Source: a bacterium (GTDB lineage: Bacteria > Cyanobacteriota > Vampirovibrionia > Gastranaerophilales > Gastranaerophilaceae). From it: a DNA stretch of 64,000 nucleotides. Location of the stretch: the NCBI GenBank assembly GCA_017629215.1, contig JAGBXP010000046.1, positions 199 through 64,198 of the forward strand, in the 5' to 3' direction. The position numbers and the translations under genes are program-made. Below are positions 1 through 64,000 of the stretch, piece after piece. The notes under the pieces were generated by a model. The model made no database searches and was not told the origin of the DNA. It was given only the letters and a program-made list of their open reading frames with translations. Within the stretch, counting starts at the first letter, position 1; each line of letters begins with the position of its first letter.

Positions 1-555
1 GAGGCTCGAAGAAGGCAGAATATCGACACAAATCAGCTTGATGACTTAATGCTTGTGGCAGAGGTCAAAACCATTCAGCGAAACGGCATTCGCTTTTTAA
101 ATTGCGATTATTTTGACGAACGACTTTATGGGTTCAAAAGCAAAGTGCTTATAAAATACAATCTTTTTGACCTGACGCATATCAAGGTCTACACCCTAAA
201 AGGCGAGTTTTTATGCACAGCAGAACGTGTAACCGAAACGCATCCGATGGCGAAAATTTTAGGAACTGTCGAAGATATGGAAGATTTCAAACAGAAAATC
301 CAAAAACAAAAACGACTAAAAAGAAAGACAATAAATAGCCTCAAAGCCTATTTACCACAAGAAGAAATTAAATTGTTAGAACATAAAATTGAACGGCCCG
401 TTGTTCAAACCGGGTTCAAAGAGTGTTCAATTGCCGTTCAAGGAATGTTCAAGAATAACGCAGAAAAATATGAGTACCTAATCAAGCACAACCCCGATGA
501 TGCTTGGATTACAGAATTTAAAAAGACAAAGGAGTATCGATTGCTATATGAATAA
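1..555 (+). CDS. DDE transposase, C-terminal part (MuA / TnsB / TniA family); 5' end outside window
   Basis: Frame is open from nt 1. '...VKTIQRNGIRFLNCDYFDERLYGFKSKVLIKYNLFDLTHIKVY...' fits the Mu-transposase C-terminal barrel pattern. An overlapping AAA+ gene follows, as in tniA-tniB / MuA-MuB pairs. Confidence 0.7.
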   Translation, partial: EARRRQNIDTNQLDDLMLVAEVKTIQRNGIRFLNCDYFDERLYGFKSKVLIKYNLFDLTHIKVYTLKGEFLCTAERVTETHPMAKILGTVEDMEDFKQKIQKQKRLKRKTINSLKAYLPQEEIKLLEHKIERPVVQTGFKECSIAVQGMFKNNAEKYEYLIKHNPDDAWITEFKKTKEYRLLYE

Positions 556-1228
556 AACTTTTGTTAAAACGCAAAACGTGCGAAATTTTATCGGACTTAT
601 CGAAAATTTACAAAACAAACCAAAAAATATTCCCAAAATGGCGCTAGTCTATGGCGAGCCTGGGCTAGGCAAATCGCAAACAGCACTTTGGCTTGCGTGT
701 AAATATGATGCGATTTATTTAAGGGCTGCGAATTTGATGTCCGTCAGATGGCTTTTAGAGGAACTGATCAAAGAAATGGACGAAATTCCAAGCTACTTGA
801 GCTCAAATAATTTTAATATCATTATTAAAAAGCTCAAAGCCAAGCCACAGCTGATTATCATCGATGAAATCGACTATCTGCTGAACGATTTTAAGACGAT
901 TGAAACCCTGAGGGATATCCACGACAAAACCGAATGCCCGATAGTGTTTGTTGGGATGAGTTTGGTGCATAAAAAACTCGAACGCTACAAACATTTATAC
1001 GATAGATTCTCTGAAATCGTGAAGTTTGAAACCTTTGGCGTGACGGATTTAAAGCAAATTTTCGATAGTCTTTCGGAAATTCCGTTCACGACCGAAAGTA
1101 TTGAATACATCCACCCAAAATACAATCGTTTTAGACAAATCGTCCAGCTTATTAACCAACTTGAAACTTATGCAAAAGATAATGGAATAACTGAATTCAC
1201 GCTAGAAACGATTCGAGGTTTATTATGA
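548..1228 (+). CDS. TniB / MuB / TnsC-like AAA+ transposition ATPase
   Basis: Walker A 'GEPGLGKSQ' and Walker B 'LIIIDEIDYL'. ATG at 548 overlaps the transposase stop (tATGaaTAA). The tracked ORF 497.. has no SD, so the start is moved to 548. Confidence 0.7.
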   Translation: MNKTFVKTQNVRNFIGLIENLQNKPKNIPKMALVYGEPGLGKSQTALWLACKYDAIYLRAANLMSVRWLLEELIKEMDEIPSYLSSNNFNIIIKKLKAKPQLIIIDEIDYLLNDFKTIETLRDIHDKTECPIVFVGMSLVHKKLERYKHLYDRFSEIVKFETFGVTDLKQIFDSLSEIPFTTESIEYIHPKYNRFRQIVQLINQLETYAKDNGITEFTLETIRGLL

Positions 1229-1779
1229 ACATAGAAAAATTAGCGAAACGATTGAGGGAGTTCACTCTCGACGAAATCGAAATGATTGCTGAAGCTAACG
1301 TTGAAACGGAGCTTGAACGCCTCTTGAACGAGGGTAAAATAGCGTTTGACCAAGGTTGCTACAAATACGTTGAAAAAGCAGAAATAATCGACTATGCGAT
1401 ATTTTCGGCTGAGGCGTTGACTAATGAGCCTTTGAATTTTGAAACGGCAGTAAAATACTTTTTAGAAAAATATGCCAAAACAACTTGCACCAAAAGGACT
1501 TACGAGACTTATGAATCGATTTTTAGGATAAATATTTTGCCATTTTTTAGGGGCAAAATCATTCAAGAAATTACAATTGACGATATAAAAGCTTTTTATG
1601 CAAGTTGCAAAACTAGGAATTTAGGACATAGAAGATTGAAAAACACTTTGACACAGCTCAACCAACTTTTGAAATACTGTAAGTCGCAAGGCTTGATTTC
1701 AAGTTGCTGTAGTTTTCAGGTTAAAAGGCTTAATGAGAAGAATGAATTTAGTATGAATAGAATAATTTTCGAGGACTAA
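1225..1779 (+). CDS. Tyrosine-recombinase N-terminal SAM-like (core-binding) domain protein with no catalytic domain
   Basis: 'FETAVKYFLEKYAKTTCTKRTYETYESIFRINILPFFRGKIIQEITIDDIKAFY...LKNTLTQLNQLLKYCKSQGLIS' matches the integrase core-binding pattern. The ORF stops ~25 aa later, before any R..HxxR..Y catalytic domain. ATGA overlap with the upstream gene. Confidence 0.55.
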   Translation: MNIEKLAKRLREFTLDEIEMIAEANVETELERLLNEGKIAFDQGCYKYVEKAEIIDYAIFSAEALTNEPLNFETAVKYFLEKYAKTTCTKRTYETYESIFRINILPFFRGKIIQEITIDDIKAFYASCKTRNLGHRRLKNTLTQLNQLLKYCKSQGLISSCCSFQVKRLNEKNEFSMNRIIFED

Positions 1780-1781
1780 AA

Positions 1782-2189
1782 ATGAGTAAAATGAAATATT
1801 ATAAACACGCTGAAACCTTGTTTTTGCAAGACAATTTGTCAGTAGATGAAATTTGTAAAAACTTGAATGTCTCTCGACGCACGCTTTTTTATTGGAGAGA
1901 AAAGTACGAGTGGGACAAGAAAAAAGCCGCAAAATTTGCGAAAAAAGAGGATTTTTCAAAAGAGCTGCAAGGGTTTGTGGAAAAACTGATGGCAAAAATC
2001 ACAACCGATATGCAAAACAAAAAACCAGTGAATCAGTCAGAGTTTTATACTCTGACAAACTTGCTGAAATATTTGCCAGACTTGGTGAAATTGGAAATCA
2101 AAGAACAAACCCAAACCCCAAAATCCACCGGCCAACTCTCCGAAGATTTTGTTAAACAAATTGAAAAAGAGTTCTTTGGGATAGAGTAA
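1782..2189 (+). CDS. HTH protein, Mu gp27 / DUF1804-like (small-terminase-like DNA-binding)
   Basis: 'LSVDEICKNLNVSRRTLFYWREKYEWDKKKAA' resembles the HTH plus W-x-x-x-x-WDK signature of Mu-like gp27-type proteins. Starts 2 nt after the upstream stop. Confidence 0.45.
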   Translation: MSKMKYYKHAETLFLQDNLSVDEICKNLNVSRRTLFYWREKYEWDKKKAAKFAKKEDFSKELQGFVEKLMAKITTDMQNKKPVNQSEFYTLTNLLKYLPDLVKLEIKEQTQTPKSTGQLSEDFVKQIEKEFFGIE

Positions 2190-2441
2190 TTATAAATATT
2201 TTGATAAATTGTAAGCATTGGTGCCAAAAGCTAAAGCTTGACCTTCGAGAGTTTTAGGAGGATTGATTAAATCTAAAGCTCCAGACACGCCATCACAAAT
2301 AGCCTCAGCTTGCCTTCTTTTCATAGGATGTACGGAATTAATTATTACGTTTGATAAGAAAATTTTGGAAATATATTTTTGCAAATCTTGTTCCACTGCT
2401 TGTATATATTCTAGAGAATATCTTTGGTTAGGGTAGTTCAT
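2190..2441 (-). CDS. Hypothetical protein (83 aa)
   Basis: Strong SD (AAGGAGGT, 7 nt spacer) before the ATG. Convergent with 1782..2189. Confidence 0.55.
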   Translation of the reverse strand: MNYPNQRYSLEYIQAVEQDLQKYISKIFLSNVIINSVHPMKRRQAEAICDGVSGALDLINPPKTLEGQALAFGTNAYNLSKYL

Positions 2442-2567
2442 CTTTATTACCTCCTTTGGTCTTATATTATCATTTTTAAAGTTTTTACAAAAATTTCAAT
2501 AGTCTACTAAGGCTATAAATATCTAATTCTTATTTTTTGTGATACTCTAAAGAAAAAGGAGTTGCGT

Positions 2568-3497
2568 ATGGTGGTGTTAGGCAAATTAAAAAAAGTTGAT
2601 TTACGTGAAGCTTGGAAACATGAAGCATTGGATTTTACAAATTGGCTTGCAAAAGAAGAAAATTTATCTTTATTGGGTGAAGAAATTGGTCTAGAAATAG
2701 ATTTGATAGAAAAAGAAGCCAATGTAGGTTCGTATCGGGTAGATATTCTTGCGGAAGAATGTGGCACAGACCGAAAAATTGTTATTGAGAATCAGCTTGA
2801 ATATACCAATCATGGACATTTAGGGCAACTTATAACTTATGCATCTGGATATGACGCTGAAATTATTATTTGGATAGTTAAGGAAGTTCGTAGCGAACAC
2901 AAGCAAGCAATTGACTGGTTAAATGAACATACGGATGACAATATACATTTCTTTGCTATAAAAATGGAATTATGGCAAATTGGAGATTCTGAACTAGCAC
3001 CAAAATTTCAAATAATTTGTAAGCCAAATCAATGGGCAAAAATTTTAAAGAAAAATCCTTCAGAAAAAACTAATACTCAACTACAAAGGCTTGAATTTTG
3101 GACTGCGTTAAACGAATATTTGGAAAATAAAAAATCTAATGTCTCTCCACAAAAACCATCGTCAGATCATTGGAATAATGTTTCAATAGGTACGTCCAAA
3201 GCTCATATTTCACTTAGTCTTTTGTCAAAAGATAAAAAAATAGCTTGTGAATTACATATACCTGACAATAAAGATTTTTATCATTATCTTGAGGAAAATA
3301 AAACAGAAATAGAATCTCTTTTTGGTGAAAAACTCATTTGGAAAGAATTAAAAGATAAAAAAGCAAGTAGAATTATTATTGAAAGAGATAACTTTAATTT
3401 GTTTAATAATGAAAATTGGGAAACAGATTTTGATTGGTTTGAAGAAAAAGTTTTAAAATTCAAAAAAGCTATTTGTCCTTTTATAAAGTTAGGTTAG
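2568..3497 (+). CDS. PD-(D/E)xK nuclease-fold protein with DUF4268-like C-terminal domain
   Basis: 'LGKLKKVDLREAWKHEALDFTNWL...YRVDILAEECGTDRKIVIENQLEYTNHGHLGQLITYA...AIDWLN' is the typical N-terminal pattern of this family. SD AAAGGAG lies 5 nt before ATG 2568; the track start 2562 is a TTG. Confidence 0.7.
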   Translation: MVVLGKLKKVDLREAWKHEALDFTNWLAKEENLSLLGEEIGLEIDLIEKEANVGSYRVDILAEECGTDRKIVIENQLEYTNHGHLGQLITYASGYDAEIIIWIVKEVRSEHKQAIDWLNEHTDDNIHFFAIKMELWQIGDSELAPKFQIICKPNQWAKILKKNPSEKTNTQLQRLEFWTALNEYLENKKSNVSPQKPSSDHWNNVSIGTSKAHISLSLLSKDKKIACELHIPDNKDFYHYLEENKTEIESLFGEKLIWKELKDKKASRIIIERDNFNLFNNENWETDFDWFEEKVLKFKKAICPFIKLG

Positions 3498-3727
3498 ATT
3501 TCTTCAATATACCAAACTGAATTTCCAAAATTATTGAAGTTGTATCTTATCTGAAAATAGAAATTAAATTCAATGGAATTATCGTCTTTGTAGTTGTAAA
3601 AAGGCTTATTTAATTCGGTTTTGCGAAAACTTTCAAAGGCAATTTGAATTTCTTTTGCAAACTTTTTTCTAAATTCTGAATATTCCATTTCTAAAGTTTC
3701 TCTAGTTCTTCTATTTTTCAAAATCAT
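3494..3727 (-). CDS. Hypothetical protein (~77 aa)
   Basis: ORF with AAGAGGG SD. Overlaps the upstream 66-aa ORF by 17 nt, giving a coupled pair. Confidence 0.45.
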   Translation of the reverse strand: MILKNRRTRETLEMEYSEFRKKFAKEIQIAFESFRKTELNKPFYNYKDDNSIEFNFYFQIRYNFNNFGNSVWYIEEI

Positions 3728-3911
3728 CTTCAAACCCTCTTATATTATCAAGTTCAATGTTGTATTTTTTGCCTTGCCTATCTACACAGGTGGCAAAATC
3801 TATTTCTACATCCGCAAATTTGTTTTTCCAAGTACAAATCAATAACCCAATTTCCTGCGTTTTAAGATTTAAAATCTTTGTTCCGTATAAGTGATAATCT
3901 TTTTCTACCAT
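3711..3911 (-). CDS. Hypothetical protein (66 aa)
   Basis: AAAGGAG SD 6 nt before the ATG. First gene of a two-gene overlapping pair. Confidence 0.5.
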   Translation of the reverse strand: MVEKDYHLYGTKILNLKTQEIGLLICTWKNKFADVEIDFATCVDRQGKKYNIELDNIRGFEDDFEK

Positions 3912-3998
3912 ATTTTGCTCCTTTCAAGCTATGATATTAATCACTCTTTCAACCAGAAACATCAAGTGCATAAAACAATTTCGTATCATTTCAACACA

Positions 3999-4037
3999 TT
4001 TAAAAGCTGTTTAAATACCGTTTAAAAGGCGTTTAAA
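3999..4037. repeat. Phased TTTAAA array (4 copies, exact 11-nt period)
   Basis: TTTAAA at 3999, 4010, 4021 and 4032, immediately 3' of the stop of the minus-strand ORF 4051..4269. Same architecture as 16519..16566. Confidence 0.8.
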
Positions 4038-4050
4038 AAGTGTTCACAAA

Positions 4051-4269
4051 TTATTCATCGATACTTTCAGGATAATTAATAAAAAATGCATTAACTTGGT
4101 CTGCATCTCTGCGCAAATTTTTAACAACAGGAGCTAAGTTATAAAGTTCTTCATATTCCTTTTGTGATGAGCAAAAATAATCAATAACTACAGTGGTGTT
4201 GTAGATGTTTTCAGCATATTTTTCTAACTTCTTAAAATCTTTTCTTTTGATAACAAATCTTTCTTCCAT
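4051..4269 (-). CDS. Hypothetical protein (72 aa), downstream partner of the RT
   Basis: AAAGGAGGT SD 6 nt before ATG 4269 ('MEERFVIKRKDFKK...'); the longer tracked start 4296 lacks an SD. Lies 70 nt downstream of the RT stop on the same strand. Confidence 0.55.
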   Translation of the reverse strand: MEERFVIKRKDFKKLEKYAENIYNTTVVIDYFCSSQKEYEELYNLAPVVKNLRRDADQVNAFFINYPESIDE

Positions 4270-4339
4270 ACACAACCTCCTTTTAGGCTGTGACATACAT
4301 CACTTGAAATTTAACGGAAGTCAAGTAAAAAAATCAGCT

Positions 4340-6028
4340 TTAATTTAAACTATTACAAAGACTTGCAAGCTCTTCATCAGCTTTTTTAATATAGTCATTC
4401 AATCGCTTAAAATGATTATTTATTTGTTGCTTTATTACCGAAGTATTAAATACTGTGTCAAAGGTCCTATAAGCGTATGTTATAAAATTACGTTTACCAA
4501 GATGTGTATACTGCTCATATAGATGATGGCGGTATAGTTTTTTTTGTTTTTCTTGTATCTGTATTTTTTGTTTATGCATATTTTTTAGTTTTTGTTTAGC
4601 ATTCAGTTTCATCGCAGACACAGCACGTCTAGATTTTCTTAAATATCTAGCCAAGCTACCTTCTCTAATCCTTACTTTTTCTCCGTCGAAATAAAAACCT
4701 AAATATTGAAGAGGTTGCTGTTTAATTTTAGTAGCATCGGTAAAATCATAACACTGACTTTTTGAATAATTATCCCATTTTTCAATTGGATGAATTTCTA
4801 GATTCTCTCCCCTTTCATAAATATACTCTTTAATCTTATCTATAATTTTTTCTTTAATATCTTCATCATGCGGACAAATAAACATTATGTCATCACAATA
4901 ACGCCTATACAAACCGCCAACATCTTCTGCAAGTCTTTTCATTGCTGAATCAAAAGGTATCATATAAATATTAGATAGGAGCGCTGACATTGCCGAACCT
5001 TGTGGAATTCCATATGGCTTAGGCGCATAAAAACCTTCGTTTCTATGAAATTTTTTATGCTCAGTATCTTTATAAAATTTTTTATACCAATCCTTAAAGC
5101 TTCTAAAGTTTTCTGCATTTTTAAATAAAATTTTAGGAATCTTTTTGTATATTTTTTTGTTACATTTTACACAATTAACTTGCAAGCAGGGTTTCTTTTT
5201 ATCTTTATTTACATAGTAACAAACTTCCTTCATATCTATGTAACAGTACTTGGTTAATGATTTATATATATTTAGATGATCATCTGGTAATTTATCGGCT
5301 TCAAGTACTTTTGCCCATTCTGCATAGAGATTTTTGTGATCTATATAGTCATAAAAGCTGTGAATATCAAAAGCTAGTGCATAACAATTATTCCCACTTT
5401 TTTTTATTTCTTCAAAAACATCTCTTGCCATAGTACAGTTATTTGGACTAATTTCTTTATCATTTATTTTTACAGGCGGAAGTTTTCTATATGCTAAAAT
5501 AACATCACCTAAATCTAATTCTTGTATTCTTTTTTCATATTTTTCGCTCAATAGACTTGCATAGTGAGCATAAATATATCCATCAATATGAGAAGCATAT
5601 CTAATCGGACGTTTTTTGATAATACCTTTCTTCTTTAAATTATCTAACGCTTCTATACACTTATCTTTTTCTATTCCGGATAATTCAAGCTGTTTTCTCT
5701 TATAATATTTAATTTTATTGATTAAATTTGATCGTCTTTCTTTTATATCAAAAGCTATAAAGGGATAAAATGCATGCTTTGCAATTTTTTCCGGAGAATT
5801 TAAAAACGAATGTAGCGAATCAATTTGATGCTTAATTTTCTTTTGCGATGCAGGTGTTATTACATATTTTGTTTTAGTACTTGATTTATCTTTTGTGATA
5901 TATCTACCGAAAGAGAAAGGTCTATCAAAGTGAGCAAAACTTTTTAGATTGAAGGTTGGGATTTTTTCAGAAACCTGCTGGGTTAAATTACTTTTCAGTT
6001 TGTTGTAATTATTTTGCTTTTTAGACAT
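4340..6028 (-). CDS. Reverse transcriptase, UG/Abi (defence-associated) class-like, 562 aa
   Basis: RT motifs 'RPIRYASHIDGYIYAHYASLL', 'LAFDIHSFYDYIDH', 'GIPQGSAMSALLSNIYM', 'YCDD' (nt 4889-4900) and 'LQYLGFYFDG'. No maturase/En domain and no retron-like features. Confidence 0.85.
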   Translation of the reverse strand: MSKKQNNYNKLKSNLTQQVSEKIPTFNLKSFAHFDRPFSFGRYITKDKSSTKTKYVITPASQKKIKHQIDSLHSFLNSPEKIAKHAFYPFIAFDIKERRSNLINKIKYYKRKQLELSGIEKDKCIEALDNLKKKGIIKKRPIRYASHIDGYIYAHYASLLSEKYEKRIQELDLGDVILAYRKLPPVKINDKEISPNNCTMARDVFEEIKKSGNNCYALAFDIHSFYDYIDHKNLYAEWAKVLEADKLPDDHLNIYKSLTKYCYIDMKEVCYYVNKDKKKPCLQVNCVKCNKKIYKKIPKILFKNAENFRSFKDWYKKFYKDTEHKKFHRNEGFYAPKPYGIPQGSAMSALLSNIYMIPFDSAMKRLAEDVGGLYRRYCDDIMFICPHDEDIKEKIIDKIKEYIYERGENLEIHPIEKWDNYSKSQCYDFTDATKIKQQPLQYLGFYFDGEKVRIREGSLARYLRKSRRAVSAMKLNAKQKLKNMHKQKIQIQEKQKKLYRHHLYEQYTHLGKRNFITYAYRTFDTVFNTSVIKQQINNHFKRLNDYIKKADEELASLCNSLN

Positions 6029-6436
6029 ATATTTCCTTTTTTAGCACGGAAGACACTCGGATTCGTTCGTCCATAAGAGTGTCTTCCAAAACTTAGCCTT
6101 CTTTATCAGAAGAACATTTTCTTTGACAATTCAAGTCGTCTTTCAACCTTCTTGTCTTGTTAAAAGTTTCATATCCCTGTCAACAACGAGTTTATACTCT
6201 ATGTTATAATGGTAAATATAACCTTAGAAAGGAGATACTAATGATATTCTTAACCATTCTGATTGAAGGTTTAAGGTTCTACCTTAGTAAACACCTTCTT
6301 GTGAAGATAATAACGCGAAGCGTTATTATACTTTACAAAGTTTATTCACCTCCCACCTGCCAAATTAGAATTTCTAACCAACAAATGGCATTATAATGTT
6401 ATCATAAAAATAATATTTTTATAAAAAACTTAATTA
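6029..6436 (-). ncRNA. Candidate structured non-coding leader / RT-associated ncRNA
   Basis: 408-nt gap between hsdS stop and RT start. Perfect 11-bp hairpin 6048-6058/6077-6087 ends 20 nt before the RT SD. Perfect 10-bp hairpin 6307-6316/6320-6329. Three CCTTCTT(G/T)T motifs at 6097, 6147 and 6294. Confidence 0.35.
6241..6396 (+). CDS. Candidate 51-aa hydrophobic peptide, antisense to the RT leader
   Basis: Extended -10 TGtTATAAT (6202-6210), SD AAAGGAG (6228-6234) and ATG 6241. 'MIFLTILIEGLRFYLSKHLLVKIITRSVIILYKVY...'. The frame is open 6127-6396. Confidence 0.25.
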   Translation: MIFLTILIEGLRFYLSKHLLVKIITRSVIILYKVYSPPTCQIRISNQQMAL

Positions 6437-8311
6437 TTATTTAATATTTGAATCCGGAATTAAATTTTTTCTTCTCATAAAAAGAATTCTATCCTGCAAA
6501 TCACTGTCATAAAATCTTGCTTTTTGTTTACTCCACGCTTTAAAATCTGCAATTAAATCGGTATCAGTACAGCTTAAGTTATTACTCAATCTATTTAACC
6601 AAACTGCATACAATGTTGCCACAGATTCACAAAAATCTGAATTTTTGCCTCTAAATAGTTCTAACAGATTATTTATTCCTGTTACTTCTGCACTAAATAC
6701 TTTGTTAAATATTTCAGAAATTTCGTTACTTTTTTCAAGTGGAGTATATTTTGTAACTTCAATATTGTTTTTTTGTTCTTTTCGAATGCTAAACCATTTT
6801 TTATTTTTCAAAATATCTTCTACTTCATATCTTGCTTGTGCATCATGAGGTCCTGCAGCTTCTTGTTTATATTTACCACCAAGATTTATTTTTAAATGTG
6901 TTTCGCAAAAATATATAATTTTTTCTAGCTTTATTGCACCAAAATATTGTTCTTCATACAACTGTGAAATGATTTTTGCACTTAAAATTGCCCTTTTTTC
7001 TTTTAAATCAATAATATTGCTACTCTTATTTAGATATACAGTTAAAAACATTTCCTCAATAGATTTTAATAAACTTAAAGAGTTTTCTTTAACTGAATCA
7101 TTTTTCTTTTTTAAATTTTCTATAAAATCTAATAATTTATTAATTTTATTAACTATACGAAGTTGCTCGGTAAGAGGGGGTAGTGGAACCATAAGTTTAC
7201 TTAAGGATTGTCCATTTACATTTGGCTGTCCTGTTCCCATTGAATATTCTTTTAGTTGTTTCCAATATAAAGGTGATTCCATAAATATTTTTATATATTT
7301 TTCATTGATATTATTGAGAGGAATTGCTCTTATTAAGTATGATGCAAACACAGCGGTTTCTTTTAAATTATCAACAACATATGTTTTACCCATCGTACCC
7401 CCTGTCCGTGCAATTAAAATGTCTCGATTTTGTAACATATATTTTTTTATATTATCATCAGATATTGAACAAAACGGAACGTTATTCCATAATACTTTGT
7501 CATCTTGTATATCTGTAATTCTTAATAATTTCACATTCCCGCTATTTTCTGCTGATGCAGTATACCCATAATGAATTTGTGTGGTTATTGAGCCTAATTT
7601 TGTCCACTCCCAACCTTTTGGCAACTCATACGGAAATTCATCTTCTGTAATCGGTGGCATTGGTCTTTCGTTTTTGAGTTTGCCATCTTTTACTAGTTGT
7701 TCTTTTTCTGCTTTTATTCTTTTTAGGAGTTCTGAGGCAGGTTTATCCGATTGTTTTTGAGGAATTAATATACCCCTAACGGCATCTAACAAAAGAGATT
7801 CTTTTAAACTCTGAATTAACAATTCTTGTTCAAGACATTTTTTATTAATCAAATTATTTTTATATTTTGCCTTTTTAATTTTTTCTACAATTTGCTCTTG
7901 AATATTTATGTTTGGAATTTCTATAATAATAGTTTTTATACTATTAATTGTAAGAGAAACATTTGCTGCACCTTTCATTAGCGGAACGATTTTTGAATCT
8001 TTATAAAAAGATAAATAATAATATAGGAATTCTGCGTTTAACTGCTTTTCATCGTTTGGAATAACAGCTGCAAGTATATTACCAAGTGCAAATTTACCTT
8101 CTTGATAGTGTATTCTTTTTAAACTTGCATGTCCATGTCCAGTCGAAGAGACTAGCGGAATACATACTGCTTTTGTATCAAATTGGTACTCATTGCTGGA
8201 TAGCCTTTCTTCTGCTGTTACAACTAATGGATAATCTCCGGCAATAGCTTTTTTTATTCCGGTAGAACCTTTTATTATTGTGCATACTTCACCAAGTGTA
8301 AATTGTTCCAT
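6437..8311 (-). CDS. hsdS: Type I R-M specificity subunit HsdS with ~200-aa C-terminal extension
   Basis: Two target-recognition domains with conserved spacers ('...LPPLTEQLRIVNKINKLLDFIENL'). 624 aa, longer than a typical ~400-450 aa HsdS. The tail (nt ~6440-7010) carries 'AIKLEKIIYFCETHL...AAGPHD'. Confidence 0.85.
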   Translation of the reverse strand: MEQFTLGEVCTIIKGSTGIKKAIAGDYPLVVTAEERLSSNEYQFDTKAVCIPLVSSTGHGHASLKRIHYQEGKFALGNILAAVIPNDEKQLNAEFLYYYLSFYKDSKIVPLMKGAANVSLTINSIKTIIIEIPNINIQEQIVEKIKKAKYKNNLINKKCLEQELLIQSLKESLLLDAVRGILIPQKQSDKPASELLKRIKAEKEQLVKDGKLKNERPMPPITEDEFPYELPKGWEWTKLGSITTQIHYGYTASAENSGNVKLLRITDIQDDKVLWNNVPFCSISDDNIKKYMLQNRDILIARTGGTMGKTYVVDNLKETAVFASYLIRAIPLNNINEKYIKIFMESPLYWKQLKEYSMGTGQPNVNGQSLSKLMVPLPPLTEQLRIVNKINKLLDFIENLKKKNDSVKENSLSLLKSIEEMFLTVYLNKSSNIIDLKEKRAILSAKIISQLYEEQYFGAIKLEKIIYFCETHLKINLGGKYKQEAAGPHDAQARYEVEDILKNKKWFSIRKEQKNNIEVTKYTPLEKSNEISEIFNKVFSAEVTGINNLLELFRGKNSDFCESVATLYAVWLNRLSNNLSCTDTDLIADFKAWSKQKARFYDSDLQDRILFMRRKNLIPDSNIK

Positions 8312-8312
8312 T

Positions 8313-9740
8313 TTAAACCCTTAATTCTGCTTCTATTGAATCTAAAAGAGTATTAATTTCTTCATAATTATTCCTAAGTTTTTTTATTAATTCTTGTGGA
8401 GATTCTAATATTTTTTCTTCTGAATTATTTGGATTTTTTATATCAAGATTGTAATTATTATTGACAATTTCTTCTACTGATACTTTCCAAGCTACTTCAT
8501 TTTCTACTTTATTTCCCCACCACTTACGTATAGGATCAAATTCTTCATTCCGTATAGGATTTGTTTTTGAATAACTTTTTAGTCCTTCGGGTAATTTATG
8601 TTCATAGAACCAAATATGTTGTGTTGGTTCTCCTTTTTTAAAGAATAATAAATTTGTACCGACTGTAGCATATGGTTTAAAAACGGAATTAGGTAATCTG
8701 ACGATAACTTCAAGATTACAAGTTTTAAGTAATTCCTCTTTTATTCTTGTTTTTACACCTTCTCCAAAAAGTGAACCGTCAGGCAAAACGACACCTGCTC
8801 TGCCTTGATGTTTTAGCATTTTCATTATATAGACCAAGAATAAATCTGCTGTTTCTCGAGTTCTAAAACTTGCAGGAAAATTATTTTCAATTCCTTCTTC
8901 CTCGATACCGCCAAACGGTGGGTTTGTAACGATACAATCAACCCTATCAGCTGGCGAGATATTATTTATCGGTTTAGATAAAGTGTTATCTCGTCTGATA
9001 TTTATTGGTGTATCAATTCCGTGCAATATCATATTAGTTGTGCAAAGTTGGTGCGGAAGTGGCTTCTTTTCAATCCCACAAATGTTTGTGTTTAAGGTTT
9101 CAGCTTCCGCAGATGTTGAAATTTGTTTTTTCAAATGTTCGATTGTGCAAGCCAAAAATCCACCTGTACCACACGCAGGGTCAAGAACTTTTTCGTTTAT
9201 TTTAGGATTAACCATATCAACGATAAATTGAGTTACTGCACGAGGTGTGTAATATTCCCCTGCATTACCTGCTGATTGCAAGCTTTGTAATAGCTGCTCA
9301 TAAATATCATTAAATAGGTGTCTATCTTCGCTTGAATTAAAGTCGATTTCGTTAATTTTATTAATAACTTGGCGAAGCAAAGTACCTGATTTCATGTAAT
9401 TATAAGTATCTTGAAAAATATTTTTAATAATAAAAGCACGTTTATCAGCATCATTTTCAAGGTTTTGCAAATATGGAAATAAATCGTTGTTGATAAAATC
9501 AATCAACTCATCCCCTGTCATACCTTCATCATCTTTTGCCCAAGTTTGCCAGCGATATTTTTCAGCAATTGGTGATTTGTAGTTATCATCAATAATTTCT
9601 GCTTCAACTTCTTTATCTGCAAAAATCTTTAAAAATAACATCCAGACGATTTGAGAAAGTCTTTGTGCATCACCATCAACCCCTGTATCTTTTCTCATTA
9701 TGTCCTGTATCGCTTTTATAACACTTGATATATTTGGCAT
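8313..9740 (-). CDS. hsdM: Type I R-M N6-adenine DNA methyltransferase HsdM
   Basis: 'LDPACGTGGFL' (SAM motif I) and 'TNPPFGG' (motif IV). HsdM N-terminal domain. Stop lies 1 nt from the hsdS start. Confidence 0.93.
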   Translation of the reverse strand: MPNISSVIKAIQDIMRKDTGVDGDAQRLSQIVWMLFLKIFADKEVEAEIIDDNYKSPIAEKYRWQTWAKDDEGMTGDELIDFINNDLFPYLQNLENDADKRAFIIKNIFQDTYNYMKSGTLLRQVINKINEIDFNSSEDRHLFNDIYEQLLQSLQSAGNAGEYYTPRAVTQFIVDMVNPKINEKVLDPACGTGGFLACTIEHLKKQISTSAEAETLNTNICGIEKKPLPHQLCTTNMILHGIDTPINIRRDNTLSKPINNISPADRVDCIVTNPPFGGIEEEGIENNFPASFRTRETADLFLVYIMKMLKHQGRAGVVLPDGSLFGEGVKTRIKEELLKTCNLEVIVRLPNSVFKPYATVGTNLLFFKKGEPTQHIWFYEHKLPEGLKSYSKTNPIRNEEFDPIRKWWGNKVENEVAWKVSVEEIVNNNYNLDIKNPNNSEEKILESPQELIKKLRNNYEEINTLLDSIEAELRV

Positions 9741-9753
9741 TTATATTCTCCAA

Positions 9754-10359
9754 TTATTTTAATAGTTTTTTATTTAATTCTTTAAAAGTTTTTATCAGTT
9801 TAGTTAATGCTTCTCTATTTGTTATAGCTATAGACTTTAACTCTTTAACATTTTCAGATAAAACAGGGTCTAAACCACCATACATTATATTAGCTTGCGT
9901 ATTTATTTCTGCAACAAACTCTTTTTTAACATTGTTATAATCATAAATTGATATTCTGTATACCTGCATTTTGGCACAAATATCATTCAAAATTTGTTCA
10001 TGTTCCTCATGATCAATCATCCAATTTTTCAAAAGCAGAACACAACTACCAAATTCTTCAGCCATTTCATTATCAATCAGCTTAATTTCATTATTTAAAA
10101 ATGCTCTATCTGTTAAATCTTTTTCTGGTATATTTTTAGATTGTTTTGAATAAACTATTGATTCTAATTCATAAAGTTGAAGTTCTTGAATGTATTTGTT
10201 TAGGCCTTCTAATAAATTAATTAATTTTTGTCTTTTTTGTTGGTTTTTCCAAGAGTCTAGAGCCTTTCCTGCAAAAAACGCCATAAATCCTGTAGCAATC
10301 ATCATAACAAAAGTTGATAATGCAGTTAGTCCGTTAAAAAACAATGTCCAGCCTTCCAT
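9754..10359 (-). CDS. Membrane-anchored hypothetical protein (201 aa) embedded in the Type I R-M operon
   Basis: N-terminal TM helix 'WTLFFNGLTALSTFVMMIATGFMAFFAG' followed by a helical soluble part. Start overlaps the hsdR stop (TAATG). Stop lies 13 nt before hsdM. Confidence 0.65.
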   Translation of the reverse strand: MEGWTLFFNGLTALSTFVMMIATGFMAFFAGKALDSWKNQQKRQKLINLLEGLNKYIQELQLYELESIVYSKQSKNIPEKDLTDRAFLNNEIKLIDNEMAEEFGSCVLLLKNWMIDHEEHEQILNDICAKMQVYRISIYDYNNVKKEFVAEINTQANIMYGGLDPVLSENVKELKSIAITNREALTKLIKTFKELNKKLLK

Positions 10360-12749
10360 TATGCCACCTCGTCATTAAACAATTCTTTTTCAAGTTCTCG
10401 GATTGCTTCTTCGTATCTATCCTTACCACCAAATTCTTTGATAATTTCTACTGGTGTACCAAATTTATCAAACGGTTGAAAACTTAAAATACTACGATTT
10501 TCGATTTCCATAATACCTTCATCAGCAAATTTATCAATCAAGGCATTTAAAATAGCTCTGGCTTTTTCAGAATACTTACCAAAATAATTTCTTTTCTTAA
10601 CCTTTTCAGCTCTTTCTTTTCTTGAAAGCGGTGGCATATCAAAAGTTACGTGACAAATCAAATCAAAAATACTTAAATCCTTGCCTGTTTTCTGTTTGAC
10701 TTCTTCTCTCAACTCTTCAAACAAAATACCTTGTTCTTCCAGTTCTTCAATAATTACAGATTTTTTGTCAGCTTCTGACCATTTTTTGATAAAATCATTC
10801 AATGTCGCAAACTGCTCTTTTAAATTCTTTTTCGTATAATCAACAAGGCTTTCGGTAATTAATTTTCCATCTTTACCATAATACTGAACACGTTCACCAA
10901 CTTGGACAACTTCAACTCCATTTACATAAAATTTTCTTGTCGGAGTTTCAATATCGGTTAAATCAATATCTGGTGGGATATCTACAACTGTTTCTTCTTT
11001 TGAAATTTCATCAATTATATCGATAATTTCTTCTTTTGTTTGTTCATCAGCTGGCATTTCTTCAGTTTCTTTTACTTCTTTTATTTGAACAGGTTCTCCA
11101 TCAAATTCCTTGTCTTCAAATAAACGAGTCACGCCTCTAAAATCCATAATCGTGAAATAATACTTGCCAAAATCTGGTCTCAAACGAGTTCCACGACCAA
11201 TGATTTGTTTAAATTCTGTCATTGAATTAATATTGCTATCAAGAACAATTAGCTTACATGTTTTAGCATCAACGCCAGTTGTCATTAGTTTTGATGTTGT
11301 TGCAATTACAGGATAAGTTGATTCAGGATCTATAAAATTATCTAATTCCATTTTGCCTTCATTATCATCACCAGTAATTTTCATTACATATTTTGAGTTT
11401 TGAGCAACTAAATCAGCATTTTCATTTACCAATGCTTGGCGCATTCTATTTGCATGATCAATATCTACGCAGAAAACAATAGTCTTATCCAATCTATTAT
11501 TTTTCTTTAAATATTCTGTAATTCTCTTTGCAACAAGTTCAGTTCTCTCATCTACAACTATTTTCTTATCAAAATCTTTTGTATTGAATTCTTCATCAGG
11601 GACTTCGTTTCCATATTTATCAATTGTACCTTGAGGTAATTTTAAGCCATCTAAATCAATATTGATTAGCGGTCTAATAACTTTATATGGAGCAAGAAAA
11701 CCATCTTCAATACCTTGTTTTAGTGAATAAGTATAAATTGGTTCACCAAAGTATTCAATATTGGAAACATCTTTTGTCTCTTTTGGTGTTGCAGTTAAAC
11801 CCAAATGAGAAGCTGAACTAAAATAATCAAGGACTTCACGCCAAGCAGAATCTTCTTTAGCACTACCTCTATGACACTCATCAATTACAACTAAATCGAA
11901 AAAATCTGGTGAAAATTGTTTATATGCGTCTTTATCTTCATCATTACCAGTAAGACCTTGATATAAAGCAAGATAGATTTCGTATGATTTATCAATTTGT
12001 CTTTTGGTAATTTTAGTCATTTTATCACCAAAAGGTGCAAAATCTTGAGCTTTTGTTTGATCGATTAAAATATTTCTATCAGCCAAAAATAAAATTCTTT
12101 TCTTTTTACGTGCTTTCCATAATCTCCAAATGATTTGAAAAGCTGTATAAGTTTTACCAGTACCTGTTGCCATTACCAACAAGGTTCTATCTTGACCTTT
12201 TGCAATAGCTTCAACCGCTCTATTTATTGCAATTCTTTGATAATATCTTGGCTCTTTTCCACTTGGATCAATATGATAATTTTGTGTATAAACTGATTCA
12301 ACTTCAACATCTTCGATTTGTTTGTATTTTTTGTATTTATTCCACAACTCTTGTGGACTTGGAAATTTATTTACAGGTAGTTCAATTTCTTTTTTACCAA
12401 GCTCTACAGTTCTATCATGTAATAAAAAAGCATCGCCATTTGAAGAAAAAACAAACGGAATATCCAACGTTTCGGCATATTCAATACCTTGTTGAATACC
12501 TGCTCCAACCGAATGTTTATTGTCTTTAGCCTCAATAATAGCGATAGGAATATTGTTCTTGTAATACAAAATGTAATCAGCGCGCTTTTGTTTTCCTCTT
12601 GAAACAAGCTTGCCTCTTACAATAACTTTACCAGCAGTAAAAGAAACCTCTTCTCTTATTTGTGCATTTCTATCCCAACCAGCTTCTATAATAGCAGGAG
12701 TTATAAATTTTGTACAAATATCTCTTTCTGATAAAGATTTTTTATCCAT
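10359..12749 (-). CDS. hsdR: Type I restriction enzyme R subunit HsdR
   Basis: N-terminal PD-(D/E)xK ('ADYILYY...IAIIEAKD'), SF2 helicase motifs 'MATGTGKTYTAF' and 'VIDECHRGS'. ATG 12749 has a GAGG SD; the tracked start 12773 is a TTG. Confidence 0.93.
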   Translation of the reverse strand: MDKKSLSERDICTKFITPAIIEAGWDRNAQIREEVSFTAGKVIVRGKLVSRGKQKRADYILYYKNNIPIAIIEAKDNKHSVGAGIQQGIEYAETLDIPFVFSSNGDAFLLHDRTVELGKKEIELPVNKFPSPQELWNKYKKYKQIEDVEVESVYTQNYHIDPSGKEPRYYQRIAINRAVEAIAKGQDRTLLVMATGTGKTYTAFQIIWRLWKARKKKRILFLADRNILIDQTKAQDFAPFGDKMTKITKRQIDKSYEIYLALYQGLTGNDEDKDAYKQFSPDFFDLVVIDECHRGSAKEDSAWREVLDYFSSASHLGLTATPKETKDVSNIEYFGEPIYTYSLKQGIEDGFLAPYKVIRPLINIDLDGLKLPQGTIDKYGNEVPDEEFNTKDFDKKIVVDERTELVAKRITEYLKKNNRLDKTIVFCVDIDHANRMRQALVNENADLVAQNSKYVMKITGDDNEGKMELDNFIDPESTYPVIATTSKLMTTGVDAKTCKLIVLDSNINSMTEFKQIIGRGTRLRPDFGKYYFTIMDFRGVTRLFEDKEFDGEPVQIKEVKETEEMPADEQTKEEIIDIIDEISKEETVVDIPPDIDLTDIETPTRKFYVNGVEVVQVGERVQYYGKDGKLITESLVDYTKKNLKEQFATLNDFIKKWSEADKKSVIIEELEEQGILFEELREEVKQKTGKDLSIFDLICHVTFDMPPLSRKERAEKVKKRNYFGKYSEKARAILNALIDKFADEGIMEIENRSILSFQPFDKFGTPVEIIKEFGGKDRYEEAIRELEKELFNDEVA

Positions 12750-12943
12750 GAAGACCTCATACTTCTTGAACAATTATAGCATAAATAATATCTATAGGCT
12801 TTATTGTTTTATTGGGCTGAGACTTTTATCGTATATTCAATATAAATATATTCATATTGTACAAATTCAATTTAACTCAATGCTATAATCATTAATAATA
12901 ATTAATTTTGATAAAATAAAGTTTGGATATTAAAAATTAGAAT

Positions 12944-13531
12944 ATGGATAACAAATACAACGAGGAATATTTGGCACTCGAAAGGTTGAAATTTTACTTT
13001 GGCACTAAGTTACATAATTTTGAAAAAAGAGAAGAGCCAGATTTTGGAAATATAACAGATAATATTGGTTTAGAAATAACACAATCAAACTTTGATGGCG
13101 AACAAATAAAAATCCTTCAAGAAATTCAAGGGAAAAACTATAATTATAATGAAGCTGTTTTGGCTTTAAAAAAATATGATAAAAATGGGAAATTTAAAGG
13201 TGAAATCGGTAGAACAACTCCAAAATCAAACAGTTTTTATTCATCTTTAACAAAAGGTATGGTTGATACTAATATATATTTTGATGCAATTATTAATGTT
13301 ATTGATAAAAAATTAACAAAATTGCAAAAATTTCAAATATTTGAAAGAAATTTTTTATATATTATTGATCATGGTCATATTTTAGAAAATTACGATGTAT
13401 TAGAATACTTATTACCTAATATTATTCGAGTTGAAAGCAATTATAAAATATGTTTTGATGGTTATTTTATTGAGCAATACAACAGAATAATTTATATCAT
13501 AAACCATAATATCAACTATATTAATAAATAA
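12944..13531 (+). CDS. Hypothetical protein (195 aa), possible nuclease-fold motif
   Basis: ORF only. 'EEPDFGNITDNIGLEITQ' loosely resembles a PD..(D/E)xK-type core. No recognisable SD. Confidence 0.4.
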   Translation: MDNKYNEEYLALERLKFYFGTKLHNFEKREEPDFGNITDNIGLEITQSNFDGEQIKILQEIQGKNYNYNEAVLALKKYDKNGKFKGEIGRTTPKSNSFYSSLTKGMVDTNIYFDAIINVIDKKLTKLQKFQIFERNFLYIIDHGHILENYDVLEYLLPNIIRVESNYKICFDGYFIEQYNRIIYIINHNINYINK

Positions 13532-13535
13532 AATT

Positions 13536-14075
13536 TCACAAATAAAAATCCCTATATACTGCATCTATATCTTCCTGCTCGATACCAATGTAGCGGAGGG
13601 TGATTTGGGGAGAGGAATGATTAAAAATCTTTTGCAGCAGCACGACATCGTCATATTTTTGGTAGCAATGGTATCCAAAAGTTTTCCTCAATGTATGTGT
13701 GCCAATTCGTCTTGTTATCCCAACCGCTCTCGCAGCTTTATTTAAAATCTTATATGCTCTGCTCCTTTCCATTCGTCTTCCCTTCTGTGTATAAAACAAT
13801 GGTTGTTCCTCCGGCATTCCCTTGGTAAATTCTTCAATCTCCTGCTTTAACTTATCATTAATCGGAAATACTTTCCGTTTGCCGGTTTTTAGTTCTCTGA
13901 TTTCAATATACTCTTTGTTCCTAACATCCCCGACATTAAGTGCAAGTATATCAGAAATCCTCAGTCCGCTATTTATCCCAAAGCTGAAGAGCAAGGCGTT
14001 CCTTGGCTTTTTCGCCAAGAACTCTTTCATTTTTCTAATATCTTCAAGGCTTTTTATTGGGTCAACAGCATTCAT
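13536..14075 (-). CDS. Minimal tyrosine recombinase (catalytic domain only, 179 aa)
   Basis: 'GLRISDILAL' (Arg), 'HTLRKTFGYH' (HxxR) and 'SPQITLRYI' (Tyr). No N-terminal core-binding domain. Confidence 0.8.
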   Translation of the reverse strand: MNAVDPIKSLEDIRKMKEFLAKKPRNALLFSFGINSGLRISDILALNVGDVRNKEYIEIRELKTGKRKVFPINDKLKQEIEEFTKGMPEEQPLFYTQKGRRMERSRAYKILNKAARAVGITRRIGTHTLRKTFGYHCYQKYDDVVLLQKIFNHSSPQITLRYIGIEQEDIDAVYRDFYL

Positions 14076-14090
14076 CTACAAACCTTTCGA

Positions 14091-14128
14091 GCAACATACA
14101 TCACTCAAAAGCAAGAGAAAGTAAAGTG
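14091..14128. repeat. Junction repeat (38 nt), copy 1: GCAACATACATCACTCAAAAGCAAGAGAAAGTAAAGTG
   Basis: 35/38 identical to 16454..16491. Lies 16 nt upstream of the recombinase start codon. Weaker relatives at 4292-4304 and 3932-3968. Confidence 0.85.
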
Positions 14129-14313
14129 TTAGAATAAATAGTACCGTTCGGGAATAATTGTGAGTTTTATATTGAAAAGCAAGTAAAATATTACCGTACG
14201 GTTATAAACACGTTTAAAAGGGGTTTTTAGGTTTAGATGTAAAAATATCTTAATAATATTTCTGTAACCTAAAAATAAATATATAATATAAAAAAATACA
14301 AAAGAGGTAACAA

Positions 14314-14787
14314 ATGCCAATTTTAGTAAATAAACTAATTATACCTGAACTTGGGGTTGAAATGGATATTGATTTAAATGCTACAGTTATTCATAAAGGT
14401 TCATCTTTTAATAATTATAGTGTTGAGGCATATTATCATAATGTAATAAAACCTAATTTAAAAGATTTTTATGAAGACGAACTAAATACAAGAAAAGTGC
14501 TTAATGCTTGTATCACATTATACCATCTTGTAGATTGGTATACCCCAGAAAATAAAGCAAAGAAAAAAGAGTTATATTCTAAAATCCCATTTAATGAGAT
14601 TTTAGAAAGTATTGCAAATGGCACAAAACATTGCAATAAAGAGAAAAAATACCAAACTGGTAAAAAAGAGGGATCGTATATTCCGACAAAACTAATAGTT
14701 AATGATGGCAAAAACACCTATGCATTAATTGATGTTTTAAAAGAAATTGAAATATTTTGGGATGCTGAATTAAAAAATAAAAAATAA
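14314..14787 (+). CDS. Hypothetical protein (157 aa)
   Basis: AGAGGT SD before the ATG. No recognisable motif. Confidence 0.5.
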   Translation: MPILVNKLIIPELGVEMDIDLNATVIHKGSSFNNYSVEAYYHNVIKPNLKDFYEDELNTRKVLNACITLYHLVDWYTPENKAKKKELYSKIPFNEILESIANGTKHCNKEKKYQTGKKEGSYIPTKLIVNDGKNTYALIDVLKEIEIFWDAELKNKK

Positions 14788-14806
14788 AACATCTATTTAA
14801 AAAATC

Positions 14807-15100
14807 TTAAACAAATTTTCTATACCTAAAATCTTGTGCGTATTTTTCCATCAATTCCAAAACTGTTTGTGCAAATTCTGTTTTAGCTTCAAAATTCTTA
14901 AGTTCGTTTAAGCTAATAATATTATTACCATCTGCATCAGCAGCTTTAATATCGTCAAGGTTATTCATAAATTCTTCTGAAAATTGATTCGTTGGGGTTG
15001 AACTTTCAACTGTTAAACCATTTTCTGAAGTTTTATTTAACGGCATTATTATGTATGGATTGTTGTTATAACCCATATTCATTGGAATACTTGAAACCAT
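14807..15100 (-). CDS. Small EF-hand-like protein (97 aa)
   Basis: GGAGGAAGG SD. 'DADGNNIISLNE' fits the 12-residue EF-hand / dockerin-type Ca-binding loop. Confidence 0.5.
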   Translation of the reverse strand: MVSSIPMNMGYNNNPYIIMPLNKTSENGLTVESSTPTNQFSEEFMNNLDDIKAADADGNNIISLNELKNFEAKTEFAQTVLELMEKYAQDFRYRKFV

Positions 15101-15217
15101 CTTAACCTTCCTCCAAGGTACATGATAAAGGTTTTAGATGGGCATTTGTATCGTATAAATAAATTAAATTTAAACTGATTTTGCAAAAGGGTGTAAATAA
15201 ATGTGTTTAAAAAAGAA

Positions 15218-15667
15218 TTATGCTTTTAGAAATTCAATCACTTCGTCGACGTGACCTTTGACTTTTACTTTGCGCCATTCTTTAATAATATTCAAGTTTT
15301 CATCTAGCACAAAAGTTGAGCGTTCAATACCCATATATTTTCTGCCATACATAGATTTCTCAACCCAAACATTAAATGTTTCTGCAAGTTTGTGTTCTGG
15401 GTCAGAAAGCAAAATGAAATTAAGACTTTGTTTTTCTTTAAATTTCAAGTGGCTTTTAATGCTATCAGGGCTAACACCGATTACTGTTGCAAAATTCGTC
15501 AATCTGTTTATATTATCTCTAAAATCGCACGCTTCTTGAGTGCAACCTGAAGTATTATCTTTTGGATAAAAGTACAAAATAACTTTTTGTCCCTTAAAAT
15601 CATTTAAAGAATATTCTTTTTCTATGCCATCAGTATCAATGCCTTGTAGTTTTATTTCTTTCATCAC
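15218..15667 (-). CDS. bcp: Thiol peroxidase / peroxiredoxin Bcp
   Basis: 'YFYPKDNTSGCTQEACDFRD' is the peroxiredoxin (BCP/PrxQ) active-site pattern. Confidence 0.88.
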   Translation of the reverse strand: MMKEIKLQGIDTDGIEKEYSLNDFKGQKVILYFYPKDNTSGCTQEACDFRDNINRLTNFATVIGVSPDSIKSHLKFKEKQSLNFILLSDPEHKLAETFNVWVEKSMYGRKYMGIERSTFVLDENLNIIKEWRKVKVKGHVDEVIEFLKA

Positions 15668-15675
15668 ATATATCC

Positions 15676-16347
15676 TTATGAAAACATTTTAATATTATCT
15701 GAACTCCATTGTATTAGCATTTTGTATAAATTTTCAAGTTCAATTGTAGTTTTTTCGTTAATATTATTTCTATTAATGCAAGTATTCAAGATATCTCTGT
15801 CTATTCCAATTAACAATTCTAAAAGTTCCATTTTGGTTGGAATATATTTTTTAGTTTCTATAAAATATTTTGTCTGCAAAATAAAAAATGTACTTTTATA
15901 TAAATTTTTCAAATCTTCAGTACGATTATTAGAATGAATAAAGCTATGGACAGCAGTATGGTACAAGTTTTCAGAACCAATTTTTACTGCTTGTTTCGCA
16001 TCTTCTATAGTTGGAGGTTGAATTAAATCTTGCAGGTTGCCAATAAGAGATTTTGTATCGTAGAAAAATTGGAACAAGTCCGATTTAGACCAATTTTGCA
16101 GTTCCTCTCTACCTGAAATAAAACCACAAGATTTATCTTTATCTGGCATACTATTAATTATCGAATGATATCTTTTTAAGTCTTCAAAACTTAAATTATC
16201 TAAAATTACCACAAGATCAATATCGCTACTTTGGGTTGCTTCACCTCGATTATAACTACCTTGAAGCCCAACAAATAATAATCTTTGTTCAAATTCGTTT
16301 TGTAATTTTTTGATTATAATATCAAGCCAAACATTAATATCAAACAC
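15676..16347 (-). CDS. Nucleotidyltransferase-domain protein (223 aa)
   Basis: 'GLQGSYNRGEATQSSDIDLVVIL' is the pol-beta-type NTase G[SG]..D.D motif. GTG start with AAGAGGTG SD. Stop lies 8 nt before bcp. Confidence 0.7.
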   Translation of the reverse strand: MFDINVWLDIIIKKLQNEFEQRLLFVGLQGSYNRGEATQSSDIDLVVILDNLSFEDLKRYHSIINSMPDKDKSCGFISGREELQNWSKSDLFQFFYDTKSLIGNLQDLIQPPTIEDAKQAVKIGSENLYHTAVHSFIHSNNRTEDLKNLYKSTFFILQTKYFIETKKYIPTKMELLELLIGIDRDILNTCINRNNINEKTTIELENLYKMLIQWSSDNIKMFS

Positions 16348-16402
16348 AGCTACACCTCTTTTTTGAATGATAGCATAAATTATTTAACTTAACTACCTGC
16401 TG

Positions 16403-16427
16403 AGTTATCTGGGATTTTCGGACAACT
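16403..16427. repeat. Junction repeat AGTTATCYGG..CGGACAACT, copy 1
   Basis: 21/25 identical to 17905..17929. Both are followed by AAAAGGCAACATA within 17-55 nt. Confidence 0.7.
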
Positions 16428-16453
16428 GAAATTTTATATTTCTTCCCCAAAAG

Positions 16454-16491
16454 GCAACATACGCCACTCAAAAGCAAGTGAAAGTAAAGTG
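16454..16491. repeat. Junction repeat (38 nt), copy 2
   Basis: GCAACATACGCCACTCAAAAGCAAGTGAAAGTAAAGTG, 35/38 identical to 14091..14128. Confidence 0.85.
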
Positions 16492-16518
16492 GGAGTGGCA
16501 AATAAACACTAAAAAGCT

Positions 16519-16566
16519 TTTAAATAGAGTTTAAACGCAGTTTAAAGAAGATTTAAATATTTTAAA
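16519..16566. repeat. Phased TTTAAA array (5 copies, period 11,11,11,9)
   Basis: TTTAAA at 16519, 16530, 16541, 16552 and 16561, directly 3' of the stop of the minus-strand ORF 16568..17818. Confidence 0.8.
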
Positions 16567-16567
16567 A

Positions 16568-17818
16568 CTATCGTGCTTTTTTAATTTTTAGAATTGCATC
16601 AGCAAAACGTTCATGCATTATTTCTTCGTGAGAGCTATCTATTGATTTTATATGTTTTTTTAGTGCATATAAAAATTCTGAAAAATATGGAATCTTTTTG
16701 TATAAGCTTTTATTTTTCTCAAAGAAATTATAAATTTCACTAAATTCAATCAATTTATAATATTCTCCGCACTCATAGTTTTCCAATTTTATATGATTGT
16801 AATTAGGTGCAAAAATAAAGTAGAAACATTCTTTTTCAGAATAATTTTTTTCGACATATTCACGATATTTTTTAAGTTGTGATTGTATTAAATCACTACC
16901 AATATCGTGCCTTTCGCAGATTCCATTTATATTTGATTTAATTTTATTTTCAATAACAATAGCTTTATCATTGCTTAATAACAATAAATCGATATTTTCT
17001 TTCTCTCTTAAAGTACAAAAATCAAAGCTAAAGCTAGCAATACTTAAAACCTCTTTTGCAAACTTACTAAAAGCTAATGGATTTGCATCAAAAATATATT
17101 TAAATAAGTTAGAAAAGACTAATTCGTCATTTTGCTTTTGAATAATATCAATAAAATTATTAGCTCCTTTGTCTTTATTTTTTCTTTTGTTCAAAATTTC
17201 TTGAACTTTAGGCGTTGTATTTTTATCTTCCCAAAGAGTATCGTTGTTAATAATTTTCTCTAAAACATCAAAGCCTTTAGTCCCTTCTTCAATATACATT
17301 TTAGGACTTTGAGAGGGAAAATGCTCAACATCTTCCATAAAATAACAATCGGTATTTGATTTATCTGTAGTAATATAGATTGGCTTAGAAGCTTTTCTTA
17401 TGTTATTAGCTTTAAAAGTAATATAAATACATTCGTCATTGCCTTTGTTATGCTCGCAAATTTTGTATTGTTTTAGTCCACCATAAGTAATCTTATTTTT
17501 ATCTAAATAATCTAATTGAAATTGATGTTGGATTTGTCTTTCATCTTTAGTAAAAGCTTTTTGGATATATGCAACTTGCTCTAAATCAGTAGCTTTCGCG
17601 ATTATTTCAATAATCTTAGAACTACATCTTTTAACAAGTAAAATAGATTTAATTTTATCATTATGTTTTTTACTCATTGAGCCATAAGGTAAAACATAGA
17701 TATAATTACTGCCATTATCAGCTTTAAATAAATTTATAATCTCATGTCCTATATTGGCATTCTCATCTTCAAGATAAGTACCTGTATACATAATGTTCAA
17801 TAAAATTTCTTTTGTCAT
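16568..17818 (-). CDS. Two-domain protein with C-terminal PD-(D/E)xK nuclease-like core (416 aa)
   Basis: 'ENIDLLLLSNDKAIVIENKIKS...QLKKY' parallels the D..(I/V)VIEN(Q/K) core of 2568..3497. The N-terminal ~250 aa are unassigned. Confidence 0.6.
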   Translation of the reverse strand: MTKEILLNIMYTGTYLEDENANIGHEIINLFKADNGSNYIYVLPYGSMSKKHNDKIKSILLVKRCSSKIIEIIAKATDLEQVAYIQKAFTKDERQIQHQFQLDYLDKNKITYGGLKQYKICEHNKGNDECIYITFKANNIRKASKPIYITTDKSNTDCYFMEDVEHFPSQSPKMYIEEGTKGFDVLEKIINNDTLWEDKNTTPKVQEILNKRKNKDKGANNFIDIIQKQNDELVFSNLFKYIFDANPLAFSKFAKEVLSIASFSFDFCTLREKENIDLLLLSNDKAIVIENKIKSNINGICERHDIGSDLIQSQLKKYREYVEKNYSEKECFYFIFAPNYNHIKLENYECGEYYKLIEFSEIYNFFEKNKSLYKKIPYFSEFLYALKKHIKSIDSSHEEIMHERFADAILKIKKAR

Positions 17819-17904
17819 ATAGCCTCTTCTAATGCTAATTTTAATTCCATCAAATTTAATTTTATTTTAACACAATGTCAATATAGGTCGTATTTCTTAA
17901 TTTT

Positions 17905-17929
17905 AGTTATCCGGTAATTCCGGACAACT
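17905..17929. repeat. Junction repeat AGTTATCYGG..CGGACAACT, copy 2
   Basis: See 16403..16427. Confidence 0.7.
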
Positions 17930-17986
17930 TGTTTAAAAGTGAACCTGTAAGGAATACTTAATAGTTCAAATTTTGGGGAGAAATTC

Positions 17987-18103
17987 AAAAAAGGCAACAT
18001 AACATTCCGGAAATGCTTATTTATCAGAATAAGGTGCCACGTCATTCAAGAAATGCCTTTTTCTCAGAATAAGGCGCCACGCAACTCTAATGTTGCCTTT
18101 TTG
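17987..18103. repeat. 117-nt imperfect palindromic element: inverted CAAAAAAGGCAACAT / ATGTTGCCTTTTTG arms enclosing two tandem 40-nt units
   Basis: Units 18003-18042 and 18043-18082 ('CATTCCGGAAATGCTTATTTATCAGAATAAGGTGCCACGT' / 'CATTCAAGAAATGCCTTTTTCTCAGAATAAGGCGCCACGC'). Each unit contains its own small hairpin. Confidence 0.85.
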
Positions 18104-18143
18104 AAACCTTTCTAATTCCCTGTTTTTAAGCTATAATTTAACT

Positions 18144-19145
18144 ATGGAGAATGATTTTCAAAAAGGTGAAATAGTTATTTATACAAGCGAAGATGGTTCG
18201 GTTTCGCTTGATACTAAGCTTGAAAACGACACAATTTGGCTTACTCAAAAGCAAATGGCAGAATTGTTTGGAGTAAAAACTCCTGCGATAAGTAAACATT
18301 TGAAAAATATTTTTAGCGAAGGTGAATTGAAAGAAGAAGTGGTTATTTCCATTTTGGAAACAACCACAAAACACGGTGCTATGAAGGATAAAACCCAAAT
18401 TAAATCGACACAGTTTTACAACCTAGATGCAATTATTTCTGTAGGATACAGAGTAAATTCTTCAAGAGCTACGCAGTTCCGTATTTGGGCGACAAATACA
18501 TTAAGAGAATTTATCACAAAAGGCTACGCAATTAACGAAAAAATGCTTAAATCTAAGCAAGAACAGATTCAAATATTGCAGTCAACTCTTAATCTTCTAA
18601 CAAGAAGCATAGAAAATCAGATTGAAACAGTTGATGATGCTCAAAATGTCGCTAAAATTCTTGATAATTTTGCTAAAGGTTTAAATTTGCTTGATAATTT
18701 TGACCATAAAACTCTTGATTCAAAAGGTTTTACAGAAAAAGAAGCTATTATTATTCCAGAACAAGAATATCTTGAAATTATCGACAAGATGAAATCCGAT
18801 TTTGCATCTGATGTTTTTGGGAACCCAAAAGATGGAAGTTTTGCTAGTTCAATTAATCAAATATATCAAACTTTTGATGGCAAAGATTGTTATCCGACTT
18901 TGGAAGAAAAGGCCGCAACTTTATTATATTTGATTACCAAAAACCATTCTTTTTCTGATGGGAACAAACGTATTGCGGCAAGTTGTTTCTTGTACTTTTT
19001 AGATAAGAACAATATGCTTTATAAAAATGGTTTACCAATAATTGATGCGAGTGCATTGTTTGCTCTGACACTTCTGATTGCTGAAAGTAAGCCTGAGGAA
19101 ATGGATATTATGAAGCAAATTGTTATTAGTGTATTAAATAAGTAA
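18144..19145 (+). CDS. RhuM-family N-terminal domain fused to Fic/Doc domain
   Basis: N-terminus 'IWLTQKQMAELFGVKTPAISKHLKNIF...SVGYRVNSSRATQFRIWAT' (RhuM-like). C-terminus 'HSFSDGNKRIAA' (Doc-type HxFx[DN]GNKR motif). Confidence 0.8.
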   Translation: MENDFQKGEIVIYTSEDGSVSLDTKLENDTIWLTQKQMAELFGVKTPAISKHLKNIFSEGELKEEVVISILETTTKHGAMKDKTQIKSTQFYNLDAIISVGYRVNSSRATQFRIWATNTLREFITKGYAINEKMLKSKQEQIQILQSTLNLLTRSIENQIETVDDAQNVAKILDNFAKGLNLLDNFDHKTLDSKGFTEKEAIIIPEQEYLEIIDKMKSDFASDVFGNPKDGSFASSINQIYQTFDGKDCYPTLEEKAATLLYLITKNHSFSDGNKRIAASCFLYFLDKNNMLYKNGLPIIDASALFALTLLIAESKPEEMDIMKQIVISVLNK

Positions 19146-19170
19146 TCTCAGCTTAAAGTTAATTTTGTAT

Positions 19171-19485
19171 CTAATTTAAAGATTTTTTGCAAACTGAATA
19201 CGTAACAATTGAATTCATTGCTTCGGATATTGTCATATATGAAGTTATATGTTTATTTGGTCGTCCAATACTATCGACATACTCATTCCAAACTGATGGT
19301 GCTACCAAGTTTCTTTCTTTATAGTCTTTTGGAGACTTGTCTCTCAATTCTTGAGCCTTTTTCCCAGCAGCTGTACCATTCAAAAGTGCAACTTCTTTTT
19401 CTGCTTCTTTAATTGCATCAGGATCATTAGTACTACATCCTGGATCATAATGTATCATTGGTGCTGGTGGATCAATCTTTGACAT
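19171..19485 (-). CDS. Hypothetical protein (104 aa)
   Basis: AAGGAG SD before the ATG. Two direct ATTGTTACA(A/T)TT motifs sit 75-105 nt upstream (19559-19592). Confidence 0.5.
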   Translation of the reverse strand: MSKIDPPAPMIHYDPGCSTNDPDAIKEAEKEVALLNGTAAGKKAQELRDKSPKDYKERNLVAPSVWNEYVDSIGRPNKHITSYMTISEAMNSIVTYSVCKKSLN

Positions 19486-19720
19486 AAATGTCTCCTTTCT
19501 TTTATCTTACATCTTTATTATCGACATATTTATAAAAAACTTTAGTGGTTTTGAAAAAATTGTTACATTTGGAGGATAAATTGTTACAATTCATTTACAC
19601 AGTTATACCAAGTTTTTCAATTATAGAACATATTTTAGCCACATTTGGAGTAAATAAATGATTAATATATATAGTCACTAAAAGTTCGAACCTGAAAGCG
19701 TCAACCCCGCCATTAACAAT

Positions 19721-19879
19721 AAAAACAGACCTTCAGGGTCTGTTTTTATTTGTCATCCTGAACTTGATTCAGGATCTATCCAGAGTTATATTATTACAAT
19801 TGGCATTGATAGATTCCGTGTCAAGCACGGAATGACTAAAATTCCCACCAATAAAAAGAGTCCTTACGGACTCTTTTTT
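19721..19879 (+). repeat. Cluster of four perfect hairpins (terminator / REP-like)
   Basis: Stems 19725-31/19737-43 (plus T-run), 19755-62/19768-75, 19813-20/19826-33 and 19858-63/19868-73 (plus T-run). Similar hairpins follow tRNA-Gly at 33648-33832. Confidence 0.7.
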
Positions 19880-19947
19880 GTTTATTTTTTGGTGCAATAA
19901 ATTGCACCCTACAAACTAACCCAAATAACAAACGCAAATACGAGAAT

Positions 19948-20193
19948 ATGGATTTAGAAAGATTGTCAGAAAAAGATAGAATTTATGCAAAAGAAGAATA
20001 TGAAACTTTTGATAATAAAACTAAAGAGAAAGTAAGAATTAAATATTTGGAGCAAGGTATAGATAATAATTGGAAAGTGCCAAGTAAGGCTAACTTAGAT
20101 AAACAAGTTAAGTCGGGAGGTCTTATTTATGTTGATAACTATGAACGAGCTGATGGAACAAAAGTAAGTGATTATTACAGGAAAAAAGGGTAA
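19948..20193 (+). CDS. Hypothetical protein (81 aa)
   Basis: ORF only, with a weak SD. Confidence 0.4.
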   Translation: MDLERLSEKDRIYAKEEYETFDNKTKEKVRIKYLEQGIDNNWKVPSKANLDKQVKSGGLIYVDNYERADGTKVSDYYRKKG

Positions 20194-20215
20194 AGTTCCA
20201 ATCTCCTCCCCAACA

Positions 20216-20295
20216 AGACAACATAACATTCCGGAAATATCTTTTTCTTAGAATAAGGCGCTACATCATTCCGGAAATGCATTTATTCTAGAAAG
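20216..20295. repeat. Second copy of the 40-nt-unit element (one full and one truncated unit, no closing inverted arm)
   Basis: 'GACAACATAACATTCCGGAAATATCTTTTTCTTAGAATAAGGCGCTACAT' followed by 'CATTCCGGAAATGCATTTATTCTAGAAAG'. Direct orientation relative to 17987..18103. Confidence 0.8.
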
Positions 20296-20337
20296 TTAGT
20301 GGATTAAAAACTAAAAAAAATAAAATATAATTATTTA

Positions 20338-21609
20338 ATGCCAAGAATTGTAAAAAACACTTTGTTGAATTATATTCCAAATAAATTTGCAATAGAAAGT
20401 AAAATTAATCCTGCAAGAATTTACGAAATTAACAAGAAAATAATTAAAACAGGAAATATTCTTTATATTTGCGAAAGAGAAATACGCACAAAAGACAATT
20501 TTGCTCTCCAGTTTGCTATTGAAAAAAGTATAGAATTGAACTTACCACTCAAAATTATTCATCCTAAAATTAATTATGAGCATAAGCCAAAACAAGAATT
20601 TATTAATAGACAATTAGAACAAGCACAGATTCAATTTAAAAATATTGGTTTAGATTTTGAAATAATTAAAAAAAATCCTCAAGAAATTATAAAAAATACT
20701 ACTCCTGCTGTTTTAATTATTGATTTTAATCCAATTATAAAAAGAGATTATTTACAATATGTGAATTTTAAAATATATGAAATTGATAGTCATAACATTA
20801 TTCCAGCTCGATTTGTATCTAGCAAGCAAGAATATAATGCAGCAAATCTTAGAACCAAAATTTATCGTAATATTTTTTCTTTTTTGACTGAATATAAAAA
20901 TTTAACTTCTGATAAAGTTGAAGCAGATTGTGTTTTAGAAGATTTTATAAATAATAAACTACAACATTATTCTTCATACAAAAACAATCCTTCGATAGAA
21001 GTAACTTCTGGTTTATCAAAATACCTTAACCTAGGTTTTATATCTTCACAAAGAATTGCTTTAGAAGTCATAAAATCAGGAGTTAATAATATAAATAAAG
21101 AGATATTTTTAGAAGAATTAATAGTTAGAAAAGAACTTGCTGATAATTTTTGCTTGTATTCAAAAAGTTTTAAAGACTTCTCATCAATTCCAAACTGGGC
21201 AAAAACATCTTTGGAAAATCATAAATATGATATTCGTCCTTTTATTTATTCTTTGGAAGAATTAGAAAATGCAAGAACACAAGATAAATTATGGAACGCT
21301 ACTCAAATTCAATTAAAACAAAATGGTACAATACATGGATATTTGAGAATGTATTGGGCGAAGAAAATTTTTGAATGGACATTAACACCTGATGAGGCGC
21401 TAAAAACAGCAATATACTTAAATGATAATTATGCCTATGATGCACCATCAGCTAATGGATATGTGGGAATTCTATGGGCAATTGGAGGTCTACACGATAG
21501 GGCTTTTGTTGATTTCCCAGTTACAGGCAAAATAAGAAAAATGACTTATTATTCAATAAAAAGAAAGTATAACATAGTTGCATATACCAAGAAATACACA
21601 ACATTTTAA
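20338..21609 (+). CDS. phr: Deoxyribodipyrimidine photolyase, class II-like
   Basis: '...HGYLRMYWAKKIFEW...NGYVGILWAIGGLHDRAF...GKIRKMTY' is the C-terminal FAD-binding pattern of class II CPD photolyases. Confidence 0.8.
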   Translation: MPRIVKNTLLNYIPNKFAIESKINPARIYEINKKIIKTGNILYICEREIRTKDNFALQFAIEKSIELNLPLKIIHPKINYEHKPKQEFINRQLEQAQIQFKNIGLDFEIIKKNPQEIIKNTTPAVLIIDFNPIIKRDYLQYVNFKIYEIDSHNIIPARFVSSKQEYNAANLRTKIYRNIFSFLTEYKNLTSDKVEADCVLEDFINNKLQHYSSYKNNPSIEVTSGLSKYLNLGFISSQRIALEVIKSGVNNINKEIFLEELIVRKELADNFCLYSKSFKDFSSIPNWAKTSLENHKYDIRPFIYSLEELENARTQDKLWNATQIQLKQNGTIHGYLRMYWAKKIFEWTLTPDEALKTAIYLNDNYAYDAPSANGYVGILWAIGGLHDRAFVDFPVTGKIRKMTYYSIKRKYNIVAYTKKYTTF

Positions 21610-21926
21610 TACTAAGTTTAACACAATAGCAAATAAATATTTATAACGCTTTACTCAAAATTAATTTTGTATCTAACTTAATAGATTAATATAACGTGCG
21701 TTGTAACACGTAAAAAAAGTAAATTATAAATGTGCAACAAATTGCACTCTACGAGTACCAAGACTAACTAAAGTAACCTCCAGTCCCAGAGCAATTTAGA
21801 GATTCTTCCAGCACATTTTCTGTGTTTTTAACAACAATTTTGTTGCAACTACTATTGCAGTATGTTCCTTTTGGCAAAACACGACACATATTACGTAAAG
21901 AATAAACTTAAGCATATATCGAGCAT

Positions 21927-21950
21927 CAAAAAAGAGGGTTTAAACCCTCT
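21927..21950 (-). terminator. Intrinsic terminator of tRNA-Lys
   Basis: Palindrome AGAGGGTTT/AAACCCTCT followed by a T-run on the minus strand, 13 nt past the tRNA 3' end. Confidence 0.75.
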
Positions 21951-21963
21951 TTAATAGTAAATT

Positions 21964-22036
21964 TGGGTGTGGTGGGACTCGAACCCACGACCAATTGATT
22001 AAGAGTCAACTGCGCTACCGACTGCGCCACGCACCC
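21964..22036 (-). tRNA. tRNA-Lys (anticodon CTT)
   Basis: Hand-folded cloverleaf: GGGTGCG acceptor, GCGC D-stem, anticodon loop CTCTTAA, T-arm GTGGG-TTCGAGT-CCCAC. One C-A mismatch in the acceptor stem. CCA is not encoded. Confidence 0.88.
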
Positions 22037-22111
22037 ATATTTAATTTTCAAGCTGAGCTTTGTTAAATTCGCCAACTATTGCCTCTAATCAAACATTAGT
22101 TATCTTGCCTA

Positions 22112-22135
22112 CAGAGTCGACTGTGCTACGCACAA
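22112..22135 (-). pseudogene. Decayed partial copy of the tRNA-Lys 5' half
   Basis: 'AGAGTCGACTGTGCTACGCAC' versus tRNA 'AGAGTCAACTGCGCTAC...CACGCAC', same orientation, 75 nt beyond the intact gene. Confidence 0.3.
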
Positions 22136-22375
22136 ACATCTTATGCTCAACATCCTAATATTAACATAAAATAGATTTTAATTTCAAGAAAAATTTTTCT
22201 ATTAAACTTCTAACTCCATAATAATCTTAACTTTTTAACCTAACAAAAAATATTGTTATATTTGTGTTGAGATTGCTTCTTGAACTCAACCAAACTACAT
22301 TTGTAAAGAATTGTAACAATATTTAATAAGTAGTGAAATTTTATATATTAAATATACTTTATATATATGTAAGCA

Positions 22376-22497
22376 TTAAATAAACACGAAACACATAACA
22401 CACAACCTTTCATACAACCTACACACTAACCTTCTACACATGAGGAATTATTATAAAGAATTCCAAACCCACCTTTTAAAAGATGGGTTTTTTTTTT
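22376..22497 (+). ncRNA. Candidate small RNA / leader: C/A-rich tract ending in an orphan intrinsic terminator
   Basis: 'ACACGAAACACATAACACACAACCTTTCATACAACCTACACACTAACCTTCTACACA', hairpin GGAATT..AATTCC, then stem 22465-71/22484-90 plus T9. No ORF upstream on this strand. The 5' end is not defined. Confidence 0.3.
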
Positions 22498-22604
22498 GCG
22501 TATTTAATGAATTATTAAATAAAGATTAAAAAAATCTTGACTTTGTAAAAATATTATTAAAATGTATGTATAGGGTTTTATATTTTACAATGGAGCATTT
22601 CGTT

Positions 22605-25202
22605 ATGATAAATTTTGAGAAATTTACTAATTATGTCCAAGAAATCATTTTTACAGCTAACGTAAAAAAAGATTTATATAGAAATACCGAAGTTCAACCA
22701 GAACATATAATTCTTGCAATGATTGAAGATAATGGAATTGCGAAAGATTATTTAGAAGCGTTGAAGTTATTAAATCAACATTTCATCAATGAAATTATTG
22801 CTAAAATAAAATCTTTTCCAACAATTTCTAATCCTAGTAATTCTCAACAAATATTTCTTTCTAAAGATGCAAACACGCTTCTTGAATTAGCATTTGTAGA
22901 AGCTGACACTCTAAAAGACGAGTTTGTTGGAATTGAATGTATACTACTAGCTATGACTAAATTAGAAAATTCTTTTTTACAAAGCCTATTAAAATCTCAA
23001 GGTGTTAATTCAAATTCAGTTTTAAATATTATGAAAAAAATTAGAGGTAATAAAAAAGTGGATAATAAAAACGCAGAAGAAAATTTAAAAGCATTACAAA
23101 AATATTCAACAGATTTAACAGAGCTTGCAAAAAAAGGCAAGTTAGATCCTGTTATTGGTCGAGACGAAGAAGTCCGTAGGATAATCCAAGTACTTAATAG
23201 AAGAACAAAAAACAATCCTGTACTTATTGGAGAACCAGGAGTTGGAAAAACTGCTATTGTAGAAGGCTTAGCTCAAAGAATTATTCGTGGTGATGTCCCT
23301 GAAAGTTTAAAAGAAGTGAAACTAATATCATTAGATTTAGGTGCTTTAGTGGCTGGTGCGAAGTTTAGAGGCGAGTTTGAAGAACGCTTAAAAGCCGTAT
23401 TAAAAGAAGTTCAAGATTCTAACGGTGAGATTGTTATGTTCATTGACGAATTACATACAGTTGTTGGAGCTGGTGCTACAGAAGGTTCTATGGATGCTGG
23501 TAATTTATTAAAACCAATGCTTGCACGAGGAGAGTTAAGAACCATCGGCGCTACCACAATTAATGAATATCGTAAATATATAGAAAAAGATCCTGCTTTG
23601 GAAAGAAGATTTCAGCCAGTATTAGTTGATGAGCCTTCGGTTGAAGATACTATCTCTATTTTACGAGGACTAAAAGAAAAGTACGAAGTACATCACGGTA
23701 TTAGGATTTTAGATAGTGCTTTAATTCAAGCTGCTAAACTCTCTGATAGATATATTACAGACAGGTTTTTGCCCGATAAAGCTATAGACTTGATTGATGA
23801 AGCTGCCTCAGCTTTAAGAATTGAAATTGACTCCATGCCTGAAGAAATTGACACAATGTTTCGTCAAAAAATTCAATTAGAAGTAGAACGTGAAGCATTA
23901 AAAAAAGAATCATCACCTGAATGTACTGCTAAGATAGAAAAATTAACTTCAGAAATCAATTCTCTAGAGGAAAAGATATCAACCTTAAAAACTCAATGGG
24001 AATTAGAAAAGAGTACTATTTCTGGAGAAGCAGGAATAAAAGAAGAAATTGATAGAATAAAAACTCAAATTGCAGAAGCTGAAAGAAACACTGATTTACA
24101 ATTAGCAGCTGAACTCAAATATGGAAAATTAATGGAATTAGAAAAAAAATTACAAGCAGTTCAAGGTAAAGAAAAATCAGAAAATCAGCTTTTAAAAGAA
24201 GAAATTAATGGAGATGATATTGCTAATATCGTAAGTAAATGGACTGGAATTCCTGTAGCAAAGCTAGTTGAATCAGAAATGCAAAAACTACTAAGCATGG
24301 AAGATGTTTTACATAAGCGCCTAATTGGTCAAGATGAAGCTGTGATTACAGTTTCCGACGCTATTCGACGAGCTCGTTCTGGTTTAAAAGACCCAAAACG
24401 TCCAATAGGTACTTTTATATTCTTAGGCCCAACTGGCGTTGGGAAAACGGAATTAGCTAAAGCTCTTGCTGAATTTTTATTTAATGATGACGACGCAATA
24501 ATAAGAATTGACATGTCTGAATATATGGAAAAACATAACGTTTCTCGCCTTGTTGGTGCGCCACCTGGATATGTTGGCTATGAAGAAGGGGGACAACTTA
24601 CAGAAGCTGTTAGACGTAAGCCATATTCTGTAGTTCTTTTTGATGAAATAGAAAAAGCTCACCCTGATGTGTTTAACATTATGCTACAGATTTTTGACGA
24701 TGGGCGTTTAACTGATTCAAAAGGTAGAACTGTCGATTTTAAGAATACAGTTATCATTATGACAAGTAATATTGGCAGTGAAATTATCCTTGAAGATTCC
24801 TTAAATGCGTCATTATCTGGTGGTAATTTTGAAGAAACAAAAGAAAAGATTAATACAATTATGCGTGAAAAGTTTAAACCTGAGTTCTTAAACAGAGTTG
24901 ATGAAACAATTTTCTTTAAAGCTCTTACTCTTCAGCAATTATCATCGATTGTAGATATTCAAATGGATAATTTACATAATTTATTAAAAGAACATAATAT
25001 TACATTTGAAATTAGTAACGATGCAAAAGAATACCTTGCTACCCGTGGATTTAATCCGATTTATGGAGCAAGACCTCTAAAAAGAGTAATTCGCCAACTT
25101 GTTGAAAATCCTCTTTCTAAGGATATACTTGCACTAAAATTCATAGATGGTGATTGTATTAAAATTGATATTAATAATGATGAACTTGTTTTTAATAAAT
25201 AA
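22605..25202 (+). CDS. clpB: ATP-dependent chaperone ClpB
   Basis: Two AAA+ modules ('[15 protein letters not shown]', '[15 protein letters not shown]') with a long coiled-coil middle domain. Start moved to ATG 22605 (GGAG SD, 'MINFEKFT...'). Confidence 0.95.
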
Positions 25203-25250
25203 ATATAAGTAAAAATTTTTTAATTGCAAAAAAATGTTTTATATTGTCAA

Positions 25251-25271
25251 AGCGCACCATTTAGGTGCGCT
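25251..25271. terminator. Bidirectional hairpin between clpB and the convergent ORF
   Basis: AGCGCACC-ATTTA-GGTGCGCT followed by ATTTTGA. Confidence 0.6.
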
Positions 25272-25294
25272 ATTTTGACTTAACTGTATTAAAT

Positions 25295-25672
25295 TTAATC
25301 AAAAAACTTTTTCATTAAATCTTGTTTTTCTTCGCTAGTTGTTGCTGGAATGAAAACTTTAGAATCTACTTTTTTCCATTCACCATCAATTTTTTCCCAT
25401 GTTCCATTTGGAGAATTATTTGTCGATGTACCATTAGTTTTTGTTGTATTGTTATTAAGGTAGTTATTAGGTTTAAACTCTTTGAGAGGTTTTTTTAACT
25501 CTTCCAATTCTTTTCTATGTGCAACTATATAATCAGTTCTTTCATTTTCTCCCGTAGCTACTGGTTTTTTCTTCGGCTTAACACCTGATGGCTTAGTCGA
25601 TGTACCATTAGATGTAATGTTGCCTTGATGCTTTTGTGTAGTAGGTATTGTTAAATTTGTAATTTTTATCAT
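25295..25672 (-). CDS. Hypothetical protein (125 aa), N/T/K-rich
   Basis: GGGAGA SD. Low-complexity composition. Confidence 0.45.
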   Translation of the reverse strand: MIKITNLTIPTTQKHQGNITSNGTSTKPSGVKPKKKPVATGENERTDYIVAHRKELEELKKPLKEFKPNNYLNNNTTKTNGTSTNNSPNGTWEKIDGEWKKVDSKVFIPATTSEEKQDLMKKFFD

Positions 25673-26151
25673 ATTCGTCTCCCTATATTATGTATCCTTA
25701 TGTGTTTATATATCAATAAAGTATTTAACTTATAAAAAATTGCCTTTTTATTTAAGAAATGCTAAGACAAGTTTATAGTCAATAAATATTTTAAATAATA
25801 AAATGGTAAATAGGATAAATGAAGAAAACAAAAAAGAAAACAGGTCGGTTAATCCTTCCTGTTAAGATTTTACACTAGCCGAAATATAAATAGCAATATT
25901 ATTATACAATAAAAAAAATTAAAACACAAATATATATATTAATATTACAAAAATCTTTAAATATATCTTTTATGAATTTTCAAAACCCTTTTATTCTCTG
26001 AATAACTTTTGCGTAAAATTAAAAACTAAATATTAACAAATGTAACAAAATATATAAATAGTATATAAATTTTGTCAATTTTTGTAACATTAATTTGTTT
26101 ATATATATAAGTAGATTTATATACACAAATTAAAAAGACAGAGGATACCTA

Positions 26152-26637
26152 ATGGGTTATTTTGTTAAAAATTCAATAGTTCCACCTCAAGAGGTTGAGG
26201 CGCTTAAAGATATGATATATAAGCGCGCTAGAGAGAGAGCGCAGTCATTAGCAAATGAAGTTCAAAATTCTTATACAACCTCATTTCATGATGAGATTAT
26301 GATATCTGCTAGGGAATCTTTAAACCCTGTAAAAAATCCATTCTTTAAAGAGGTTGAGAATAATAAAATTGAAAAATCTAACGAGACAAATATCGTTGAA
26401 AAAAATGAAATACAGTCTGCTAAAAGAAATGTTGAGGATATTAAAGCTCAAATTCACAAGAAAAATAACGAAGAAATTAATAATATAACAGTGAACACCA
26501 TTCAAGCTGTTATGGATAACGCGAGAGTTAATCTAAGTAATAAACAAAGCTTTATAGGTGCTTTAAATTTTTTAAATTCACAAGCATCTATTGCATTAAT
26601 CAAAAAAAACTCTACAAAGTTTGAGGCAACAGCATGA
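26152..26637 (+). CDS. Hypothetical protein (161 aa)
   Basis: AGAGGA SD. Preceded by a 480-nt AT-rich gap containing TGTAACA motifs. Confidence 0.5.
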   Translation: MGYFVKNSIVPPQEVEALKDMIYKRARERAQSLANEVQNSYTTSFHDEIMISARESLNPVKNPFFKEVENNKIEKSNETNIVEKNEIQSAKRNVEDIKAQIHKKNNEEINNITVNTIQAVMDNARVNLSNKQSFIGALNFLNSQASIALIKKNSTKFEATA

Positions 26638-26682
26638 TTATTACATAAATTTTTAAAAATATTATTTTTTGTTTTATTAGCC

Positions 26683-29600
26683 CTATTCTACATTACAAGA
26701 AAATTTAGTTCCTACGACTTGTTTTTCCTTATGAGAGTATATATCATTAAATATTTGATATTGTGTATTATAACTACCTTTAAAAGCAAGCCTTTTGCCA
26801 ATATCTTTAGCATGCTTTAATACCATTACACCATTTTTAGCAGTAAATCCATTTAAAGAAATTTTACCACCATTTTTATTTACAATACGAAATTTATTAT
26901 CAATTTTTTTAATTATATATTCTGCTTTATCTCTAGCATCAGAATTTAAGAAGGTTAATCCTAGAGGTAATGATATTCCTGCACAAAGTTCAATAAAATC
27001 AATATCAACATTTTTTTGTATTGGAACATAACGATTATCAGGATTGAATGAGTCTATTTTATTTTCCTCAAAAAAGCTTTTTTTGTTTTCATCAGTTATT
27101 CCTAATGATTTAAAATAATCAAATCTATTACTAACATTAATACCAGTAGCATTAAATATAGAAACTGTCATGTTGCCATAGCCATCTTGCATTATAAATG
27201 CTGGGATATTTTTATCAGAAGTCATAGCACCATAAGCTGTACCTGTATTAAGAGCTTTTACACCATTTCTATTTCTAATATTTACGCCTTCTAGCATAAA
27301 TTGTTGAATTTTAGTTCTAAAATCTTTAAAAATGCCATCCTCTAGTTCTGACCATGGTAATGGATTTCTATTTTTTAAATAAATATTTTTAGCTTTTTCA
27401 TCATACCCACTCATTCCAAGTTCATCACCACCATAAATTGTTGGAATACCTACTAATGCAGAAAGAAAACTCATCATCATTGAAGCTTTTTGGATAGCTG
27501 GTTCTGTTGCATTTTTCCAAACATTAAGAATTATATCATCAGAATTTGCAAAATGTTGATTTTCACCAAGTTTTCCATCCTTACGAGCTTTATATTCTGC
27601 TTGCTCTATTAACATTTCAAGTGATGTCTTAAAATCCTCAGACGCAAAAGCTTTTTTCGCCATCGTTAAAGCTGAATTCTCAAATGTTGGTAATGGGGTT
27701 TTGTTTGCATCAATATTTGCTTTATCGTATTTTTTCACAAATTCTTTACAAGCATCTAAAAATCTTGCCCTAGTATCAGCTTCTTCACCCATCACGTTGA
27801 TAAAAGCTTTTCTTATGAGTCCAACAACAGCTACTGTGTATAAAGAATATTTCTCATAATCTTTTTCTTGAGATGAAGCTCCCTCATTACTACCTCTCAG
27901 TATTAAATCTATTTTATTATAATTACTTCTTTTAATATCATCCAAAACTTTTTTAATTGTATTATCATTTGTTTTAAGAGGCTCTTGAATATAACTCAAA
28001 TCATTATGCACATAAAATTCTTCTATTAATTGAGATTTATTAGCTTCCCTAACAATAGCTTCTATATCTGAATCAGAAATTTGAATTTTCGCCAACTTAA
28101 CGATAGCATTCAATGCGTTTTCTACACTAGCTAATTCCTGGATATTGATTGCAGGAATTTTTGTCGTATTACCATTATCCTTAAAATTGCCATTTGTTAA
28201 ATCTACAAGAGCAGACTTAATATAACTTAATTCAAGATCTGTAGCTATTCCATTTAAAGAATCATTTATAGCATTTCTTAATAATTGACTTGTAGCAACT
28301 GCATAAAGACTAGCTGTTTTGAAATATTCAGGATTATCAATGTTCAATTTTGCTTCTAACGGTAAACTATCAAAATCATCAGCATTTGTTAATTGTTTCA
28401 AAGTTTCAATTCTATTTTCTCTATTTAATTTATAGTCCAAAACGCCTTCTTTATTTTGTAAAGAAAGAGAGCCATGAAATAATTTCATATCAAGAGCAAG
28501 CCCATGCAATATTCTTGGTTTATCATGATTACCAACAAATGTATACAAACTCCTTACATAATCAGCACTTCTAGTATTAATTAATTCATTGGTTTTACAA
28601 TAAAAATTGTTACAACGTATTCTTGTAGCTTCTTCTAGACTCATGTTCGGATTTGCAACAATAGCTTCTCCATTTGTTAAATCAGGACCGAAGGTTTTTA
28701 ATAAATCTGTAAAGAAATAAGAATATGCAGCCTCTGATGTAATACCTGTCTCATTAAACAATTTAATCATTGTCTCTGGTACAGACTTAAATTTTAACCC
28801 TATATTTGGCATATTATCATAACAACTTGTTCTTTCTCCAAGAGAATCTCTCATTACATCAGGTATATCCGTAAGTTCAGCCATTATATATGCTTGAGGA
28901 GTTACAGTTTTAATAGTTTGAACTAATTTACCCCAAAAATTTGTTAAATTCGTAAATATTTGATCAAAAGTTGCATCTTGACTTCTTATAGCATCTTGAT
29001 CTTCTGTATCCTTTGCAGCATCTAACCTCCAAGCCAAATCCTTACCAGCCTTATTAACCATCGCTTCTGCTATTCTAAAGCTGTTTGTACTAAGACCACT
29101 AATCCTACTAAAAATTGATTTTGATAAAAACTCTGCATCAGTAGAATTCAGTTTACTTAAACCTTTTTTTATCAATCTAGATAACGCCATTGCTTCTTCT
29201 TCTGGAGTAGCTTCATCTATACCTAAAGATTTTAAACTTGTCATTTCTTTAATATGTCGATAATCGTAAGTAATTTCACCATTTGGTAAAATTTTTGTTT
29301 TTAATTTATCACCAGTTAATGACTTTAGAAATGCGTATTTTGTAATATCGGCACCTATTAATTCAATAACGTATTCTCCAAATTCAGTATAATTACCATG
29401 CTCATCAAGAAGCTTCTCTTGAGAGCTAGCATTAACTTTATTAATAATTTCATCTGCAAAACCTTTAATCTCATTTGCAAACATTGAATTTACTTTAAGA
29501 TAAACACTCTTATATTCTTCAACCAAATGAGGATTATCCTTTTGTAGTAATTCAAACCTACTTAGACCTAACGTATCTTCGTCAATCGCTCTGTTTGAAA

Positions 29601-31452
29601 AATATGAAGTTGAAAGAACACCAACTGTATTTTCTGCAAATTCTAACGTATCTAACGGCAATTCCATTAAAGCTTTAAGAGTCGTATTATCCTTATCATA
29701 CTCACCTTTTTGAGCTAAAATATAGAACCCTCTTTTAATGTTGTTTATTTCATCTTCGTTTAAGAAAGCTTCACTAGGCAAAAGACCTTTTGATATAAAA
29801 TCTTCAATTTGCGTAGATGACTCAGCATTTTTTAACACTTGTGCCGAATAAAGAATTTGAGAATTTTTTACTTTTGAAGCCCAATATTTTACAACCTGAT
29901 GAGCTAAATCTTGGACTTCAAAAGCTCCTCGTTTGCGTAATTCTTTTATTCTACTTTTTTGTAAAGGATTGAGAATATATTGCTCTAACTTTTCGTCATA
30001 ACCTGATGTATGATAATTCAGTTTTACCATATCAGTATTAGCATCCCAAGCAACCAAGCCACCTTCTGATTTTTTATAGAGCTTAAAATTAGAAAACTGA
30101 GCAATATACATTGTACCTTCAGGAGAATTTATAGCTACATTTTTCTTATTATTTTTTATATATGACTCAAGTCTATCACTGTATTCCTGAGGATTTACTT
30201 CAAATACATAATTAATCAAAGTATCATTGTGAGAATTTATTTTAAGGAAATCTCCAGATTTAAGTTTTTGATAAGTTTCAATAGGCTTATCTAATTTTGA
30301 CAATTGTTCTTTTGTTACTTGACTACTGTCATAAATCTGAAATAGCGTTTCCTTTTTAGAATTATAATTATGATTTTTTTCAATCTTATGAGTTTTTTCG
30401 TTATATATTGTAGGAGGATTGATTACTCTATGGCTTAATGTTTGCTTGTTTTTTGGAAATACGCCTAAGCCTATTGGCTGGTTTTTAATACCCTGCATTT
30501 TAAACCAATAATATGTTTGAGGATTTTTATCAGCCCACCTTAATGCATATTGAAAGTGAATTCCCTCAAGTCCTTCTGATGTTAAAGTTGCATCATATAG
30601 ATATGTCATACCCTTTTGAAACAATTTTCGAATATAGGAATTAAACTGTTCTGTATTTCCCATATCATCAGAAATTTGCATGTTATTTTTGTTCCAATAA
30701 TGATGTCCTGAACGATTATCACCACCAGCAATAGGGTTTGCGACTTGAACTTTACAACCAATTTTTGAAAGATAATCAAGATTATATTCTAGTCCAGCAA
30801 GGTTGCCTCCTGTTTTGCTTGAAAAATGTCTTTGAGTTTTTTCCAATTCTGCTTGCAAATTCTTATCTAAGAAAATATCTCCTGTATTATCATCATTGAA
30901 AGATTTTGCATAAATACCAACTCTTTGTGAATCAGGGAATGTAGAATAGCCAGCTCCGTAAACTCTTGGCAGTGTCCCTTTTCGAGATACGAAAGTATAA
31001 TCATTTGGCTTGTTCTTATCGTCTAAAGATTTAGCATGAGTATAAAATATTACTTTGCCATTTTCTACCCTAAAATTTTGTCCAGAATCAGCTCCTTCAG
31101 CTATAATTTCACCACTATTTTTATCTCTTCTGATATATTTATAAGCAAAAGGTTCTGTATCATTTAGACCAATAAGAGATTTAACATCAACATCTGTACC
31201 AGTTGCATCTAAAGTTATTTTAGCTAAGGGGGTTTTAATTAATTCATATTCGTAATTAGGAAGTTGTTTAAGCTTAAATAAAAGTATTTCGCAATTTTCA
31301 TTATCATAATCAAAAGGATAATTAAAACGATAAACGTTATTTCCAATGTTATCTATAGAATGCTGTATACCTTTAAACTGAATATTTTGATAATTCGCAC
31401 TAACACGATTTATAAACACCACTAATACTCCTATACTAACACAATGATACAA
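26683..31452 (-). CDS. Giant alpha-amylase-family (GH13-like) protein, ~1580 aa, no signal peptide seen
   Basis: GH13 regions II 'WRLDAAKD', III 'IMAELTD', IV 'FVGNHDKPR' and 'PTIYGGDELGM'. The region I-like 'YLYDATLTSEG' lies ~500 aa upstream of region II. An alternative GTG start at 31422 has an AGGAG SD. Confidence 0.7.
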   Translation of the reverse strand: MYHCVSIGVLVVFINRVSANYQNIQFKGIQHSIDNIGNNVYRFNYPFDYDNENCEILLFKLKQLPNYEYELIKTPLAKITLDATGTDVDVKSLIGLNDTEPFAYKYIRRDKNSGEIIAEGADSGQNFRVENGKVIFYTHAKSLDDKNKPNDYTFVSRKGTLPRVYGAGYSTFPDSQRVGIYAKSFNDDNTGDIFLDKNLQAELEKTQRHFSSKTGGNLAGLEYNLDYLSKIGCKVQVANPIAGGDNRSGHHYWNKNNMQISDDMGNTEQFNSYIRKLFQKGMTYLYDATLTSEGLEGIHFQYALRWADKNPQTYYWFKMQGIKNQPIGLGVFPKNKQTLSHRVINPPTIYNEKTHKIEKNHNYNSKKETLFQIYDSSQVTKEQLSKLDKPIETYQKLKSGDFLKINSHNDTLINYVFEVNPQEYSDRLESYIKNNKKNVAINSPEGTMYIAQFSNFKLYKKSEGGLVAWDANTDMVKLNYHTSGYDEKLEQYILNPLQKSRIKELRKRGAFEVQDLAHQVVKYWASKVKNSQILYSAQVLKNAESSTQIEDFISKGLLPSEAFLNEDEINNIKRGFYILAQKGEYDKDNTTLKALMELPLDTLEFAENTVGVLSTSYFSNRAIDEDTLGLSRFELLQKDNPHLVEEYKSVYLKVNSMFANEIKGFADEIINKVNASSQEKLLDEHGNYTEFGEYVIELIGADITKYAFLKSLTGDKLKTKILPNGEITYDYRHIKEMTSLKSLGIDEATPEEEAMALSRLIKKGLSKLNSTDAEFLSKSIFSRISGLSTNSFRIAEAMVNKAGKDLAWRLDAAKDTEDQDAIRSQDATFDQIFTNLTNFWGKLVQTIKTVTPQAYIMAELTDIPDVMRDSLGERTSCYDNMPNIGLKFKSVPETMIKLFNETGITSEAAYSYFFTDLLKTFGPDLTNGEAIVANPNMSLEEATRIRCNNFYCKTNELINTRSADYVRSLYTFVGNHDKPRILHGLALDMKLFHGSLSLQNKEGVLDYKLNRENRIETLKQLTNADDFDSLPLEAKLNIDNPEYFKTASLYAVATSQLLRNAINDSLNGIATDLELSYIKSALVDLTNGNFKDNGNTTKIPAINIQELASVENALNAIVKLAKIQISDSDIEAIVREANKSQLIEEFYVHNDLSYIQEPLKTNDNTIKKVLDDIKRSNYNKIDLILRGSNEGASSQEKDYEKYSLYTVAVVGLIRKAFINVMGEEADTRARFLDACKEFVKKYDKANIDANKTPLPTFENSALTMAKKAFASEDFKTSLEMLIEQAEYKARKDGKLGENQHFANSDDIILNVWKNATEPAIQKASMMMSFLSALVGIPTIYGGDELGMSGYDEKAKNIYLKNRNPLPWSELEDGIFKDFRTKIQQFMLEGVNIRNRNGVKALNTGTAYGAMTSDKNIPAFIMQDGYGNMTVSIFNATGINVSNRFDYFKSLGITDENKKSFFEENKIDSFNPDNRYVPIQKNVDIDFIELCAGISLPLGLTFLNSDARDKAEYIIKKIDNKFRIVNKNGGKISLNGFTAKNGVMVLKHAKDIGKRLAFKGSYNTQYQIFNDIYSHKEKQVVGTKFSCNVE

Positions 31453-31563
31453 AAGATATTTGCGACTAATTTAATAAATAAATTAAAAAATCTAATATAC
31501 TACAATACACATAATGTACCTGCTTTTATAGTACAATAAAAAGCTAGATTTTACAACAAGATT

Positions 31564-32910
31564 TTATATATCAACATTCATCATCATATTAACAAGAGTA
31601 TCAATTGTATTTTGCATATTAACGCTATCAGAAGTCCTTTGTTGTAGAAAAGCATTGATTTTTGGCATCATTTCAATAGCTATATCTAGTTTAGGGTTTG
31701 ATCCAGGCTGATACATGCCGACATCAATCAAATCTTTATTTTCACGATACATTGCTAAGATTTTTCTCATCTTAGCTGCAGCTTCCTTATGTTCAGGAGA
31801 TGCAATTGCTGACATTAAACGTGATATACTCCCTAGTACATCAATTGCGGGATAATGGTTTGCTTCTGCAACTTTTCTTGAAAGAAAAATGTGTCCATCT
31901 GTAATCCCACGAACAGTATCAACGATTGGGTCATTAATATCATCACCTTCCATAAGTACAGTATAAAAAGCTGTGATAGATCCTTTTTCACTATTACCAG
32001 CTCTTTCTAAAGCTTTTTGAAGCCAAGAAAATATAGAAGGTGGATAACCTTTCATTGTTGGAGGTTCTCCGATAGATAATCCAACTTCACGACCTGCCAT
32101 CGCACAACGTGTAATTGTATCTGTCATTAAAAAGACTTTTTTACCTTGATCCCTAAAATATTCACAAACAGCAGTCGCAGTAAGTAAACATTTTTGACGA
32201 ATTAAAGGTGGTTGATCTCCTGTAGAGCATACAAGAACTGATTTTTTCATACCCTCAGGTCCTAAGGCATCTTCAATAAATTCTTTAACTTCCCTTCCAC
32301 GTTCGCCTATTAAAGCAACAACGTTCACATCTGCATCTGAATTTCTAGCAATCATGCCTAATAAAGTACTTTTACCAACTCCTGAGCCAGCAAACAATCC
32401 CATTCTTTGTCCGCAACCAAAAGTCATGCACGAATCTATCGCTCTAACACCAGTAGAAAACATTTCCTGAATAATCGGTCTTTCGAACGGTCCAGGCGGA
32501 GGTCCTTCAACATTCCTCCAAACTGCGCCAGTGGTATCCATGGGACGTCCATCTATTGGCTCTCCCATAGGGTTTATCAATCTACCAAGTAAAAAATCAC
32601 CTACTGGAATAATTATAGGATTTCCAGTTGTCTGAACTAAGCTACCTTGTCCTATACCAGCTCCATCATATAGTAATAATAATTGTGCAACATCCCCCTT
32701 AAAAGCTACAACTTCAGCAGGTTTTTTTTCACCATTAGCAGCTTCTATATAGCAGAGATCGCCAATTTTTAATCCAGGGAGTTTAACTTCAACAGTAAGT
32801 CCAAGAAGCTTTGAAACACTTCCTTTATATTGATATAAATCAATCTTCTTCAAAGTGTTATCAACGCTAGATTTAAGATTGTCTAAATATTCTTGATTTA
32901 TCCCTTCCAT
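31564..32910 (-). CDS. fliI: Flagellum-specific ATP synthase FliI
   Basis: 'GLFAGSGVGKSTLLGMIA' Walker A, 'VFLMTDTITRCAMA' and F1/T3SS-ATPase-like architecture. Confidence 0.92.
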   Translation of the reverse strand: MEGINQEYLDNLKSSVDNTLKKIDLYQYKGSVSKLLGLTVEVKLPGLKIGDLCYIEAANGEKKPAEVVAFKGDVAQLLLLYDGAGIGQGSLVQTTGNPIIIPVGDFLLGRLINPMGEPIDGRPMDTTGAVWRNVEGPPPGPFERPIIQEMFSTGVRAIDSCMTFGCGQRMGLFAGSGVGKSTLLGMIARNSDADVNVVALIGERGREVKEFIEDALGPEGMKKSVLVCSTGDQPPLIRQKCLLTATAVCEYFRDQGKKVFLMTDTITRCAMAGREVGLSIGEPPTMKGYPPSIFSWLQKALERAGNSEKGSITAFYTVLMEGDDINDPIVDTVRGITDGHIFLSRKVAEANHYPAIDVLGSISRLMSAIASPEHKEAAAKMRKILAMYRENKDLIDVGMYQPGSNPKLDIAIEMMPKINAFLQQRTSDSVNMQNTIDTLVNMMMNVDI

Positions 32911-32996
32911 ATATTTATATTATCATATTTTTAAATTAAAGAGCAAGAGTGTATAAAAAATCACACTTGCTCATCGGGTTTCTGTATATTTTGAGT

Positions 32997-33248
32997 CTAT
33001 GCTTCAATAAATAGTTTTCTTCCAACTATATTGGGTTGGTTATTATAATAACCTGCGAAATATCCACCAATAACAGGCTTATTTTGTCCATAGGTCATAA
33101 ATGGATTTTCGTGCATTGGCTGCACAAAAGGGTTTTTTGATGCAAAGGGGTTAGATGATGTTTTAGCTCCAGCTCTTTTAATACTTCCAGCATGTGAGGT
33201 CGGTGTCGGTACTAAAACTCTAGATAATAAATTTACAAATTCTGACAT
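32997..33248 (-). CDS. Hypothetical protein (83 aa)
   Basis: ORF only. Confidence 0.35.
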   Translation of the reverse strand: MSEFVNLLSRVLVPTPTSHAGSIKRAGAKTSSNPFASKNPFVQPMHENPFMTYGQNKPVIGGYFAGYYNNQPNIVGRKLFIEA

Positions 33249-33516
33249 ATATTAGTTAAGCCTTTCTAAAGGGTCTTTAATGTTTATTTTTAATAAGTCA
33301 ACAATTAGGTTATCGTCATTTTTGTTTAAAACTTTACAAGAAAAATAAAAACATCAACTATAAGGATGATATTTTAATAGAAACATCTAAGACGTGCGTA
33401 AGAAGATATACTCTTACAAGTATAAAATAACCTTCCTAAATAACTTATATATGGTCTTATTAGAAAATATACATTAACAAATTTATTAAATACCCTTATA
33501 AAATACAAAAAATGGC

Positions 33517-33544
33517 TTGACTTCAAAAAATGAGCATGTATTAT
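33517..33544 (+). promoter_or_regulatory. Putative sigma70-type promoter of tRNA-Gly
   Basis: TTGACT, 16-nt spacer, TATTAT, ending ~24 nt before the tRNA 5' end. Confidence 0.5.
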
Positions 33545-33567
33545 AATTATATAGACAAACGCAATAT

Positions 33568-33642
33568 GCGGGGGTAATTCAGTGGTAGAATGCCTCCTTG
33601 CCAAGGAGGATGTCGCGAGTTCGAGCCTCGTCTCCCGCTCCA
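33568..33642 (+). tRNA. tRNA-Gly (anticodon GCC), CCA encoded
   Basis: Hand-folded: acceptor GCGGGGG, anticodon arm CCTCC-TTGCCAA-GGAGG, T-arm GCGAG-TTCGAGC-CTCGT, 3' TCCA. Confidence 0.92.
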
Positions 33643-33647
33643 TTTAA

Positions 33648-33673
33648 AGAAAGACCGTTAAGGTCTTTTTTTT
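33648..33673 (+). terminator. Intrinsic terminator after tRNA-Gly
   Basis: AAGACC-GTTAA-GGTCTT plus T-run. Further hairpins at 33750-33770 and 33808-33832. Confidence 0.7.
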
Positions 33674-33954
33674 ATTGGGAGACTCGGCAAGCCTCTTCCC
33701 TCCATTGACTTATACAAATATTTTACGTTCCAAATAATATTCTACGAAAAACAGTACATTTAGTACTGTTTTTCTGCACGTCAACGGAGTCCTTCGCTCC
33801 ATAAAGAAGAGTCCATCAAAGGGCTCTTTTTTATTGCGTTTCAGCCTGATTTTACTTGGCGAAATTAATAATAAATAATACAAATATTGAAAAGGCTCAA
33901 GAATTAATAAAAACAATTGAAGAAAAAACAATTGTTAATACGTAATAGAGCTTT

Positions 33955-34281
33955 TCAATTCTTAACAACAAATTCAACTATTTTATAAATTAATTCCAAT
34001 TTACTTTGATTATTATTGATTAGATTTAGATTTTTGTATATTCCTGCTAATAATTCTTCAGGTAATTTAATATGATTAGTTACAAAAAGTTCTTCAACTG
34101 TTGTGTCTAAGGCTTCGATTAAGTTTTCAATAGTCTCTGCTGATACAAAACAAGCTCCCACTTCTATCTTACTCAAATTTTTAGGTGCAATATTTATCAT
34201 CTCTGCAAGTTGTTCCTGAGTAAGGTTTTTTGTTTTTCTCAATCGCTTAATTTTTTCACCAAATATTTTTTTTATATCCAT
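33955..34281 (-). CDS. XRE-family HTH transcriptional regulator
   Basis: 'IKRLRKTKNLTQEQLAEMINIAPKNLSKIEVG' is the Cro/C1-type HTH. Confidence 0.8.
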   Translation of the reverse strand: MDIKKIFGEKIKRLRKTKNLTQEQLAEMINIAPKNLSKIEVGACFVSAETIENLIEALDTTVEELFVTNHIKLPEELLAGIYKNLNLINNNQSKLELIYKIVEFVVKN

Positions 34282-34580
34282 AGTCCTCGATAGTAGTTTT
34301 GTAAGATAGATTTTTTTACATTTTTCTATTTAAAAAATTGCTTATTAATATTATTATATTAAGTTTTGTAAACAGTTAAACTATACACTATGCTTAACTT
34401 TTGGGTTTATTCTATTTTTTATATAGAGTTTTAAGGCAATTTTTAATTGGGAAATTACTTTAATAATATATAGCTAAAATTCAATTTTAGTTATAAAAGA
34501 GAAAATCCGGATAAACACTCAAAAAAAAGGATATTTGGACGGGGTATAAAAGAAAACTTCTAACAAATATTGAAAAAATT

Positions 34581-34630
34581 GTTATTTAGCAAAAGTAAAA
34601 TTAAAGGAACGGAGGATTATTATGAAAATT
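34581..34630 (+). repeat. Duplicated leader/start region, copy 1
   Basis: GTTATTTAGCAAAAGTAAAATTAAAGGAACGGAGGATTATTATGAAAATT, near-identical to 35650..35699. Confidence 0.9.
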
Positions 34631-35578
34631 GTATTTAAATTATTAAAAGCTGCTTTAAAAAATGGTAAGCCTGTTGGTTATAGTGGTAACCTTACAGAGG
34701 TAACTGGCTATTTAAAAAATCATTCAAAGGGTATTGGAGAAGAAGTTGGGAATATACTAGGAGGAAAAGCAAAAAATATTAATAACAAGTTGTTAAAAAA
34801 CGATGTTTATGACAAATTTTTTAATCATATTGATGAAGTCGCTAAAGAATATCCAGATGCAACAATAAAAGTAGCTGCAAAAAAATCTAAAAAAGGTCAT
34901 TTTCAACTTGCGAATATTGAAGTTAAGAATGGTGATAAAACAATAATCAAACAAGCTGCTTCTGTTTGTGATGACGGTACTCTTAAACTAAGAGGAAAAA
35001 TTTTAAATAGTGAAATGTCGCAAGTTATTGATAAGCAAGGTGTTCGTGCAACTGCAACTTCAGATAAAGGAACTGTTAAAACTATATTTGATAAAGCTAA
35101 AAAAACAGGACAAGTTGAATTGAGATATGGTGATGAACAAGTTGCTGTTGCAAATTATGTTAACAAAGGTGGAAATGTAAGCAGAGCTGGTGTTACATGC
35201 GAAAAAGCTGATGGACTTGTTACTGGTCAAGCATACTACAAGGGGCACGAAGTATCGTTTATAGGTGATGAAAAAGGCATTAAAGACTGGGCAAAAAGAG
35301 CTAAAAAACAAGACGATGATTTAAGTCCATTAACAATAAAATTATTAAGACCTTTGAAAGAACGATTTAATGATGTAATTGATGCTTTTAAATATAACAA
35401 AAACAAAGATTTTGAGCGTTTAATATCAAAAGATGAATTACATAAATCAGTCAAAAATCTACAAAAAGAAATAAAAAATTTTGAAGATATAAAAAACATA
35501 AAATCAATAAATACTGATTATTATAATCAACTACAAGATGATTTAAAATATGTTAAAGAAATATTAATTACAATATAA
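34622..35578 (+). CDS. Hypothetical protein (318 aa), K-rich
   Basis: GGAGGA SD. No recognisable motif. Confidence 0.55.
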   Translation: MKIVFKLLKAALKNGKPVGYSGNLTEVTGYLKNHSKGIGEEVGNILGGKAKNINNKLLKNDVYDKFFNHIDEVAKEYPDATIKVAAKKSKKGHFQLANIEVKNGDKTIIKQAASVCDDGTLKLRGKILNSEMSQVIDKQGVRATATSDKGTVKTIFDKAKKTGQVELRYGDEQVAVANYVNKGGNVSRAGVTCEKADGLVTGQAYYKGHEVSFIGDEKGIKDWAKRAKKQDDDLSPLTIKLLRPLKERFNDVIDAFKYNKNKDFERLISKDELHKSVKNLQKEIKNFEDIKNIKSINTDYYNQLQDDLKYVKEILITI

Positions 35579-35590
35579 TTCTTATAATCA

Positions 35591-35630
35591 AAATAGCTGG
35601 TTATGATTAATAAATTATAACCAGCTATTT
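35591..35630 (+). terminator. 14-bp hairpin after 34622..35578
   Basis: AAATAGCTGGTTAT ... ATAACCAGCTATTT. Confidence 0.6.
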
Positions 35631-35649
35631 AATTATGATAAATCATTAA

Positions 35650-35699
35650 GTTATTTAGCAAAAGTAAAATTAAAGGAACGGGGGATTATTATGAAGATT
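35650..35699 (+). repeat. Duplicated leader/start region, copy 2
   Basis: GTTATTTAGCAAAAGTAAAATTAAAGGAACGGGGGATTATTATGAAGATT. Confidence 0.9.
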
Positions 35700-35939
35700 T
35701 TATTTAATTTGTCAAGAGTTGTTCAAAATCTTGGTGGAAATTTAGGTAAAAAACTTTCAAGTAGCACAAATAGATCTCATTCAATTTTTGAGAAAATAAA
35801 AGAACATCAACCAGAATGTATTAATTTCAATAGATACAAACAGGGGATTGAATCACAAAGGAAGATTTATTTTGAAATACTACCAAAACTTTGTCCCAAT
35901 ATCGTAAAATTCAATCGTAAAATGTACAACACGAAATAA
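35691..35939 (+). CDS. Hypothetical protein (82 aa); N-terminus paralogous to 34622..35578
   Basis: Shares the leader and first codons (MKI(V/L)F..L) with the upstream gene. Confidence 0.45.
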   Translation: MKILFNLSRVVQNLGGNLGKKLSSSTNRSHSIFEKIKEHQPECINFNRYKQGIESQRKIYFEILPKLCPNIVKFNRKMYNTK

Positions 35940-35992
35940 AATAAAGTGGATACCAACAATGTATTGAGTATCCTCTTTATTTTTTTATATCT

Positions 35993-37138
35993 TTACATTC
36001 TTGGTGGTCTCATGCCAGCTGAAGCTTTCTTTTTTGCACCTCCTACAGTGCCAATACAAACTTTGTCTCCAACGTTTATTCCTTTAGATATAATTTGTGT
36101 TTTATTATCATCAAAGGCTCCGAGTTCTACATCAAATCTCTCTAATCCCATTTTAGTTTGAATCCAAACTCCTTGTTTTTCGTATTTTTTAGTATTATCA
36201 GGTGGCGTAAATCTTAAAGCTTGATTAGGCACACAAAGTGCTTGTTCTATATTACTTGTAATAATAGAGACATTAGCTGTCATACCTGGTATAACAAAGC
36301 CTTTTGAATTATCAACAGAGACTATTACAGTGTAGGTTACAACATTGTTGGTAGTTGTGCTTGCGAGACGTACTTGGGTAACTTTTCCTTCAAAAGTTTT
36401 ATCCTGATACCCATCTAGAGTATACTTTGCAAGTTGTCCTACTTTAATTTTACCAATATCAGCTTCGGAAACGCTTGTTTCTATTTGCATTTGAGTTAGA
36501 TCTTTTGCGACTTCAAACAAAGTTGGAGTATTAAAGCTTGCAGCTACTGTTTGACCAACATCAACAGCTCTTGATATAACTGTACCGTCAACAGGAGAAG
36601 TTATTTTTGAATACCTAAGATTAGTTAAATTATTATTCAATGTAGCTTGCGATGCATTTACTTCTGCTGTAGCCGAGGCAACTTCAGCTAAAGCTTGTTG
36701 GTAGTTTGCATAAGCTAATTCCACTTCATCTTTTGAAACATAGTTTTTTGCATATAAATTTTTATATCTTTGATAATTATTCTTTTTATAATTTAAAGAA
36801 GCTGTAGCTCTTGCTAGTGAAGCTTGAGCATTATTTAGCTTGGCAGTAGATTGATCAACATTTGATTGAAAAAGGCTAGGATCTAATTCTGCAAGTAAAT
36901 CGCCTTTTTTAACAACAGAGTTATAATCAACATAAATCCCTGCGACTGTCCCTGAGACTTGTGTACCAACTGCAATAGTATTGATAGGTTTGATTGTTCC
37001 AGAGGCTTCTACATACTGAGTAATAGTCTCTTGTGTAACAGGCTTTGTAATATATTTAACTTGCTTCGAATTAAATACATAAAAAACCAAAACTGTAGAT
37101 AAAACAATACTTAGCATTATAATCATTTTCTTAGTCAT
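35993..37138 (-). CDS. Efflux periplasmic adaptor (HlyD/MacA-type membrane fusion protein)
   Basis: N-terminal TM helix, lipoyl/barrel segments around a coiled-coil hairpin ('...AQASLARATASLNYKKNNYQRYKNLY...') and a typical MFP C-terminus. Confidence 0.85.
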   Translation of the reverse strand: MTKKMIIMLSIVLSTVLVFYVFNSKQVKYITKPVTQETITQYVEASGTIKPINTIAVGTQVSGTVAGIYVDYNSVVKKGDLLAELDPSLFQSNVDQSTAKLNNAQASLARATASLNYKKNNYQRYKNLYAKNYVSKDEVELAYANYQQALAEVASATAEVNASQATLNNNLTNLRYSKITSPVDGTVISRAVDVGQTVAASFNTPTLFEVAKDLTQMQIETSVSEADIGKIKVGQLAKYTLDGYQDKTFEGKVTQVRLASTTTNNVVTYTVIVSVDNSKGFVIPGMTANVSIITSNIEQALCVPNQALRFTPPDNTKKYEKQGVWIQTKMGLERFDVELGAFDDNKTQIISKGINVGDKVCIGTVGGAKKKASAGMRPPRM

Positions 37139-38684
37139 TTTCTAAAATCCCCATAGACTTTCTTAAAGTTTCTCTAGCTACATTATATTCAAACACAGCC
37201 TGAACAAAGCTTAATTGTGCATTATTATAGTTTGCTAATGCGTCTTGTAATTCAACATAATTATTCAATCCAACGCTATAACGACCATCTGCAAGCTCAA
37301 AATTTTCCAAGCTTGCTTTAACTTTTTGACTCATTAATGGAATCTTACGCTCAAGTTGGCGCATATTAATATAATTCTCTTGAACTTCCCAATAGATATC
37401 TTGTTTTGCCACATTAATATTATGATTTGCAATATCTAAATAAGCTTCTCCTTGTTTTATTTGATAATGTATTCCTACTGGATTTATAGAACCCAGTCCC
37501 ATACTTGCACCAACTTGAAAAGGACTTGTGTAAGTTGATTCGTTTTTAGTATATCCCCAAGTTAGATCTGCTGTAACATCTGGCGCATAAGAGCGTATTA
37601 CAGCTTTCAAAGATTCTTCTTGTACCTTAACTAGCATTCGGCTTGACTTTAAATCTGGTCTATTTTCCAATGCTTTATCAACTGCTTCTTGCCTTGTTAG
37701 CTTCAATGGTGAAATTTGGTAATCTTGAATTATATCATTATGTTCAATACCTGATGTCAACATTATAAGACCTTCTTCATTCTTTTTAAGATTAACAGTT
37801 GAAGGCTTTGCTTCATCCAATGATTGCATTTTCTTTTTATAATCAGCCTTTAAAAATCCAAAATTTTCAGTATTTTGCACTATAAAATGTTTATCATCAG
37901 AATAATACATAGAATTTTTCAATGCTAACACATTTGTAGCTAAAGATTTTTGAGCGTCAACTAATTGAATTTTTGAGTCTGTAAGGTTTACTTCTGCATT
38001 AACTACGTCAATTTTGGATTTTAGACCTTCATCAAACATAGCTTTTGTGCGTTCATAGTTAAGAGTATTAATGCGAACATTCTGCTCATAGATATCAAGA
38101 TTTGCTAATAAGCGCAATATATTATAATAATTTATCTTGACATTATATACAACATTTAAAACATCATAATCATAGTCAAATAAGGCTGATTGAGTATCAT
38201 ATTTAGCCATGTTTATTCTTGCAAAAGTCTTTCCAAAATCCCAAATAAGTTGAGAAATTCCTGCATTAAAACCTACTGAATCATTATGCGTATTCGCTAT
38301 TCTTGTACCACTATTTGCTAAATGATTATAATTTACTCTTGCTGTTAATCGTGGAGCAAAGCTTGCTTTTTGCTGACCAATCCCAGACTCAGCAACTTTT
38401 ATCTGTTGTAGACTAACAGCCAAATTAGGATTATGTTCTATCGCATATTTCACACATTCTTCTATTGACATAGTCATAAAATTTTGTTGAGATTTCCTAA
38501 ATGGTGTAATTTGAGGAAGTTCAACTTCAGAGACTTCAACACGTTTATTTTTTTTAGTCTTTTCAAGCTTTACTTCATCTTTATTAAAATTAAACCATTT
38601 ACGTTTTGTAGTGGAATCCTCAATTGCGAAAGCTGAATTTATAAAAGCTAATATTATTAATGTTAGAATAAAATATTTTTTCAC
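37131..38684 (-). CDS. TolC-family outer-membrane efflux protein
   Basis: Signal peptide and two repeated TolC-type halves. 8-nt overlap with the adaptor gene. Confidence 0.85.
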   Translation of the reverse strand: MKKYFILTLIILAFINSAFAIEDSTTKRKWFNFNKDEVKLEKTKKNKRVEVSEVELPQITPFRKSQQNFMTMSIEECVKYAIEHNPNLAVSLQQIKVAESGIGQQKASFAPRLTARVNYNHLANSGTRIANTHNDSVGFNAGISQLIWDFGKTFARINMAKYDTQSALFDYDYDVLNVVYNVKINYYNILRLLANLDIYEQNVRINTLNYERTKAMFDEGLKSKIDVVNAEVNLTDSKIQLVDAQKSLATNVLALKNSMYYSDDKHFIVQNTENFGFLKADYKKKMQSLDEAKPSTVNLKKNEEGLIMLTSGIEHNDIIQDYQISPLKLTRQEAVDKALENRPDLKSSRMLVKVQEESLKAVIRSYAPDVTADLTWGYTKNESTYTSPFQVGASMGLGSINPVGIHYQIKQGEAYLDIANHNINVAKQDIYWEVQENYINMRQLERKIPLMSQKVKASLENFELADGRYSVGLNNYVELQDALANYNNAQLSFVQAVFEYNVARETLRKSMGILEND

Positions 38685-38841
38685 AATTCTCTCCTAAAAG
38701 AATTTTACTATAATTTAAACGATATTTAAAGAATTATGTTCAATAAATTAGATAAAAAGATTACTATGTTAGATATGGTAAGATATAGTTGCTTAGAGTT
38801 ATTATACATGATAATATAAACGAAAAATAAGAGGAGAACTT

Positions 38842-39186
38842 ATGAAAAAAATATTAAACATTGCATTACTAATGCTTTTATTTTGTAATATTGTAGTTGC
38901 GAATGATATAACAAGAGTTTGTGCAAGTCATATACTTGTTCCAACAGAAATGGATGCTATTAAAATAAAAAGTCAAATTAAATCCTATGATGATTTTAAA
39001 TATTATGCAAGGATTTACTCAAAATGTCCATCAGGTAGAGATGGTGGTTCTCTAGGTTGTTTTGGAAGAGGTCAAATGGTTAAACCTTTTGAAGAAGCAG
39101 CTTTTAATGGCAAAGTAGGAGAAGTTTCTGATCCAGTTAAAACACAATTTGGGTATCACCTAATATGGGTTACTCAAAAGTTATAA
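38842..39186 (+). CDS. ppiC: Parvulin-type peptidyl-prolyl isomerase (PpiC)
   Basis: 'ASHILV...[27 protein letters not shown]...FGYHLIWV', with a signal peptide. Confidence 0.88.
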
Positions 39187-39209
39187 ATTTATTAATATAG
39201 GAGGTTATT

Positions 39210-39491
39210 ATGAAAAAGATTTTATCTATGTTGGTTTTACTAGCTATGTTTTCTTTTGTAGCTCCAGCATTTGCTACAGAAGGTAGACCTGGTGAAATTT
39301 CAGGACGTTCAGTTGGTGCAGCGGCGCTTTCATTATTAGTATGGCCAGGACTTGGTCAATTAATTAATGAAAACCCAACTGAAAAAAATGTTACTCACGC
39401 TGTTTTAGGGTTAACTGGTATTTTTAGAATTTGGTCTTGCTATGATGCTCTAGTTGATAGAACTGGTGGTGTATGGCATAACAGAATTTAG
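39210..39491 (+). CDS. Small secreted/membrane protein (93 aa)
   Basis: Signal peptide 'MKKILSMLVLLAMFSFVAPAFA'. 'VWPGLGQLIN' hydrophobic segment. Confidence 0.55.
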   Translation: MKKILSMLVLLAMFSFVAPAFATEGRPGEISGRSVGAAALSLLVWPGLGQLINENPTEKNVTHAVLGLTGIFRIWSCYDALVDRTGGVWHNRI

Positions 39492-39506
39492 GTTTGTTAC
39501 CAAAAG

Positions 39507-39541
39507 GAGACGTGATAAATCAATATCACGTCTCTTTTTTA
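39507..39541 (+). terminator. Intrinsic terminator
   Basis: GAGACGTGATA-AATCAA-TATCACGTCTC plus T7. Confidence 0.85.
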
Positions 39542-39607
39542 TTGCTAAATTATAAAATGAACAATCTATAACCTTATCTCGTTTTATAAATGAAACGGAG
39601 GTTAGAT

Positions 39608-39949
39608 ATGAAAAAGATTTTATCAATTTTAGGTGTAATTGCGATTTTAGGAACAACATCACCAGTTTTCGCCTCTCACGGAGGACACGGACATCATGGT
39701 GGAAATCATCAGGTACATGCAGGTGCTCATCATAGACATCATTCGTATGCACGAGGACATCATCACCACCACGGTTCAGGTGTAAGAATTTATACCAGTC
39801 ATTATCCCAGGCATGGCTATTGGTATGGCTACAGGGATAGCTATTGGTTCGATCCTTACTGCGATTATAGATTAGGCTATTATAATTGCATTCCTCCTAC
39901 TGGAATGTATTTTTCAATAGGTAGACCAGCTGTCTCTATAAGATTTTAA
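39608..39949 (+). CDS. Secreted histidine-rich protein (113 aa)
   Basis: ACGGAGGT SD before ATG 39608. Signal peptide, then 'HGGHGHHGGNHQVHAGAHHRHHSYARGHHHHHGSG'. Confidence 0.6.
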   Translation: MKKILSILGVIAILGTTSPVFASHGGHGHHGGNHQVHAGAHHRHHSYARGHHHHHGSGVRIYTSHYPRHGYWYGYRDSYWFDPYCDYRLGYYNCIPPTGMYFSIGRPAVSIRF

Positions 39950-39992
39950 ACAAATTAGAACACTTCATAACTTCCACAACACATAAAACGCT

Positions 39993-40018
39993 AAAGCTCT
40001 CTTTAGGAGAGCTTTTTA
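39993..40018 (+). terminator. Intrinsic terminator
   Basis: AAAGCTCTC-TTTAG-GAGAGCTTT plus T-run. Confidence 0.8.
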
Positions 40019-40078
40019 TTTATAAAAATCGACTTGAAATATAGAAAGTATTATCTTGTTGCAAGGAGATATTACTTA

Positions 40079-41326
40079 ATGATAGACTTAGATAAACACT
40101 GGGAAAGTAAAAATAAAATGACGGAGCAAAAATATATAGCTTTAATAGATTGTGATAGTTTTTTTGTGTCGTGCGAAAGAAAAATCAACCCACGATTATG
40201 TGGAAAACCTGTTTGTGTTGTTTCTGGTGATAGAGGTTGCGTTGTCGCTCGTTCAATTGAAGCAAAAGAAATGGGTATTCCTATGGGACACCCTCTATTC
40301 ATGGCAAAAAAGGAATTCCCTGATGCAATTTATATAAATTCAAACCTATATTTATATTCCCAGATATCCGAACAAGTTATGAATTTATTAAGACAATTTA
40401 GCCCAATGGTAGAAGTTTATTCGATTGACGAAGCTTTTGTTGACTTAACTGGCTTAGCAAAACATTATAAAAAAAATTACTACAACTTAGCTCTATCAAT
40501 AAGAGAAATTGTTGCGCAAGAAATTGGCATTCCTGTGTCAGTAGGAGTAAGTAGAACCAAAACTTTAGCGAAACTTGCATCCGATAAGTCAAAAACAACT
40601 GTCAATCATGTTTATATAGCAGGACGGTGTGGTATTACAAGACTTTTAAAATCGTCTGAGATTGGAGAGGTTTGGGGAATTGGCAGGAATTTAGAGCCTA
40701 AATTGCGAGGTCATGGTATTTATACAGCTTATGATTATGCAGAAAAAAATGATACTTGGCTCAAAAGCCGGTTCGGAAAACTTGGACTAGAACTAAAATA
40801 TGAACTCTTAGGAAATCAAATCCATAAAATATCAGATGTTATTAAACCACCTAAATCAATTATGGATACAAAATCGTTTCCAGAATTTTCTACTGACATA
40901 AATTATTTAAAAAACGAGCTTATGATTCATATACATTCAGCTTGCAGAAAACTTAGAAAAGCTAATTGTAAATGTAAAACAATAGGTGTAATAATAAAAA
41001 CTAAAGATTTTAAAACTTTTTGTGAAAAAGAGAATTTAGAACATGCTACGAATTTTGAATTTGAAATATCTGAGCTTGCCATACCAATACTAGAAAAAAT
41101 GTTTAATCGTAATGAGATATATAGAAGTGTCGGAATTTTATTAGAGAATTTTAAACCTTGTGATAACGAACAAAGGTCATTCTTTGATAATTCTGAACGA
41201 CGAGAAAAAAATGAAAAACTTGCAAAAAGCCTAGATAAGCTAGAAGCTAAATTTGGAAGAAATATTATAAAAACTGGTTTCATTGGCAAAGTCGATTATA
41301 AACAAGACTTCATTAGTAAAAACTAA
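40079..41326 (+). CDS. Y-family DNA polymerase (UmuC/DinB family)
   Basis: 'IALIDCDSFFVSCE', 'SIDEAFVDLT' and 'VSVGVSRTKTLAKLAS'. Start is ambiguous (ATG 40079 with AAGGAG, or ATG 40118). Confidence 0.85.
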   Translation: MIDLDKHWESKNKMTEQKYIALIDCDSFFVSCERKINPRLCGKPVCVVSGDRGCVVARSIEAKEMGIPMGHPLFMAKKEFPDAIYINSNLYLYSQISEQVMNLLRQFSPMVEVYSIDEAFVDLTGLAKHYKKNYYNLALSIREIVAQEIGIPVSVGVSRTKTLAKLASDKSKTTVNHVYIAGRCGITRLLKSSEIGEVWGIGRNLEPKLRGHGIYTAYDYAEKNDTWLKSRFGKLGLELKYELLGNQIHKISDVIKPPKSIMDTKSFPEFSTDINYLKNELMIHIHSACRKLRKANCKCKTIGVIIKTKDFKTFCEKENLEHATNFEFEISELAIPILEKMFNRNEIYRSVGILLENFKPCDNEQRSFFDNSERREKNEKLAKSLDKLEAKFGRNIIKTGFIGKVDYKQDFISKN

Positions 41327-41385
41327 GTATACATATTTTAAAATGTATAAAAATTACATAATATGCAACTTAACACTTCGACAGC

Positions 41386-41928
41386 TTACTTCATTATTTC
41401 TTCAAGTTTTTGGACAGCGTTTTCAATACTATCATTTATTACTTCATAATCAAAATATTTCGAATTTTCTAATTCCGACTTAGTAGAAGCTAATCTTTTT
41501 TGAATAGCCTCCTCCGTTTCTGTATGTCGTCCACGCAGTCTAGCTTCTAATTCTTCAAACGAAGGTGGTAGTATAAATATTAAAACCGACTCAGGAATAA
41601 TTTTTTTTACATTAAGCGCGCCTTGTGTATCAATTTCAAGAATTAGTTTTTTACCTTGTGATAATTTTTCTTCTATATATGGTCGTTGAGTTCCATATAA
41701 GTTTCCAGAAAACTCAGCCCATTCTAAAAATTCATTTTTCTCAATACAAGTTTCAAAATCCTCTCTCGACAAAAAGAAATAATTTTCGCCATGCACTTCT
41801 CCTGCTCTTGGCTTACGAGTTGTACAAGATACTGATAGTTTAAATTCAGGGTTACGTTTTAAAAACTCTTTAATAACCGTTCCTTTTCCAACTCCTGATG
41901 ATCCAGATATTACAAATAATTTACTCAT
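41386..41928 (-). CDS. gmk: Guanylate kinase
   Basis: 'ISGSSGVGKGTV', 'TTRKPRAGEVHGENYFF'. Confidence 0.93.
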   Translation of the reverse strand: MSKLFVISGSSGVGKGTVIKEFLKRNPEFKLSVSCTTRKPRAGEVHGENYFFLSREDFETCIEKNEFLEWAEFSGNLYGTQRPYIEEKLSQGKKLILEIDTQGALNVKKIIPESVLIFILPPSFEELEARLRGRHTETEEAIQKRLASTKSELENSKYFDYEVINDSIENAVQKLEEIMK

Positions 41929-42021
41929 ATAACACCTTCTAAATTTTTTATATTATATCATAAAAACATATTTAATAGTTTTTTTATGTTAAGATAAAAA
42001 TACTAAAGGGGATTTTAAATT

Positions 42022-43770
42022 ATGAAAATGTCAAAATTATTTGTTCAAACACTTAGAGAATTTCCTTCTGATGCAGAAGTTATTTCTCATAAAATGCTTG
42101 TTAGAGCTGGTTATATTAGAAAATTAACCTCAGGAGTATATAATTACTTACCTCTAATGTGGAGGGTTCTCAGAAAAGTTGAAACCATCGTTCGAGAAGA
42201 AATGGATAAAGCAGGAGCTCAAGAGCTTCTTATGCCATTCGTACAACCAAAAGAGCTATGGGAAGAATCAGGACGTTGGGAAGTTTACGGTAAAGAACTT
42301 ATGCGCTTGCGTGATAGACACAATAGAGAAATGTGCCTTGGACCAACTCATGAAGAAATCATTACAGCTATCGCTCGTGATGGTCTAAAATCATACAAGC
42401 AAATGCCTGTAAACTTATACCAAATCCAATCAAAATTCCGAGATGAAGTTCGTCCTCGCTTCGGACTTCTTCGTGGTCGTGAATTTATCATGAAAGACGC
42501 TTATTCTTTTGACACTTCTCAAGAAGGATTAGAAAAAGAATATGAAAATATGGCTCAAGCATATACAAAAATATTCAAAAGATGTGGACTTAATACAAAA
42601 ATGGTTCAATCAGATTCAGGTGCAATTGGAGGAAGCGTTAGCCACGAATTCATGGTGATTACCGATACAGATGCTGGTGAAAATGATGTTTTCTATTGCG
42701 ATTCTTGCGATTATTCTGCAAACTCAAACCACGCAGTATCTAAACTTCCTACAGCAAAAACTGTTGGTGATTTTACAAAAGCTGAAATCGTTGATACACC
42801 AAACACTCATACTATTGAAGAACTTTGCAAATTCTTAAATATTCCTCCAAGTTTAATTATTAAAACTCTTGTTTATATTATTGATAAAAAACCTGTTTTA
42901 GCTTTAATTCGTGGTGATAAACAAGTAGAAGAAACAAAGCTTCTTAACGCAGTTGGTGGAATTGAAATTCGCATAGCAACAGCAGGCGAAATTGTAGAAA
43001 TGCTTGAAGTTAATGGATTCAACGCAGAGCCTGGATTTATTGGCCCTATGGGATTAAAAGAATACAATGGCTATCCAATTACTATAGTTGCTGATGAAAC
43101 AATTAAAGAATTGAAAAATTTTGTAATCGGCGTTAATCAAATAGACAAACATGGAGTCGGATATAACTTTAACTCTGAAATAGAATTACCTGAAATTATT
43201 ACAGATTTAAGACTTGTTGAAGCTGGCGAACTTTGTCCAACTTGTGGACAACCTTTAAAAGTTACACGAGGTATCGAAGTTGGTAATATTTTCCAACTTG
43301 GAACAAAATACTCTGCGCCAATGAATGCAGTATATCTTGACCAAAATGGAAAAACTCAGCCATACGTAATGGGTTGCTATGGTATTGGCATTTCAAGAAC
43401 AGCAGCTGCTGCTGTTGAAGCACACTACGATGATAATGGTATTAAGTGGCCTCTAGCTATCGCACCATATCACGCAGTTGTAATCCCTGTTAGCACAAAA
43501 GACGAAGAACAAATGAAAGTTGCAGAAGATATTTATAAAACTCTTCTAAAACACGGAGTTGAAGCTGTGCTTGATGATCGTGATGAACGTCCAGGAGTTA
43601 AATTTAAAGATGCTGATCTAATTGGTTTCCCTTATAGAATTACTGTTGGTAAAGGGATATCTGATGGAGTTGTTGAGTTTAAAGTTCGTGAGACTTGTGA
43701 AATGTCAAACATCACGCCTGAACAAGCAGCAGAAATTGTTATTACTGCAGTTACTAATTTAAAAGGTTAA
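42022..43770 (+). CDS. proS: Proline--tRNA ligase
   Basis: Bacterial-type ProRS with editing insertion. 'FRDEVRPRFGLLRGREFIMKDAYSF', 'GCYGIGISR'. Confidence 0.95.
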   Translation: MKMSKLFVQTLREFPSDAEVISHKMLVRAGYIRKLTSGVYNYLPLMWRVLRKVETIVREEMDKAGAQELLMPFVQPKELWEESGRWEVYGKELMRLRDRHNREMCLGPTHEEIITAIARDGLKSYKQMPVNLYQIQSKFRDEVRPRFGLLRGREFIMKDAYSFDTSQEGLEKEYENMAQAYTKIFKRCGLNTKMVQSDSGAIGGSVSHEFMVITDTDAGENDVFYCDSCDYSANSNHAVSKLPTAKTVGDFTKAEIVDTPNTHTIEELCKFLNIPPSLIIKTLVYIIDKKPVLALIRGDKQVEETKLLNAVGGIEIRIATAGEIVEMLEVNGFNAEPGFIGPMGLKEYNGYPITIVADETIKELKNFVIGVNQIDKHGVGYNFNSEIELPEIITDLRLVEAGELCPTCGQPLKVTRGIEVGNIFQLGTKYSAPMNAVYLDQNGKTQPYVMGCYGIGISRTAAAAVEAHYDDNGIKWPLAIAPYHAVVIPVSTKDEEQMKVAEDIYKTLLKHGVEAVLDDRDERPGVKFKDADLIGFPYRITVGKGISDGVVEFKVRETCEMSNITPEQAAEIVITAVTNLKG

Positions 43771-43793
43771 GTTAGAGGAAATAATCGAGTTTG

Positions 43794-44804
43794 TTAACAA
43801 ACTTGATTATTTCTATATCCTTTATGAAAATCTCGAATATTATTGAAAGTTGTTTCTAACAATGTATCAACTGATTCCTGAGTGTTATACGCAATATGTG
43901 GAGTAATAATTACATTACTCATCCCTAGAAGTTTTTGTGTAATTAACGCACTTGTAATACAAGTATTATTATGTTTTTTAATATCATTTACAATATTTTC
44001 AGGCGACAATGCTAAGTATTCACACTCAAGTACATCAAGTGCAGCACCCTTAATTTTACCATTTAATAAATTTGCATACAAAGCTGTTATATCAATCAAC
44101 TCTCCTCTAGCTGTATTTACAAAAAATGAGCCGTCTTTCATCCTAGAAAATTCTTCTTCGCCCAATAAATGATAGTTTTCTTTAGAATAAGGCACATGCA
44201 AAGTAACTATATCAGATTGCTCCAATAATTCATTTAAGCTAACATATTCAGCAAAACCTGATACGTCAACCCGTTTTGTATAACTATAGACAAGAACACG
44301 CATATCAAAATAATTAGCAATTTTTGCAACAGCACTTCCTATTGCGCCACAACCAATTATACCAATTGTTAGTCTATTTAAGTTTCGGCCTTCATAATCT
44401 GCGTGATTAATAAAGTTTTTTTGAATATCTAAATATGCTGGAAAAAGATTACGAACAAGAGCTAAGATTAACGCCATGGTGTATTGCGCAACTGAATTTT
44501 GTCCGTACTCCTCAACATTAAATACAGCAATATTATTCTGTGAACAATACTTAACATCAATATGGTTATATCCTGTTGAACGCGTTGCTATAACTCTTAA
44601 ATTTTTAAATTTTTTAATTATACTTTCCGTAACATTAGAACTTATAAACACACTTATTACATCTGTTTCATCATATTGTTCTTGTGTAAGCTGACTCATT
44701 TCATTTAAAGGCTCTTTTATATATGTTATTTCAAAATCAGGAAACTCATTCCTCTCAAAAAACTCTTTTTCTGAATCTCTAAAATCAAACATTAACATTT
44801 TCAT
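43794..44804 (-). CDS. D-isomer-specific 2-hydroxyacid dehydrogenase family protein
   Basis: 'IGIIGCGAIGSAVAKIA' NAD fold, 'NTARGELID' and 'ITPHIAY'. Confidence 0.85.
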   Translation of the reverse strand: MKMLMFDFRDSEKEFFERNEFPDFEITYIKEPLNEMSQLTQEQYDETDVISVFISSNVTESIIKKFKNLRVIATRSTGYNHIDVKYCSQNNIAVFNVEEYGQNSVAQYTMALILALVRNLFPAYLDIQKNFINHADYEGRNLNRLTIGIIGCGAIGSAVAKIANYFDMRVLVYSYTKRVDVSGFAEYVSLNELLEQSDIVTLHVPYSKENYHLLGEEEFSRMKDGSFFVNTARGELIDITALYANLLNGKIKGAALDVLECEYLALSPENIVNDIKKHNNTCITSALITQKLLGMSNVIITPHIAYNTQESVDTLLETTFNNIRDFHKGYRNNQVC

Positions 44805-44871
44805 AAAATAATACTCCTATTTGAATAAGAGTATTATTTATTATAATAAATTTTGCTATTACTCAATTAGT

Positions 44872-45234
44872 CTAAGCTCTTTCTATATAAGAGGATAAGA
44901 TTAAATTATTTTGATAATCTCCTATTCTTAAACTTTCAGAGAACATCCTATTACATAAACTAAAAATACAATTGTTCGATGCTATGTTATTATATTGAAG
45001 TTCGCTTTGCATGCCTAAAAGTTTGCTTAATTCCATTTTCTGTTTTGGATTACAATGCATAACACTAGGCAAACCCCATCTTGCTAATTTAGAGTTTATT
45101 GCCTCTTGAATAGACTTTAACTTATTTTTGTTTTCAACACAACACTGTTCTAACCGCTTCTTCGTATCACCAAGCTCTTCAATATATCTGTTAGTGTCAT
45201 CTATTCTATCCTGCCAATAATTTGATACATTCAT
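44872..45234 (-). CDS. Hypothetical protein (120 aa)
   Basis: AAAGGAG SD. Divergent from fliC. Confidence 0.5.
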   Translation of the reverse strand: MNVSNYWQDRIDDTNRYIEELGDTKKRLEQCCVENKNKLKSIQEAINSKLARWGLPSVMHCNPKQKMELSKLLGMQSELQYNNIASNNCIFSLCNRMFSESLRIGDYQNNLILSSYIERA

Positions 45235-45419
45235 ATCTCTGCTCCTTTTATATATATAAAGTATGTTTCTAGTAAATAATTGCTTTTTTTTGATAATTTA
45301 TTAAGTTATTTTAAGTTTAATTAATATTTGTAAAATTATTTATAAAAAGACTTTACTTTATTTATATAGTGTAGCAATAATGTTATTGTAAGAAGTATAT
45401 ATCACAAATCTGATAGACA

Positions 45420-45679
45420 AACACAAGGAAAGTATGTTTGTATAAATGTTCTCAAAGGATGAGAGAAGCATTTATAGAAATGTGTAAAAAATCGTTTTAA
45501 CAAACAATAAGGACAAAGTCTATTAGTACAAGGAAAGGTACAAAACAAGAGAGAGTATAATAGCTGACAAGTATTGTCGGCAAAGTGTCAGTGCAGTAAA
45601 CACTGAACTATCAAGCTGTTTATGGAATGAACAGCTTAGAGTGTATTAAGTACGTATCAAAGAGAAAGGAGATCCAACA
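45420..45679 (+). promoter_or_regulatory. fliC 5' leader with five A(A/N)GGA motifs (possible CsrA-type sites)
   Basis: GGA at 45427, 45457, 45511, 45532 and 45668; the last is the SD. Hairpins CAGTG..CACTG and AAGCTGTT..AACAGCTT at 45589-45637. Confidence 0.3.
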
Positions 45680-46693
45680 ATGGCACTCACAATCAACACA
45701 AACATTGCTTCTTTAATAGCTCAAAGAAGTTTGGACAACGCAACTAAAGGGATGAATACCTCTTTAGAAAGAATGTCTACAGGTTATAAAATTAACCATT
45801 CTAAAGACAATGCAGCAGGTTATTCAATTGCAAACAAATGGGAAACTCAATTAGGTTCACTTGATGTTGCTGCTAACAACGCAGCTACAGGTATGGACCT
45901 ATTAACTACAGCTGAAGAAACTTATGCTTTATTAACAAGCCACTTACAACGTGTAAGAGACTTAACAGAACAAGCAGCAAACGGAACTTATGGTTCAGCA
46001 TCATTAAAATCAATTCAAGCTGAAGTATATGCAAGATTACAAGAAATTTCTCGTATAGCTGCGAACAGTGAATTTAACGGTATTAAATTGATGGCATACA
46101 CAGCTACAGGACCTGATGTTGGTGTAACATCTGCAGGTATTAACTTGCAAGTCGGTTTATATGCTGAAGAAAATTCTGTTATCAACTTGAATGTTAGATG
46201 CTTCAAAGATGCTAGTGTAAGTGGATTATTTAGTGGTTTCACAGGTTTATCTACTGTACTGGCTACTGCTAAAGATGCATCTGTAACTGCAGACACAAGT
46301 GAACTTAATTCAAAAGCTGGTATGGAAATGTTTGCAGCAGCTTGTACTGGTTTAAAAATGAAAACTTATAGTGATGCTGACGGTGCTACATTTGTTCTTC
46401 AAGGTGATAGTGGACACCAAGCAAATGCAATGTTAAAGTATATTGATGATGCAATAAATGAAATTTCTGTAAGAGCAACAACCATTGGTGCAGCTCAAAA
46501 CCGTGTTGAATCTGCAATGACAGCTTTAGATGTTCAATCTCAAAATCTAACATCATCATTATCTACATTACGTGATACTGACGTTGCTACTGAATCATCA
46601 AGCTATATCCAACAACAAATACTACAACAGGCTTCTGCTACGTTGTTATCAACAGCTAACCAGTTGCCAAGTATTGCACTAAACTTAATCTAA
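45680..46693 (+). CDS. fliC: Flagellin
   Basis: N-terminus 'MALTINTNIASLIAQRSL...LERMSTGYKINHSKDNAAG' and C-terminus 'QQILQQASATLLSTANQLPSIALNLI'. Confidence 0.95.
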   Translation: MALTINTNIASLIAQRSLDNATKGMNTSLERMSTGYKINHSKDNAAGYSIANKWETQLGSLDVAANNAATGMDLLTTAEETYALLTSHLQRVRDLTEQAANGTYGSASLKSIQAEVYARLQEISRIAANSEFNGIKLMAYTATGPDVGVTSAGINLQVGLYAEENSVINLNVRCFKDASVSGLFSGFTGLSTVLATAKDASVTADTSELNSKAGMEMFAAACTGLKMKTYSDADGATFVLQGDSGHQANAMLKYIDDAINEISVRATTIGAAQNRVESAMTALDVQSQNLTSSLSTLRDTDVATESSSYIQQQILQQASATLLSTANQLPSIALNLI

Positions 46694-46764
46694 GGAAAGA
46701 CTATGAATAAGGATAATTCACAAGAAATTGTGCAAGTTTGTTGATTAGGGTATTATCATAGACT

Positions 46765-46799
46765 GAGGGTGTCCAAAATTTGGATACCCTCTTTTAAAT
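46765..46799 (+). terminator. fliC intrinsic terminator
   Basis: GAGGGTGTCCAAA-A-TTTGGATACCCTC plus TTTTAAATTT. Confidence 0.85.
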
Positions 46800-46835
46800 T
46801 TCTCCACTGAATGTAGGATAAATTATAGAAATAAT

Positions 46836-46862
46836 TAAAGATTTAAGAAAAAATGCCGATAT
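46836..46862 (+). promoter_or_regulatory. Sigma28 (FliA)-type promoter
   Basis: TAAA (46836-39), exactly 15 nt, then GCCGATAT (46855-62). This matches the consensus TAAA-N15-GCCGATAA. It is the only such match I found in the window. Confidence 0.6.
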
Positions 46863-46868
46863 TATTAG

Positions 46869-46941
46869 TATGGAAAACGAAAAGTTTTTCATACCTCCTC
46901 CCCAAGTCTGGTAGCCGTTCTCAAGTGAATGGCTTTTTTTT
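46869..46941 (+). ncRNA. Candidate ~70-nt flagellar-regulon small RNA
   Basis: Lies between the sigma28-type promoter and the terminator AGCCGTTC-TCAAGT-GAATGGCT plus T8 (46913-46941). 5' hairpin GAAAAC..GTTTTTC, then an unpaired 'ACCUCCUCCCCAAG' anti-SD-like tract. The only ORF is 14 codons. Confidence 0.45.
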
Positions 46942-46957
46942 ATGCAATAAAAAAAGA

Positions 46958-47794
46958 TTAAGCGACAAATGTCTTATTTGCATAACTTTCAGCTTTAGCT
47001 ACTCTATTTTTCCAACCATTTAGATATTTTTGGTTTTTAGGATTATTTTTAACAATATTTTCATATCGAGCAATTCTTAAATTTTCAAACTTGTCTAAAT
47101 CACCGTTACTTTCTTGATACATTTTTTCTGCTACGCTAACACCCATATTTACGGCAGTATCAAAAACATATAACGCCATTTTAGCATCTTTAATTTTATC
47201 AGCTCCACTATCTTTGTAATACATTGTATAATAAATGTCTTTTACTTCTTCATCTGTAATATTTTTCACATTTTGCTTAGATAATCCTTTTTTATTCCTA
47301 TAAGAATCATAAGTCGCCTGTTGGATTCCTTTATTACAAGCTTGTCCACCATCATTAGCTACATACCCGCCTTCCATATCTAATACAAACTTCAACATCT
47401 TATCAAAATCACCATCTGTCTGAATAATACATTCTTTTTTTTCTTTTTTAGGAATTTGAGTTTTAACAAAAGTATCCGTATTATAAAAAGATGGAATATT
47501 AGAGAAGTGATCTATTGAATAATCAAAAGTTTGTGGGAAATAATTAAATTGTTGAAAAGCATTATTGTCCCAAATTGATGGGAATGAATTATTAAAGTAA
47601 TTAAAATTATTAAAATTATTAAAATTCTGAAAATTGTTTACAAAACAAGATTGTATTGGGACTGAAAAGTTCAGAAACGAAAAATTTGGGAATGAAATCG
47701 AAGGAAATGAAAAATTCATGAATGAATTTAAACACATTCTATTGAACATTCCTTGAACAAATCCTCTATTAAAATTTTCGCAAAAAGAACTCAT
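46958..47794 (-). CDS. GH108-type peptidoglycan hydrolase with N/F-rich low-complexity N-terminus
   Basis: 'FDKMLKFVLDMEGGYVANDGGQACNKGI' is the GH108 EGGY motif. AGAGGA SD before ATG 47794; the tracked longer start is unsupported. Confidence 0.7.
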   Translation of the reverse strand: MSSFCENFNRGFVQGMFNRMCLNSFMNFSFPSISFPNFSFLNFSVPIQSCFVNNFQNFNNFNNFNYFNNSFPSIWDNNAFQQFNYFPQTFDYSIDHFSNIPSFYNTDTFVKTQIPKKEKKECIIQTDGDFDKMLKFVLDMEGGYVANDGGQACNKGIQQATYDSYRNKKGLSKQNVKNITDEEVKDIYYTMYYKDSGADKIKDAKMALYVFDTAVNMGVSVAEKMYQESNGDLDKFENLRIARYENIVKNNPKNQKYLNGWKNRVAKAESYANKTFVA

Positions 47795-47979
47795 GTTATC
47801 CTCTAAAATAATCCCTATATATATAAAACCTACAACTATATGAAAATTGCTTATTATGTAACAATTTATTAACTCAAATACGAGTTTTATTATTGAATTA
47901 CACACTCAGATACTCAAAACAACTATTTTTTTGATATAATAATTTTGTATTGAAATATATATTAACAAAAGGGAGAGTT

Positions 47980-49860
47980 ATGAATAAAAATCAATCAGTA
48001 GGTATGTACGTTGTTCTAGGAATAATGGTTTTAGCATTTATTTCTATGTTATTTTCAGGTCCAACATCTAGCACTGAAGAAATTTCATATACAAATTTCA
48101 TGCAGAAAGTTGAAAATAAAGAGATTAAGAGTGTTGAAATGTCTCGAGACAGTTTGATTGCAATTCCGATTAAGCAACCAGAAGCTAAGAAATCAGAAAT
48201 ATCTCCTATATATGGCGAAATAAAACCTGCTCAACATCAGTACAAGGTCGCCCTTCCTTCTAATACTGATATTATTCCTCAATTAGAAAAAAATAATATT
48301 GAAATCTCTGTGAAAAAGATGAGTGAATCAAATTCTGTACTTGGCATGGGATCATCATTAATCACTTTATTGCTTGTCCTTGGATTCATAATGCTTATTA
48401 TTAAATCAATTCAAGCAGGTGGAGCTCAAGCAATGTCATTTGGAAAATCTAGAGCAAAAATGCTTATGGATAACAAGGTTAAAACAACATTTGCTGACGT
48501 TGCAGGTATTGATGAAGAGAAAAAAGAATTAGAAGAAATAGTAGATTTCTTAAAACATTCTGATAAATACGTTAAATTAGGCGCGAAAATTCCAAAAGGT
48601 GTATTATTAGTAGGCTCTCCTGGTACAGGTAAAACATTAATGGCAAAAGCTGTTGCAGGTGAAGCAGGAGTTCCATTCTTTTCAATAAGTGGTTCTGATT
48701 TTGTCGAAATGTTTGTAGGTGTTGGTGCGAGTCGTGTAAGGGACTTGTTTGAACAAGCTAAAAAACATCAACCTTGTATTGTATTCATTGACGAAATAGA
48801 TGCTGTAGGTCGTCAACGTGGTGCAGGCATGGGTGGTGGACATGATGAAAGAGAACAAACATTGAACCAATTGCTTGTTGAAATGGACGGTTTTGATGAA
48901 AATACTAATATTATCATCCTTGCTGCAACAAACAGACCTGATATTTTAGATAACGCATTATTGAGACCAGGTAGATTTGATAGACAAATTGTTATTAATA
49001 AACCTGATGTATTAGGTAGAGAACAGATTTTAAATGTCCACGCTAAAAACAAACCTCTAGCTAAAGATGTTGAAATAAAAGTTTTAGCTAAACGTACTCC
49101 TGGATTTACAGGTGCAGATTTACAAAATCTATTAAACGAAGCAGCTCTTCTTGCTGCACGTCATAACAAATCCGAAATTGAAATGCCTGATATTGAAGAA
49201 GCTATTGATAAAGTTATGGCAGGACCGGAAAAGAAAAGTAGAATTATTTCAGACGAAGAAAAAGAAAATACTGCATACCACGAGGTCGGTCATGCTTTAT
49301 TAGCAAAATTACTTAAAAATTGTGATCCATTACATAAAGTATCAATTATTCCAAGAGGAATGGCTTTGGGTATTACACTAACACTACCAGAAAAAGATCA
49401 CCTAACAATGAGAAAACAACAATTGCTAGATAGAATTACAATGATATTAGGTGGTCGTGTTGCAGAAGAGCTTATCTATGGTAAGGATAATGTAACTACA
49501 GGCGCTTCTAATGACTTAGAAAAAGTCTCAGCTCTGGCAAAAAGCATGGTTACTTCGTATGGCATGAGCGATAAGATGGGTAATCTTGCTTATGGAAAAG
49601 AACAAGAACATGTATTTATGGGTAGGAACTTTGGTAACACTAGAGACTTTTCTGAAGAAATTGCAGCTGAGATTGACAAAGAAATAAAAAGAATTGTTGA
49701 TGAGCAATATAATCTAGCGAAGCAATTATTATCTGATAATCGAGATATGCTTGAATATATTTCAAAACAGCTTCTTGAAAAAGAAACGCTAGATGAAAAA
49801 GAGTTTGAAGATATGATGAATGAAGTTCGTTCAAAAAGAAGCTTTGATAATTGGAATTAA
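47980..49860 (+). CDS. ftsH: ATP-dependent zinc metalloprotease FtsH
   Basis: '[15 protein letters not shown]', '[14 protein letters not shown]', zinc site 'HEVGHAL'. Start at ATG 47980 (GGGAGAG SD). Confidence 0.95.
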
Positions 49861-49965
49861 AGCTTCTAAGCTCAAGCTGCTTAATAATTTGTTCCAAAGG
49901 AACACTTGGAATAATAATATAAATTAAAAATTTAGTAAAATGTGTTCCACCGAAAGGATGAAAAA

Positions 49966-50466
49966 ATGGATAGAGATGAATTGATTTTTCAAGAATACAG
50001 AATGTACGCTGAACAAAAAGAAAATTTTATTGATAGAAATTTTAGGACAAACCGTTTCTACATGGTTTCTTTTATTGCTATAATTTTTGCAATGATATAT
50101 ACAGGAAATGTTGTTTTCATGTCAAAAATAAGTGCAACATTGATTTTTTCATTATTAGGTGTTTTTATTTGTGCTTTATGGTGGATGAATGTAGACTCCT
50201 ATAACACATTAATTAAAATTAAATTTGCAAATGTATTAGAAGTATTAGAGGAAAGGCTACCTGTAAAACCTTTTACTGATGAGTTTAAAGGTATTGAAGA
50301 ATTTAGAAATAAAAATGTGTTTATGTTTTCTGATATTCAAAAAATTATTGCAATATTCGGAGCCTTATTCTTCTTTGCTGTGTTTATTAGCGAGTTATCA
50401 CCTCTTATAGTAAGAATTTTTGAAAAAATAATTTCTTTACTTGGGGCTGTTAAAGGTGGAATTTAA
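49966..50466 (+). CDS. Hypothetical membrane protein (~166 aa)
   Basis: Three hydrophobic helices. AAAGGATGA SD before ATG 49966. Confidence 0.55.
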   Translation: MDRDELIFQEYRMYAEQKENFIDRNFRTNRFYMVSFIAIIFAMIYTGNVVFMSKISATLIFSLLGVFICALWWMNVDSYNTLIKIKFANVLEVLEERLPVKPFTDEFKGIEEFRNKNVFMFSDIQKIIAIFGALFFFAVFISELSPLIVRIFEKIISLLGAVKGGI

Positions 50467-50537
50467 AGTTCTCGAACTGATCAAGAACTTAGTGTTCAGA
50501 TGATCAAGTTGAGCTTAGAATAGCAAGGAGAAAAAGT

Positions 50538-51137
50538 ATGAAGAGGAATTGGAGCTATATAGCATTCTCTTTAGTAATTTTAGTTATATTAACTCTTTTG
50601 GTTCTATACATGCCAGGACTTCGTGAGATTGACATGGAAATTTTAAAAACAATTAGGAAGTTCTTAGGACAATTCCCTAGCTATATTCCAGTCTTTTTTT
50701 CTAACTATGGTGGAGTTGGCAATTTTATATGGCCTCAAATTACAGCTGGAGCTGTTTTAATCTCTCACCAAAAGTATTTAAAAACTTTTTTACTTATATT
50801 TTTCACTCAAGGCTCTTATGTTGTAGTTGATAATATAAAAAATTTAGTATCAAGAGAAAGACCTACAATATACGAAGGGTTTAGTTTTCCTTCTTGTCAT
50901 ACAGTTACAACTACAGTGTTTTATGGTATTATCATTTACTTAATAAATCATTATGTTAGAAGTCCTTTTTGGCGAATAACTTTATCATTGTTATTTGGAT
51001 TTATGATTTTTATGGTTGCATTATCTAGACTATGGCTAGGTGTGCATTTTTTGTCAGACATATTAGCAGGATTATTTTTAGGTTTTGTATTCGTGAATTT
51101 ATTTATTATTCTAGATAAATTCTTTAGCGCAAGATAA
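50538..51137 (+). CDS. PAP2-family phosphatase
   Basis: PAP2 motifs 'SRERP', 'PSCHT' and 'SRLWLGVHFLSD'. Confidence 0.85.
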   Translation: MKRNWSYIAFSLVILVILTLLVLYMPGLREIDMEILKTIRKFLGQFPSYIPVFFSNYGGVGNFIWPQITAGAVLISHQKYLKTFLLIFFTQGSYVVVDNIKNLVSRERPTIYEGFSFPSCHTVTTTVFYGIIIYLINHYVRSPFWRITLSLLFGFMIFMVALSRLWLGVHFLSDILAGLFLGFVFVNLFIILDKFFSAR

Positions 51138-51189
51138 ATAGAATTTCCTCAAATGTTCTTACTAGAATAGCGACAGTTCATTTTTACAA

Positions 51190-51397
51190 TTATAAATCCA
51201 TTACTTCAAACATACTCTTTTCTAAATAAACTTTTTGGTTGATTTCTTCGAGTCCTCCAATAGCATCAATATATGTTTCGATTGGAGCGTTACCTATTAT
51301 TTCTATTTTATGACCTTCTGTTTTTATACATCTTGTGAAATCAATTTTGTTATAAATTGGCTTTCTCGTTCTTTTGGAATATTAAAGTAATTTCCAT
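51190..51397 (-). pseudogene. Possible frameshifted remnant of a ~70-aa gene
   Basis: ATG 51397 gives 'MEITLIFQKNEKANL*'. The -1 frame then continues 'KPIYNKIDFTRCIKTEGHKIEIIGNAPIETYIDAIGGLEEINQKVYLEKSMFEVMDL*' with no start codon of its own. Confidence 0.25.
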
Positions 51398-51450
51398 ATC
51401 ATGATGTTGTAATAAGTCAATGTTTTTACAAAAGTAAACGATAATTTTGT

Positions 51451-51475
51451 AAAAAAAAGCCGGTTAAAACCGGCT
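51451..51475 (-). terminator. Terminator of the rplK-rplA operon
   Basis: AGCCGGTT-TT-AACCGGCT followed by T8 on the minus strand, 8 nt after the rplA stop. Confidence 0.85.
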
Positions 51476-51482
51476 ACAAATA

Positions 51483-52208
51483 TCAACCAACAATTTCTTT
51501 AACTTCGGCTTGAAGATCTTTTGAATTGATCTTAATACTTGGTCCCATTGTTGTTGTCAAATAAATTGACTTAACATAAGTACCTTTTGCAGAAGCAGGT
51601 TTTGCTCTTAATACTGCATCAACCAAAGTTCCATAGTTCTTAACTAAATCTTCGTTGCTAAACTGAACTTTTCCGATAGGACAGTGAATCATACCTTGTT
51701 TATCAGCTCTAAATTCAACTTTACCAGCTTTAGCATCCTTAACTGCTTTAGCTACGTCAAGAGTAACTGTACCAGTTTTAGGGTTTGGCATCAAACCTTT
51801 AGGTCCTAAAACTTTACCTAATTTACCTAACATACCCATACAGTCAGGTGTAGCAATTAAAGTATCAAACTCAAACCATCCACCAGCTATCTTGTCGATG
51901 ATATCTTCTGTACCATAATATTCAGCACCAGCATCTTTTGCCTCGTTTACTTTAGGTCCTTTTGCGATAACGCAAACTCTAACATCCTTACCTAAACCAG
52001 CAGGAAGCACTACTGTTGATCTGATTTGTTGATCAGCATGTTTAACTTCAATACCTAATCTCATGTGGCATTCAACTGTTTCATTGAATTTTGCAACTTC
52101 TTTAGAAATTTCTTGTAATTTTACTAATGCTTCACGACCACTTACAGGTTGTTGGAAATCTGCAAGTAATTCTTGAAGTTTCTTTTGTTTTTTAGTTATT
52201 TTAGACAT
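51483..52208 (-). CDS. rplA: 50S ribosomal protein L1
   Basis: '...[22 protein letters not shown]...[16 protein letters not shown]' and conserved gene order. Confidence 0.96.
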
Positions 52209-52225
52209 TTTCTTTCTTTCCTTTC

Positions 52226-52256
52226 ATGGTATTAGCGGACTATTAAGTCCTTCCAT
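52226..52256 (-). promoter_or_regulatory. rplA leader stem-loop (candidate L1 operator)
   Basis: Minus strand AUGG-AA-GGAC-UUAAUA-GUCC-GCUAAUA-CCAU, directly followed by GAAAGGA (SD). Same architecture as 52721..52752. Confidence 0.4.
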
Positions 52257-52278
52257 TGTTAATTTGTACTAATATGGA

Positions 52279-52707
52279 TTAACCTTCTTTTACAGTTACA
52301 CCCATAGCTCTGCAAGAGCCTTTAATCATTTCTACAGCTGCTTCCATTGTTGTAGCATTCAAATCGTTCATTTTAATTTTTGCGATTTCTTCTAATTGCT
52401 CACGAGTAATTTCAGCAACTTTATTTTTATTAGGCACTGCAGAACCTTTAGAAAGATTTAATGCCTTTTTAATTAGAACAGGAGCTGGAGGTGATTTTGT
52501 TACGAATGTGAAGCTTCTGTCCTCATACACATCAATAACTACTGGAATGATATAACCAGCTTGAGATTCTGTTCTAGCATTGAATTGCTTACAGAAATCC
52601 ATGATATTCACACCATGTTGACCTAAAGCAGGACCAACTGGAGGTGATGGATTAGCTTTTCCAGCTTCTATTTGAAGCTTGATTTTTCCTACTACTTTTT
52701 TTGCCAT
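52279..52707 (-). CDS. rplK: 50S ribosomal protein L11
   Basis: '[34 protein letters not shown]'. Confidence 0.96.
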
Positions 52708-52720
52708 TTTTTTCTCCTTT

Positions 52721-52752
52721 CGTGGTACTAACGGGGGGCGACCCCTTCCACG
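52721..52752 (-). promoter_or_regulatory. rplK leader stem-loop (candidate L1 operator)
   Basis: Minus strand CGUGG-AA-GGGG-UCG-CCCC-CGUUAGUA-CCACG, directly followed by GAAAGGAG (SD). Confidence 0.4.
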
Positions 52753-52803
52753 TATTTGTACTGTTTGATTTGGGTAGAGATTTTAACCTCTTTTTATTTA
52801 CCC

Positions 52804-53406
52804 TTATAATTTTTGTATTTGTTTATATTCTAACTCAACTGGAGTTTCACGTCCAAAGATAGAAACCATAGCTCTAAGTTTAGCTTTATCAGGATATACT
52901 TCTGTAATATCACCAACAAACTCTGCAAATGGACCAGATGTAATTCTAACTTTTTCACCAACCTTAATATCCATTTCAACTTTCTGAACTTGAGCTGTTG
53001 ATCTATGAATAATCTTTTTAATTTCACTTTCTTTTGCTGGAATTGGTTTTTTAGCAGAACCTACAAACTTTGTAACCCCAGCTGTATGTCTAACAACATA
53101 CCAGCTATCCTCATCCATAATCATTTCTACTAAAACATAACCTGGGAAGATTTTCTCTTCTTTTTCCTGTTTTCTTCCAGACTTAATCTGAGTAACAGTT
53201 TTTTGAGGCACTTCAACTCTGAAAATTTTATCAGCCATATTCATGTACTCAATACGTTTTTCTAGATTGCTCTTAACCTTGTTTTCATAGCCAGAATAAG
53301 TATGAACTATATACCAACGTCTTTGATTTTTCTTATCAGAAGCTTTTGAAACTTCAACTTCTTCCATCATTTCTTCGTTTACAAGATTTTCGTCTTTTTC
53401 ACTCAT
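52804..53406 (-). CDS. nusG: Transcription termination/antitermination factor NusG
   Basis: 'RWYIVHTYSGYENKVK' NGN domain and C-terminal KOW 'GEKVRITSGPFAEFVGDI'. Confidence 0.95.
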   Translation of the reverse strand: MSEKDENLVNEEMMEEVEVSKASDKKNQRRWYIVHTYSGYENKVKSNLEKRIEYMNMADKIFRVEVPQKTVTQIKSGRKQEKEEKIFPGYVLVEMIMDEDSWYVVRHTAGVTKFVGSAKKPIPAKESEIKKIIHRSTAQVQKVEMDIKVGEKVRITSGPFAEFVGDITEVYPDKAKLRAMVSIFGRETPVELEYKQIQKL

Positions 53407-53444
53407 TATTCTTACCCTTTATGGTTATAAATATTAACTTGCAA

Positions 53445-53645
53445 CTAAAATTTAGACAATAGCGCATTGAAAATTATATCTACAAAATAAATAAATATCG
53501 TAAATACAAATACAATTGCAACAACAAAAAAAGTTTCAACTACAACCTGATTTTTCTCTGGCCAAGTAATCTTGCCCCATTCAGTTCTTACGCCTCTAAA
53601 ATAAGTAGTCAAACTATTTTTTAAATTTTGAAAATTGTCATTCAT
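53445..53645 (-). CDS. secE: Preprotein translocase subunit SecE
   Basis: 66 aa, 'VRTEWGKITWPEKNQVV' plus a single C-terminal TM helix. Position between tRNA-Trp and nusG. Confidence 0.88.
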   Translation of the reverse strand: MNDNFQNLKNSLTTYFRGVRTEWGKITWPEKNQVVVETFFVVAIVFVFTIFIYFVDIIFNALLSKF

Positions 53646-53701
53646 TTACTTAGTTACCTTATAGCACTGTCAGAGAACCTGACTTTATATTTTATTAAAA
53701 T

Positions 53702-53774
53702 CGCGCCCTGAAGGACTCGAACCCTCGACATCCGGTTTTGGAGACCGACGTTCTACCAACTGAACTAAGGACGC
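53702..53774 (-). tRNA. tRNA-Trp (anticodon CCA)
   Basis: Hand-folded: acceptor GCGTCCT/AGGGCGC, anticodon loop CTCCAAA, T-arm GAGGG-TTCGAGT-CCTTC. Confidence 0.9.
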
Positions 53775-53827
53775 ATAATCAAGTTAATAGGTTAGAATAT
53801 TAACTTATTAACTTAACTCTTGTTAAC

Positions 53828-53995
53828 TTACTTTGTTTCCTTGTGATTTGTATGTTTCTTACAAGTTGGACAGTATTTAGAAAGTTCTAATCTGTCTTTG
53901 ATATTCTTTTTGTTTTTTACTGTTGTGTAATTTCTTTCTTTGCAATCTTCACAAGCAAGAACTACCATTCTGTCATTTTTACCTTTGATACCCAT
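53828..53995 (-). CDS. rpmG: 50S ribosomal protein L33
   Basis: 55-aa ORF below the track cutoff: '[55 protein letters not shown]' (CxxC...CxxC L33 pattern). Confidence 0.9.
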
Positions 53996-54211
53996 TTTTA
54001 GTTCCTTTATATTACCTTTTATTTAATTATTAAATTGTCAAACTGATTAATATTATTGGATTTAATCCATATTACTCATTTGGTATCGCTTTTTAAGAGA
54101 GAATGTGAAAACTCACATTCTTTATTTAATCGGCGTATGATAGTTATAATATAATAAACATTATTAAAATGCAAATAAATTGTGAAGTTTTTTTAATTTA
54201 ATATAAATCAC

Positions 54212-54254
54212 ACAAAAAACAAGGCGAGTTTTTTAAACTCGCCTTGTTTTTTTA
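54212..54254 (-). terminator. adhE terminator (bidirectional hairpin)
   Basis: AACAAGGCGAGTT-TTTTA-AACTCGCCTTGTT flanked by A6 and T7. Confidence 0.85.
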
Positions 54255-54264
54255 TCTTAATAGA

Positions 54265-56916
54265 TTATACATTACCATAATAAGCATCAATGTAGATTTG
54301 TTTAATATCTGACATTAATGGATATACTGGGTTTGCACCTGTACATTGGTCGTCATAAGCCAATTCAACTAATTCATCTAAGTTACTCATGAATTCTGTT
54401 TCATCAACTCCAAAGTCCTTAATTGAATTTGGAAGATTAATAGATTTCATCAATCTATCAACTTCTGACATCAACAATGCAACTTTTTCATCATCATTAC
54501 TTCCACCCAAACCTAATTCATCTGCGATTTGACCGTATTTCATTTTCGCACATGGATATTTATATTGAGGGAATGTTGCTTGTTTCTTAGGAGCATCAGA
54601 CGCATTGAATTTTATAATTTGTCTGATTAATAAAGCATTAGCAACACCGTGAGGAACATGATACATTGCACCTAACTTGTGAGCCATTGAGTGGCAAAGA
54701 CCTAAGAAAGAGTTAGCAAATGCCATACCTGCAATTGTTGCAGCGTAGTGCATTTTTTCTCTTGCAATAGGATCATTAGCACCTTCGTGATAAGATCTTT
54801 CCAAATATTTGAATACTAACTTAATAGCTTCTAATGCATTAGAGTTTGTAAAGTTAGTAGCCATACAAGATACATAAGCTTCGATTGAGTGAACTAAAGC
54901 ATCGATACCAGAAGCTGATGTTAAACCTTTTGGCATACCATCAACAAAGTTAGGGTCGATAATAGCCATATTTGGTGTTAATGCGTAATCAGCAAGCGCA
55001 TATTTGATATGAGTTTCATCATCTGTAATAATAGAGAATGGTGTTACTTCAGAACCAGTACCTGAAGTTGTAGGGATAGCAACCATAGTAGCTTTTTTAC
55101 CCAACTCAGGGATTGAACAAATTCTTTTTCTGATATCCATAAATCTCATAGCGATATCTTCAAAGTTAATTTCTGGTTGTTCATATAGTAACCACATAAT
55201 CTTAGCAGCGTCCATTGGAGAACCACCACCAAGAGAGATGATAGTATCTGGTTGGAATGGAAGAAGAACTTCCATAGCTTGATTAATAGTGGAAAGTGTT
55301 GGATCAGGTTTAACGTCAAAGAATACTTGATATTCAATACCGATTTCGTCTAACACTTTTGTAATCTTGTCAACAGCACCTGAATTAAACAAGAAGCTAT
55401 CTGTAACGATAAACGCACGTTTTTTGCCTTGAAGTTCTCTTAATGCAAGGTCTAATGCGCCTCTCTTGAAGTAAACTTTAGGTGGAACCTTAAACCATAG
55501 CATATTTTCTCTCCTTTCAGCAACAGTTTTGTAGTTTAATAAGTTTTCAACGCCAACGTTTCCTGAAACAGCGTTTCCGCCCCAAGAACCACAACCAAGA
55601 GTTAGAGATGGCTCTAACTTAAAGTTATATAGGTCGCCGATACCGCCTTGAGAAGATGGAGAGTTGATTAAAACTCTACAGCTTGGCATTTTTTCTGAAT
55701 ATAAATCAATTCTTTCTTTAGATCTTTCATCTGTATAAAGAACTGATGTATGACCTGCACCACCTTTAGATACTAAGAAATAAGCTTTTTCAGTAGCATC
55801 TTCAAAATCAGAAGCTCTGTATAGAGTCAAGATTGGAGAAAGTTTTTCTCTTGAGAATGGATCTTCCCAATCTACTTCAGCTCTTTCTGCAAGAAGAACT
55901 TTAGCATCTACTGGAACTTCAAAACCTGAAAGTTGAGCAATTCTATAAGCTGATTGACCAACAATGTCAGGATGAGCTGTTCCACGTTTTGGATCAATAA
56001 AAGGAAGCTCAATCATTTTTTGTTGTTCTTTTTCGTTTACCAAATAAGCTCCACGGTAAGCAAATTCATTTTTAACTTGTTCATATATGCTATCAACTAC
56101 GATAACAGCTTGTTCTGAAGCACAAATCATACCATTATCAAAAGTTTTTGACATTAAGATTGAAGAAACAGCCATTTTAATATCAGCAGTTTCATCAATT
56201 ACTGCAGAAGTGTTACCAGGGCCTACACCTAAAGCAGGGTTGCCAGATGAATAAGCAGCTTTAACCATGCCTGGACCACCAGTTGCTAAAATACAATCAA
56301 TTGATTCATGGTGCATTAAAGCATTTGATAACTCAATTGAAGGAACATCAATCCATCCAATAATATCTTCTGGAGCACCAGCCTTAACTGCAGCTTCAAG
56401 AACTAACTTAGCAGCAGCGATTGTACATTTAGTAGCTCTTGGGTGTGGTGAGAAGATAATTGCGTTTCTTGTTTTCAAAGCGATTAATGATTTAAAAATC
56501 GCAGTTGAAGTTGGGTTAGTTGTAGGAATGATACCTGCAATAACCCCAAGAGGTTCTGCAACAATTCTAATACCATTAGCCTTATCTTCTTTGATAATTC
56601 CACAAGTTTTAGCATTTTTATGTTTGTTATAAATGTACTCAGAAGCGTAGTGATTCTTGATAATTTTATCTTCAAGAACACCCATTCCTGTTTCTTCTAC
56701 AGCTTGTCTTGCTAGTGGAATACGAGCTTTGTCAGCTGCTGCAGCTGCCGCTTTAAAAATAGCGTCAACTTTTTCTTGTGAATAAGTAGAGAAAATCTTT
56801 TGCGCTTTTTTAACTTTAGAAATAAGAATTTCTAATTCTTCAAGAGTTTCAACTTTTGAAGAAGCGTTAAGAGATTCCTCCAACTTTTCAACTTCTTGAT
56901 TAGTTTGTGTTGTCAT
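54265..56916 (-). CDS. adhE: Bifunctional acetaldehyde-CoA / alcohol dehydrogenase AdhE
   Basis: 883 aa. N-terminal ALDH domain ('...NGMICASEQ...') and C-terminal Fe-ADH domain ('GGGSPMDAAK', 'HSMAHKLG'). Confidence 0.95.
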   Translation of the reverse strand: MTTQTNQEVEKLEESLNASSKVETLEELEILISKVKKAQKIFSTYSQEKVDAIFKAAAAAADKARIPLARQAVEETGMGVLEDKIIKNHYASEYIYNKHKNAKTCGIIKEDKANGIRIVAEPLGVIAGIIPTTNPTSTAIFKSLIALKTRNAIIFSPHPRATKCTIAAAKLVLEAAVKAGAPEDIIGWIDVPSIELSNALMHHESIDCILATGGPGMVKAAYSSGNPALGVGPGNTSAVIDETADIKMAVSSILMSKTFDNGMICASEQAVIVVDSIYEQVKNEFAYRGAYLVNEKEQQKMIELPFIDPKRGTAHPDIVGQSAYRIAQLSGFEVPVDAKVLLAERAEVDWEDPFSREKLSPILTLYRASDFEDATEKAYFLVSKGGAGHTSVLYTDERSKERIDLYSEKMPSCRVLINSPSSQGGIGDLYNFKLEPSLTLGCGSWGGNAVSGNVGVENLLNYKTVAERRENMLWFKVPPKVYFKRGALDLALRELQGKKRAFIVTDSFLFNSGAVDKITKVLDEIGIEYQVFFDVKPDPTLSTINQAMEVLLPFQPDTIISLGGGSPMDAAKIMWLLYEQPEINFEDIAMRFMDIRKRICSIPELGKKATMVAIPTTSGTGSEVTPFSIITDDETHIKYALADYALTPNMAIIDPNFVDGMPKGLTSASGIDALVHSIEAYVSCMATNFTNSNALEAIKLVFKYLERSYHEGANDPIAREKMHYAATIAGMAFANSFLGLCHSMAHKLGAMYHVPHGVANALLIRQIIKFNASDAPKKQATFPQYKYPCAKMKYGQIADELGLGGSNDDEKVALLMSEVDRLMKSINLPNSIKDFGVDETEFMSNLDELVELAYDDQCTGANPVYPLMSDIKQIYIDAYYGNV

Positions 56917-57114
56917 AGTTGTATATCTCCTATCTTTTAGTACACGGTCTTAATATAATTACATCACAAGGAGTAAATAGAGTCAATAAAAGGTATAATG
57001 CGATTGATACATGAAAAACAGGTTTAAAATTAGCCAAAATCCAATCACTGAAAAGAATTTAGCTAGTGTAGATGAAACACTAGCTAATAAAAATTTAATA
57101 TAATCTTAATATTA

Positions 57115-58371
57115 TTAAACTCCAAAGCTAAGTCTGCTAGTATTGAAATCTAAAGTCTTGAATTTTTTGCTAACATTATTCTCATTGTTATTATTATTTT
57201 TATCTGTTTGAGATGTTTTTTCATCATTAGCTTTTGTTGAAATTTTATCAATATTATCAATATCTTCGTTTACAAAACTTGCTAATTCTTCAACACTTTC
57301 ATTAATCTTATTAATTGAACCTATAGATGTAATAAGTGGTTCTACAGTTGAGTTCCAAGATCCAATTAGATTAGTAGCATTAGATATTTTGTTATCAATA
57401 TCAGCTATTACGCCTACAAGCTCTGTTTGAACTGAAGCTATTTTTCTTAAACTTTCTAAAGTTAACCCTAAATTTGAACCCGCACCAGCAACTCTTACAC
57501 CAACTGCACTTGTATTATCTTTAGCAACATTTTCTAATTTTGTTGCAACTCCAGCTCCTACTCCTGATGTCGTAGCAACAATTGCAGCTTCAGTTGCAGC
57601 TGTTGCTGTTGGGAAATTTTTATTTCCTGCAGTTGTAATAGAAGCAGTATTATCTATAATCTCCTCGTTATTTGCAGAAGTAATTTCAGCAATTTTTTCC
57701 TGCGTATTAGATTGAACTTCAACACTATTTTCATTTAACGATTCTATTGCACTAGAAGCATTTGTTACTTCTTCAGAATGTTCAGCTAATACATCTTGAA
57801 ATTCTTCAATTGAGCTAAGAATACCTGGAATTTCTGCTGCTAATTTTTTAATATTCCAAAGTATAGTTAATTGTTGATCCCTATCTGTTGTTTTTGTTAA
57901 TTGCTCTTTCTGTTCTTCAATTTCTTTTTTCTTATCTTCAAGTTTTTCTTTTGCGTCTTCTATAGCTTCTTTCTTTTCTTCAATATTTTCTAGAGCTGTA
58001 TTAATTATTTCAATATTCATATCTATATTTTGAATAATCAAATCAACTTCTTTTTGAAAATTTTCAGTAGTACTTGTAATTTTATTATCAATATCTTTAG
58101 CGTCTTTTTTATTTTTATTAACTTCCTCTGTAGCCTCAGATTTTTCATTATTAGTTAGGAATGCTGAAAGAATTTCTTTGGCTATTTTAATTATATAATT
58201 AATAGATTTCCCATTGAGTTTTTCAGCATCGTTTGTTGAATTTTGCATTCCTACTAATGCAAATATTGAATTTTGATTTAATAAATCTTTAGAGTTAGTT
58301 GCTCCAGTAGAGCTAAAGCTTTGTAGCTGTGAACAAATATTTGCTAGTTTTTGTAAATTAATTTGTGTCAT
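57115..58371 (-). CDS. Coiled-coil protein with central Ala/Gly/Thr-rich hydrophobic segment (418 aa)
   Basis: Long E/K-rich helical stretches flank 'ATAATEAAIVATTSGVGAGVATKLENVAKDNTSAVGVRVAGAGSNLGL'. Confidence 0.55.
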   Translation of the reverse strand: MTQINLQKLANICSQLQSFSSTGATNSKDLLNQNSIFALVGMQNSTNDAEKLNGKSINYIIKIAKEILSAFLTNNEKSEATEEVNKNKKDAKDIDNKITSTTENFQKEVDLIIQNIDMNIEIINTALENIEEKKEAIEDAKEKLEDKKKEIEEQKEQLTKTTDRDQQLTILWNIKKLAAEIPGILSSIEEFQDVLAEHSEEVTNASSAIESLNENSVEVQSNTQEKIAEITSANNEEIIDNTASITTAGNKNFPTATAATEAAIVATTSGVGAGVATKLENVAKDNTSAVGVRVAGAGSNLGLTLESLRKIASVQTELVGVIADIDNKISNATNLIGSWNSTVEPLITSIGSINKINESVEELASFVNEDIDNIDKISTKANDEKTSQTDKNNNNNENNVSKKFKTLDFNTSRLSFGV

Positions 58372-58627
58372 CTTACTTAATCAGTCCCATCTTATATCTT
58401 ATATATATATAAAGTATTAAAAGTTTAAACAATTTCAATTCATTTATTTTTCGTTACAAAACTTCATAAAAAAGCTTAAAATCTATTAATGGCGATAGTT
58501 TAAACTGAAAAATACATATTATTTTAAATAAAATTGTTAACTTTTGTAACGTTTTTTTTAAAGTGTGAAATCAGCAAAAAAAAATATACTTTATAGATGT
58601 ATAAGATGTAAAAATGAGGATAAAAAA

Positions 58628-59074
58628 ATGGCAAACACAGCAGCAATGTTATCAGCATATCTAGCATGTAAAACAGAAATCAATTTGCTAACATTACAAG
58701 AAACGAGATGGACAGCTAAATACGAATCTAATGCTGCGATGTTAGCTAAACACCAAAAACAAGAAGAAAAATGGTGGGAAGCTTATGATAAATGCATGGA
58801 AGGAAAGAACGACGGCACAGAAGGTGTTACTCATAATGGTCGAACTTTTAATCCGAATGATAAGAATGCAGCTACAAATTATGCGAATTTATTAGTTTGT
58901 GAATATTGTGAACTTGACGAACGATTAATAGAATTAACAGATCTTGATACTGAGTATTCATCAATGAAGGAAGTACTAGAAGTATCACTAACTGAAAAAA
59001 GAGCTTACGCAGACAGCTTAAAAGGCGTTGTTCAAAATGGAGCTCAAGAAACAGGCATGATATCTGGAAAATAA
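58628..59074 (+). CDS. Hypothetical protein (148 aa)
   Basis: GAGGA SD 7 nt before ATG 58628; the tracked start 58565 is a GTG without an SD. Confidence 0.5.
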   Translation: MANTAAMLSAYLACKTEINLLTLQETRWTAKYESNAAMLAKHQKQEEKWWEAYDKCMEGKNDGTEGVTHNGRTFNPNDKNAATNYANLLVCEYCELDERLIELTDLDTEYSSMKEVLEVSLTEKRAYADSLKGVVQNGAQETGMISGK

Positions 59075-59091
59075 TAAGTAAAAAAGAGTCT

Positions 59092-59910
59092 CTAGTAGAC
59101 AATAGACGCATTATACATCAAAGATGCTATTGTCATTGGTCCAACTCCACCAGGTACAGGCGTTATATAAGCAACAGACTCAGAAATGTTATCAAAATCT
59201 ACATCTCCAGTAATTTGACCATTGGAATCTCTATATATTCCAACATCAATAATAACAGAATTTTTATTATCCATCTTACATCTTACAATCTTTTTACCAA
59301 CCGCAGATATAACAATATCAGCGGTTTTTATTTTTTCTTCTAAATCACGAGTAAATGAATTACAGCTAGTAACCGTAGCATTACGATTTAAAAGCATTTG
59401 TATCATTGGCTTGCCTACAATATTTGAGCGTCCAATAACTACAGCATTTGAGCCTTCTAAATTTATATTATATTCATCTAAAAGCATTATTATACCTTGA
59501 GGTGTAGCTGGATAAAAATAAGGCTTCATTCCACAAGCTAGGCGACCAACATTTTCGATTGTAAACCCATCAACATCTTTCAATGGTGATATGGCAGAAA
59601 TTACAGAATTTTTATCAATATGCTTTGGTAATGGCAATTGTACCAAAATACCTGTAACTTGAGAATCTTCATTTAATTCTTTAATTTTTCCAAGCAAAAT
59701 TTCTTGTTCTACATTATTTGGAAATGAAATTAGCGTTGATTTAATTCCTACTTGCTCAGCTGCCTTCTGTTTATTTTTTACATAAACAACGCTCGCAGGG
59801 TTTTCTCCTACAAGGATAACAACAAGATGAGGTTTATTATCCATTTTTGAAACTCTAATGGAAACTTCCTTTAAGATTTTTTCAGAAACTTTTTTACCAT
59901 CCAAAATCAT
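59092..59910 (-). CDS. folD: Bifunctional methylenetetrahydrofolate dehydrogenase/cyclohydrolase FolD
   Basis: 'LVVILVGENPASVVYVKNK', 'GILVQLPLP' and 'VVIGRSNIVGKP'. Confidence 0.94.
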   Translation of the reverse strand: MILDGKKVSEKILKEVSIRVSKMDNKPHLVVILVGENPASVVYVKNKQKAAEQVGIKSTLISFPNNVEQEILLGKIKELNEDSQVTGILVQLPLPKHIDKNSVISAISPLKDVDGFTIENVGRLACGMKPYFYPATPQGIIMLLDEYNINLEGSNAVVIGRSNIVGKPMIQMLLNRNATVTSCNSFTRDLEEKIKTADIVISAVGKKIVRCKMDNKNSVIIDVGIYRDSNGQITGDVDFDNISESVAYITPVPGGVGPMTIASLMYNASIVY

Positions 59911-60662
59911 TAATTATTCTCCTGTGGTAAATTTAATCTAAAATATAAATTTCTAACAGCTTCAACAACAAGATTAGAATCTTTGTTTAAAGAACCAGAA
60001 GAAAGACTTTCATCATAAGGAATTGAACCTAATATGTCTAAATCATAACTTTTTGCTAAAGAATAAATTTCAGTCAAATCCTGTTCTCCAGCTTTGTTCA
60101 AAACAATCCCCATCTGTCCTCCTACAGCATATTTTGCAGAATATTCATTAATTCTAGAAACTAAATTAATAGATTCGACTGTTGGATTAGCAATAACCAT
60201 AGTTAAATCAATATTTGTATCAATTAATTGGTTCAAGTATTTTAAATCAAACTCACAATCAAAAATTACAAAATCATATCTTTCAATTAATTTCAACAAT
60301 GCATCATTAATCTGCTCTGTTATTGGACATCTACAATTCTTCGAACCTGAAAGCCATGAAACTATAATATCAACATTATCCTCAATTGGTATTACTATAT
60401 CCTCAATAGCCCACTCTACATATTCCTGCTTTGTCATCTGCTCAGGAATACCTGTTCTATATTCATGCTTTCCACTTCTAATTCCATGAATAGTATTGCG
60501 AATATCTAAACCAAAAGTTCGACCAAGCTCACAAGTTAAATCATTATCAAATAACAATACTGATTTTTCTGGATACTTTTCTGTCAAAACTTTTAAAAAA
60601 GCTTTTGTAATTGTAGTCTTACCACTACCACTTTTACCTGTAATCGCTATTGTTGTCGTCAA
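59910..60662 (-). CDS. CooC-like P-loop ATPase (MinD/ParA superfamily)
   Basis: 'IAITGKSGSGKTT' P-loop and 'CRCP' CxC motif. Start set to TTG 60662 (GAGGA SD 7 nt upstream). Stop overlaps the folD start (TAATG). Confidence 0.7.
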   Translation of the reverse strand: MTTTIAITGKSGSGKTTITKAFLKVLTEKYPEKSVLLFDNDLTCELGRTFGLDIRNTIHGIRSGKHEYRTGIPEQMTKQEYVEWAIEDIVIPIEDNVDIIVSWLSGSKNCRCPITEQINDALLKLIERYDFVIFDCEFDLKYLNQLIDTNIDLTMVIANPTVESINLVSRINEYSAKYAVGGQMGIVLNKAGEQDLTEIYSLAKSYDLDILGSIPYDESLSSGSLNKDSNLVVEAVRNLYFRLNLPQENN

Positions 60663-60768
60663 TTTAAAATCCTCATATTGTATAATTTTAGCATAAAAAA
60701 TAATATTACTAGCAAATTTTATTTTTACGGGACTTAAATATAATATAAATGAAAATAAGGACTCTAAA

Positions 60769-61482
60769 ATGAACAACTCAAGCATTAATTTTAAAGCTAA
60801 CGTAAAGTTAACTCCATATACAAAAGAATTGTATAGCAAAATGTCCCCAGAATATATGGAAAGATTTTTAAATACAAAAAAAACACTAAATAACATCAAT
60901 AATAAATCAGAATTAATACTATCAAGAAAAATAACTCCTGATAGAAAAGTAATACCTATAATTATAAACCTAAATACAGGCGCAATGGTTGCAAATCTCC
61001 ATAGCGAAATGGTAAAAATCACCAAAACTACTATAGAATTGCTTGAAAAAGTTGCTAATCCTAATAATAGTTTATCTAAAATACTTTTTAGTAACGATCC
61101 CAATACAATAAAAAAATCTATTGATACAGTATTAAAAGCGACTAAAGAATTGTCAATCCACCCTCCAATTCCACAGCAAAAAATTTCTCATATAAAATTA
61201 TCTAGCGAAGATAATTTACTAATGAAAAAATACTATGACAAATTTTCTGATAAAGTAAATATATTCAAACTTTCTAATTCTCATAAATTATTTATCAAAA
61301 GTTTTGACGAAGGTTACAACTATTTTATTACAGATTTAAAAAATCAACCTATTGGTAAACATTTTGCAATTAATTATACAGCAAACGGATTTAGAATTAG
61401 TTATGATGAAAACTTAATAAGTAAAGAAGATGCTGTAAAAATATTTAAACGATACACCAAAAAAGCTATCGAACTACATTAA
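60769..61482 (+). CDS. Hypothetical protein (237 aa)
   Basis: Protein-like composition. Divergent from the CooC-like gene once that gene is trimmed. Confidence 0.5.
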   Translation: MNNSSINFKANVKLTPYTKELYSKMSPEYMERFLNTKKTLNNINNKSELILSRKITPDRKVIPIIINLNTGAMVANLHSEMVKITKTTIELLEKVANPNNSLSKILFSNDPNTIKKSIDTVLKATKELSIHPPIPQQKISHIKLSSEDNLLMKKYYDKFSDKVNIFKLSNSHKLFIKSFDEGYNYFITDLKNQPIGKHFAINYTANGFRISYDENLISKEDAVKIFKRYTKKAIELH

Positions 61483-61501
61483 ATCTTTTAAAAACAAAAA
61501 A

Positions 61502-61535
61502 AACATTGGTTGAGCTAATTGCTACAACCAATGTT
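61502..61535. terminator. Bidirectional terminator between rpoC and 60769..61482
   Basis: AACATTGGTTG-(12 nt)-CAACCAATGTT with A8 on one side and a T-rich run on the other. Confidence 0.8.
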
Positions 61536-61553
61536 TTCTTTATTATCATTTTT

Positions 61554-64000
61554 CTACTCTTGTTCTTCAAAAGTAGGTTCAACTGCTAATTCTGGAGAAC
61601 CAAACATTCCTTCAATTTCTTCTAAAATTGCAGAAGGCTTGCGAGCTTGATTTCTTTGAGCAGCTCTTCTTTGAGCTTCTCTATCACGTTCTTCACTAGC
61701 AAATGACAAGTGATGGAAACCTGTACCAGCAGGGATTAAACGACCTATAATTACGTTTTCTTTCAAACCTCTTAATAAGTCTTTCTTACCATCAACAGCT
61801 GCCTCTGTCAAAATTCTAGTAGTTTCTTGGAATGAAGCTGCTGAAATAAAGCTTTCAGTATTCAAAGATGCCTTTGTTATACCTAATAACATATATTCAC
61901 AAGTAGCTTCTTGACCTTCGTGTTCACGAACAATTTTGTTTTCATTTTCAAATGTTTGAACTTCAACCAATTCACCAGGTAATAAGTTTGTATCACCAGA
62001 ATCAACAACTCGAACTTTCTTAGTCATTTGACGAACAATAATTTCAATATGTTTATCTGCAATTTCTACACCTTGTGAACGATATACACGTTGAACTTCA
62101 TCCACTAGATATTGTTGTGCTTCCTCTGGACCACAAAGTCTAATAACATCATGTGGGTTCATTGGACCACTTGTTAAAGGTTGACCTTTTTTGATTTTTT
62201 GCTTGTTCTGAACAACTATGCTTGAATCAATAGCAAACTTGATTTCAGTTCTAGAACCTTCTTCTGTTACCAAGAATAATCTAGGCATATCGTCTTCGAT
62301 TTCAATCTCAGCAACACCATCAACTTCTGCTAAAATTGCACAGTCTTTTGGTTTTCTAGCTTCTAAAAGTTCTTCAACTCTTGGTAGACCTTGAACGATA
62401 TCGCCTGTTTTTTCTCTTTCAAATACCAAAGTTGCAAGCATATCACCACGAAGCACCAAAGCGCCTTCTTCAACTTGTAACATAGTACCTGGGCTTATTA
62501 AATAAGGACGACCGTTTCTTATCTTAACAGATTTAGCTGTAACATCTACAACCATACCTGAAACAGGAGCTAACTCTCCAGATGACGCTAATTCTGAATC
62601 AAGCTTGATAAACTCACCTTTTTTAACTGAAGGCTTGTTCTTTGTATCAACAACTGTTTCAAAATTTGAGCAATTAATCAATAATCTTCTTGATTCACTT
62701 ACATCACCTTTTATTGAAGCTACACCATCATTAATAGCTAACACTTCAGTTTTAGCAACAGGAGTTTTAGGTTCAATTACTTGACCATTTTCTACTAATA
62801 ATGCTGTCTGTAAAGAAGAATTCATCTTAGAATTACCTTCTTGTTCACGACGAACAATCAATGTTTCTAATACAACAATCTTTAATTCTCCATTAGTATC
62901 TAACTCTACTAAACCTTTTAAGTGAGATAAGTAACCTTGCATTTGAAGAACTAAGCTTGTTCTTGTTAATGTCGCACCATCTAAATTTCTAACCCTTGCA
63001 CCATCCTTGAATTGTAATTGAGTTACTGGAACAATATTAATCAATTCATCTGTTGTATTGAACTCTATAGATACTTCTTTTGGTTCAATAAACATTGGTT
63101 GAACAGGTCTTACAAGAATTTGGATAGGTCTATCTTCTAAAGATTCTTCTTCAAGTGCCGCTGTATCAATTTCTTCATCTAAATCATCAATATCTAAATC
63201 ATCAAAATCCATTTCCATTATAGTTACAATAGAAGTTTCTTTTGCTTTGATACCTTTTGCAATTACTGTACCTTCTTCTATTACAGCACCTTCTTCTATC
63301 TTCAATTCAGACATACTTGATAAAGTATGAACTTCACCTGGTCTAATTGTTACTTCATGGATAACTTCATTAAATTCCTTAAATTCAACAACACCATCAA
63401 TATGACAATAGATATCTTTTACAACTTCTGTACCAGCTGTTACAAAAGTTCCACTTTCTACCATCTTTAATGTTGCATCTTTATTTACTTGATGTACTTC
63501 TTCTGGAACAAATACGATATTACCAGGACGAGTAACGATTTGATTATCATCTACTTCAATATCAACATACCTAATTTCACCAGATGAAGCTACTGCACAT
63601 TCATCATCAACTAACTCTGCTAAAATCATGCCGTTTTCAACAGTAGTATCAATTGGAGCTTTAACAATGTATTTTTCTCCAGTTTTCTTAACTGTCCATA
63701 ACTGCTCTTTCTTAGTTTGCTCAAAAGTAGCATTCTTTGGAGTCAATGACGCAATAACAATTGTTATTTCTTTACCTTGTACAATTTTATTAATTTTATT
63801 TTTACCAGATTTAATAACTTCAATTTCTAAATCTTCAGCATAACGAACTTCTCCACCATGCTCAGAAATCATTAATGTTTCAGCTAATTTATCACCTGAT
63901 TTTACAGACTGTTCATCAGAAACTAATACTTTTGAACCTCCTGGCAAGTTATAAACATCACCACCAATAATCCAAACAATACCATTCTTATTAGCAGTTC
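61554..64000 (-). CDS. rpoC: DNA-directed RNA polymerase beta-prime, C-terminal part with long SI3-like insertion (rpoC2-like); N-terminus outside window
   Basis: 'DIVQGLPRVEELLEARKPK', 'LLGITKASLNTESFISAASFQETTRILTEAA' and 'NVIIGRLIPAGTG'. The frame is open to nt 64000. More than 500 aa of barrel-repeat insertion precede the GLPRVEELLEAR motif. Confidence 0.92.
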   Translation of the reverse strand, partial: TANKNGIVWIIGGDVYNLPGGSKVLVSDEQSVKSGDKLAETLMISEHGGEVRYAEDLEIEVIKSGKNKINKIVQGKEITIVIASLTPKNATFEQTKKEQLWTVKKTGEKYIVKAPIDTTVENGMILAELVDDECAVASSGEIRYVDIEVDDNQIVTRPGNIVFVPEEVHQVNKDATLKMVESGTFVTAGTEVVKDIYCHIDGVVEFKEFNEVIHEVTIRPGEVHTLSSMSELKIEEGAVIEEGTVIAKGIKAKETSIVTIMEMDFDDLDIDDLDEEIDTAALEEESLEDRPIQILVRPVQPMFIEPKEVSIEFNTTDELINIVPVTQLQFKDGARVRNLDGATLTRTSLVLQMQGYLSHLKGLVELDTNGELKIVVLETLIVRREQEGNSKMNSSLQTALLVENGQVIEPKTPVAKTEVLAINDGVASIKGDVSESRRLLINCSNFETVVDTKNKPSVKKGEFIKLDSELASSGELAPVSGMVVDVTAKSVKIRNGRPYLISPGTMLQVEEGALVLRGDMLATLVFEREKTGDIVQGLPRVEELLEARKPKDCAILAEVDGVAEIEIEDDMPRLFLVTEEGSRTEIKFAIDSSIVVQNKQKIKKGQPLTSGPMNPHDVIRLCGPEEAQQYLVDEVQRVYRSQGVEIADKHIEIIVRQMTKKVRVVDSGDTNLLPGELVEVQTFENENKIVREHEGQEATCEYMLLGITKASLNTESFISAASFQETTRILTEAAVDGKKDLLRGLKENVIIGRLIPAGTGFHHLSFASEERDREAQRRAAQRNQARKPSAILEEIEGMFGSPELAVEPTFEEQE

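Follow-up and report, generated by a model that had tools for sequence, protein, structure and literature searches.

A reverse transcriptase locus beside a Type I restriction-modification operon appears to be a divergent DRT2 phage-defence system whose leader looks like the template of a 150-nt repeat gene

A gene for a reverse transcriptase (RT) lies against a Type I restriction-modification (R-M) operon in a 64,000-nt stretch of a Gastranaerophilaceae genome (contig JAGBXP010000046.1; hereafter the window), preceded by a long leader and followed by a small ORF. It raises the question of whether this RT is an orphan or a member of a known defence system, and which of its neighbours belong to it. 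A preliminary description regarded it as a defence-type UG/DRT enzyme without a named type, distinct from group II intron, retron and DGR RTs, and presented the small ORF as part of the system. We compared the window with approximately 20 related loci, mostly from uncultured gut Gastranaerophilales and Alphaproteobacteria, and with KpnDRT2, the DRT2/UG2 system of Klebsiella pneumoniae (Tang et al. 2024, PMC11100668; Wilkinson et al. 2024, PMC12039810; PDB 9c0i). To judge by its sequence, the RT locus is no orphan but belongs, as a divergent member, to the known DRT2 phage-defence family; the 0.4-kb leader appears to serve as RNA template for a repetitive toxic gene of 150 bases, or 50 codons, per repeat. 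Minus-strand interval 4340-6390 is most probably a two-part DRT2 (UG2) antiphage system, an ncRNA and then its RT, which would act by a mechanism resembling that of KpnDRT2; a new kind of system is not in evidence here. Everything in the preliminary description was found where it had been placed, on the minus strand, and the principal genes are as follows.

4051-4269, minus strand: 72-aa ORF with a Shine-Dalgarno site
4340-6028, minus strand: DRT2-family RT ORF of the long-form clade, 562 aa, with YCDD at 4889-4900
6029-6436, minus strand: leader of 408 nt, preceding the RT ORF
6437-12773, minus strand: Type I R-M operon, directly upstream of the RT locus and co-oriented with it
6437-8311, minus strand: long-form hsdS, whose stop codon (6437-6439) abuts the leader
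8313-9740, minus strand: hsdM
10359-12773, minus strand: hsdR (EcoAI family)
within 6437-12773, minus strand: 201-aa ORF, listed between hsdR and hsdM

The context of a defence island was borne out; an island sought by base composition was not found, GC content being approximately 30% throughout. The RT ORF is intact and its translation contains all catalytic motifs, RPIRYASHIDGYIYAHY at residues 140-156, FDIHSFYDYIDH at residues 220-231, GIPQGSAMSALLSNIYM at residues 340-356 and the catalytic YCDD at residues 377-380. Profile matches support the defence-type assignment and supply the missing name. PADLOC profiles PDLC03757 (Drt2) and PDLC02173 match at E=7.5e-116 and E=8.6e-96 respectively, the next family after Drt2 being UG17 at 3e-22, with UG17 and Drt3a trailing Drt2 by 90-100 orders of magnitude. 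The best NCBIfam family is likewise Drt2 (NF041746; 353.5 bits, E=1.8e-105), with a score short of the equivalog cut-off of 390 bits that would fit a divergent sub-clade left unnamed by NCBI; identity to named Drt2 proteins is 32-37%, and the clade as a whole is longer and divergent. KpnDRT2 chains were the sole matches to the RT in a PDB sequence search (E~4e-63), and the top Foldseek match of the AF2 model (pLDDT 88.8) was 9c0i_A (E=5.5e-30, target TM 0.83), far ahead of the second (E=1.7e-8, TM 0.51). Pfam recognises RVT_1 alone. The locus resembles KpnDRT2 in having a single RT gene with the same fold and no fused effector domain.

Alignment to Drt2 spans the protein end to end and the differences are insertions alone. 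The RT has 562 aa compared to 425 aa in KpnDRT2, and the clade is distinguished by three insertions: an N-terminal extension, a helical hairpin at approximately residues 100-135, and a Cys-rich segment between motifs A and B. The last of these had been described as an insertion of ~110 aa, most of which is in fact native to the family; motifs A and B are ~118 aa apart here and ~80 aa apart in canonical Drt2, so the clade-specific extra is only ~35-40 aa, although it does contain the Cys cluster (C270/C281/C286/C289). Similarly, the short K/Q-rich helical tail, described as setting this enzyme apart, aligns to the C-terminal part of KpnDRT2 (residues 338-550 on chain residues 228-426), and this part is predicted to be mostly helical.

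The leader had been described as hairpin-rich and significant, and its minimum free energy of -108.1 kcal/mol, compared to -76.6 +/- 4.7 in 100 dinucleotide shuffles (z = -6.7), agrees with the first point. Within it we predict an ncRNA that every close relative also carries ahead of its RT, and in whose consensus structure 91.9% of cells are paired, with 20 compensatory pairs compared to 9.3 +/- 2.0 after shuffling (0/500) and 4-11 in slid controls. Its 5' and 3' ends are approximate, having been placed, respectively, where the 5' hairpin begins and a little beyond the terminal long hairpin. The features of this RNA, and of the gene that its complement is predicted to carry, are as follows.

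6044-6390, minus strand: predicted DRT2-type ncRNA, ~345 nt, from fold z, conservation and covariation
6351-6390, minus strand: 5' hairpin (analogue of the '5' handle'), consensus helix 1, with 5 nt between it and the 5' copy of AUAAACU
6339-6345, minus strand: 5' copy of the junction repeat AUAAACU (AGTTTAT on the plus strand), predicted end of each cDNA round
6332-6337, plus strand: predicted neo -35, TTTACA, downstream of its -10 in the genome
6229-6243, plus strand: predicted neo RBS AAGGAG (6229-6234) and ATG (6241-6243), in the stop-free frame
6202-6210, plus strand: predicted neo extended -10, TGTTATAAT, kept in all close relatives
6196-6345, minus strand: predicted template, one repeat unit of 150 nt, equal to 50 sense codons on the plus strand
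6189-6195, minus strand: 3' copy of AUAAACU, where the 3' end of nascent cDNA is predicted to re-align
6048-6087, minus strand: terminal long hairpin of the 3' scaffold (analogue of the 'tower'), consensus helices 7-9

This organization, a co-oriented upstream ncRNA comprising a 5' hairpin, a central three-hairpin template and a 3' scaffold that ends in a long hairpin, is that of KpnDRT2, whose 5' handle is matched in position by the 5' hairpin. Helix 1 has 16 pairs, 97.8% paired and three of them with compensatory changes, while the main stem of the terminal hairpin is 100% paired and its inner stem covaries (GC:5 AU:4). The loop AACGA (6063-6067) could form a pseudoknot with UCGUU (6185-6189), just 3' of the template, by analogy with the UUGCGGC/GCCGCAA complementarity in the RT-12 consensus alignment; both sides are invariant within the sub-clade. 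Contrary to an initial idea, the leader is not better conserved than the RT gene, identity to the window being 0.54-0.85 for leaders and 0.64-0.91 for coding sequences, and the template is the least conserved part by pairwise identity to the window.

No Rfam family matches the leader. RT-12 (RF03016) gives no match here with the threshold relaxed to E<=10, and none of 15 long-clade loci scanned attains its gathering score, so the leader is not classed as a member. The family does recognise both positive controls, the leaders from Klebsiella and Ferrimonas (L052, 86.7 bits, and L025, 52.7 bits); each match lies immediately before a canonical DRT2 RT gene, and the Klebsiella one falls in leader sequence 3' of the predicted template. 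The ncRNA resembles RT-12 in its position relative to the RT gene, in a small hairpin followed by a terminal long hairpin, and in a conserved GA(A/U)GG element (ACAAGAAGG-UUGAAAGAC in the window, GAGAAGG-UUGGAUAAAGACC in Klebsiella). An nhmmer profile of the leader recovered the close sub-clade and a weak match in L008 only, so that a link to canonical ncRNAs is not shown at the sequence level.

The template was delimited at 150 nt independently by promoter geometry and by repeat spacing. On the plus strand the -35 and -10 elements stand in permuted order and their 17-nt spacing arises only when the unit is concatenated, producing TTTACA-17 nt-TATAAT with 11/12 matches to consensus (5/6 in the -35). 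AUAAACU is an exact 7-nt direct repeat whose copies are exactly 150 nt apart, and is 12 nt long in locus L162. An equally good architecture with junction homology of at least 5 nt occurred in 1 of 2000 dinucleotide shuffles. Furthermore, the unit encodes TLCYNGKYNLRKEIL-MIFLTILIEGLRFYLSKHLLVKIITRSVIILYKVY in a circular frame without stops, while the other two circular frames carry 8 and 7; in the genome this frame is open over 6127-6393 and the other two plus-strand frames have 12 stops each within the 408-nt leader. Homologues differ inside the template by indels that total multiples of three, whereas indels 3' of the template do not. Like KpnDRT2, the locus combines a permuted -35/-10 pair, brought to a 17-nt spacing by concatenation, with an RBS and ATG past the -10, a unit divisible by three, a circular stop-free frame opposite the RNA strand and a hydrophobic repeat protein that is probably helical. 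AF2 modelled four repeats of this protein as helical hairpin repeats in one of five models (pLDDT 80.5), the other four being poor.

Several details differ from KpnDRT2. The unit is 150 nt (141-171 nt across the clade) compared to 111-129 nt, the -10 is TG-extended, the ncRNA is missed by RT-12, and the conserved ACA trinucleotides are replaced by a junction homology, AUAAACU, of 7-12 nt. No ACA/ACA pair is conserved around the template; the one candidate tried for ACA-1 and ACA-2 (6300-6302 and 6178-6180) has its copies 122 nt apart, a distance not divisible by three. AUAAACU would be a functional analogue of the ACA flanks, not the same motif, and its 3' copy may be the re-alignment site, comparable to ACA-2 or to the alignment region of telomerase RNA. 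A second direct repeat, ACAAGAAGG(U), at 6147-6155 and 6294-6302 (147 nt apart) was rejected as the junction; its spacing in relatives is 153, 154, 145 and 148, it would not rebuild the promoter, and indels between the template end and its second copy are not multiples of three. It is nonetheless conserved, for reasons that are unexplained. The extended -10 could permit some transcription from the single genomic copy.

The same scan recovered from the Klebsiella DRT2 control TTGACA-17-TATAAT, a 117-nt unit and TGT homology, matching the published layout, and 141-171-nt units from the related loci. With the frame filter removed, the top units of relatives were 150 nt in five loci and 153, 147, 141, 141, 171, 159, 153, 159, 147 and 147 nt in others, all divisible by three; in L013 the top pair gave 93 nt and a 153-nt unit scored one point less, and only L014 (154) and L008 (247) had top units not divisible by three. 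No locus has a stop in the 13-23 codons from unit start to ATG. Most of the 20 related loci and the control have an RBS (AGGAGG/AAGGAG/GGAGG in the relatives) and in-frame ATG after the -10; no clear RBS was seen between the -10 and ATG in L013. Many relatives lack the TG extension, and several distant ones have a junction homology of 3-5 nt that could be due to chance. The predicted Neo repeats are 43-60% hydrophobic, compared to 49% in the Klebsiella control.

By homology with KpnDRT2 (PMC11100668; PMC12039810), we propose that the 5' hairpin and 3' scaffold of the structured RNA are what the RT binds, and that the enzyme then makes cDNA on the 150-nt template, from 6345 to 6196 (RNA sense). 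The 3' end of the cDNA, ...AGTTTAT, would then re-anneal to the second AUAAACU copy at the template start and the RT would repeat the round, yielding a predicted junction ...CTTTACAAAGTTTAT / ACTCTATGTTATAAT... (the stroke marks the join) with 150-bp periodicity; a search of IMG/VR for this junction gave no match, an outcome that says nothing either way. Once double-stranded, perhaps upon a phage trigger, the head-to-tail cDNA would display at every junction TTTACA-17 nt-TGnTATAAT, a promoter absent from the genome, together with an RBS, an ATG and an endless frame of 50-codon repeats for a hydrophobic protein, Neo. By analogy, Neo would be toxic and arrest the infected cell, so conferring defence. 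Wilkinson et al. have drawn a comparison with telomerase (PMC12039810), in whose RNA, too, a short direct repeat borders the template and lets the product 3' end re-align, and a repeat of 7-12 nt may suit telomerase-like alignment better than ACA does. The template here is 150 nt, however, compared to 4-8 nt, its product would become a gene, and the two are not related by evolution.

The same evidence bears on other readings of the locus. It is unlikely, in our estimation, that a DRT2-related RT-ncRNA pair makes a product other than neo, whether a non-coding repeat, a single-copy cDNA or a cDNA with a function apart from translation. The failure of RT-12 to recognise the ncRNA, the missing ACA motifs and the three clade-specific insertions in the RT, one with a Cys cluster, favour such a product, and the other class 2 DRTs (DRT9, DRT10/UG17 and DRT3), which likewise pair an RT with a neighbouring structured ncRNA and defend through DNA synthesis, are reported to make homopolymer, short tandem-repeat or poly(GT/AC) DNA with no ORF. 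Moreover, Tang et al. remark that Neo is hard to annotate in divergent DRT2 clades and that alternative mechanisms are possible, and published neo genes were mapped confidently only in relatives of the Klebsiella system (PMC11100668). A non-coding product nevertheless leaves unexplained why units are multiples of three in nearly all lineages, why the frame is free of stops across the would-be 5' UTR, why RBS and in-frame ATG are conserved, and why template indels come only in threes. Very unlikely is an ordinary plus-strand gene expressed from the genome, such as a hydrophobic type I toxin with the RT leader as its antisense RNA, with a product of 51 aa from ATG 6241 or 79 aa from TTG 6157. 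Extended -10 promoters can function without a -35, and here a TGn-extended -10, RBS and ATG are followed by a 51-codon hydrophobic ORF that ends at a genomic stop at 6394; but such a gene would not account for the codons kept open before the ATG in all lineages, a downstream -35 at the exact distance that yields a 17-nt spacer once concatenated, a direct repeat that marks the same 150-nt unit, the many relatives without a TG extension, or a Klebsiella control that shares this layout and in which the mechanism is proven. We give as little credence to an inactive relic that inherited these features and lost their function in this genome. The -35 matches at only five of six positions and a promoter for the ncRNA was not found; however, the RT is intact in all its catalytic motifs, and relatives at 64-93% identity retain the RT ORF, RNA pairs and circular frame, which indicates purifying selection.

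Least likely of all is a three-part system with the 72-aa protein as partner or effector of the RT. This ORF begins MEERF, exactly 70 nt past the RT stop, with AAGGAGG 6-7 nt before its ATG; an 81-aa reading from an upstream ATG is possible, and the 72-aa form was chosen by an independent gene caller in a 93%-identical locus. Its co-orientation, proximity and strong Shine-Dalgarno site would suit a partner, and it is kept beside the RT in L161 and in syntenic L003-L007, where it is 64-68% identical. Yet it is absent beside the RT in L001 (YhcG nuclease), L002 (AbiH), L162 and L165, of which L001 and L002 hold the closest RT relatives in the genome collection (81-82% identical); it has 208 homologue clusters compared to about a dozen for RTs at least 64% identical; and sampled homologues adjoin SIR2+Piwi (SIR2-pAgo), PLD-helicase+AAA_23 or MmeI-type MTase/McrBC systems with no RT. 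Characterised DRT2 works without an additional protein (PMC11100668; PMC12039810). On sequence evidence, the 72-aa ORF is a real gene that borders a variable defence hotspot and is conserved there, but it does not belong to the RT system. The checks proposed in the preliminary description, a profile search for a known family and a survey of homologous loci for the ORF and leader, thus separate the two: a characterised family was found of which the ORF is not part and to which the leader is integral, as its ncRNA template in our reading, and close relatives keep the leader while the ORF is not beside all of them. Context analysis also rejected orf66 and orf79 as RT partners, and none of the three small ORFs has a family match except phrog_34337 for orf79.

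In the textbook example, DRT2, a gene comes into existence only through reverse transcription. This locus and approximately 20 relatives, read as two-part DRT2 systems, suggest that the same logic, a permuted promoter, a unit divisible by three and an endless ORF, survives at ~35% RT identity with different parts: a 50-codon repeat, a longer alignment repeat, another RNA scaffold and a bigger RT. This reading offers a concrete, testable prediction of the cDNA junction, and a second set of sequences in which to ask which features of RNA and RT fix the jump site and unit length. A further difference from KpnDRT2 is that the long-clade cassette usually lies at the 3' end of a Type I R-M operon, hsdS or hsdR being immediately upstream of the RT in about 17 of roughly 24 loci inspected, a hint that cassettes travel with such operons. 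The operon is a recurrent neighbour of the RT and possibly its transcriptional partner. No promoter was recognised for the ncRNA itself, which starts ~45 nt past the hsdS stop, and, given the recurrent position of the cassette, the R-M operon may drive the ncRNA-RT transcript; if so, first-line defence by restriction and last-line defence by neo dormancy would be coupled in one unit. It is conceivable, if rather doubtful, that the long-form clade is a distinct subtype tied physically and transcriptionally to Type I R-M, in which template jumping would rely on a 7-12-nt telomerase-like alignment repeat instead of ACA, and a Cys4 insertion in the RT fingers would stand in for part of the canonical RNA-docking surface. 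The C-terminal extension of HsdS was also considered as a special feature and is ordinary, since it matches the long-form PADLOC Specificity_I model.

The locus in the window is a DRT2 system, and hence of a known kind, in a divergent long-form clade for which the non-coding RNA (ncRNA) and the neo gene have apparently not been worked out before in the literature searched. DRT2 consists of a single reverse transcriptase (RT) preceded by an ncRNA of about 280 nt, which carries a central template of 111–129 nt, always divisible by three, with ACA trinucleotides on both flanks (PMC11100668; PMC12039810). The RT copies this template in repeated rounds. In the double-stranded concatemer, TTGACA and TATAAT, close to opposite ends of the unit, come to lie 17 bp apart and thereby form a promoter (PMC11100668; PMC12039810). 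The -10 element is followed by a ribosome-binding site (RBS) and an ATG, and the strand opposite the ncRNA has one stop-free frame, the product of which is the repeat protein Neo (PMC11100668; PMC12039810). The features of the window that bear on this comparison are as follows.

Features of the DRT2 locus and its surroundings (coordinates, strand, description)
4051–4269, minus: 72-aa ORF, AAGGAGG upstream of its start
4340–6028, minus: RT ORF of 562 aa, YCDD at 4889–4900
6029–6436, minus: leader of 408 nt, from the RT start to the hsdS stop codon
6196–6345, minus (neo on plus): predicted template and repeat unit of 150 nt, from promoter geometry and AGTTTAT spacing
6202–6210, plus: extended -10 element TGTTATAAT, in the open frame
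6229–6234, plus: RBS AAGGAG, in the open frame
6241, plus: neo start ATG, in the open frame
6332–6337, plus: -35 element TTTACA, downstream of its -10 in genomic order
6437–12773, minus: Type I restriction-modification (R-M) operon, comprising hsdS, hsdM, a 201-aa ORF and an EcoAI-family hsdR

With an ncRNA transcribed from the minus strand, neo has to be encoded on the plus strand, where one frame is open over 6127–6393 and the other two contain 12 stops each. For TTTACA and TATAAT to be separated by 17 nt, the repeat unit must measure 150 nt, and the same length is obtained independently of promoter geometry from the 7-mer AGTTTAT, which occurs at 6189 and 6339, exactly 150 nt apart and inside the would-be spacer. 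When circularised, the unit comprises 50 sense codons, while the other two frames carry eight and seven stops. Of 2000 dinucleotide shuffles of the leader, 38 had an open stretch at least as long, and one combined a comparable promoter with a unit divisible by three, a circular frame free of stops and at least 5 nt of homology at the junction. All steps of the mechanism past this architecture we infer: head-to-tail DNA made by the RT would consist of 150-bp repeats with the predicted junction CTTTACAAAGTTTAT|ACTCTATGTTATAAT.

Applied to a Klebsiella DRT2 locus (L052) as a control, the same scan returned TTGACA-17-TATAAT, a 117-nt unit and TGT junction homology, in agreement with the published description of the Klebsiella pneumoniae system (KpnDRT2). 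Among loci of relatives of the window RT, the top-scoring unit was 150 nt in L161, L001–L003, L005 and L007, 153 nt in L004, L082 and L011, 147 nt in L162, L016 and L086, 141 nt in L164 and L165, 171 nt in L010, and 159 nt in L009 and L012. Four loci had no clear top solution for the adopted unit: in L013 a 153-nt unit scored one point below a 93-nt pair, and in L015, L017 (159 nt) and L019 (156 nt) the promoter match was just 10/12. Without the frame filter, the top units were multiples of three in every locus at the score threshold, which L015 and L019 fell under, except L014 and L008. In most of these loci the -10 is followed by an RBS and an in-frame ATG. The frame also stays open in every locus across the 13–23 codons that lead from the start of the unit to the ATG, a stretch that would serve an ordinary gene as 5' UTR. 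Among close relatives, template indels sum to multiples of three (6; 5+1; 3) whereas indels 3' of the template do not. Predicted Neo repeats are 43–60% hydrophobic, similar to the Klebsiella control, and one of five structure-model runs on four repeats produced helical hairpins, a weak signal. The window unit is longer (150 nt, 50 codons) than the 111–129 nt of canonical systems, and in place of the flanking ACA the window clade has an alignment repeat of 7–12 nt.

The preliminary description was right that the region between RT and hsdS is structured: the leader has a minimum free energy of -108.1 kcal/mol, compared to -76.6 ± 4.7 in shuffles (z = -6.7). A consensus RNA structure was derived from ten leaders, spanning 53–93% RT identity, and pairs in 91.9% of cells; its hairpins comprise a 5' one that stops 5 nt short of the first AUAAACU, three within the template and a long terminal one. 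Compensatory changes occur at 20 pairs; shuffles gave 9.3 ± 2.0 (0/500) and slid controls 4–11. Within the leader, conservation is lowest in the template, as it also is in an alignment of close KpnDRT2 relatives (Wilkinson et al., PMC12039810). By analogy with a complementarity in the Rfam RT-12 consensus, we propose that UCGUU, which directly follows the template on its 3' side, may pair with AACGA in the terminal loop to form a pseudoknot; both are invariant in the sub-clade. Each of the ten aligned leaders keeps both copies of a second direct repeat, located in the window at 6147–6155 and 6294–6302 (plus strand CCTTCTTGT; RNA sense ACAAGAAGG). With a variable spacing that three does not divide, it was rejected as the repeat junction; of its two copies, the one nearer the RT is similar to the GAGAAGG element of Klebsiella ncRNA and the RT-12 consensus. 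RT-12 (RF03016), typed in Rfam only as an sRNA gene, matches the leaders directly upstream of two canonical DRT2 RTs.

Matches to RT-12 (locus, coordinates, score)
L052 (Klebsiella), 3816–3950: 86.7 bits; 3' scaffold, 3' of the predicted template
L025 (Ferrimonas), 3847–3959: 52.7 bits; 3' scaffold

Unlike these canonical leaders, the window RNA falls outside RT-12, with no match even at E≤10, and none of 15 long-clade loci scanned reached the gathering score. A sequence profile built from the leader detects its own sub-clade alone, and with the RT-12 result this is why we call the window RNA analogous in layout to canonical DRT2 RNA.

All RT motifs quoted in the preliminary description are present in the 562-aa ORF, which had been left without a named type; that placement can now be made. 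Two PADLOC Drt2 profiles match the protein (E = 7.5e-116 and 8.6e-96; next family 3e-22), and the NCBIfam Drt2 equivalog is its best match at 353.5 bits, under the 390-bit cut-off. RVT_1 is the only Pfam domain, and a PDB sequence search returned KpnDRT2 chains only (E about 4e-63). The closest fold to an AlphaFold2 model (pLDDT 88.8, pTM 0.85) is 9c0i_A, from the KpnDRT2 RT-ncRNA complex (E = 5.5e-30, TM 0.83), followed by a second-best fold at E = 1.7e-8 and TM 0.51. In the protein database the RT has a clade of relatives with 510–610 aa and 36–93% identity, almost all unnamed and metagenome-derived; genome matches place this clade in uncultured gut Gastranaerophilales, other Melainabacteria-type cyanobacteria and gut Alphaproteobacteria. 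The window RT aligns to Drt2 over its full length, at 32–37% identity to named proteins, but is larger than these (425–460 aa), the extra length comprising an extension at the N-terminus, a helical insertion around residues 100–135 and about 35–40 residues between motifs A and B. This last insertion holds four well-conserved cysteines, C270, C281, C286 and C289 (CX10CX4CX2C; about 5162–5221; AlphaFold2 confidence 71–83 over residues 270–289), and most members of the long clade conserve them, which points to a possible small element that binds zinc. A sister group (P0068–P0071; L023 and L024, also L018 and L022) from Ruminobacter/Succinatimonas-type genomes has long C-terminal extensions, to about 780–915 aa; the scans found no permuted neo-type promoter or unit in it, and the group may work differently.

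The 72-aa ORF, 70 nt beyond the RT stop and preceded by AAGGAGG as originally noted, is a real gene, independently called by a gene caller and 64–68% identical in syntenic loci, although its proposed role in the RT system does not hold. Its place beside the RT is taken by a YhcG nuclease in L001 and AbiH in L002, while the same side has no called gene in L162 and an acetyltransferase-like gene in L165. Its homologues form 208 clusters, and those sampled (L166, L167, L169, L170–L173) adjoin varied cargo without an RT: SIR2 with Piwi (short pAgo), a PLD-helicase and AAA_23 pair, and an MmeI-type methyltransferase with a 356-aa protein next to McrBC. The ORF therefore lies outside the RT system and marks the conserved border of a defence hotspot with variable cargo, which in the window is Type I R-M and DRT2. 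Genes at 49–2189(+) encode a Mu-transposase C-terminal domain, a TniB-like AAA ATPase, an integrase SAM-like domain and an HTH protein, and across the island from them, 13536–14075(-) encodes a short tyrosine recombinase of 179 aa; a mobile element may carry the defence island or border on it. Further candidate defence genes from PADLOC are PDC-S11 (DUF4268) at 2562–3497(+) (E = 2e-122), a PDC-S09-like nucleotidyltransferase at 15676–16347(-), a weak PDC-S26-like match at 16568–17818(-) and PDC-S23 at 18144–19145(+) (E = 3e-124). A 79-aa ORF at 3494–3733(-) matches the phage family phrog_34337 (E = 1.8e-18). L004 and L005 have it in synteny together with a 66-aa ORF (3711–3911), which also occurs in L003.

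The adjoining Type I R-M operon was correctly recognised, with a long hsdS preceded by hsdM, the 201-aa ORF and hsdR, and linkage to such an operon also distinguishes the window clade from canonical DRT2. Either hsdS or hsdR lies directly upstream and co-oriented in about 17 of some 24 long-clade loci inspected, across several phyla (the window, L001–L011, L014, L016, L161, L164 and L165). In the window, the stretch from hsdS to the ncRNA yielded no sigma-70-like promoter. The ncRNA and RT may be transcribed by read-through from the R-M operon. The 201-aa ORF between hsdR and hsdM (9754–10359(-)) has a hydrophobic N-terminus and no family match, and is kept in L161 and partly in L003. In the alphaproteobacterial locus L016 (1589–3610), the HsdS upstream of the RT bears a C-terminal IrrE/M78 peptidase domain.

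Follow-up and report, generated by a model that had tools for sequence, protein, structure and literature searches.

A predicted DRT2 noncoding RNA and split never-ending ORF between a reverse transcriptase gene and a type I restriction-modification operon in Gastranaerophilales

The 64,000-nt stretch of DNA analyzed here (the window) carries a reverse transcriptase (RT) gene separated by a 408-nt gap (6029–6436) from hsdS, the last gene of a type I restriction-modification (R-M) operon. In PADLOC searches the RT matched two Drt2 models, with E = 7.5e-116 for one and 8.6e-96 for the other, ahead of RT_UG17 (3e-22) as the next-best family; the retron RT models gave weak scores (E ~ 1e-12). The RT was also matched by Pfam RVT_1 and by chains of solved DRT2 structures (PDB 9c0i/9lje, E about 1e-63 to 4e-63). 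Its YCDD active site is intact and lies within RRYCDDIMFI, which is invariant in the clade. Alignment with gaps mapped showed 36% identity to an Acinetobacter Drt2. Compared with canonical Drt2, the protein is a long form: it is extended by ~65 aa at the N terminus and has a Cys-rich insert at about residues 270–337. Roughly 70 Drt2 proteins of this long form were found. By these matches, the RT belongs to the DRT2 (UG2) family. The neo mechanism is already known from KpnDRT2, the Klebsiella pneumoniae DRT2 (UG2) system (Tang et al. 2024, PMC11100668; Wilkinson et al. 2024, PMC12039810). Because the RT is a DRT2 enzyme, we read the 408-nt gap as a putative DRT2 noncoding RNA (ncRNA) together with a neo proto-gene. 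The features of the locus are listed in Table 1.

Table 1. Features of the RT–hsdS region, in window coordinates
Feature	Coordinates	Strand	Remarks
DRT2 reverse transcriptase gene	4340..6028	minus	562 aa; PADLOC, Pfam and PDB matches
Predicted DRT2 ncRNA, ~345 nt	6040..6385	minus	both ends predicted; leader aligns across loci, MFE z = -6.1
Terminal scaffold hairpin (hairpin 1)	6048..6087	minus	11-bp stem, 18-nt loop; covariation across 12 loci
Small scaffold hairpin GUUCUUCUGAUAAAGAAGGC	6096..6115	minus	MFE fold; one arm is the third CCTTCTTT (6097)
10-mer, scaffold copy	6146..6155	plus	33 nt 3' (RNA sense) of acceptor; within local hairpin 6125–6156 in MFE fold
Junction repeat AGTTTAT, acceptor copy	6189..6195	plus	at the template 3' boundary in the RNA
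Predicted template / neo repeat unit TLCYNGKYNLRKEILMIFLTILIEGLRFYLSKHLLVKIITRSVIILYKVY	6196..6345	plus	150 nt, 50 codons
Extended -10 TGTTATAAT of neo promoter	6202..6210	plus	translated C-Y-N in the neo frame
Ribosome-binding site AAAGGAG	6228..6234	plus	6 nt upstream of ATG 6241
Proto-neo, linear genomic ORF	6241..6396	plus	51 aa plus stop
10-mer, in-template copy (RNA ACAAGAAGGU)	6293..6302	plus	ACAAG forms the base of the -35 hairpin 3' arm
'-35 hairpin' inside the template	6298..6339	minus	consensus fold; compensatory changes at several pairs
-35 element TTTACA of neo promoter	6332..6337	plus	genomic position downstream of its own -10
Junction repeat, donor copy	6339..6345	plus	AGTTTAT in cDNA sense, AUAAACU in RNA
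5' handle hairpin CCAUUUGUUGGUUAG...CUAAUUUGGCAGGUGG	6353..6388	minus	consensus fold
Candidate -10 box TATAAT for ncRNA-RT transcript	6390..6395	minus	predicted; read directly from the sequence
hsdS	6437..8311	minus	624 aa, last gene of type I R-M operon; ends 41 nt upstream of candidate ncRNA -10 box

A first-pass annotation of the gap had listed two perfect hairpins, a direct repeat and one long open frame, and a script run on the window recovered every listed feature at its coordinates. Hairpin 1 pairs GGAAGACACTC (6048–6058) with GAGTGTCTTCC (6077–6087) in an 11-bp perfect stem, and hairpin 2, ATAATAACGC-GAA-GCGTTATTAT (6307–6329), has a 10-bp perfect stem. The 10-mer ACCTTCTTGT occurs twice at a spacing of 147 nt, with CCTTCTTT at 6097. 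Across 6147–6293, one frame of the six is free of stops; it lies on the plus strand between stops at 6124 and 6394, and the -10-like box, the ribosome-binding site, the ATG and the 51-aa product were all confirmed in it. The open stretch at 6127–6396 is present, but it comprises 89 sense codons (6127–6393) followed by a stop (6394–6396) rather than the 90 codons counted earlier. Chance levels were estimated from 2000 sequences, each of 408 nt, generated by a first-order Markov model with the composition of the window. Frames open for 90 codons or more had P = 0.02 when all six frames were counted, and perfect stems of at least 11 and at least 10 bp had P = 0.009 and P = 0.027. As the annotation had remarked, the repeat is not significant on its own (direct repeat of at least 10 nt, P = 0.22). 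Taken together, the features of the leader are well beyond chance, and coincidence, the last of the three readings that had been offered, is disfavored.

The leader could be aligned across Gastranaerophilales loci from MAGs and metagenomes whose RTs share 48–88% identity, and in most of these relatives hsdS is likewise its neighbor. The predicted ncRNA extends from just downstream of the -10-like box, with a 5' end expected near 6383–6386, to a conserved GUGCU before the RT ribosome-binding site. The MFE of the whole leader was -103.3 kcal/mol, compared with -73.3 +/- 4.9 kcal/mol for shuffled sequences (z = -6.1). An Rfam search of 5800–6700 (E <= 10) returned no meaningful family, the best hit being rli117 with 18.8 bits against a gathering score of 87. 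A promoter and terminator scan of 5900–6600 found no terminator and one weak promoter-like site, fewer than in shuffles; the candidate ncRNA -10 box was left out by this generic scan, being without a good -35. CATTAT is an alternative register of this box and aligns with TATTAT in relatives.

At the 5' end of the predicted RNA, the handle hairpin is followed by a conserved GGG a few nucleotides before the donor repeat, and hairpins of different sequence occupy the same position in L092, L093, L095, L097 and L098. The small scaffold hairpin has structural equivalents of other sequence in the relatives and is absent from L012. The first-pass annotation had proposed a search for structural covariation in homologous leaders, and hairpin 1 bore this out, with changes on both sides at 10 of its 11 pairs across 12 loci. 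Paired cells made up 95.5% of this stem, compared with 36–52% when the partner columns were slid, and 0/500 shuffles reached the observed values. The conserved GUGCU (6043–6047) follows directly, and then the RT ribosome-binding site. Judged by this covariation, hairpin 1 is the conserved 3'-terminal stem of the ncRNA.

Hairpin 2 had been suggested to be simply the hsdS terminator. This was not borne out: it lies inside the conserved RNA and has no U tract, the terminator scan was empty, and it covaries within a longer hairpin. The longer hairpin was found in all clade loci with differing apical sequences. In this longer hairpin, the 5' arm, UUUGUAAAG..., complements the -35 element described below, and the 3' arm ends in ...CACAAG. 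From this comparison, hairpin 2 is the apex of a conserved -35 hairpin within the template.

A junction was sought at which near-consensus -10 and -35 elements come to lie 17 nt apart, the unit is a multiple of 3 and stop-free, and the microhomology is at least 3 nt. In this locus, the only spacing that combines all of these is d = 150 with a 7-nt homology, given by the two AGTTTAT copies (6189–6195 and 6339–6345), which lie 150 nt apart. The predicted 6345|6196 junction reads ...AAAGTTTAT|ACTCTATG with a period of 150 nt, and the concatemer of the unit is stop-free in one frame. The earlier proposal of a self-contained promoter did not hold, in that TTTACA reaches its 17-nt spacing to TGTTATAAT only once 6345 is joined to 6196; the genomic -35 is found 122 nt downstream of the -10. 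Even without concatenation, the extended -10 might also be active on the chromosome. The linear proto-neo ORF consists of 35 codons of the unit followed by 16 codons of read-through into the 5' handle. The junction homology, AUAAACU in the RNA, is not the ACA trinucleotide (ACA-1/ACA-2) of the KpnDRT2-related clade.

The first-pass annotation had instead placed the junction at the 10-mer, with the RT jumping between the ACAAGAAGGU copies (6302 to 6156), so that the sequence would read ...CTTCTTGT|CTTGTTAAA with a period of 147 nt, or 49 codons, and an extended -10 contained in the unit would serve as promoter. The repeat is a perfect 10-nt match, 147 is 49 x 3, the resulting concatemer is stop-free, and the 10-mer begins with ACA, which is reminiscent of ACA-1/ACA-2 of KpnDRT2. 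The 147-nt and 150-nt junctions cannot be separated without relatives, since any in-frame spacing within the 89-codon ORF is stop-free here.

The -35/-10 junction rule also works in 15 further loci of the long-RT subclade (L001, L002, L003, L004, L012, L007, L089, L090, L091, L092, L093, L094, L095, L097 and L098). Their units measure 129, 141 (three loci), 147 (three), 150 (four), 153, 156, 159 and 171 nt, all multiples of 3, and in every concatemer just one frame is free of stops, with both a ribosome-binding site and an ATG in it. Across the junction the promoter spacing is exactly 17 nt in 16/16 clade loci, with relaxed hexamers chosen by eye in L092, L093 and L094 (TTGCAG, TTGCAT, TATAAG). 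The -35 equivalent in the relatives is TTGACA or TTGCAx, the TGnTATAAT -10 is conserved across the clade, and GGAGG or AAGGAG precedes the in-frame ATG in every clade locus. Microhomologies of 4–12 nt, reading GUUA(A), AUUA or GUUGAA, occur at the equivalent place in the 15 relatives. Within the set of DRT2 leaders, such solutions were found in 37/79 in the cDNA sense, compared with 3/79 in the RNA sense and 0–8/79 in 20 dinucleotide shuffles. Canonical-length Drt2 loci in the same set, which served as a positive control for the pipeline, showed the published pattern (TGT homology, d = 114–132). No clean junction solution was obtained in several more distant long-RT loci (L014, L016, L017 and L096), and a relaxed promoter search in L014, L016, L017, L008 and others gave noisy, unconvincing solutions only.

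Relatives also bear on the 10-mer. Its copies are spaced at 147, 153, 154, 148, 146 and 158 nt in six lineages and at 145 and 148 nt in two more, leaving remainders of 0, 0, 1, 1, 2, 2, 1 and 1 on division by 3. The 153-nt spacing in L001 is thus also in frame, but the spacings of 154, 148, 146, 158, 145 and 148 nt are not multiples of 3. In L003–L006 an in-frame TAA overlaps the 3' copy of the 10-mer, and L092 and L094 have a stop two codons ahead of the acceptor of the junction repeat. Moreover, the 147-nt junction yields no -35 at 16–18 nt from any -10, and a 10-nt repeat within 408 nt is readily obtained by chance, as noted above. The expectation that homologues would keep an open unit of whole codons was upheld for the -35/-10 junction units and failed for the 10-mer spacing. 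A jump between the two 10-mer copies is unlikely from this comparison, and the 147-nt version as a whole is, in our judgment, highly improbable. The 10-mer is nevertheless kept at homologous places in several lineages, its CAAGAAG core occurring once in the template and once in the scaffold, and is a real conserved motif, though probably not the junction. Pairing of the scaffold CAAGAAG with the 5' arm of the -35 hairpin, as an alternative basal stem closing the template, was considered and rejected, RNAduplex being no better than shuffles in 14/16 loci.

We next consider the extent of the open frame. Outside the unit, the frame closes at chance-like distances, 2–42 codons before the acceptor and 5–57 codons after the donor; selection for openness therefore appears to be confined to the unit. 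A frame held open to the 5' end of the RNA for a run-off, stop-less cDNA was considered and rejected on these chance-like flank lengths. They also bear on the suggestion that the region holds an ordinary antisense small gene, from which a 51-aa hydrophobic (toxic or membrane) peptide would be expressed via TGTTATAAT with no reverse transcription. The extended -10, ribosome-binding site, ATG and stop do lie in linear order, and gene callers in public assemblies call antisense ORFs of 50 aa in L094, 106 aa in L095 and 59 aa in L097. However, in every relative the frame also stays open upstream of the ATG as far as the acceptor repeat, a stretch of 15 codons that crosses the promoter and that an ordinary gene does not need. 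By contrast, the C-terminal tail past the donor varies from 5 to 57 codons, as by chance. The conserved near-consensus -35 is misplaced for a linear promoter, yet lies exactly 17 nt away across the junction. The peptide sequence shows little sign of selection, and no Pfam or PADLOC family matches the ORF. We accordingly give an ordinary small gene very little weight.

Codon-position analysis showed a weak third-position excess only, with little evidence of selection on the peptide sequence. Between L090 and L091, differences by codon position numbered 12, 9 and 17, with 9 synonymous and 17 non-synonymous codons; some pairs in this test were mis-registered, and it was not used as evidence. Low amino-acid selection would also suit an RNA that is a DRT2-type scaffold but gives another product, such as a single run-off cDNA or a non-coding repeat, with the open frame as a by-product of RNA-structure constraints. 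The extra domains of the RT and the lack of an ACA motif point the same way, and Tang et al. raise possible alternative mechanisms in divergent DRT2 clades (PMC11100668). Against such a product stand eight distinct unit lengths that are all multiples of 3, a ribosome-binding site and ATG conserved inside the unit, promoter spacing at the junction of exactly 17 nt in 16 loci, and an open frame confined to the unit. We give this possibility, too, very little credence.

By analogy with KpnDRT2, we propose that 6029–6436 encodes a DRT2 ncRNA on the minus strand and holds neo, an ORF that never ends, in split parts on the plus (cDNA-sense) strand; to this reading we assign a probability of about 0.82. 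The first-pass annotation's DRT2/neo-like arrangement stands in kind, with a Drt2 RT, a conserved structured leader and a conserved stop-free unit; its 10-mer junction, its self-contained promoter and its suggestion of an hsdS terminator are not supported. Modeled step by step on KpnDRT2, the ncRNA and RT would be co-transcribed; the promoter would lie just behind hsdS, or transcription would read through from the R-M operon. To bind the RNA, the RT would use the 5' handle hairpin together with a 3' scaffold made up of the hairpins at 6125–6156, 6096–6115 and 6048–6087 and the GUGCU tail. It would then copy the ribosome-binding-site/ATG region, the CAAGAAG motif and the -35 hairpin, whereupon the nascent cDNA end ...AGTTTAT (template AUAAACU, 6345–6339) could re-pair with the identical acceptor AUAAACU (6195–6189), and copying would restart to give head-to-tail 150-nt repeats. 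Second-strand synthesis would place TTTACA-17 nt-TGTTATAAT at each junction, and AAAGGAG with an ATG in each unit. Because the 50-codon unit has no stop, the product would be a repetitive, hydrophobic and probably helical Neo protein, which may arrest the infected cell. A single-sequence AF2 model of three Neo units was all-helical with two helices per unit, although only one of five models reached a pLDDT of 71, the others scoring 45–50.

If this reading is correct, sequence alone suffices to recognize neo-type de novo gene synthesis in a divergent DRT2 lineage from uncultured Melainabacteria of the gut. The rule appears transferable between loci: the microhomology sets -35 and -10 at 17 nt, the unit length is divisible by 3, and the frame is kept open within the unit only, all independently of an ACA motif. 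It also corrects a plausible but probably wrong junction assignment, that at the 10-mer. Small antisense ORFs called in such leaders would be fragments of proto-neo, and annotating them as ordinary genes should be avoided. Known DRT2 biology is unchanged by the finding. Whether the long-RT DRT2 subclade is more than a copy of KpnDRT2 is a matter for speculation, and we think it rather doubtful that any one of the following three features makes it so. CAAGAAG, with one copy in the template and another ~35 nt past the acceptor, might serve as a programmed second landing site, or else as a conformational switch timing the start of rolling-circle copying. The extended -10 could provide an RT-independent, basal one-unit proto-Neo and an antisense transcript regulating the ncRNA-RT message. 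The system could also be functionally coupled to the type I R-M operon, for example with the ncRNA supplied by operon read-through.

Tang et al. described Neo annotation as 'more challenging' in divergent DRT2 clades (PMC11100668), and their supplement has no Gastranaerophilales or Melainabacteria entries. As in KpnDRT2, the locus has one RT gene and, ahead of it in the same orientation, a predicted structured ncRNA with a 5' handle hairpin and 3' scaffold hairpins, and a short direct repeat bounds the template. The unit is likewise a multiple of 3, has a single stop-free frame antisense to the ncRNA and holds a ribosome-binding site and ATG, with a -10 near its 5' end and a -35 near its 3' end; in the genome their order is wrong for a promoter, and across the junction they are spaced by 17 nt. 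The RTs share the YCDD active site and strong sequence homology (E ~ 4e-63). In KpnDRT2, tower and buttress hairpins belong to the 3' scaffold, as does a pseudoknot that grips the RT thumb. The predicted scaffold here shows a long terminal and a small hairpin, covarying or recurring, which may or may not be their counterparts. The RT has 562 aa, with its N-terminal extension and Cys-rich insert, compared with ~425 aa in KpnDRT2; the ncRNA measures ~345 nt compared with 281 nt, and the unit 150 nt compared with 120 nt. Junction homology is AUAAACU (GUUA or AUUA in relatives) instead of ACA. Unlike KpnDRT2, this locus has an extended TGn-type -10, a -35 within a long conserved hairpin, and an extra conserved CAAGAAG motif with one copy in the template and one in the scaffold; its host is a gut member of the Gastranaerophilales (Melainabacteria), and it occupies the end of a type I R-M operon.

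DRT10 (UG17) and DRT9 resemble the present system in that a defense RT works with a neighboring ncRNA template, on which it is repositioned to add repeats. They are reported to be protein-primed and to produce short repeats or homopolymers with no ORF, in contrast to the 150-nt coding unit predicted here (PMC12632851, PMC12483538). The RT also scores far better as Drt2 (E = 7.5e-116) than as the RT_UG17 of DRT10 (E = 3e-22). Like the msr-msd RNA of retrons, the structured ncRNA lies upstream of the RT and would be the cDNA template. Unlike a retron, the locus has no inverted repeats flanking an msr-msd, no branching-G context and no effector gene, and its product is predicted to be concatemeric and coding.

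The reverse transcriptase (RT) encoded downstream of the leader matched PADLOC Drt2 (E=7.5e-116, against 3e-22 for the next RT family), Pfam RVT_1 and the solved DRT2 structures 9c0i and 9lje (E~1e-63), and was 36% identical to an Acinetobacter protein annotated as Drt2. Compared with canonical Drt2, it carries an extra N-terminal ~65 aa and a Cys-rich insert (residues ~262-337; clade-invariant C262, C270, C281, C286 and C289, ...CYY..K....C....C..CNKK...), which could be a zinc-binding module. In KpnDRT2, the RT gene is preceded by a 281-nt ncRNA that contains a 120-nt template between two ACA motifs; through template jumping, this template is copied repeatedly by the RT (PMC11100668, PMC12039810). 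The unit has a -10 near its 5' end and a -35 near its 3' end, so that a sigma-70 promoter is rebuilt across each junction of the concatemer. Antisense to the ncRNA, the concatemer bears an ORF without stops, neo, whose protein product arrests growth (PMC11100668, PMC12039810). Annotation of Neo has been described as 'more challenging' in divergent DRT2 clades (Tang et al., PMC11100668).

The first-pass annotation had listed stems, repeats, an open frame and expression signals in the gap upstream of the RT (6029-6436). A script run on the window found every one of them in place, and the observation is real; only the length of the plus-strand open frame needed correction, from 90 to 89 sense codons. 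Chance levels were estimated with 2000 Markov sequences matched to the leader in length and to the window in composition. Perfect stems of 11 bp or more came out at P=0.009 and open frames of 90 codons or longer, whichever the frame, at P=0.02; for direct repeats of 10 nt or longer P was 0.22, in line with the earlier caution that a single 10-mer repeat is not significant on its own. The minus-strand RNA of the leader folded far more stably than shuffles (z=-6.1).

Features of the RT leader and its neighbourhood (window coordinates unless stated; script, script run on the window)
Feature	Coordinates	Strand	Remarks
DRT2 reverse transcriptase, 562 aa	4340-6028	minus	PADLOC, Pfam, PDB
Perfect stem, 11 bp (hairpin 1)	6048-6058 / 6077-6087		script
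Perfect stem, 10 bp (hairpin 2)	6307-6329		script
ACCTTCTTGT repeat (10-mer)	6146-6155 and 6293-6302		spacing 147 nt; script
CCTTCTTT	6097		script
Lone open frame	stops at 6124 and 6394	plus	script
TGTTATAAT	6202-6210		extended -10 of neo promoter; script
AAAGGAG	6228		script
ATG	6241		product 51 aa; script
Candidate -10 of ncRNA	6390-6395	minus	
5' handle hairpin, then GGG	6353-6388	minus	
Donor repeat AUAAACU	6345-6339	minus	
Long -35 hairpin	6339-6298	minus	5' arm, complement of -35; apex, hairpin 2
Rest of template		minus	complements of ATG, ribosome-binding site and -10
Acceptor repeat AUAAACU	6195-6189	minus	
Scaffold hairpin	6156-6125	minus	contains second 10-mer copy
Small scaffold hairpin	6115-6096	minus	one arm, third CCTTCTTT
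Terminal hairpin (hairpin 1)	6087-6048	minus	then conserved GUGCU, then RT ribosome-binding site
hsdS	6437-8311	minus	
hsdM	8313-9740	minus	
ORF, 201 aa	9754-10359	minus	between hsdM and hsdR
hsdR	10359-12773	minus	type I R-M operon upstream of RT
R-M neighbour genes	6437-12773; L003 740-2611; L007 419-2491	minus (window)	

The closest genome hits indicate that the host is a Gastranaerophilales bacterium. Related loci were obtained from a genome scan (8) and a metagenome scan (80), and a protein search led to a long-form Drt2 subclade (~510-610 aa, 36-93% identity), from which ten encoding contigs were added. Leaders aligned well among loci with RT identity of 48-88%. In the MAG locus L001 (81% identical; 3001-3399), the RT frame is stopped after 132 codons, through decay to a pseudogene or a mistake in the assembly, with leader and neo unit both intact.

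In one of its readings, the first-pass annotation had placed the template jump between the two 10-mer copies, giving a 147-nt unit. The motif is kept at homologous places, with one copy in the template, just 3' of a hairpin, and the second in the scaffold (the ncRNA part 3' of the template), ~33-38 nt past the acceptor. Equivalents of this CAAGAAG-containing repeat (window 6146-6155 and 6293-6302) were seen in L001, L002, L090, L091 and L092. Six lineages have the copies 147, 153, 154, 148, 146 and 158 nt apart, and two further ones 145 and 148 nt apart; by this comparison the spacing is random relative to codons. An in-frame TAA lies over the 3' copy in L003-L006, and in L092 and L094 the neo frame is shut two codons ahead of the acceptor. 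Spacings in relatives that are not codon multiples, together with these stops, argue against the 10-mer as the junction, and it was rejected.

AGTTTAT is also present twice, at 6189-6195 and 6339-6345, and its copies lie 150 nt apart in the window, L001, L002, L003, L005, L006 and L009. Joining 6345 to 6196 leaves exactly 17 nt between TTTACA (6332-6337) and the TGTTATAAT that follows it. A junction search was performed for -10 and -35 elements in reversed order, a 16-18 nt spacer at the junction and microhomology of at least 3 nt, with the further demands that the unit length be divisible by 3 and the concatemer free of stops; exactly one solution was found in the window. An analogous junction was present in L001, L002, L003, L004, L012, L007, L089, L090, L091, L095, L097 and L098, and in L092, L093 and L094 with hexamers chosen by eye (TTGCAG, TTGCAT, TATAAG). 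Unit lengths were 129, 141 (x3), 147 (x3), 150 (x4), 153, 156, 159 and 171 nt; all eight distinct lengths are multiples of 3, and every concatemer has one stop-free frame, in which GGAGG or AAGGAG precedes an in-frame ATG. As a control, solutions were found in the cDNA sense in 37 of 79 DRT2 leaders and in the RNA sense in 3, against 0-8 of 79 in 20 dinucleotide shuffles. A positive control for the search was provided by the Drt2 loci of canonical length in this set, which returned the published pattern (TGT homology, units of 114-132 nt). Beyond the unit, the neo frame stays open for 2-42 codons on one flank and 5-57 on the opposite flank, which is chance-like; selection for openness, as read from these frames, is confined to the unit. 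Gene callers have annotated antisense small ORFs in leaders of public assemblies (L094 880-1032, 50 aa; L095 758-1078, 106 aa; L097 832-1011, 59 aa; all minus in locus orientation), which represent pieces of the neo frame and not genes of the usual kind. The 51-aa linear ORF might have some chromosomal expression from the extended -10.

Structural covariation was found in homologous leaders. The -35 hairpin shows compensatory changes and occurs in every clade locus, with differing apical sequences. In the terminal hairpin, both sides changed in 10 of 11 pairs across 12 loci, and 95.5% of cells were paired, against 36-52% with partner columns slid; none of 500 shuffles reached the observed values. 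A caveat to these figures is that the arms were placed by maximising complementarity beside the GUGC anchor. Hairpin 2 had been offered as a possible hsdS terminator, a role that it does not have, because it lacks a U tract and a terminator scan found none there; the window also showed no terminator separating hsdS from the ncRNA. The small scaffold hairpin may be dispensable, since its equivalent is missing in the close relative L012 (~1440-1470; alignment A3 columns 353-373). The CAAGAAG repeat was tested as an alternative pairing partner for the 5' arm of the -35 hairpin, with a negative outcome. At the level of sequence comparison, the RT family, the conserved RNA structure and the junction rule are demonstrated.

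The predicted unit product from the ATG comprises 50 aa (MIFLTILIEGLRFYLSKHLLVKIITRSVIILYKVYTLCYNGKYNLRKEIL). Its clade-conserved positions coincide with nucleic-acid signals: CYN is TGTTATAAT, and LLV or LLA is CAAGAAG. Codon-position statistics gave only weak evidence for selection on the peptide, in keeping with reports that Neo is poorly conserved. Single-sequence AF2 modeling of three units was all-helical, with two helices per unit (best pLDDT 71, other four 45-50), and is at most suggestive.

In most lineages of the subclade, the ncRNA-RT module lies directly downstream of a type I R-M gene on the same strand. In the window, L003, L007, L091, L092, L097 and L098, this neighbor is an hsdS of unusual length (620-690 aa); L090 has an hsdM-hsdS fusion in this place and L095 has hsdR. 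L089, L093 and L094 are exceptions. The 201-aa ORF in the window operon had no Pfam or PADLOC match. A DUF4268 protein (2562-3497, plus) matched PDC-S11, a candidate defence family in PADLOC (E=2e-122), which places the RT and the R-M operon within a defence island.

By homology with KpnDRT2, the RT would hold the RNA via the handle (its 5' hairpin) and the scaffold and copy the 150-nt template over and over, the nascent ...AGTTTAT end shifting from donor to acceptor, the two repeat copies bounding the template. The resulting double-stranded concatemers would carry an endless ORF, with a full promoter per junction. Within this model, we infer the RNA ends, the priming, the jump, the triggering by phage and the toxicity. 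The DRT2/neo-like framework of the first-pass annotation was right in kind; the role it gave hairpin 2 was wrong, and its junction probably so. The locus is a member of the already known DRT2/neo type; in contrast to KpnDRT2, with its ACA motifs, the junction here is non-ACA and the RT belongs to a divergent long subclade.
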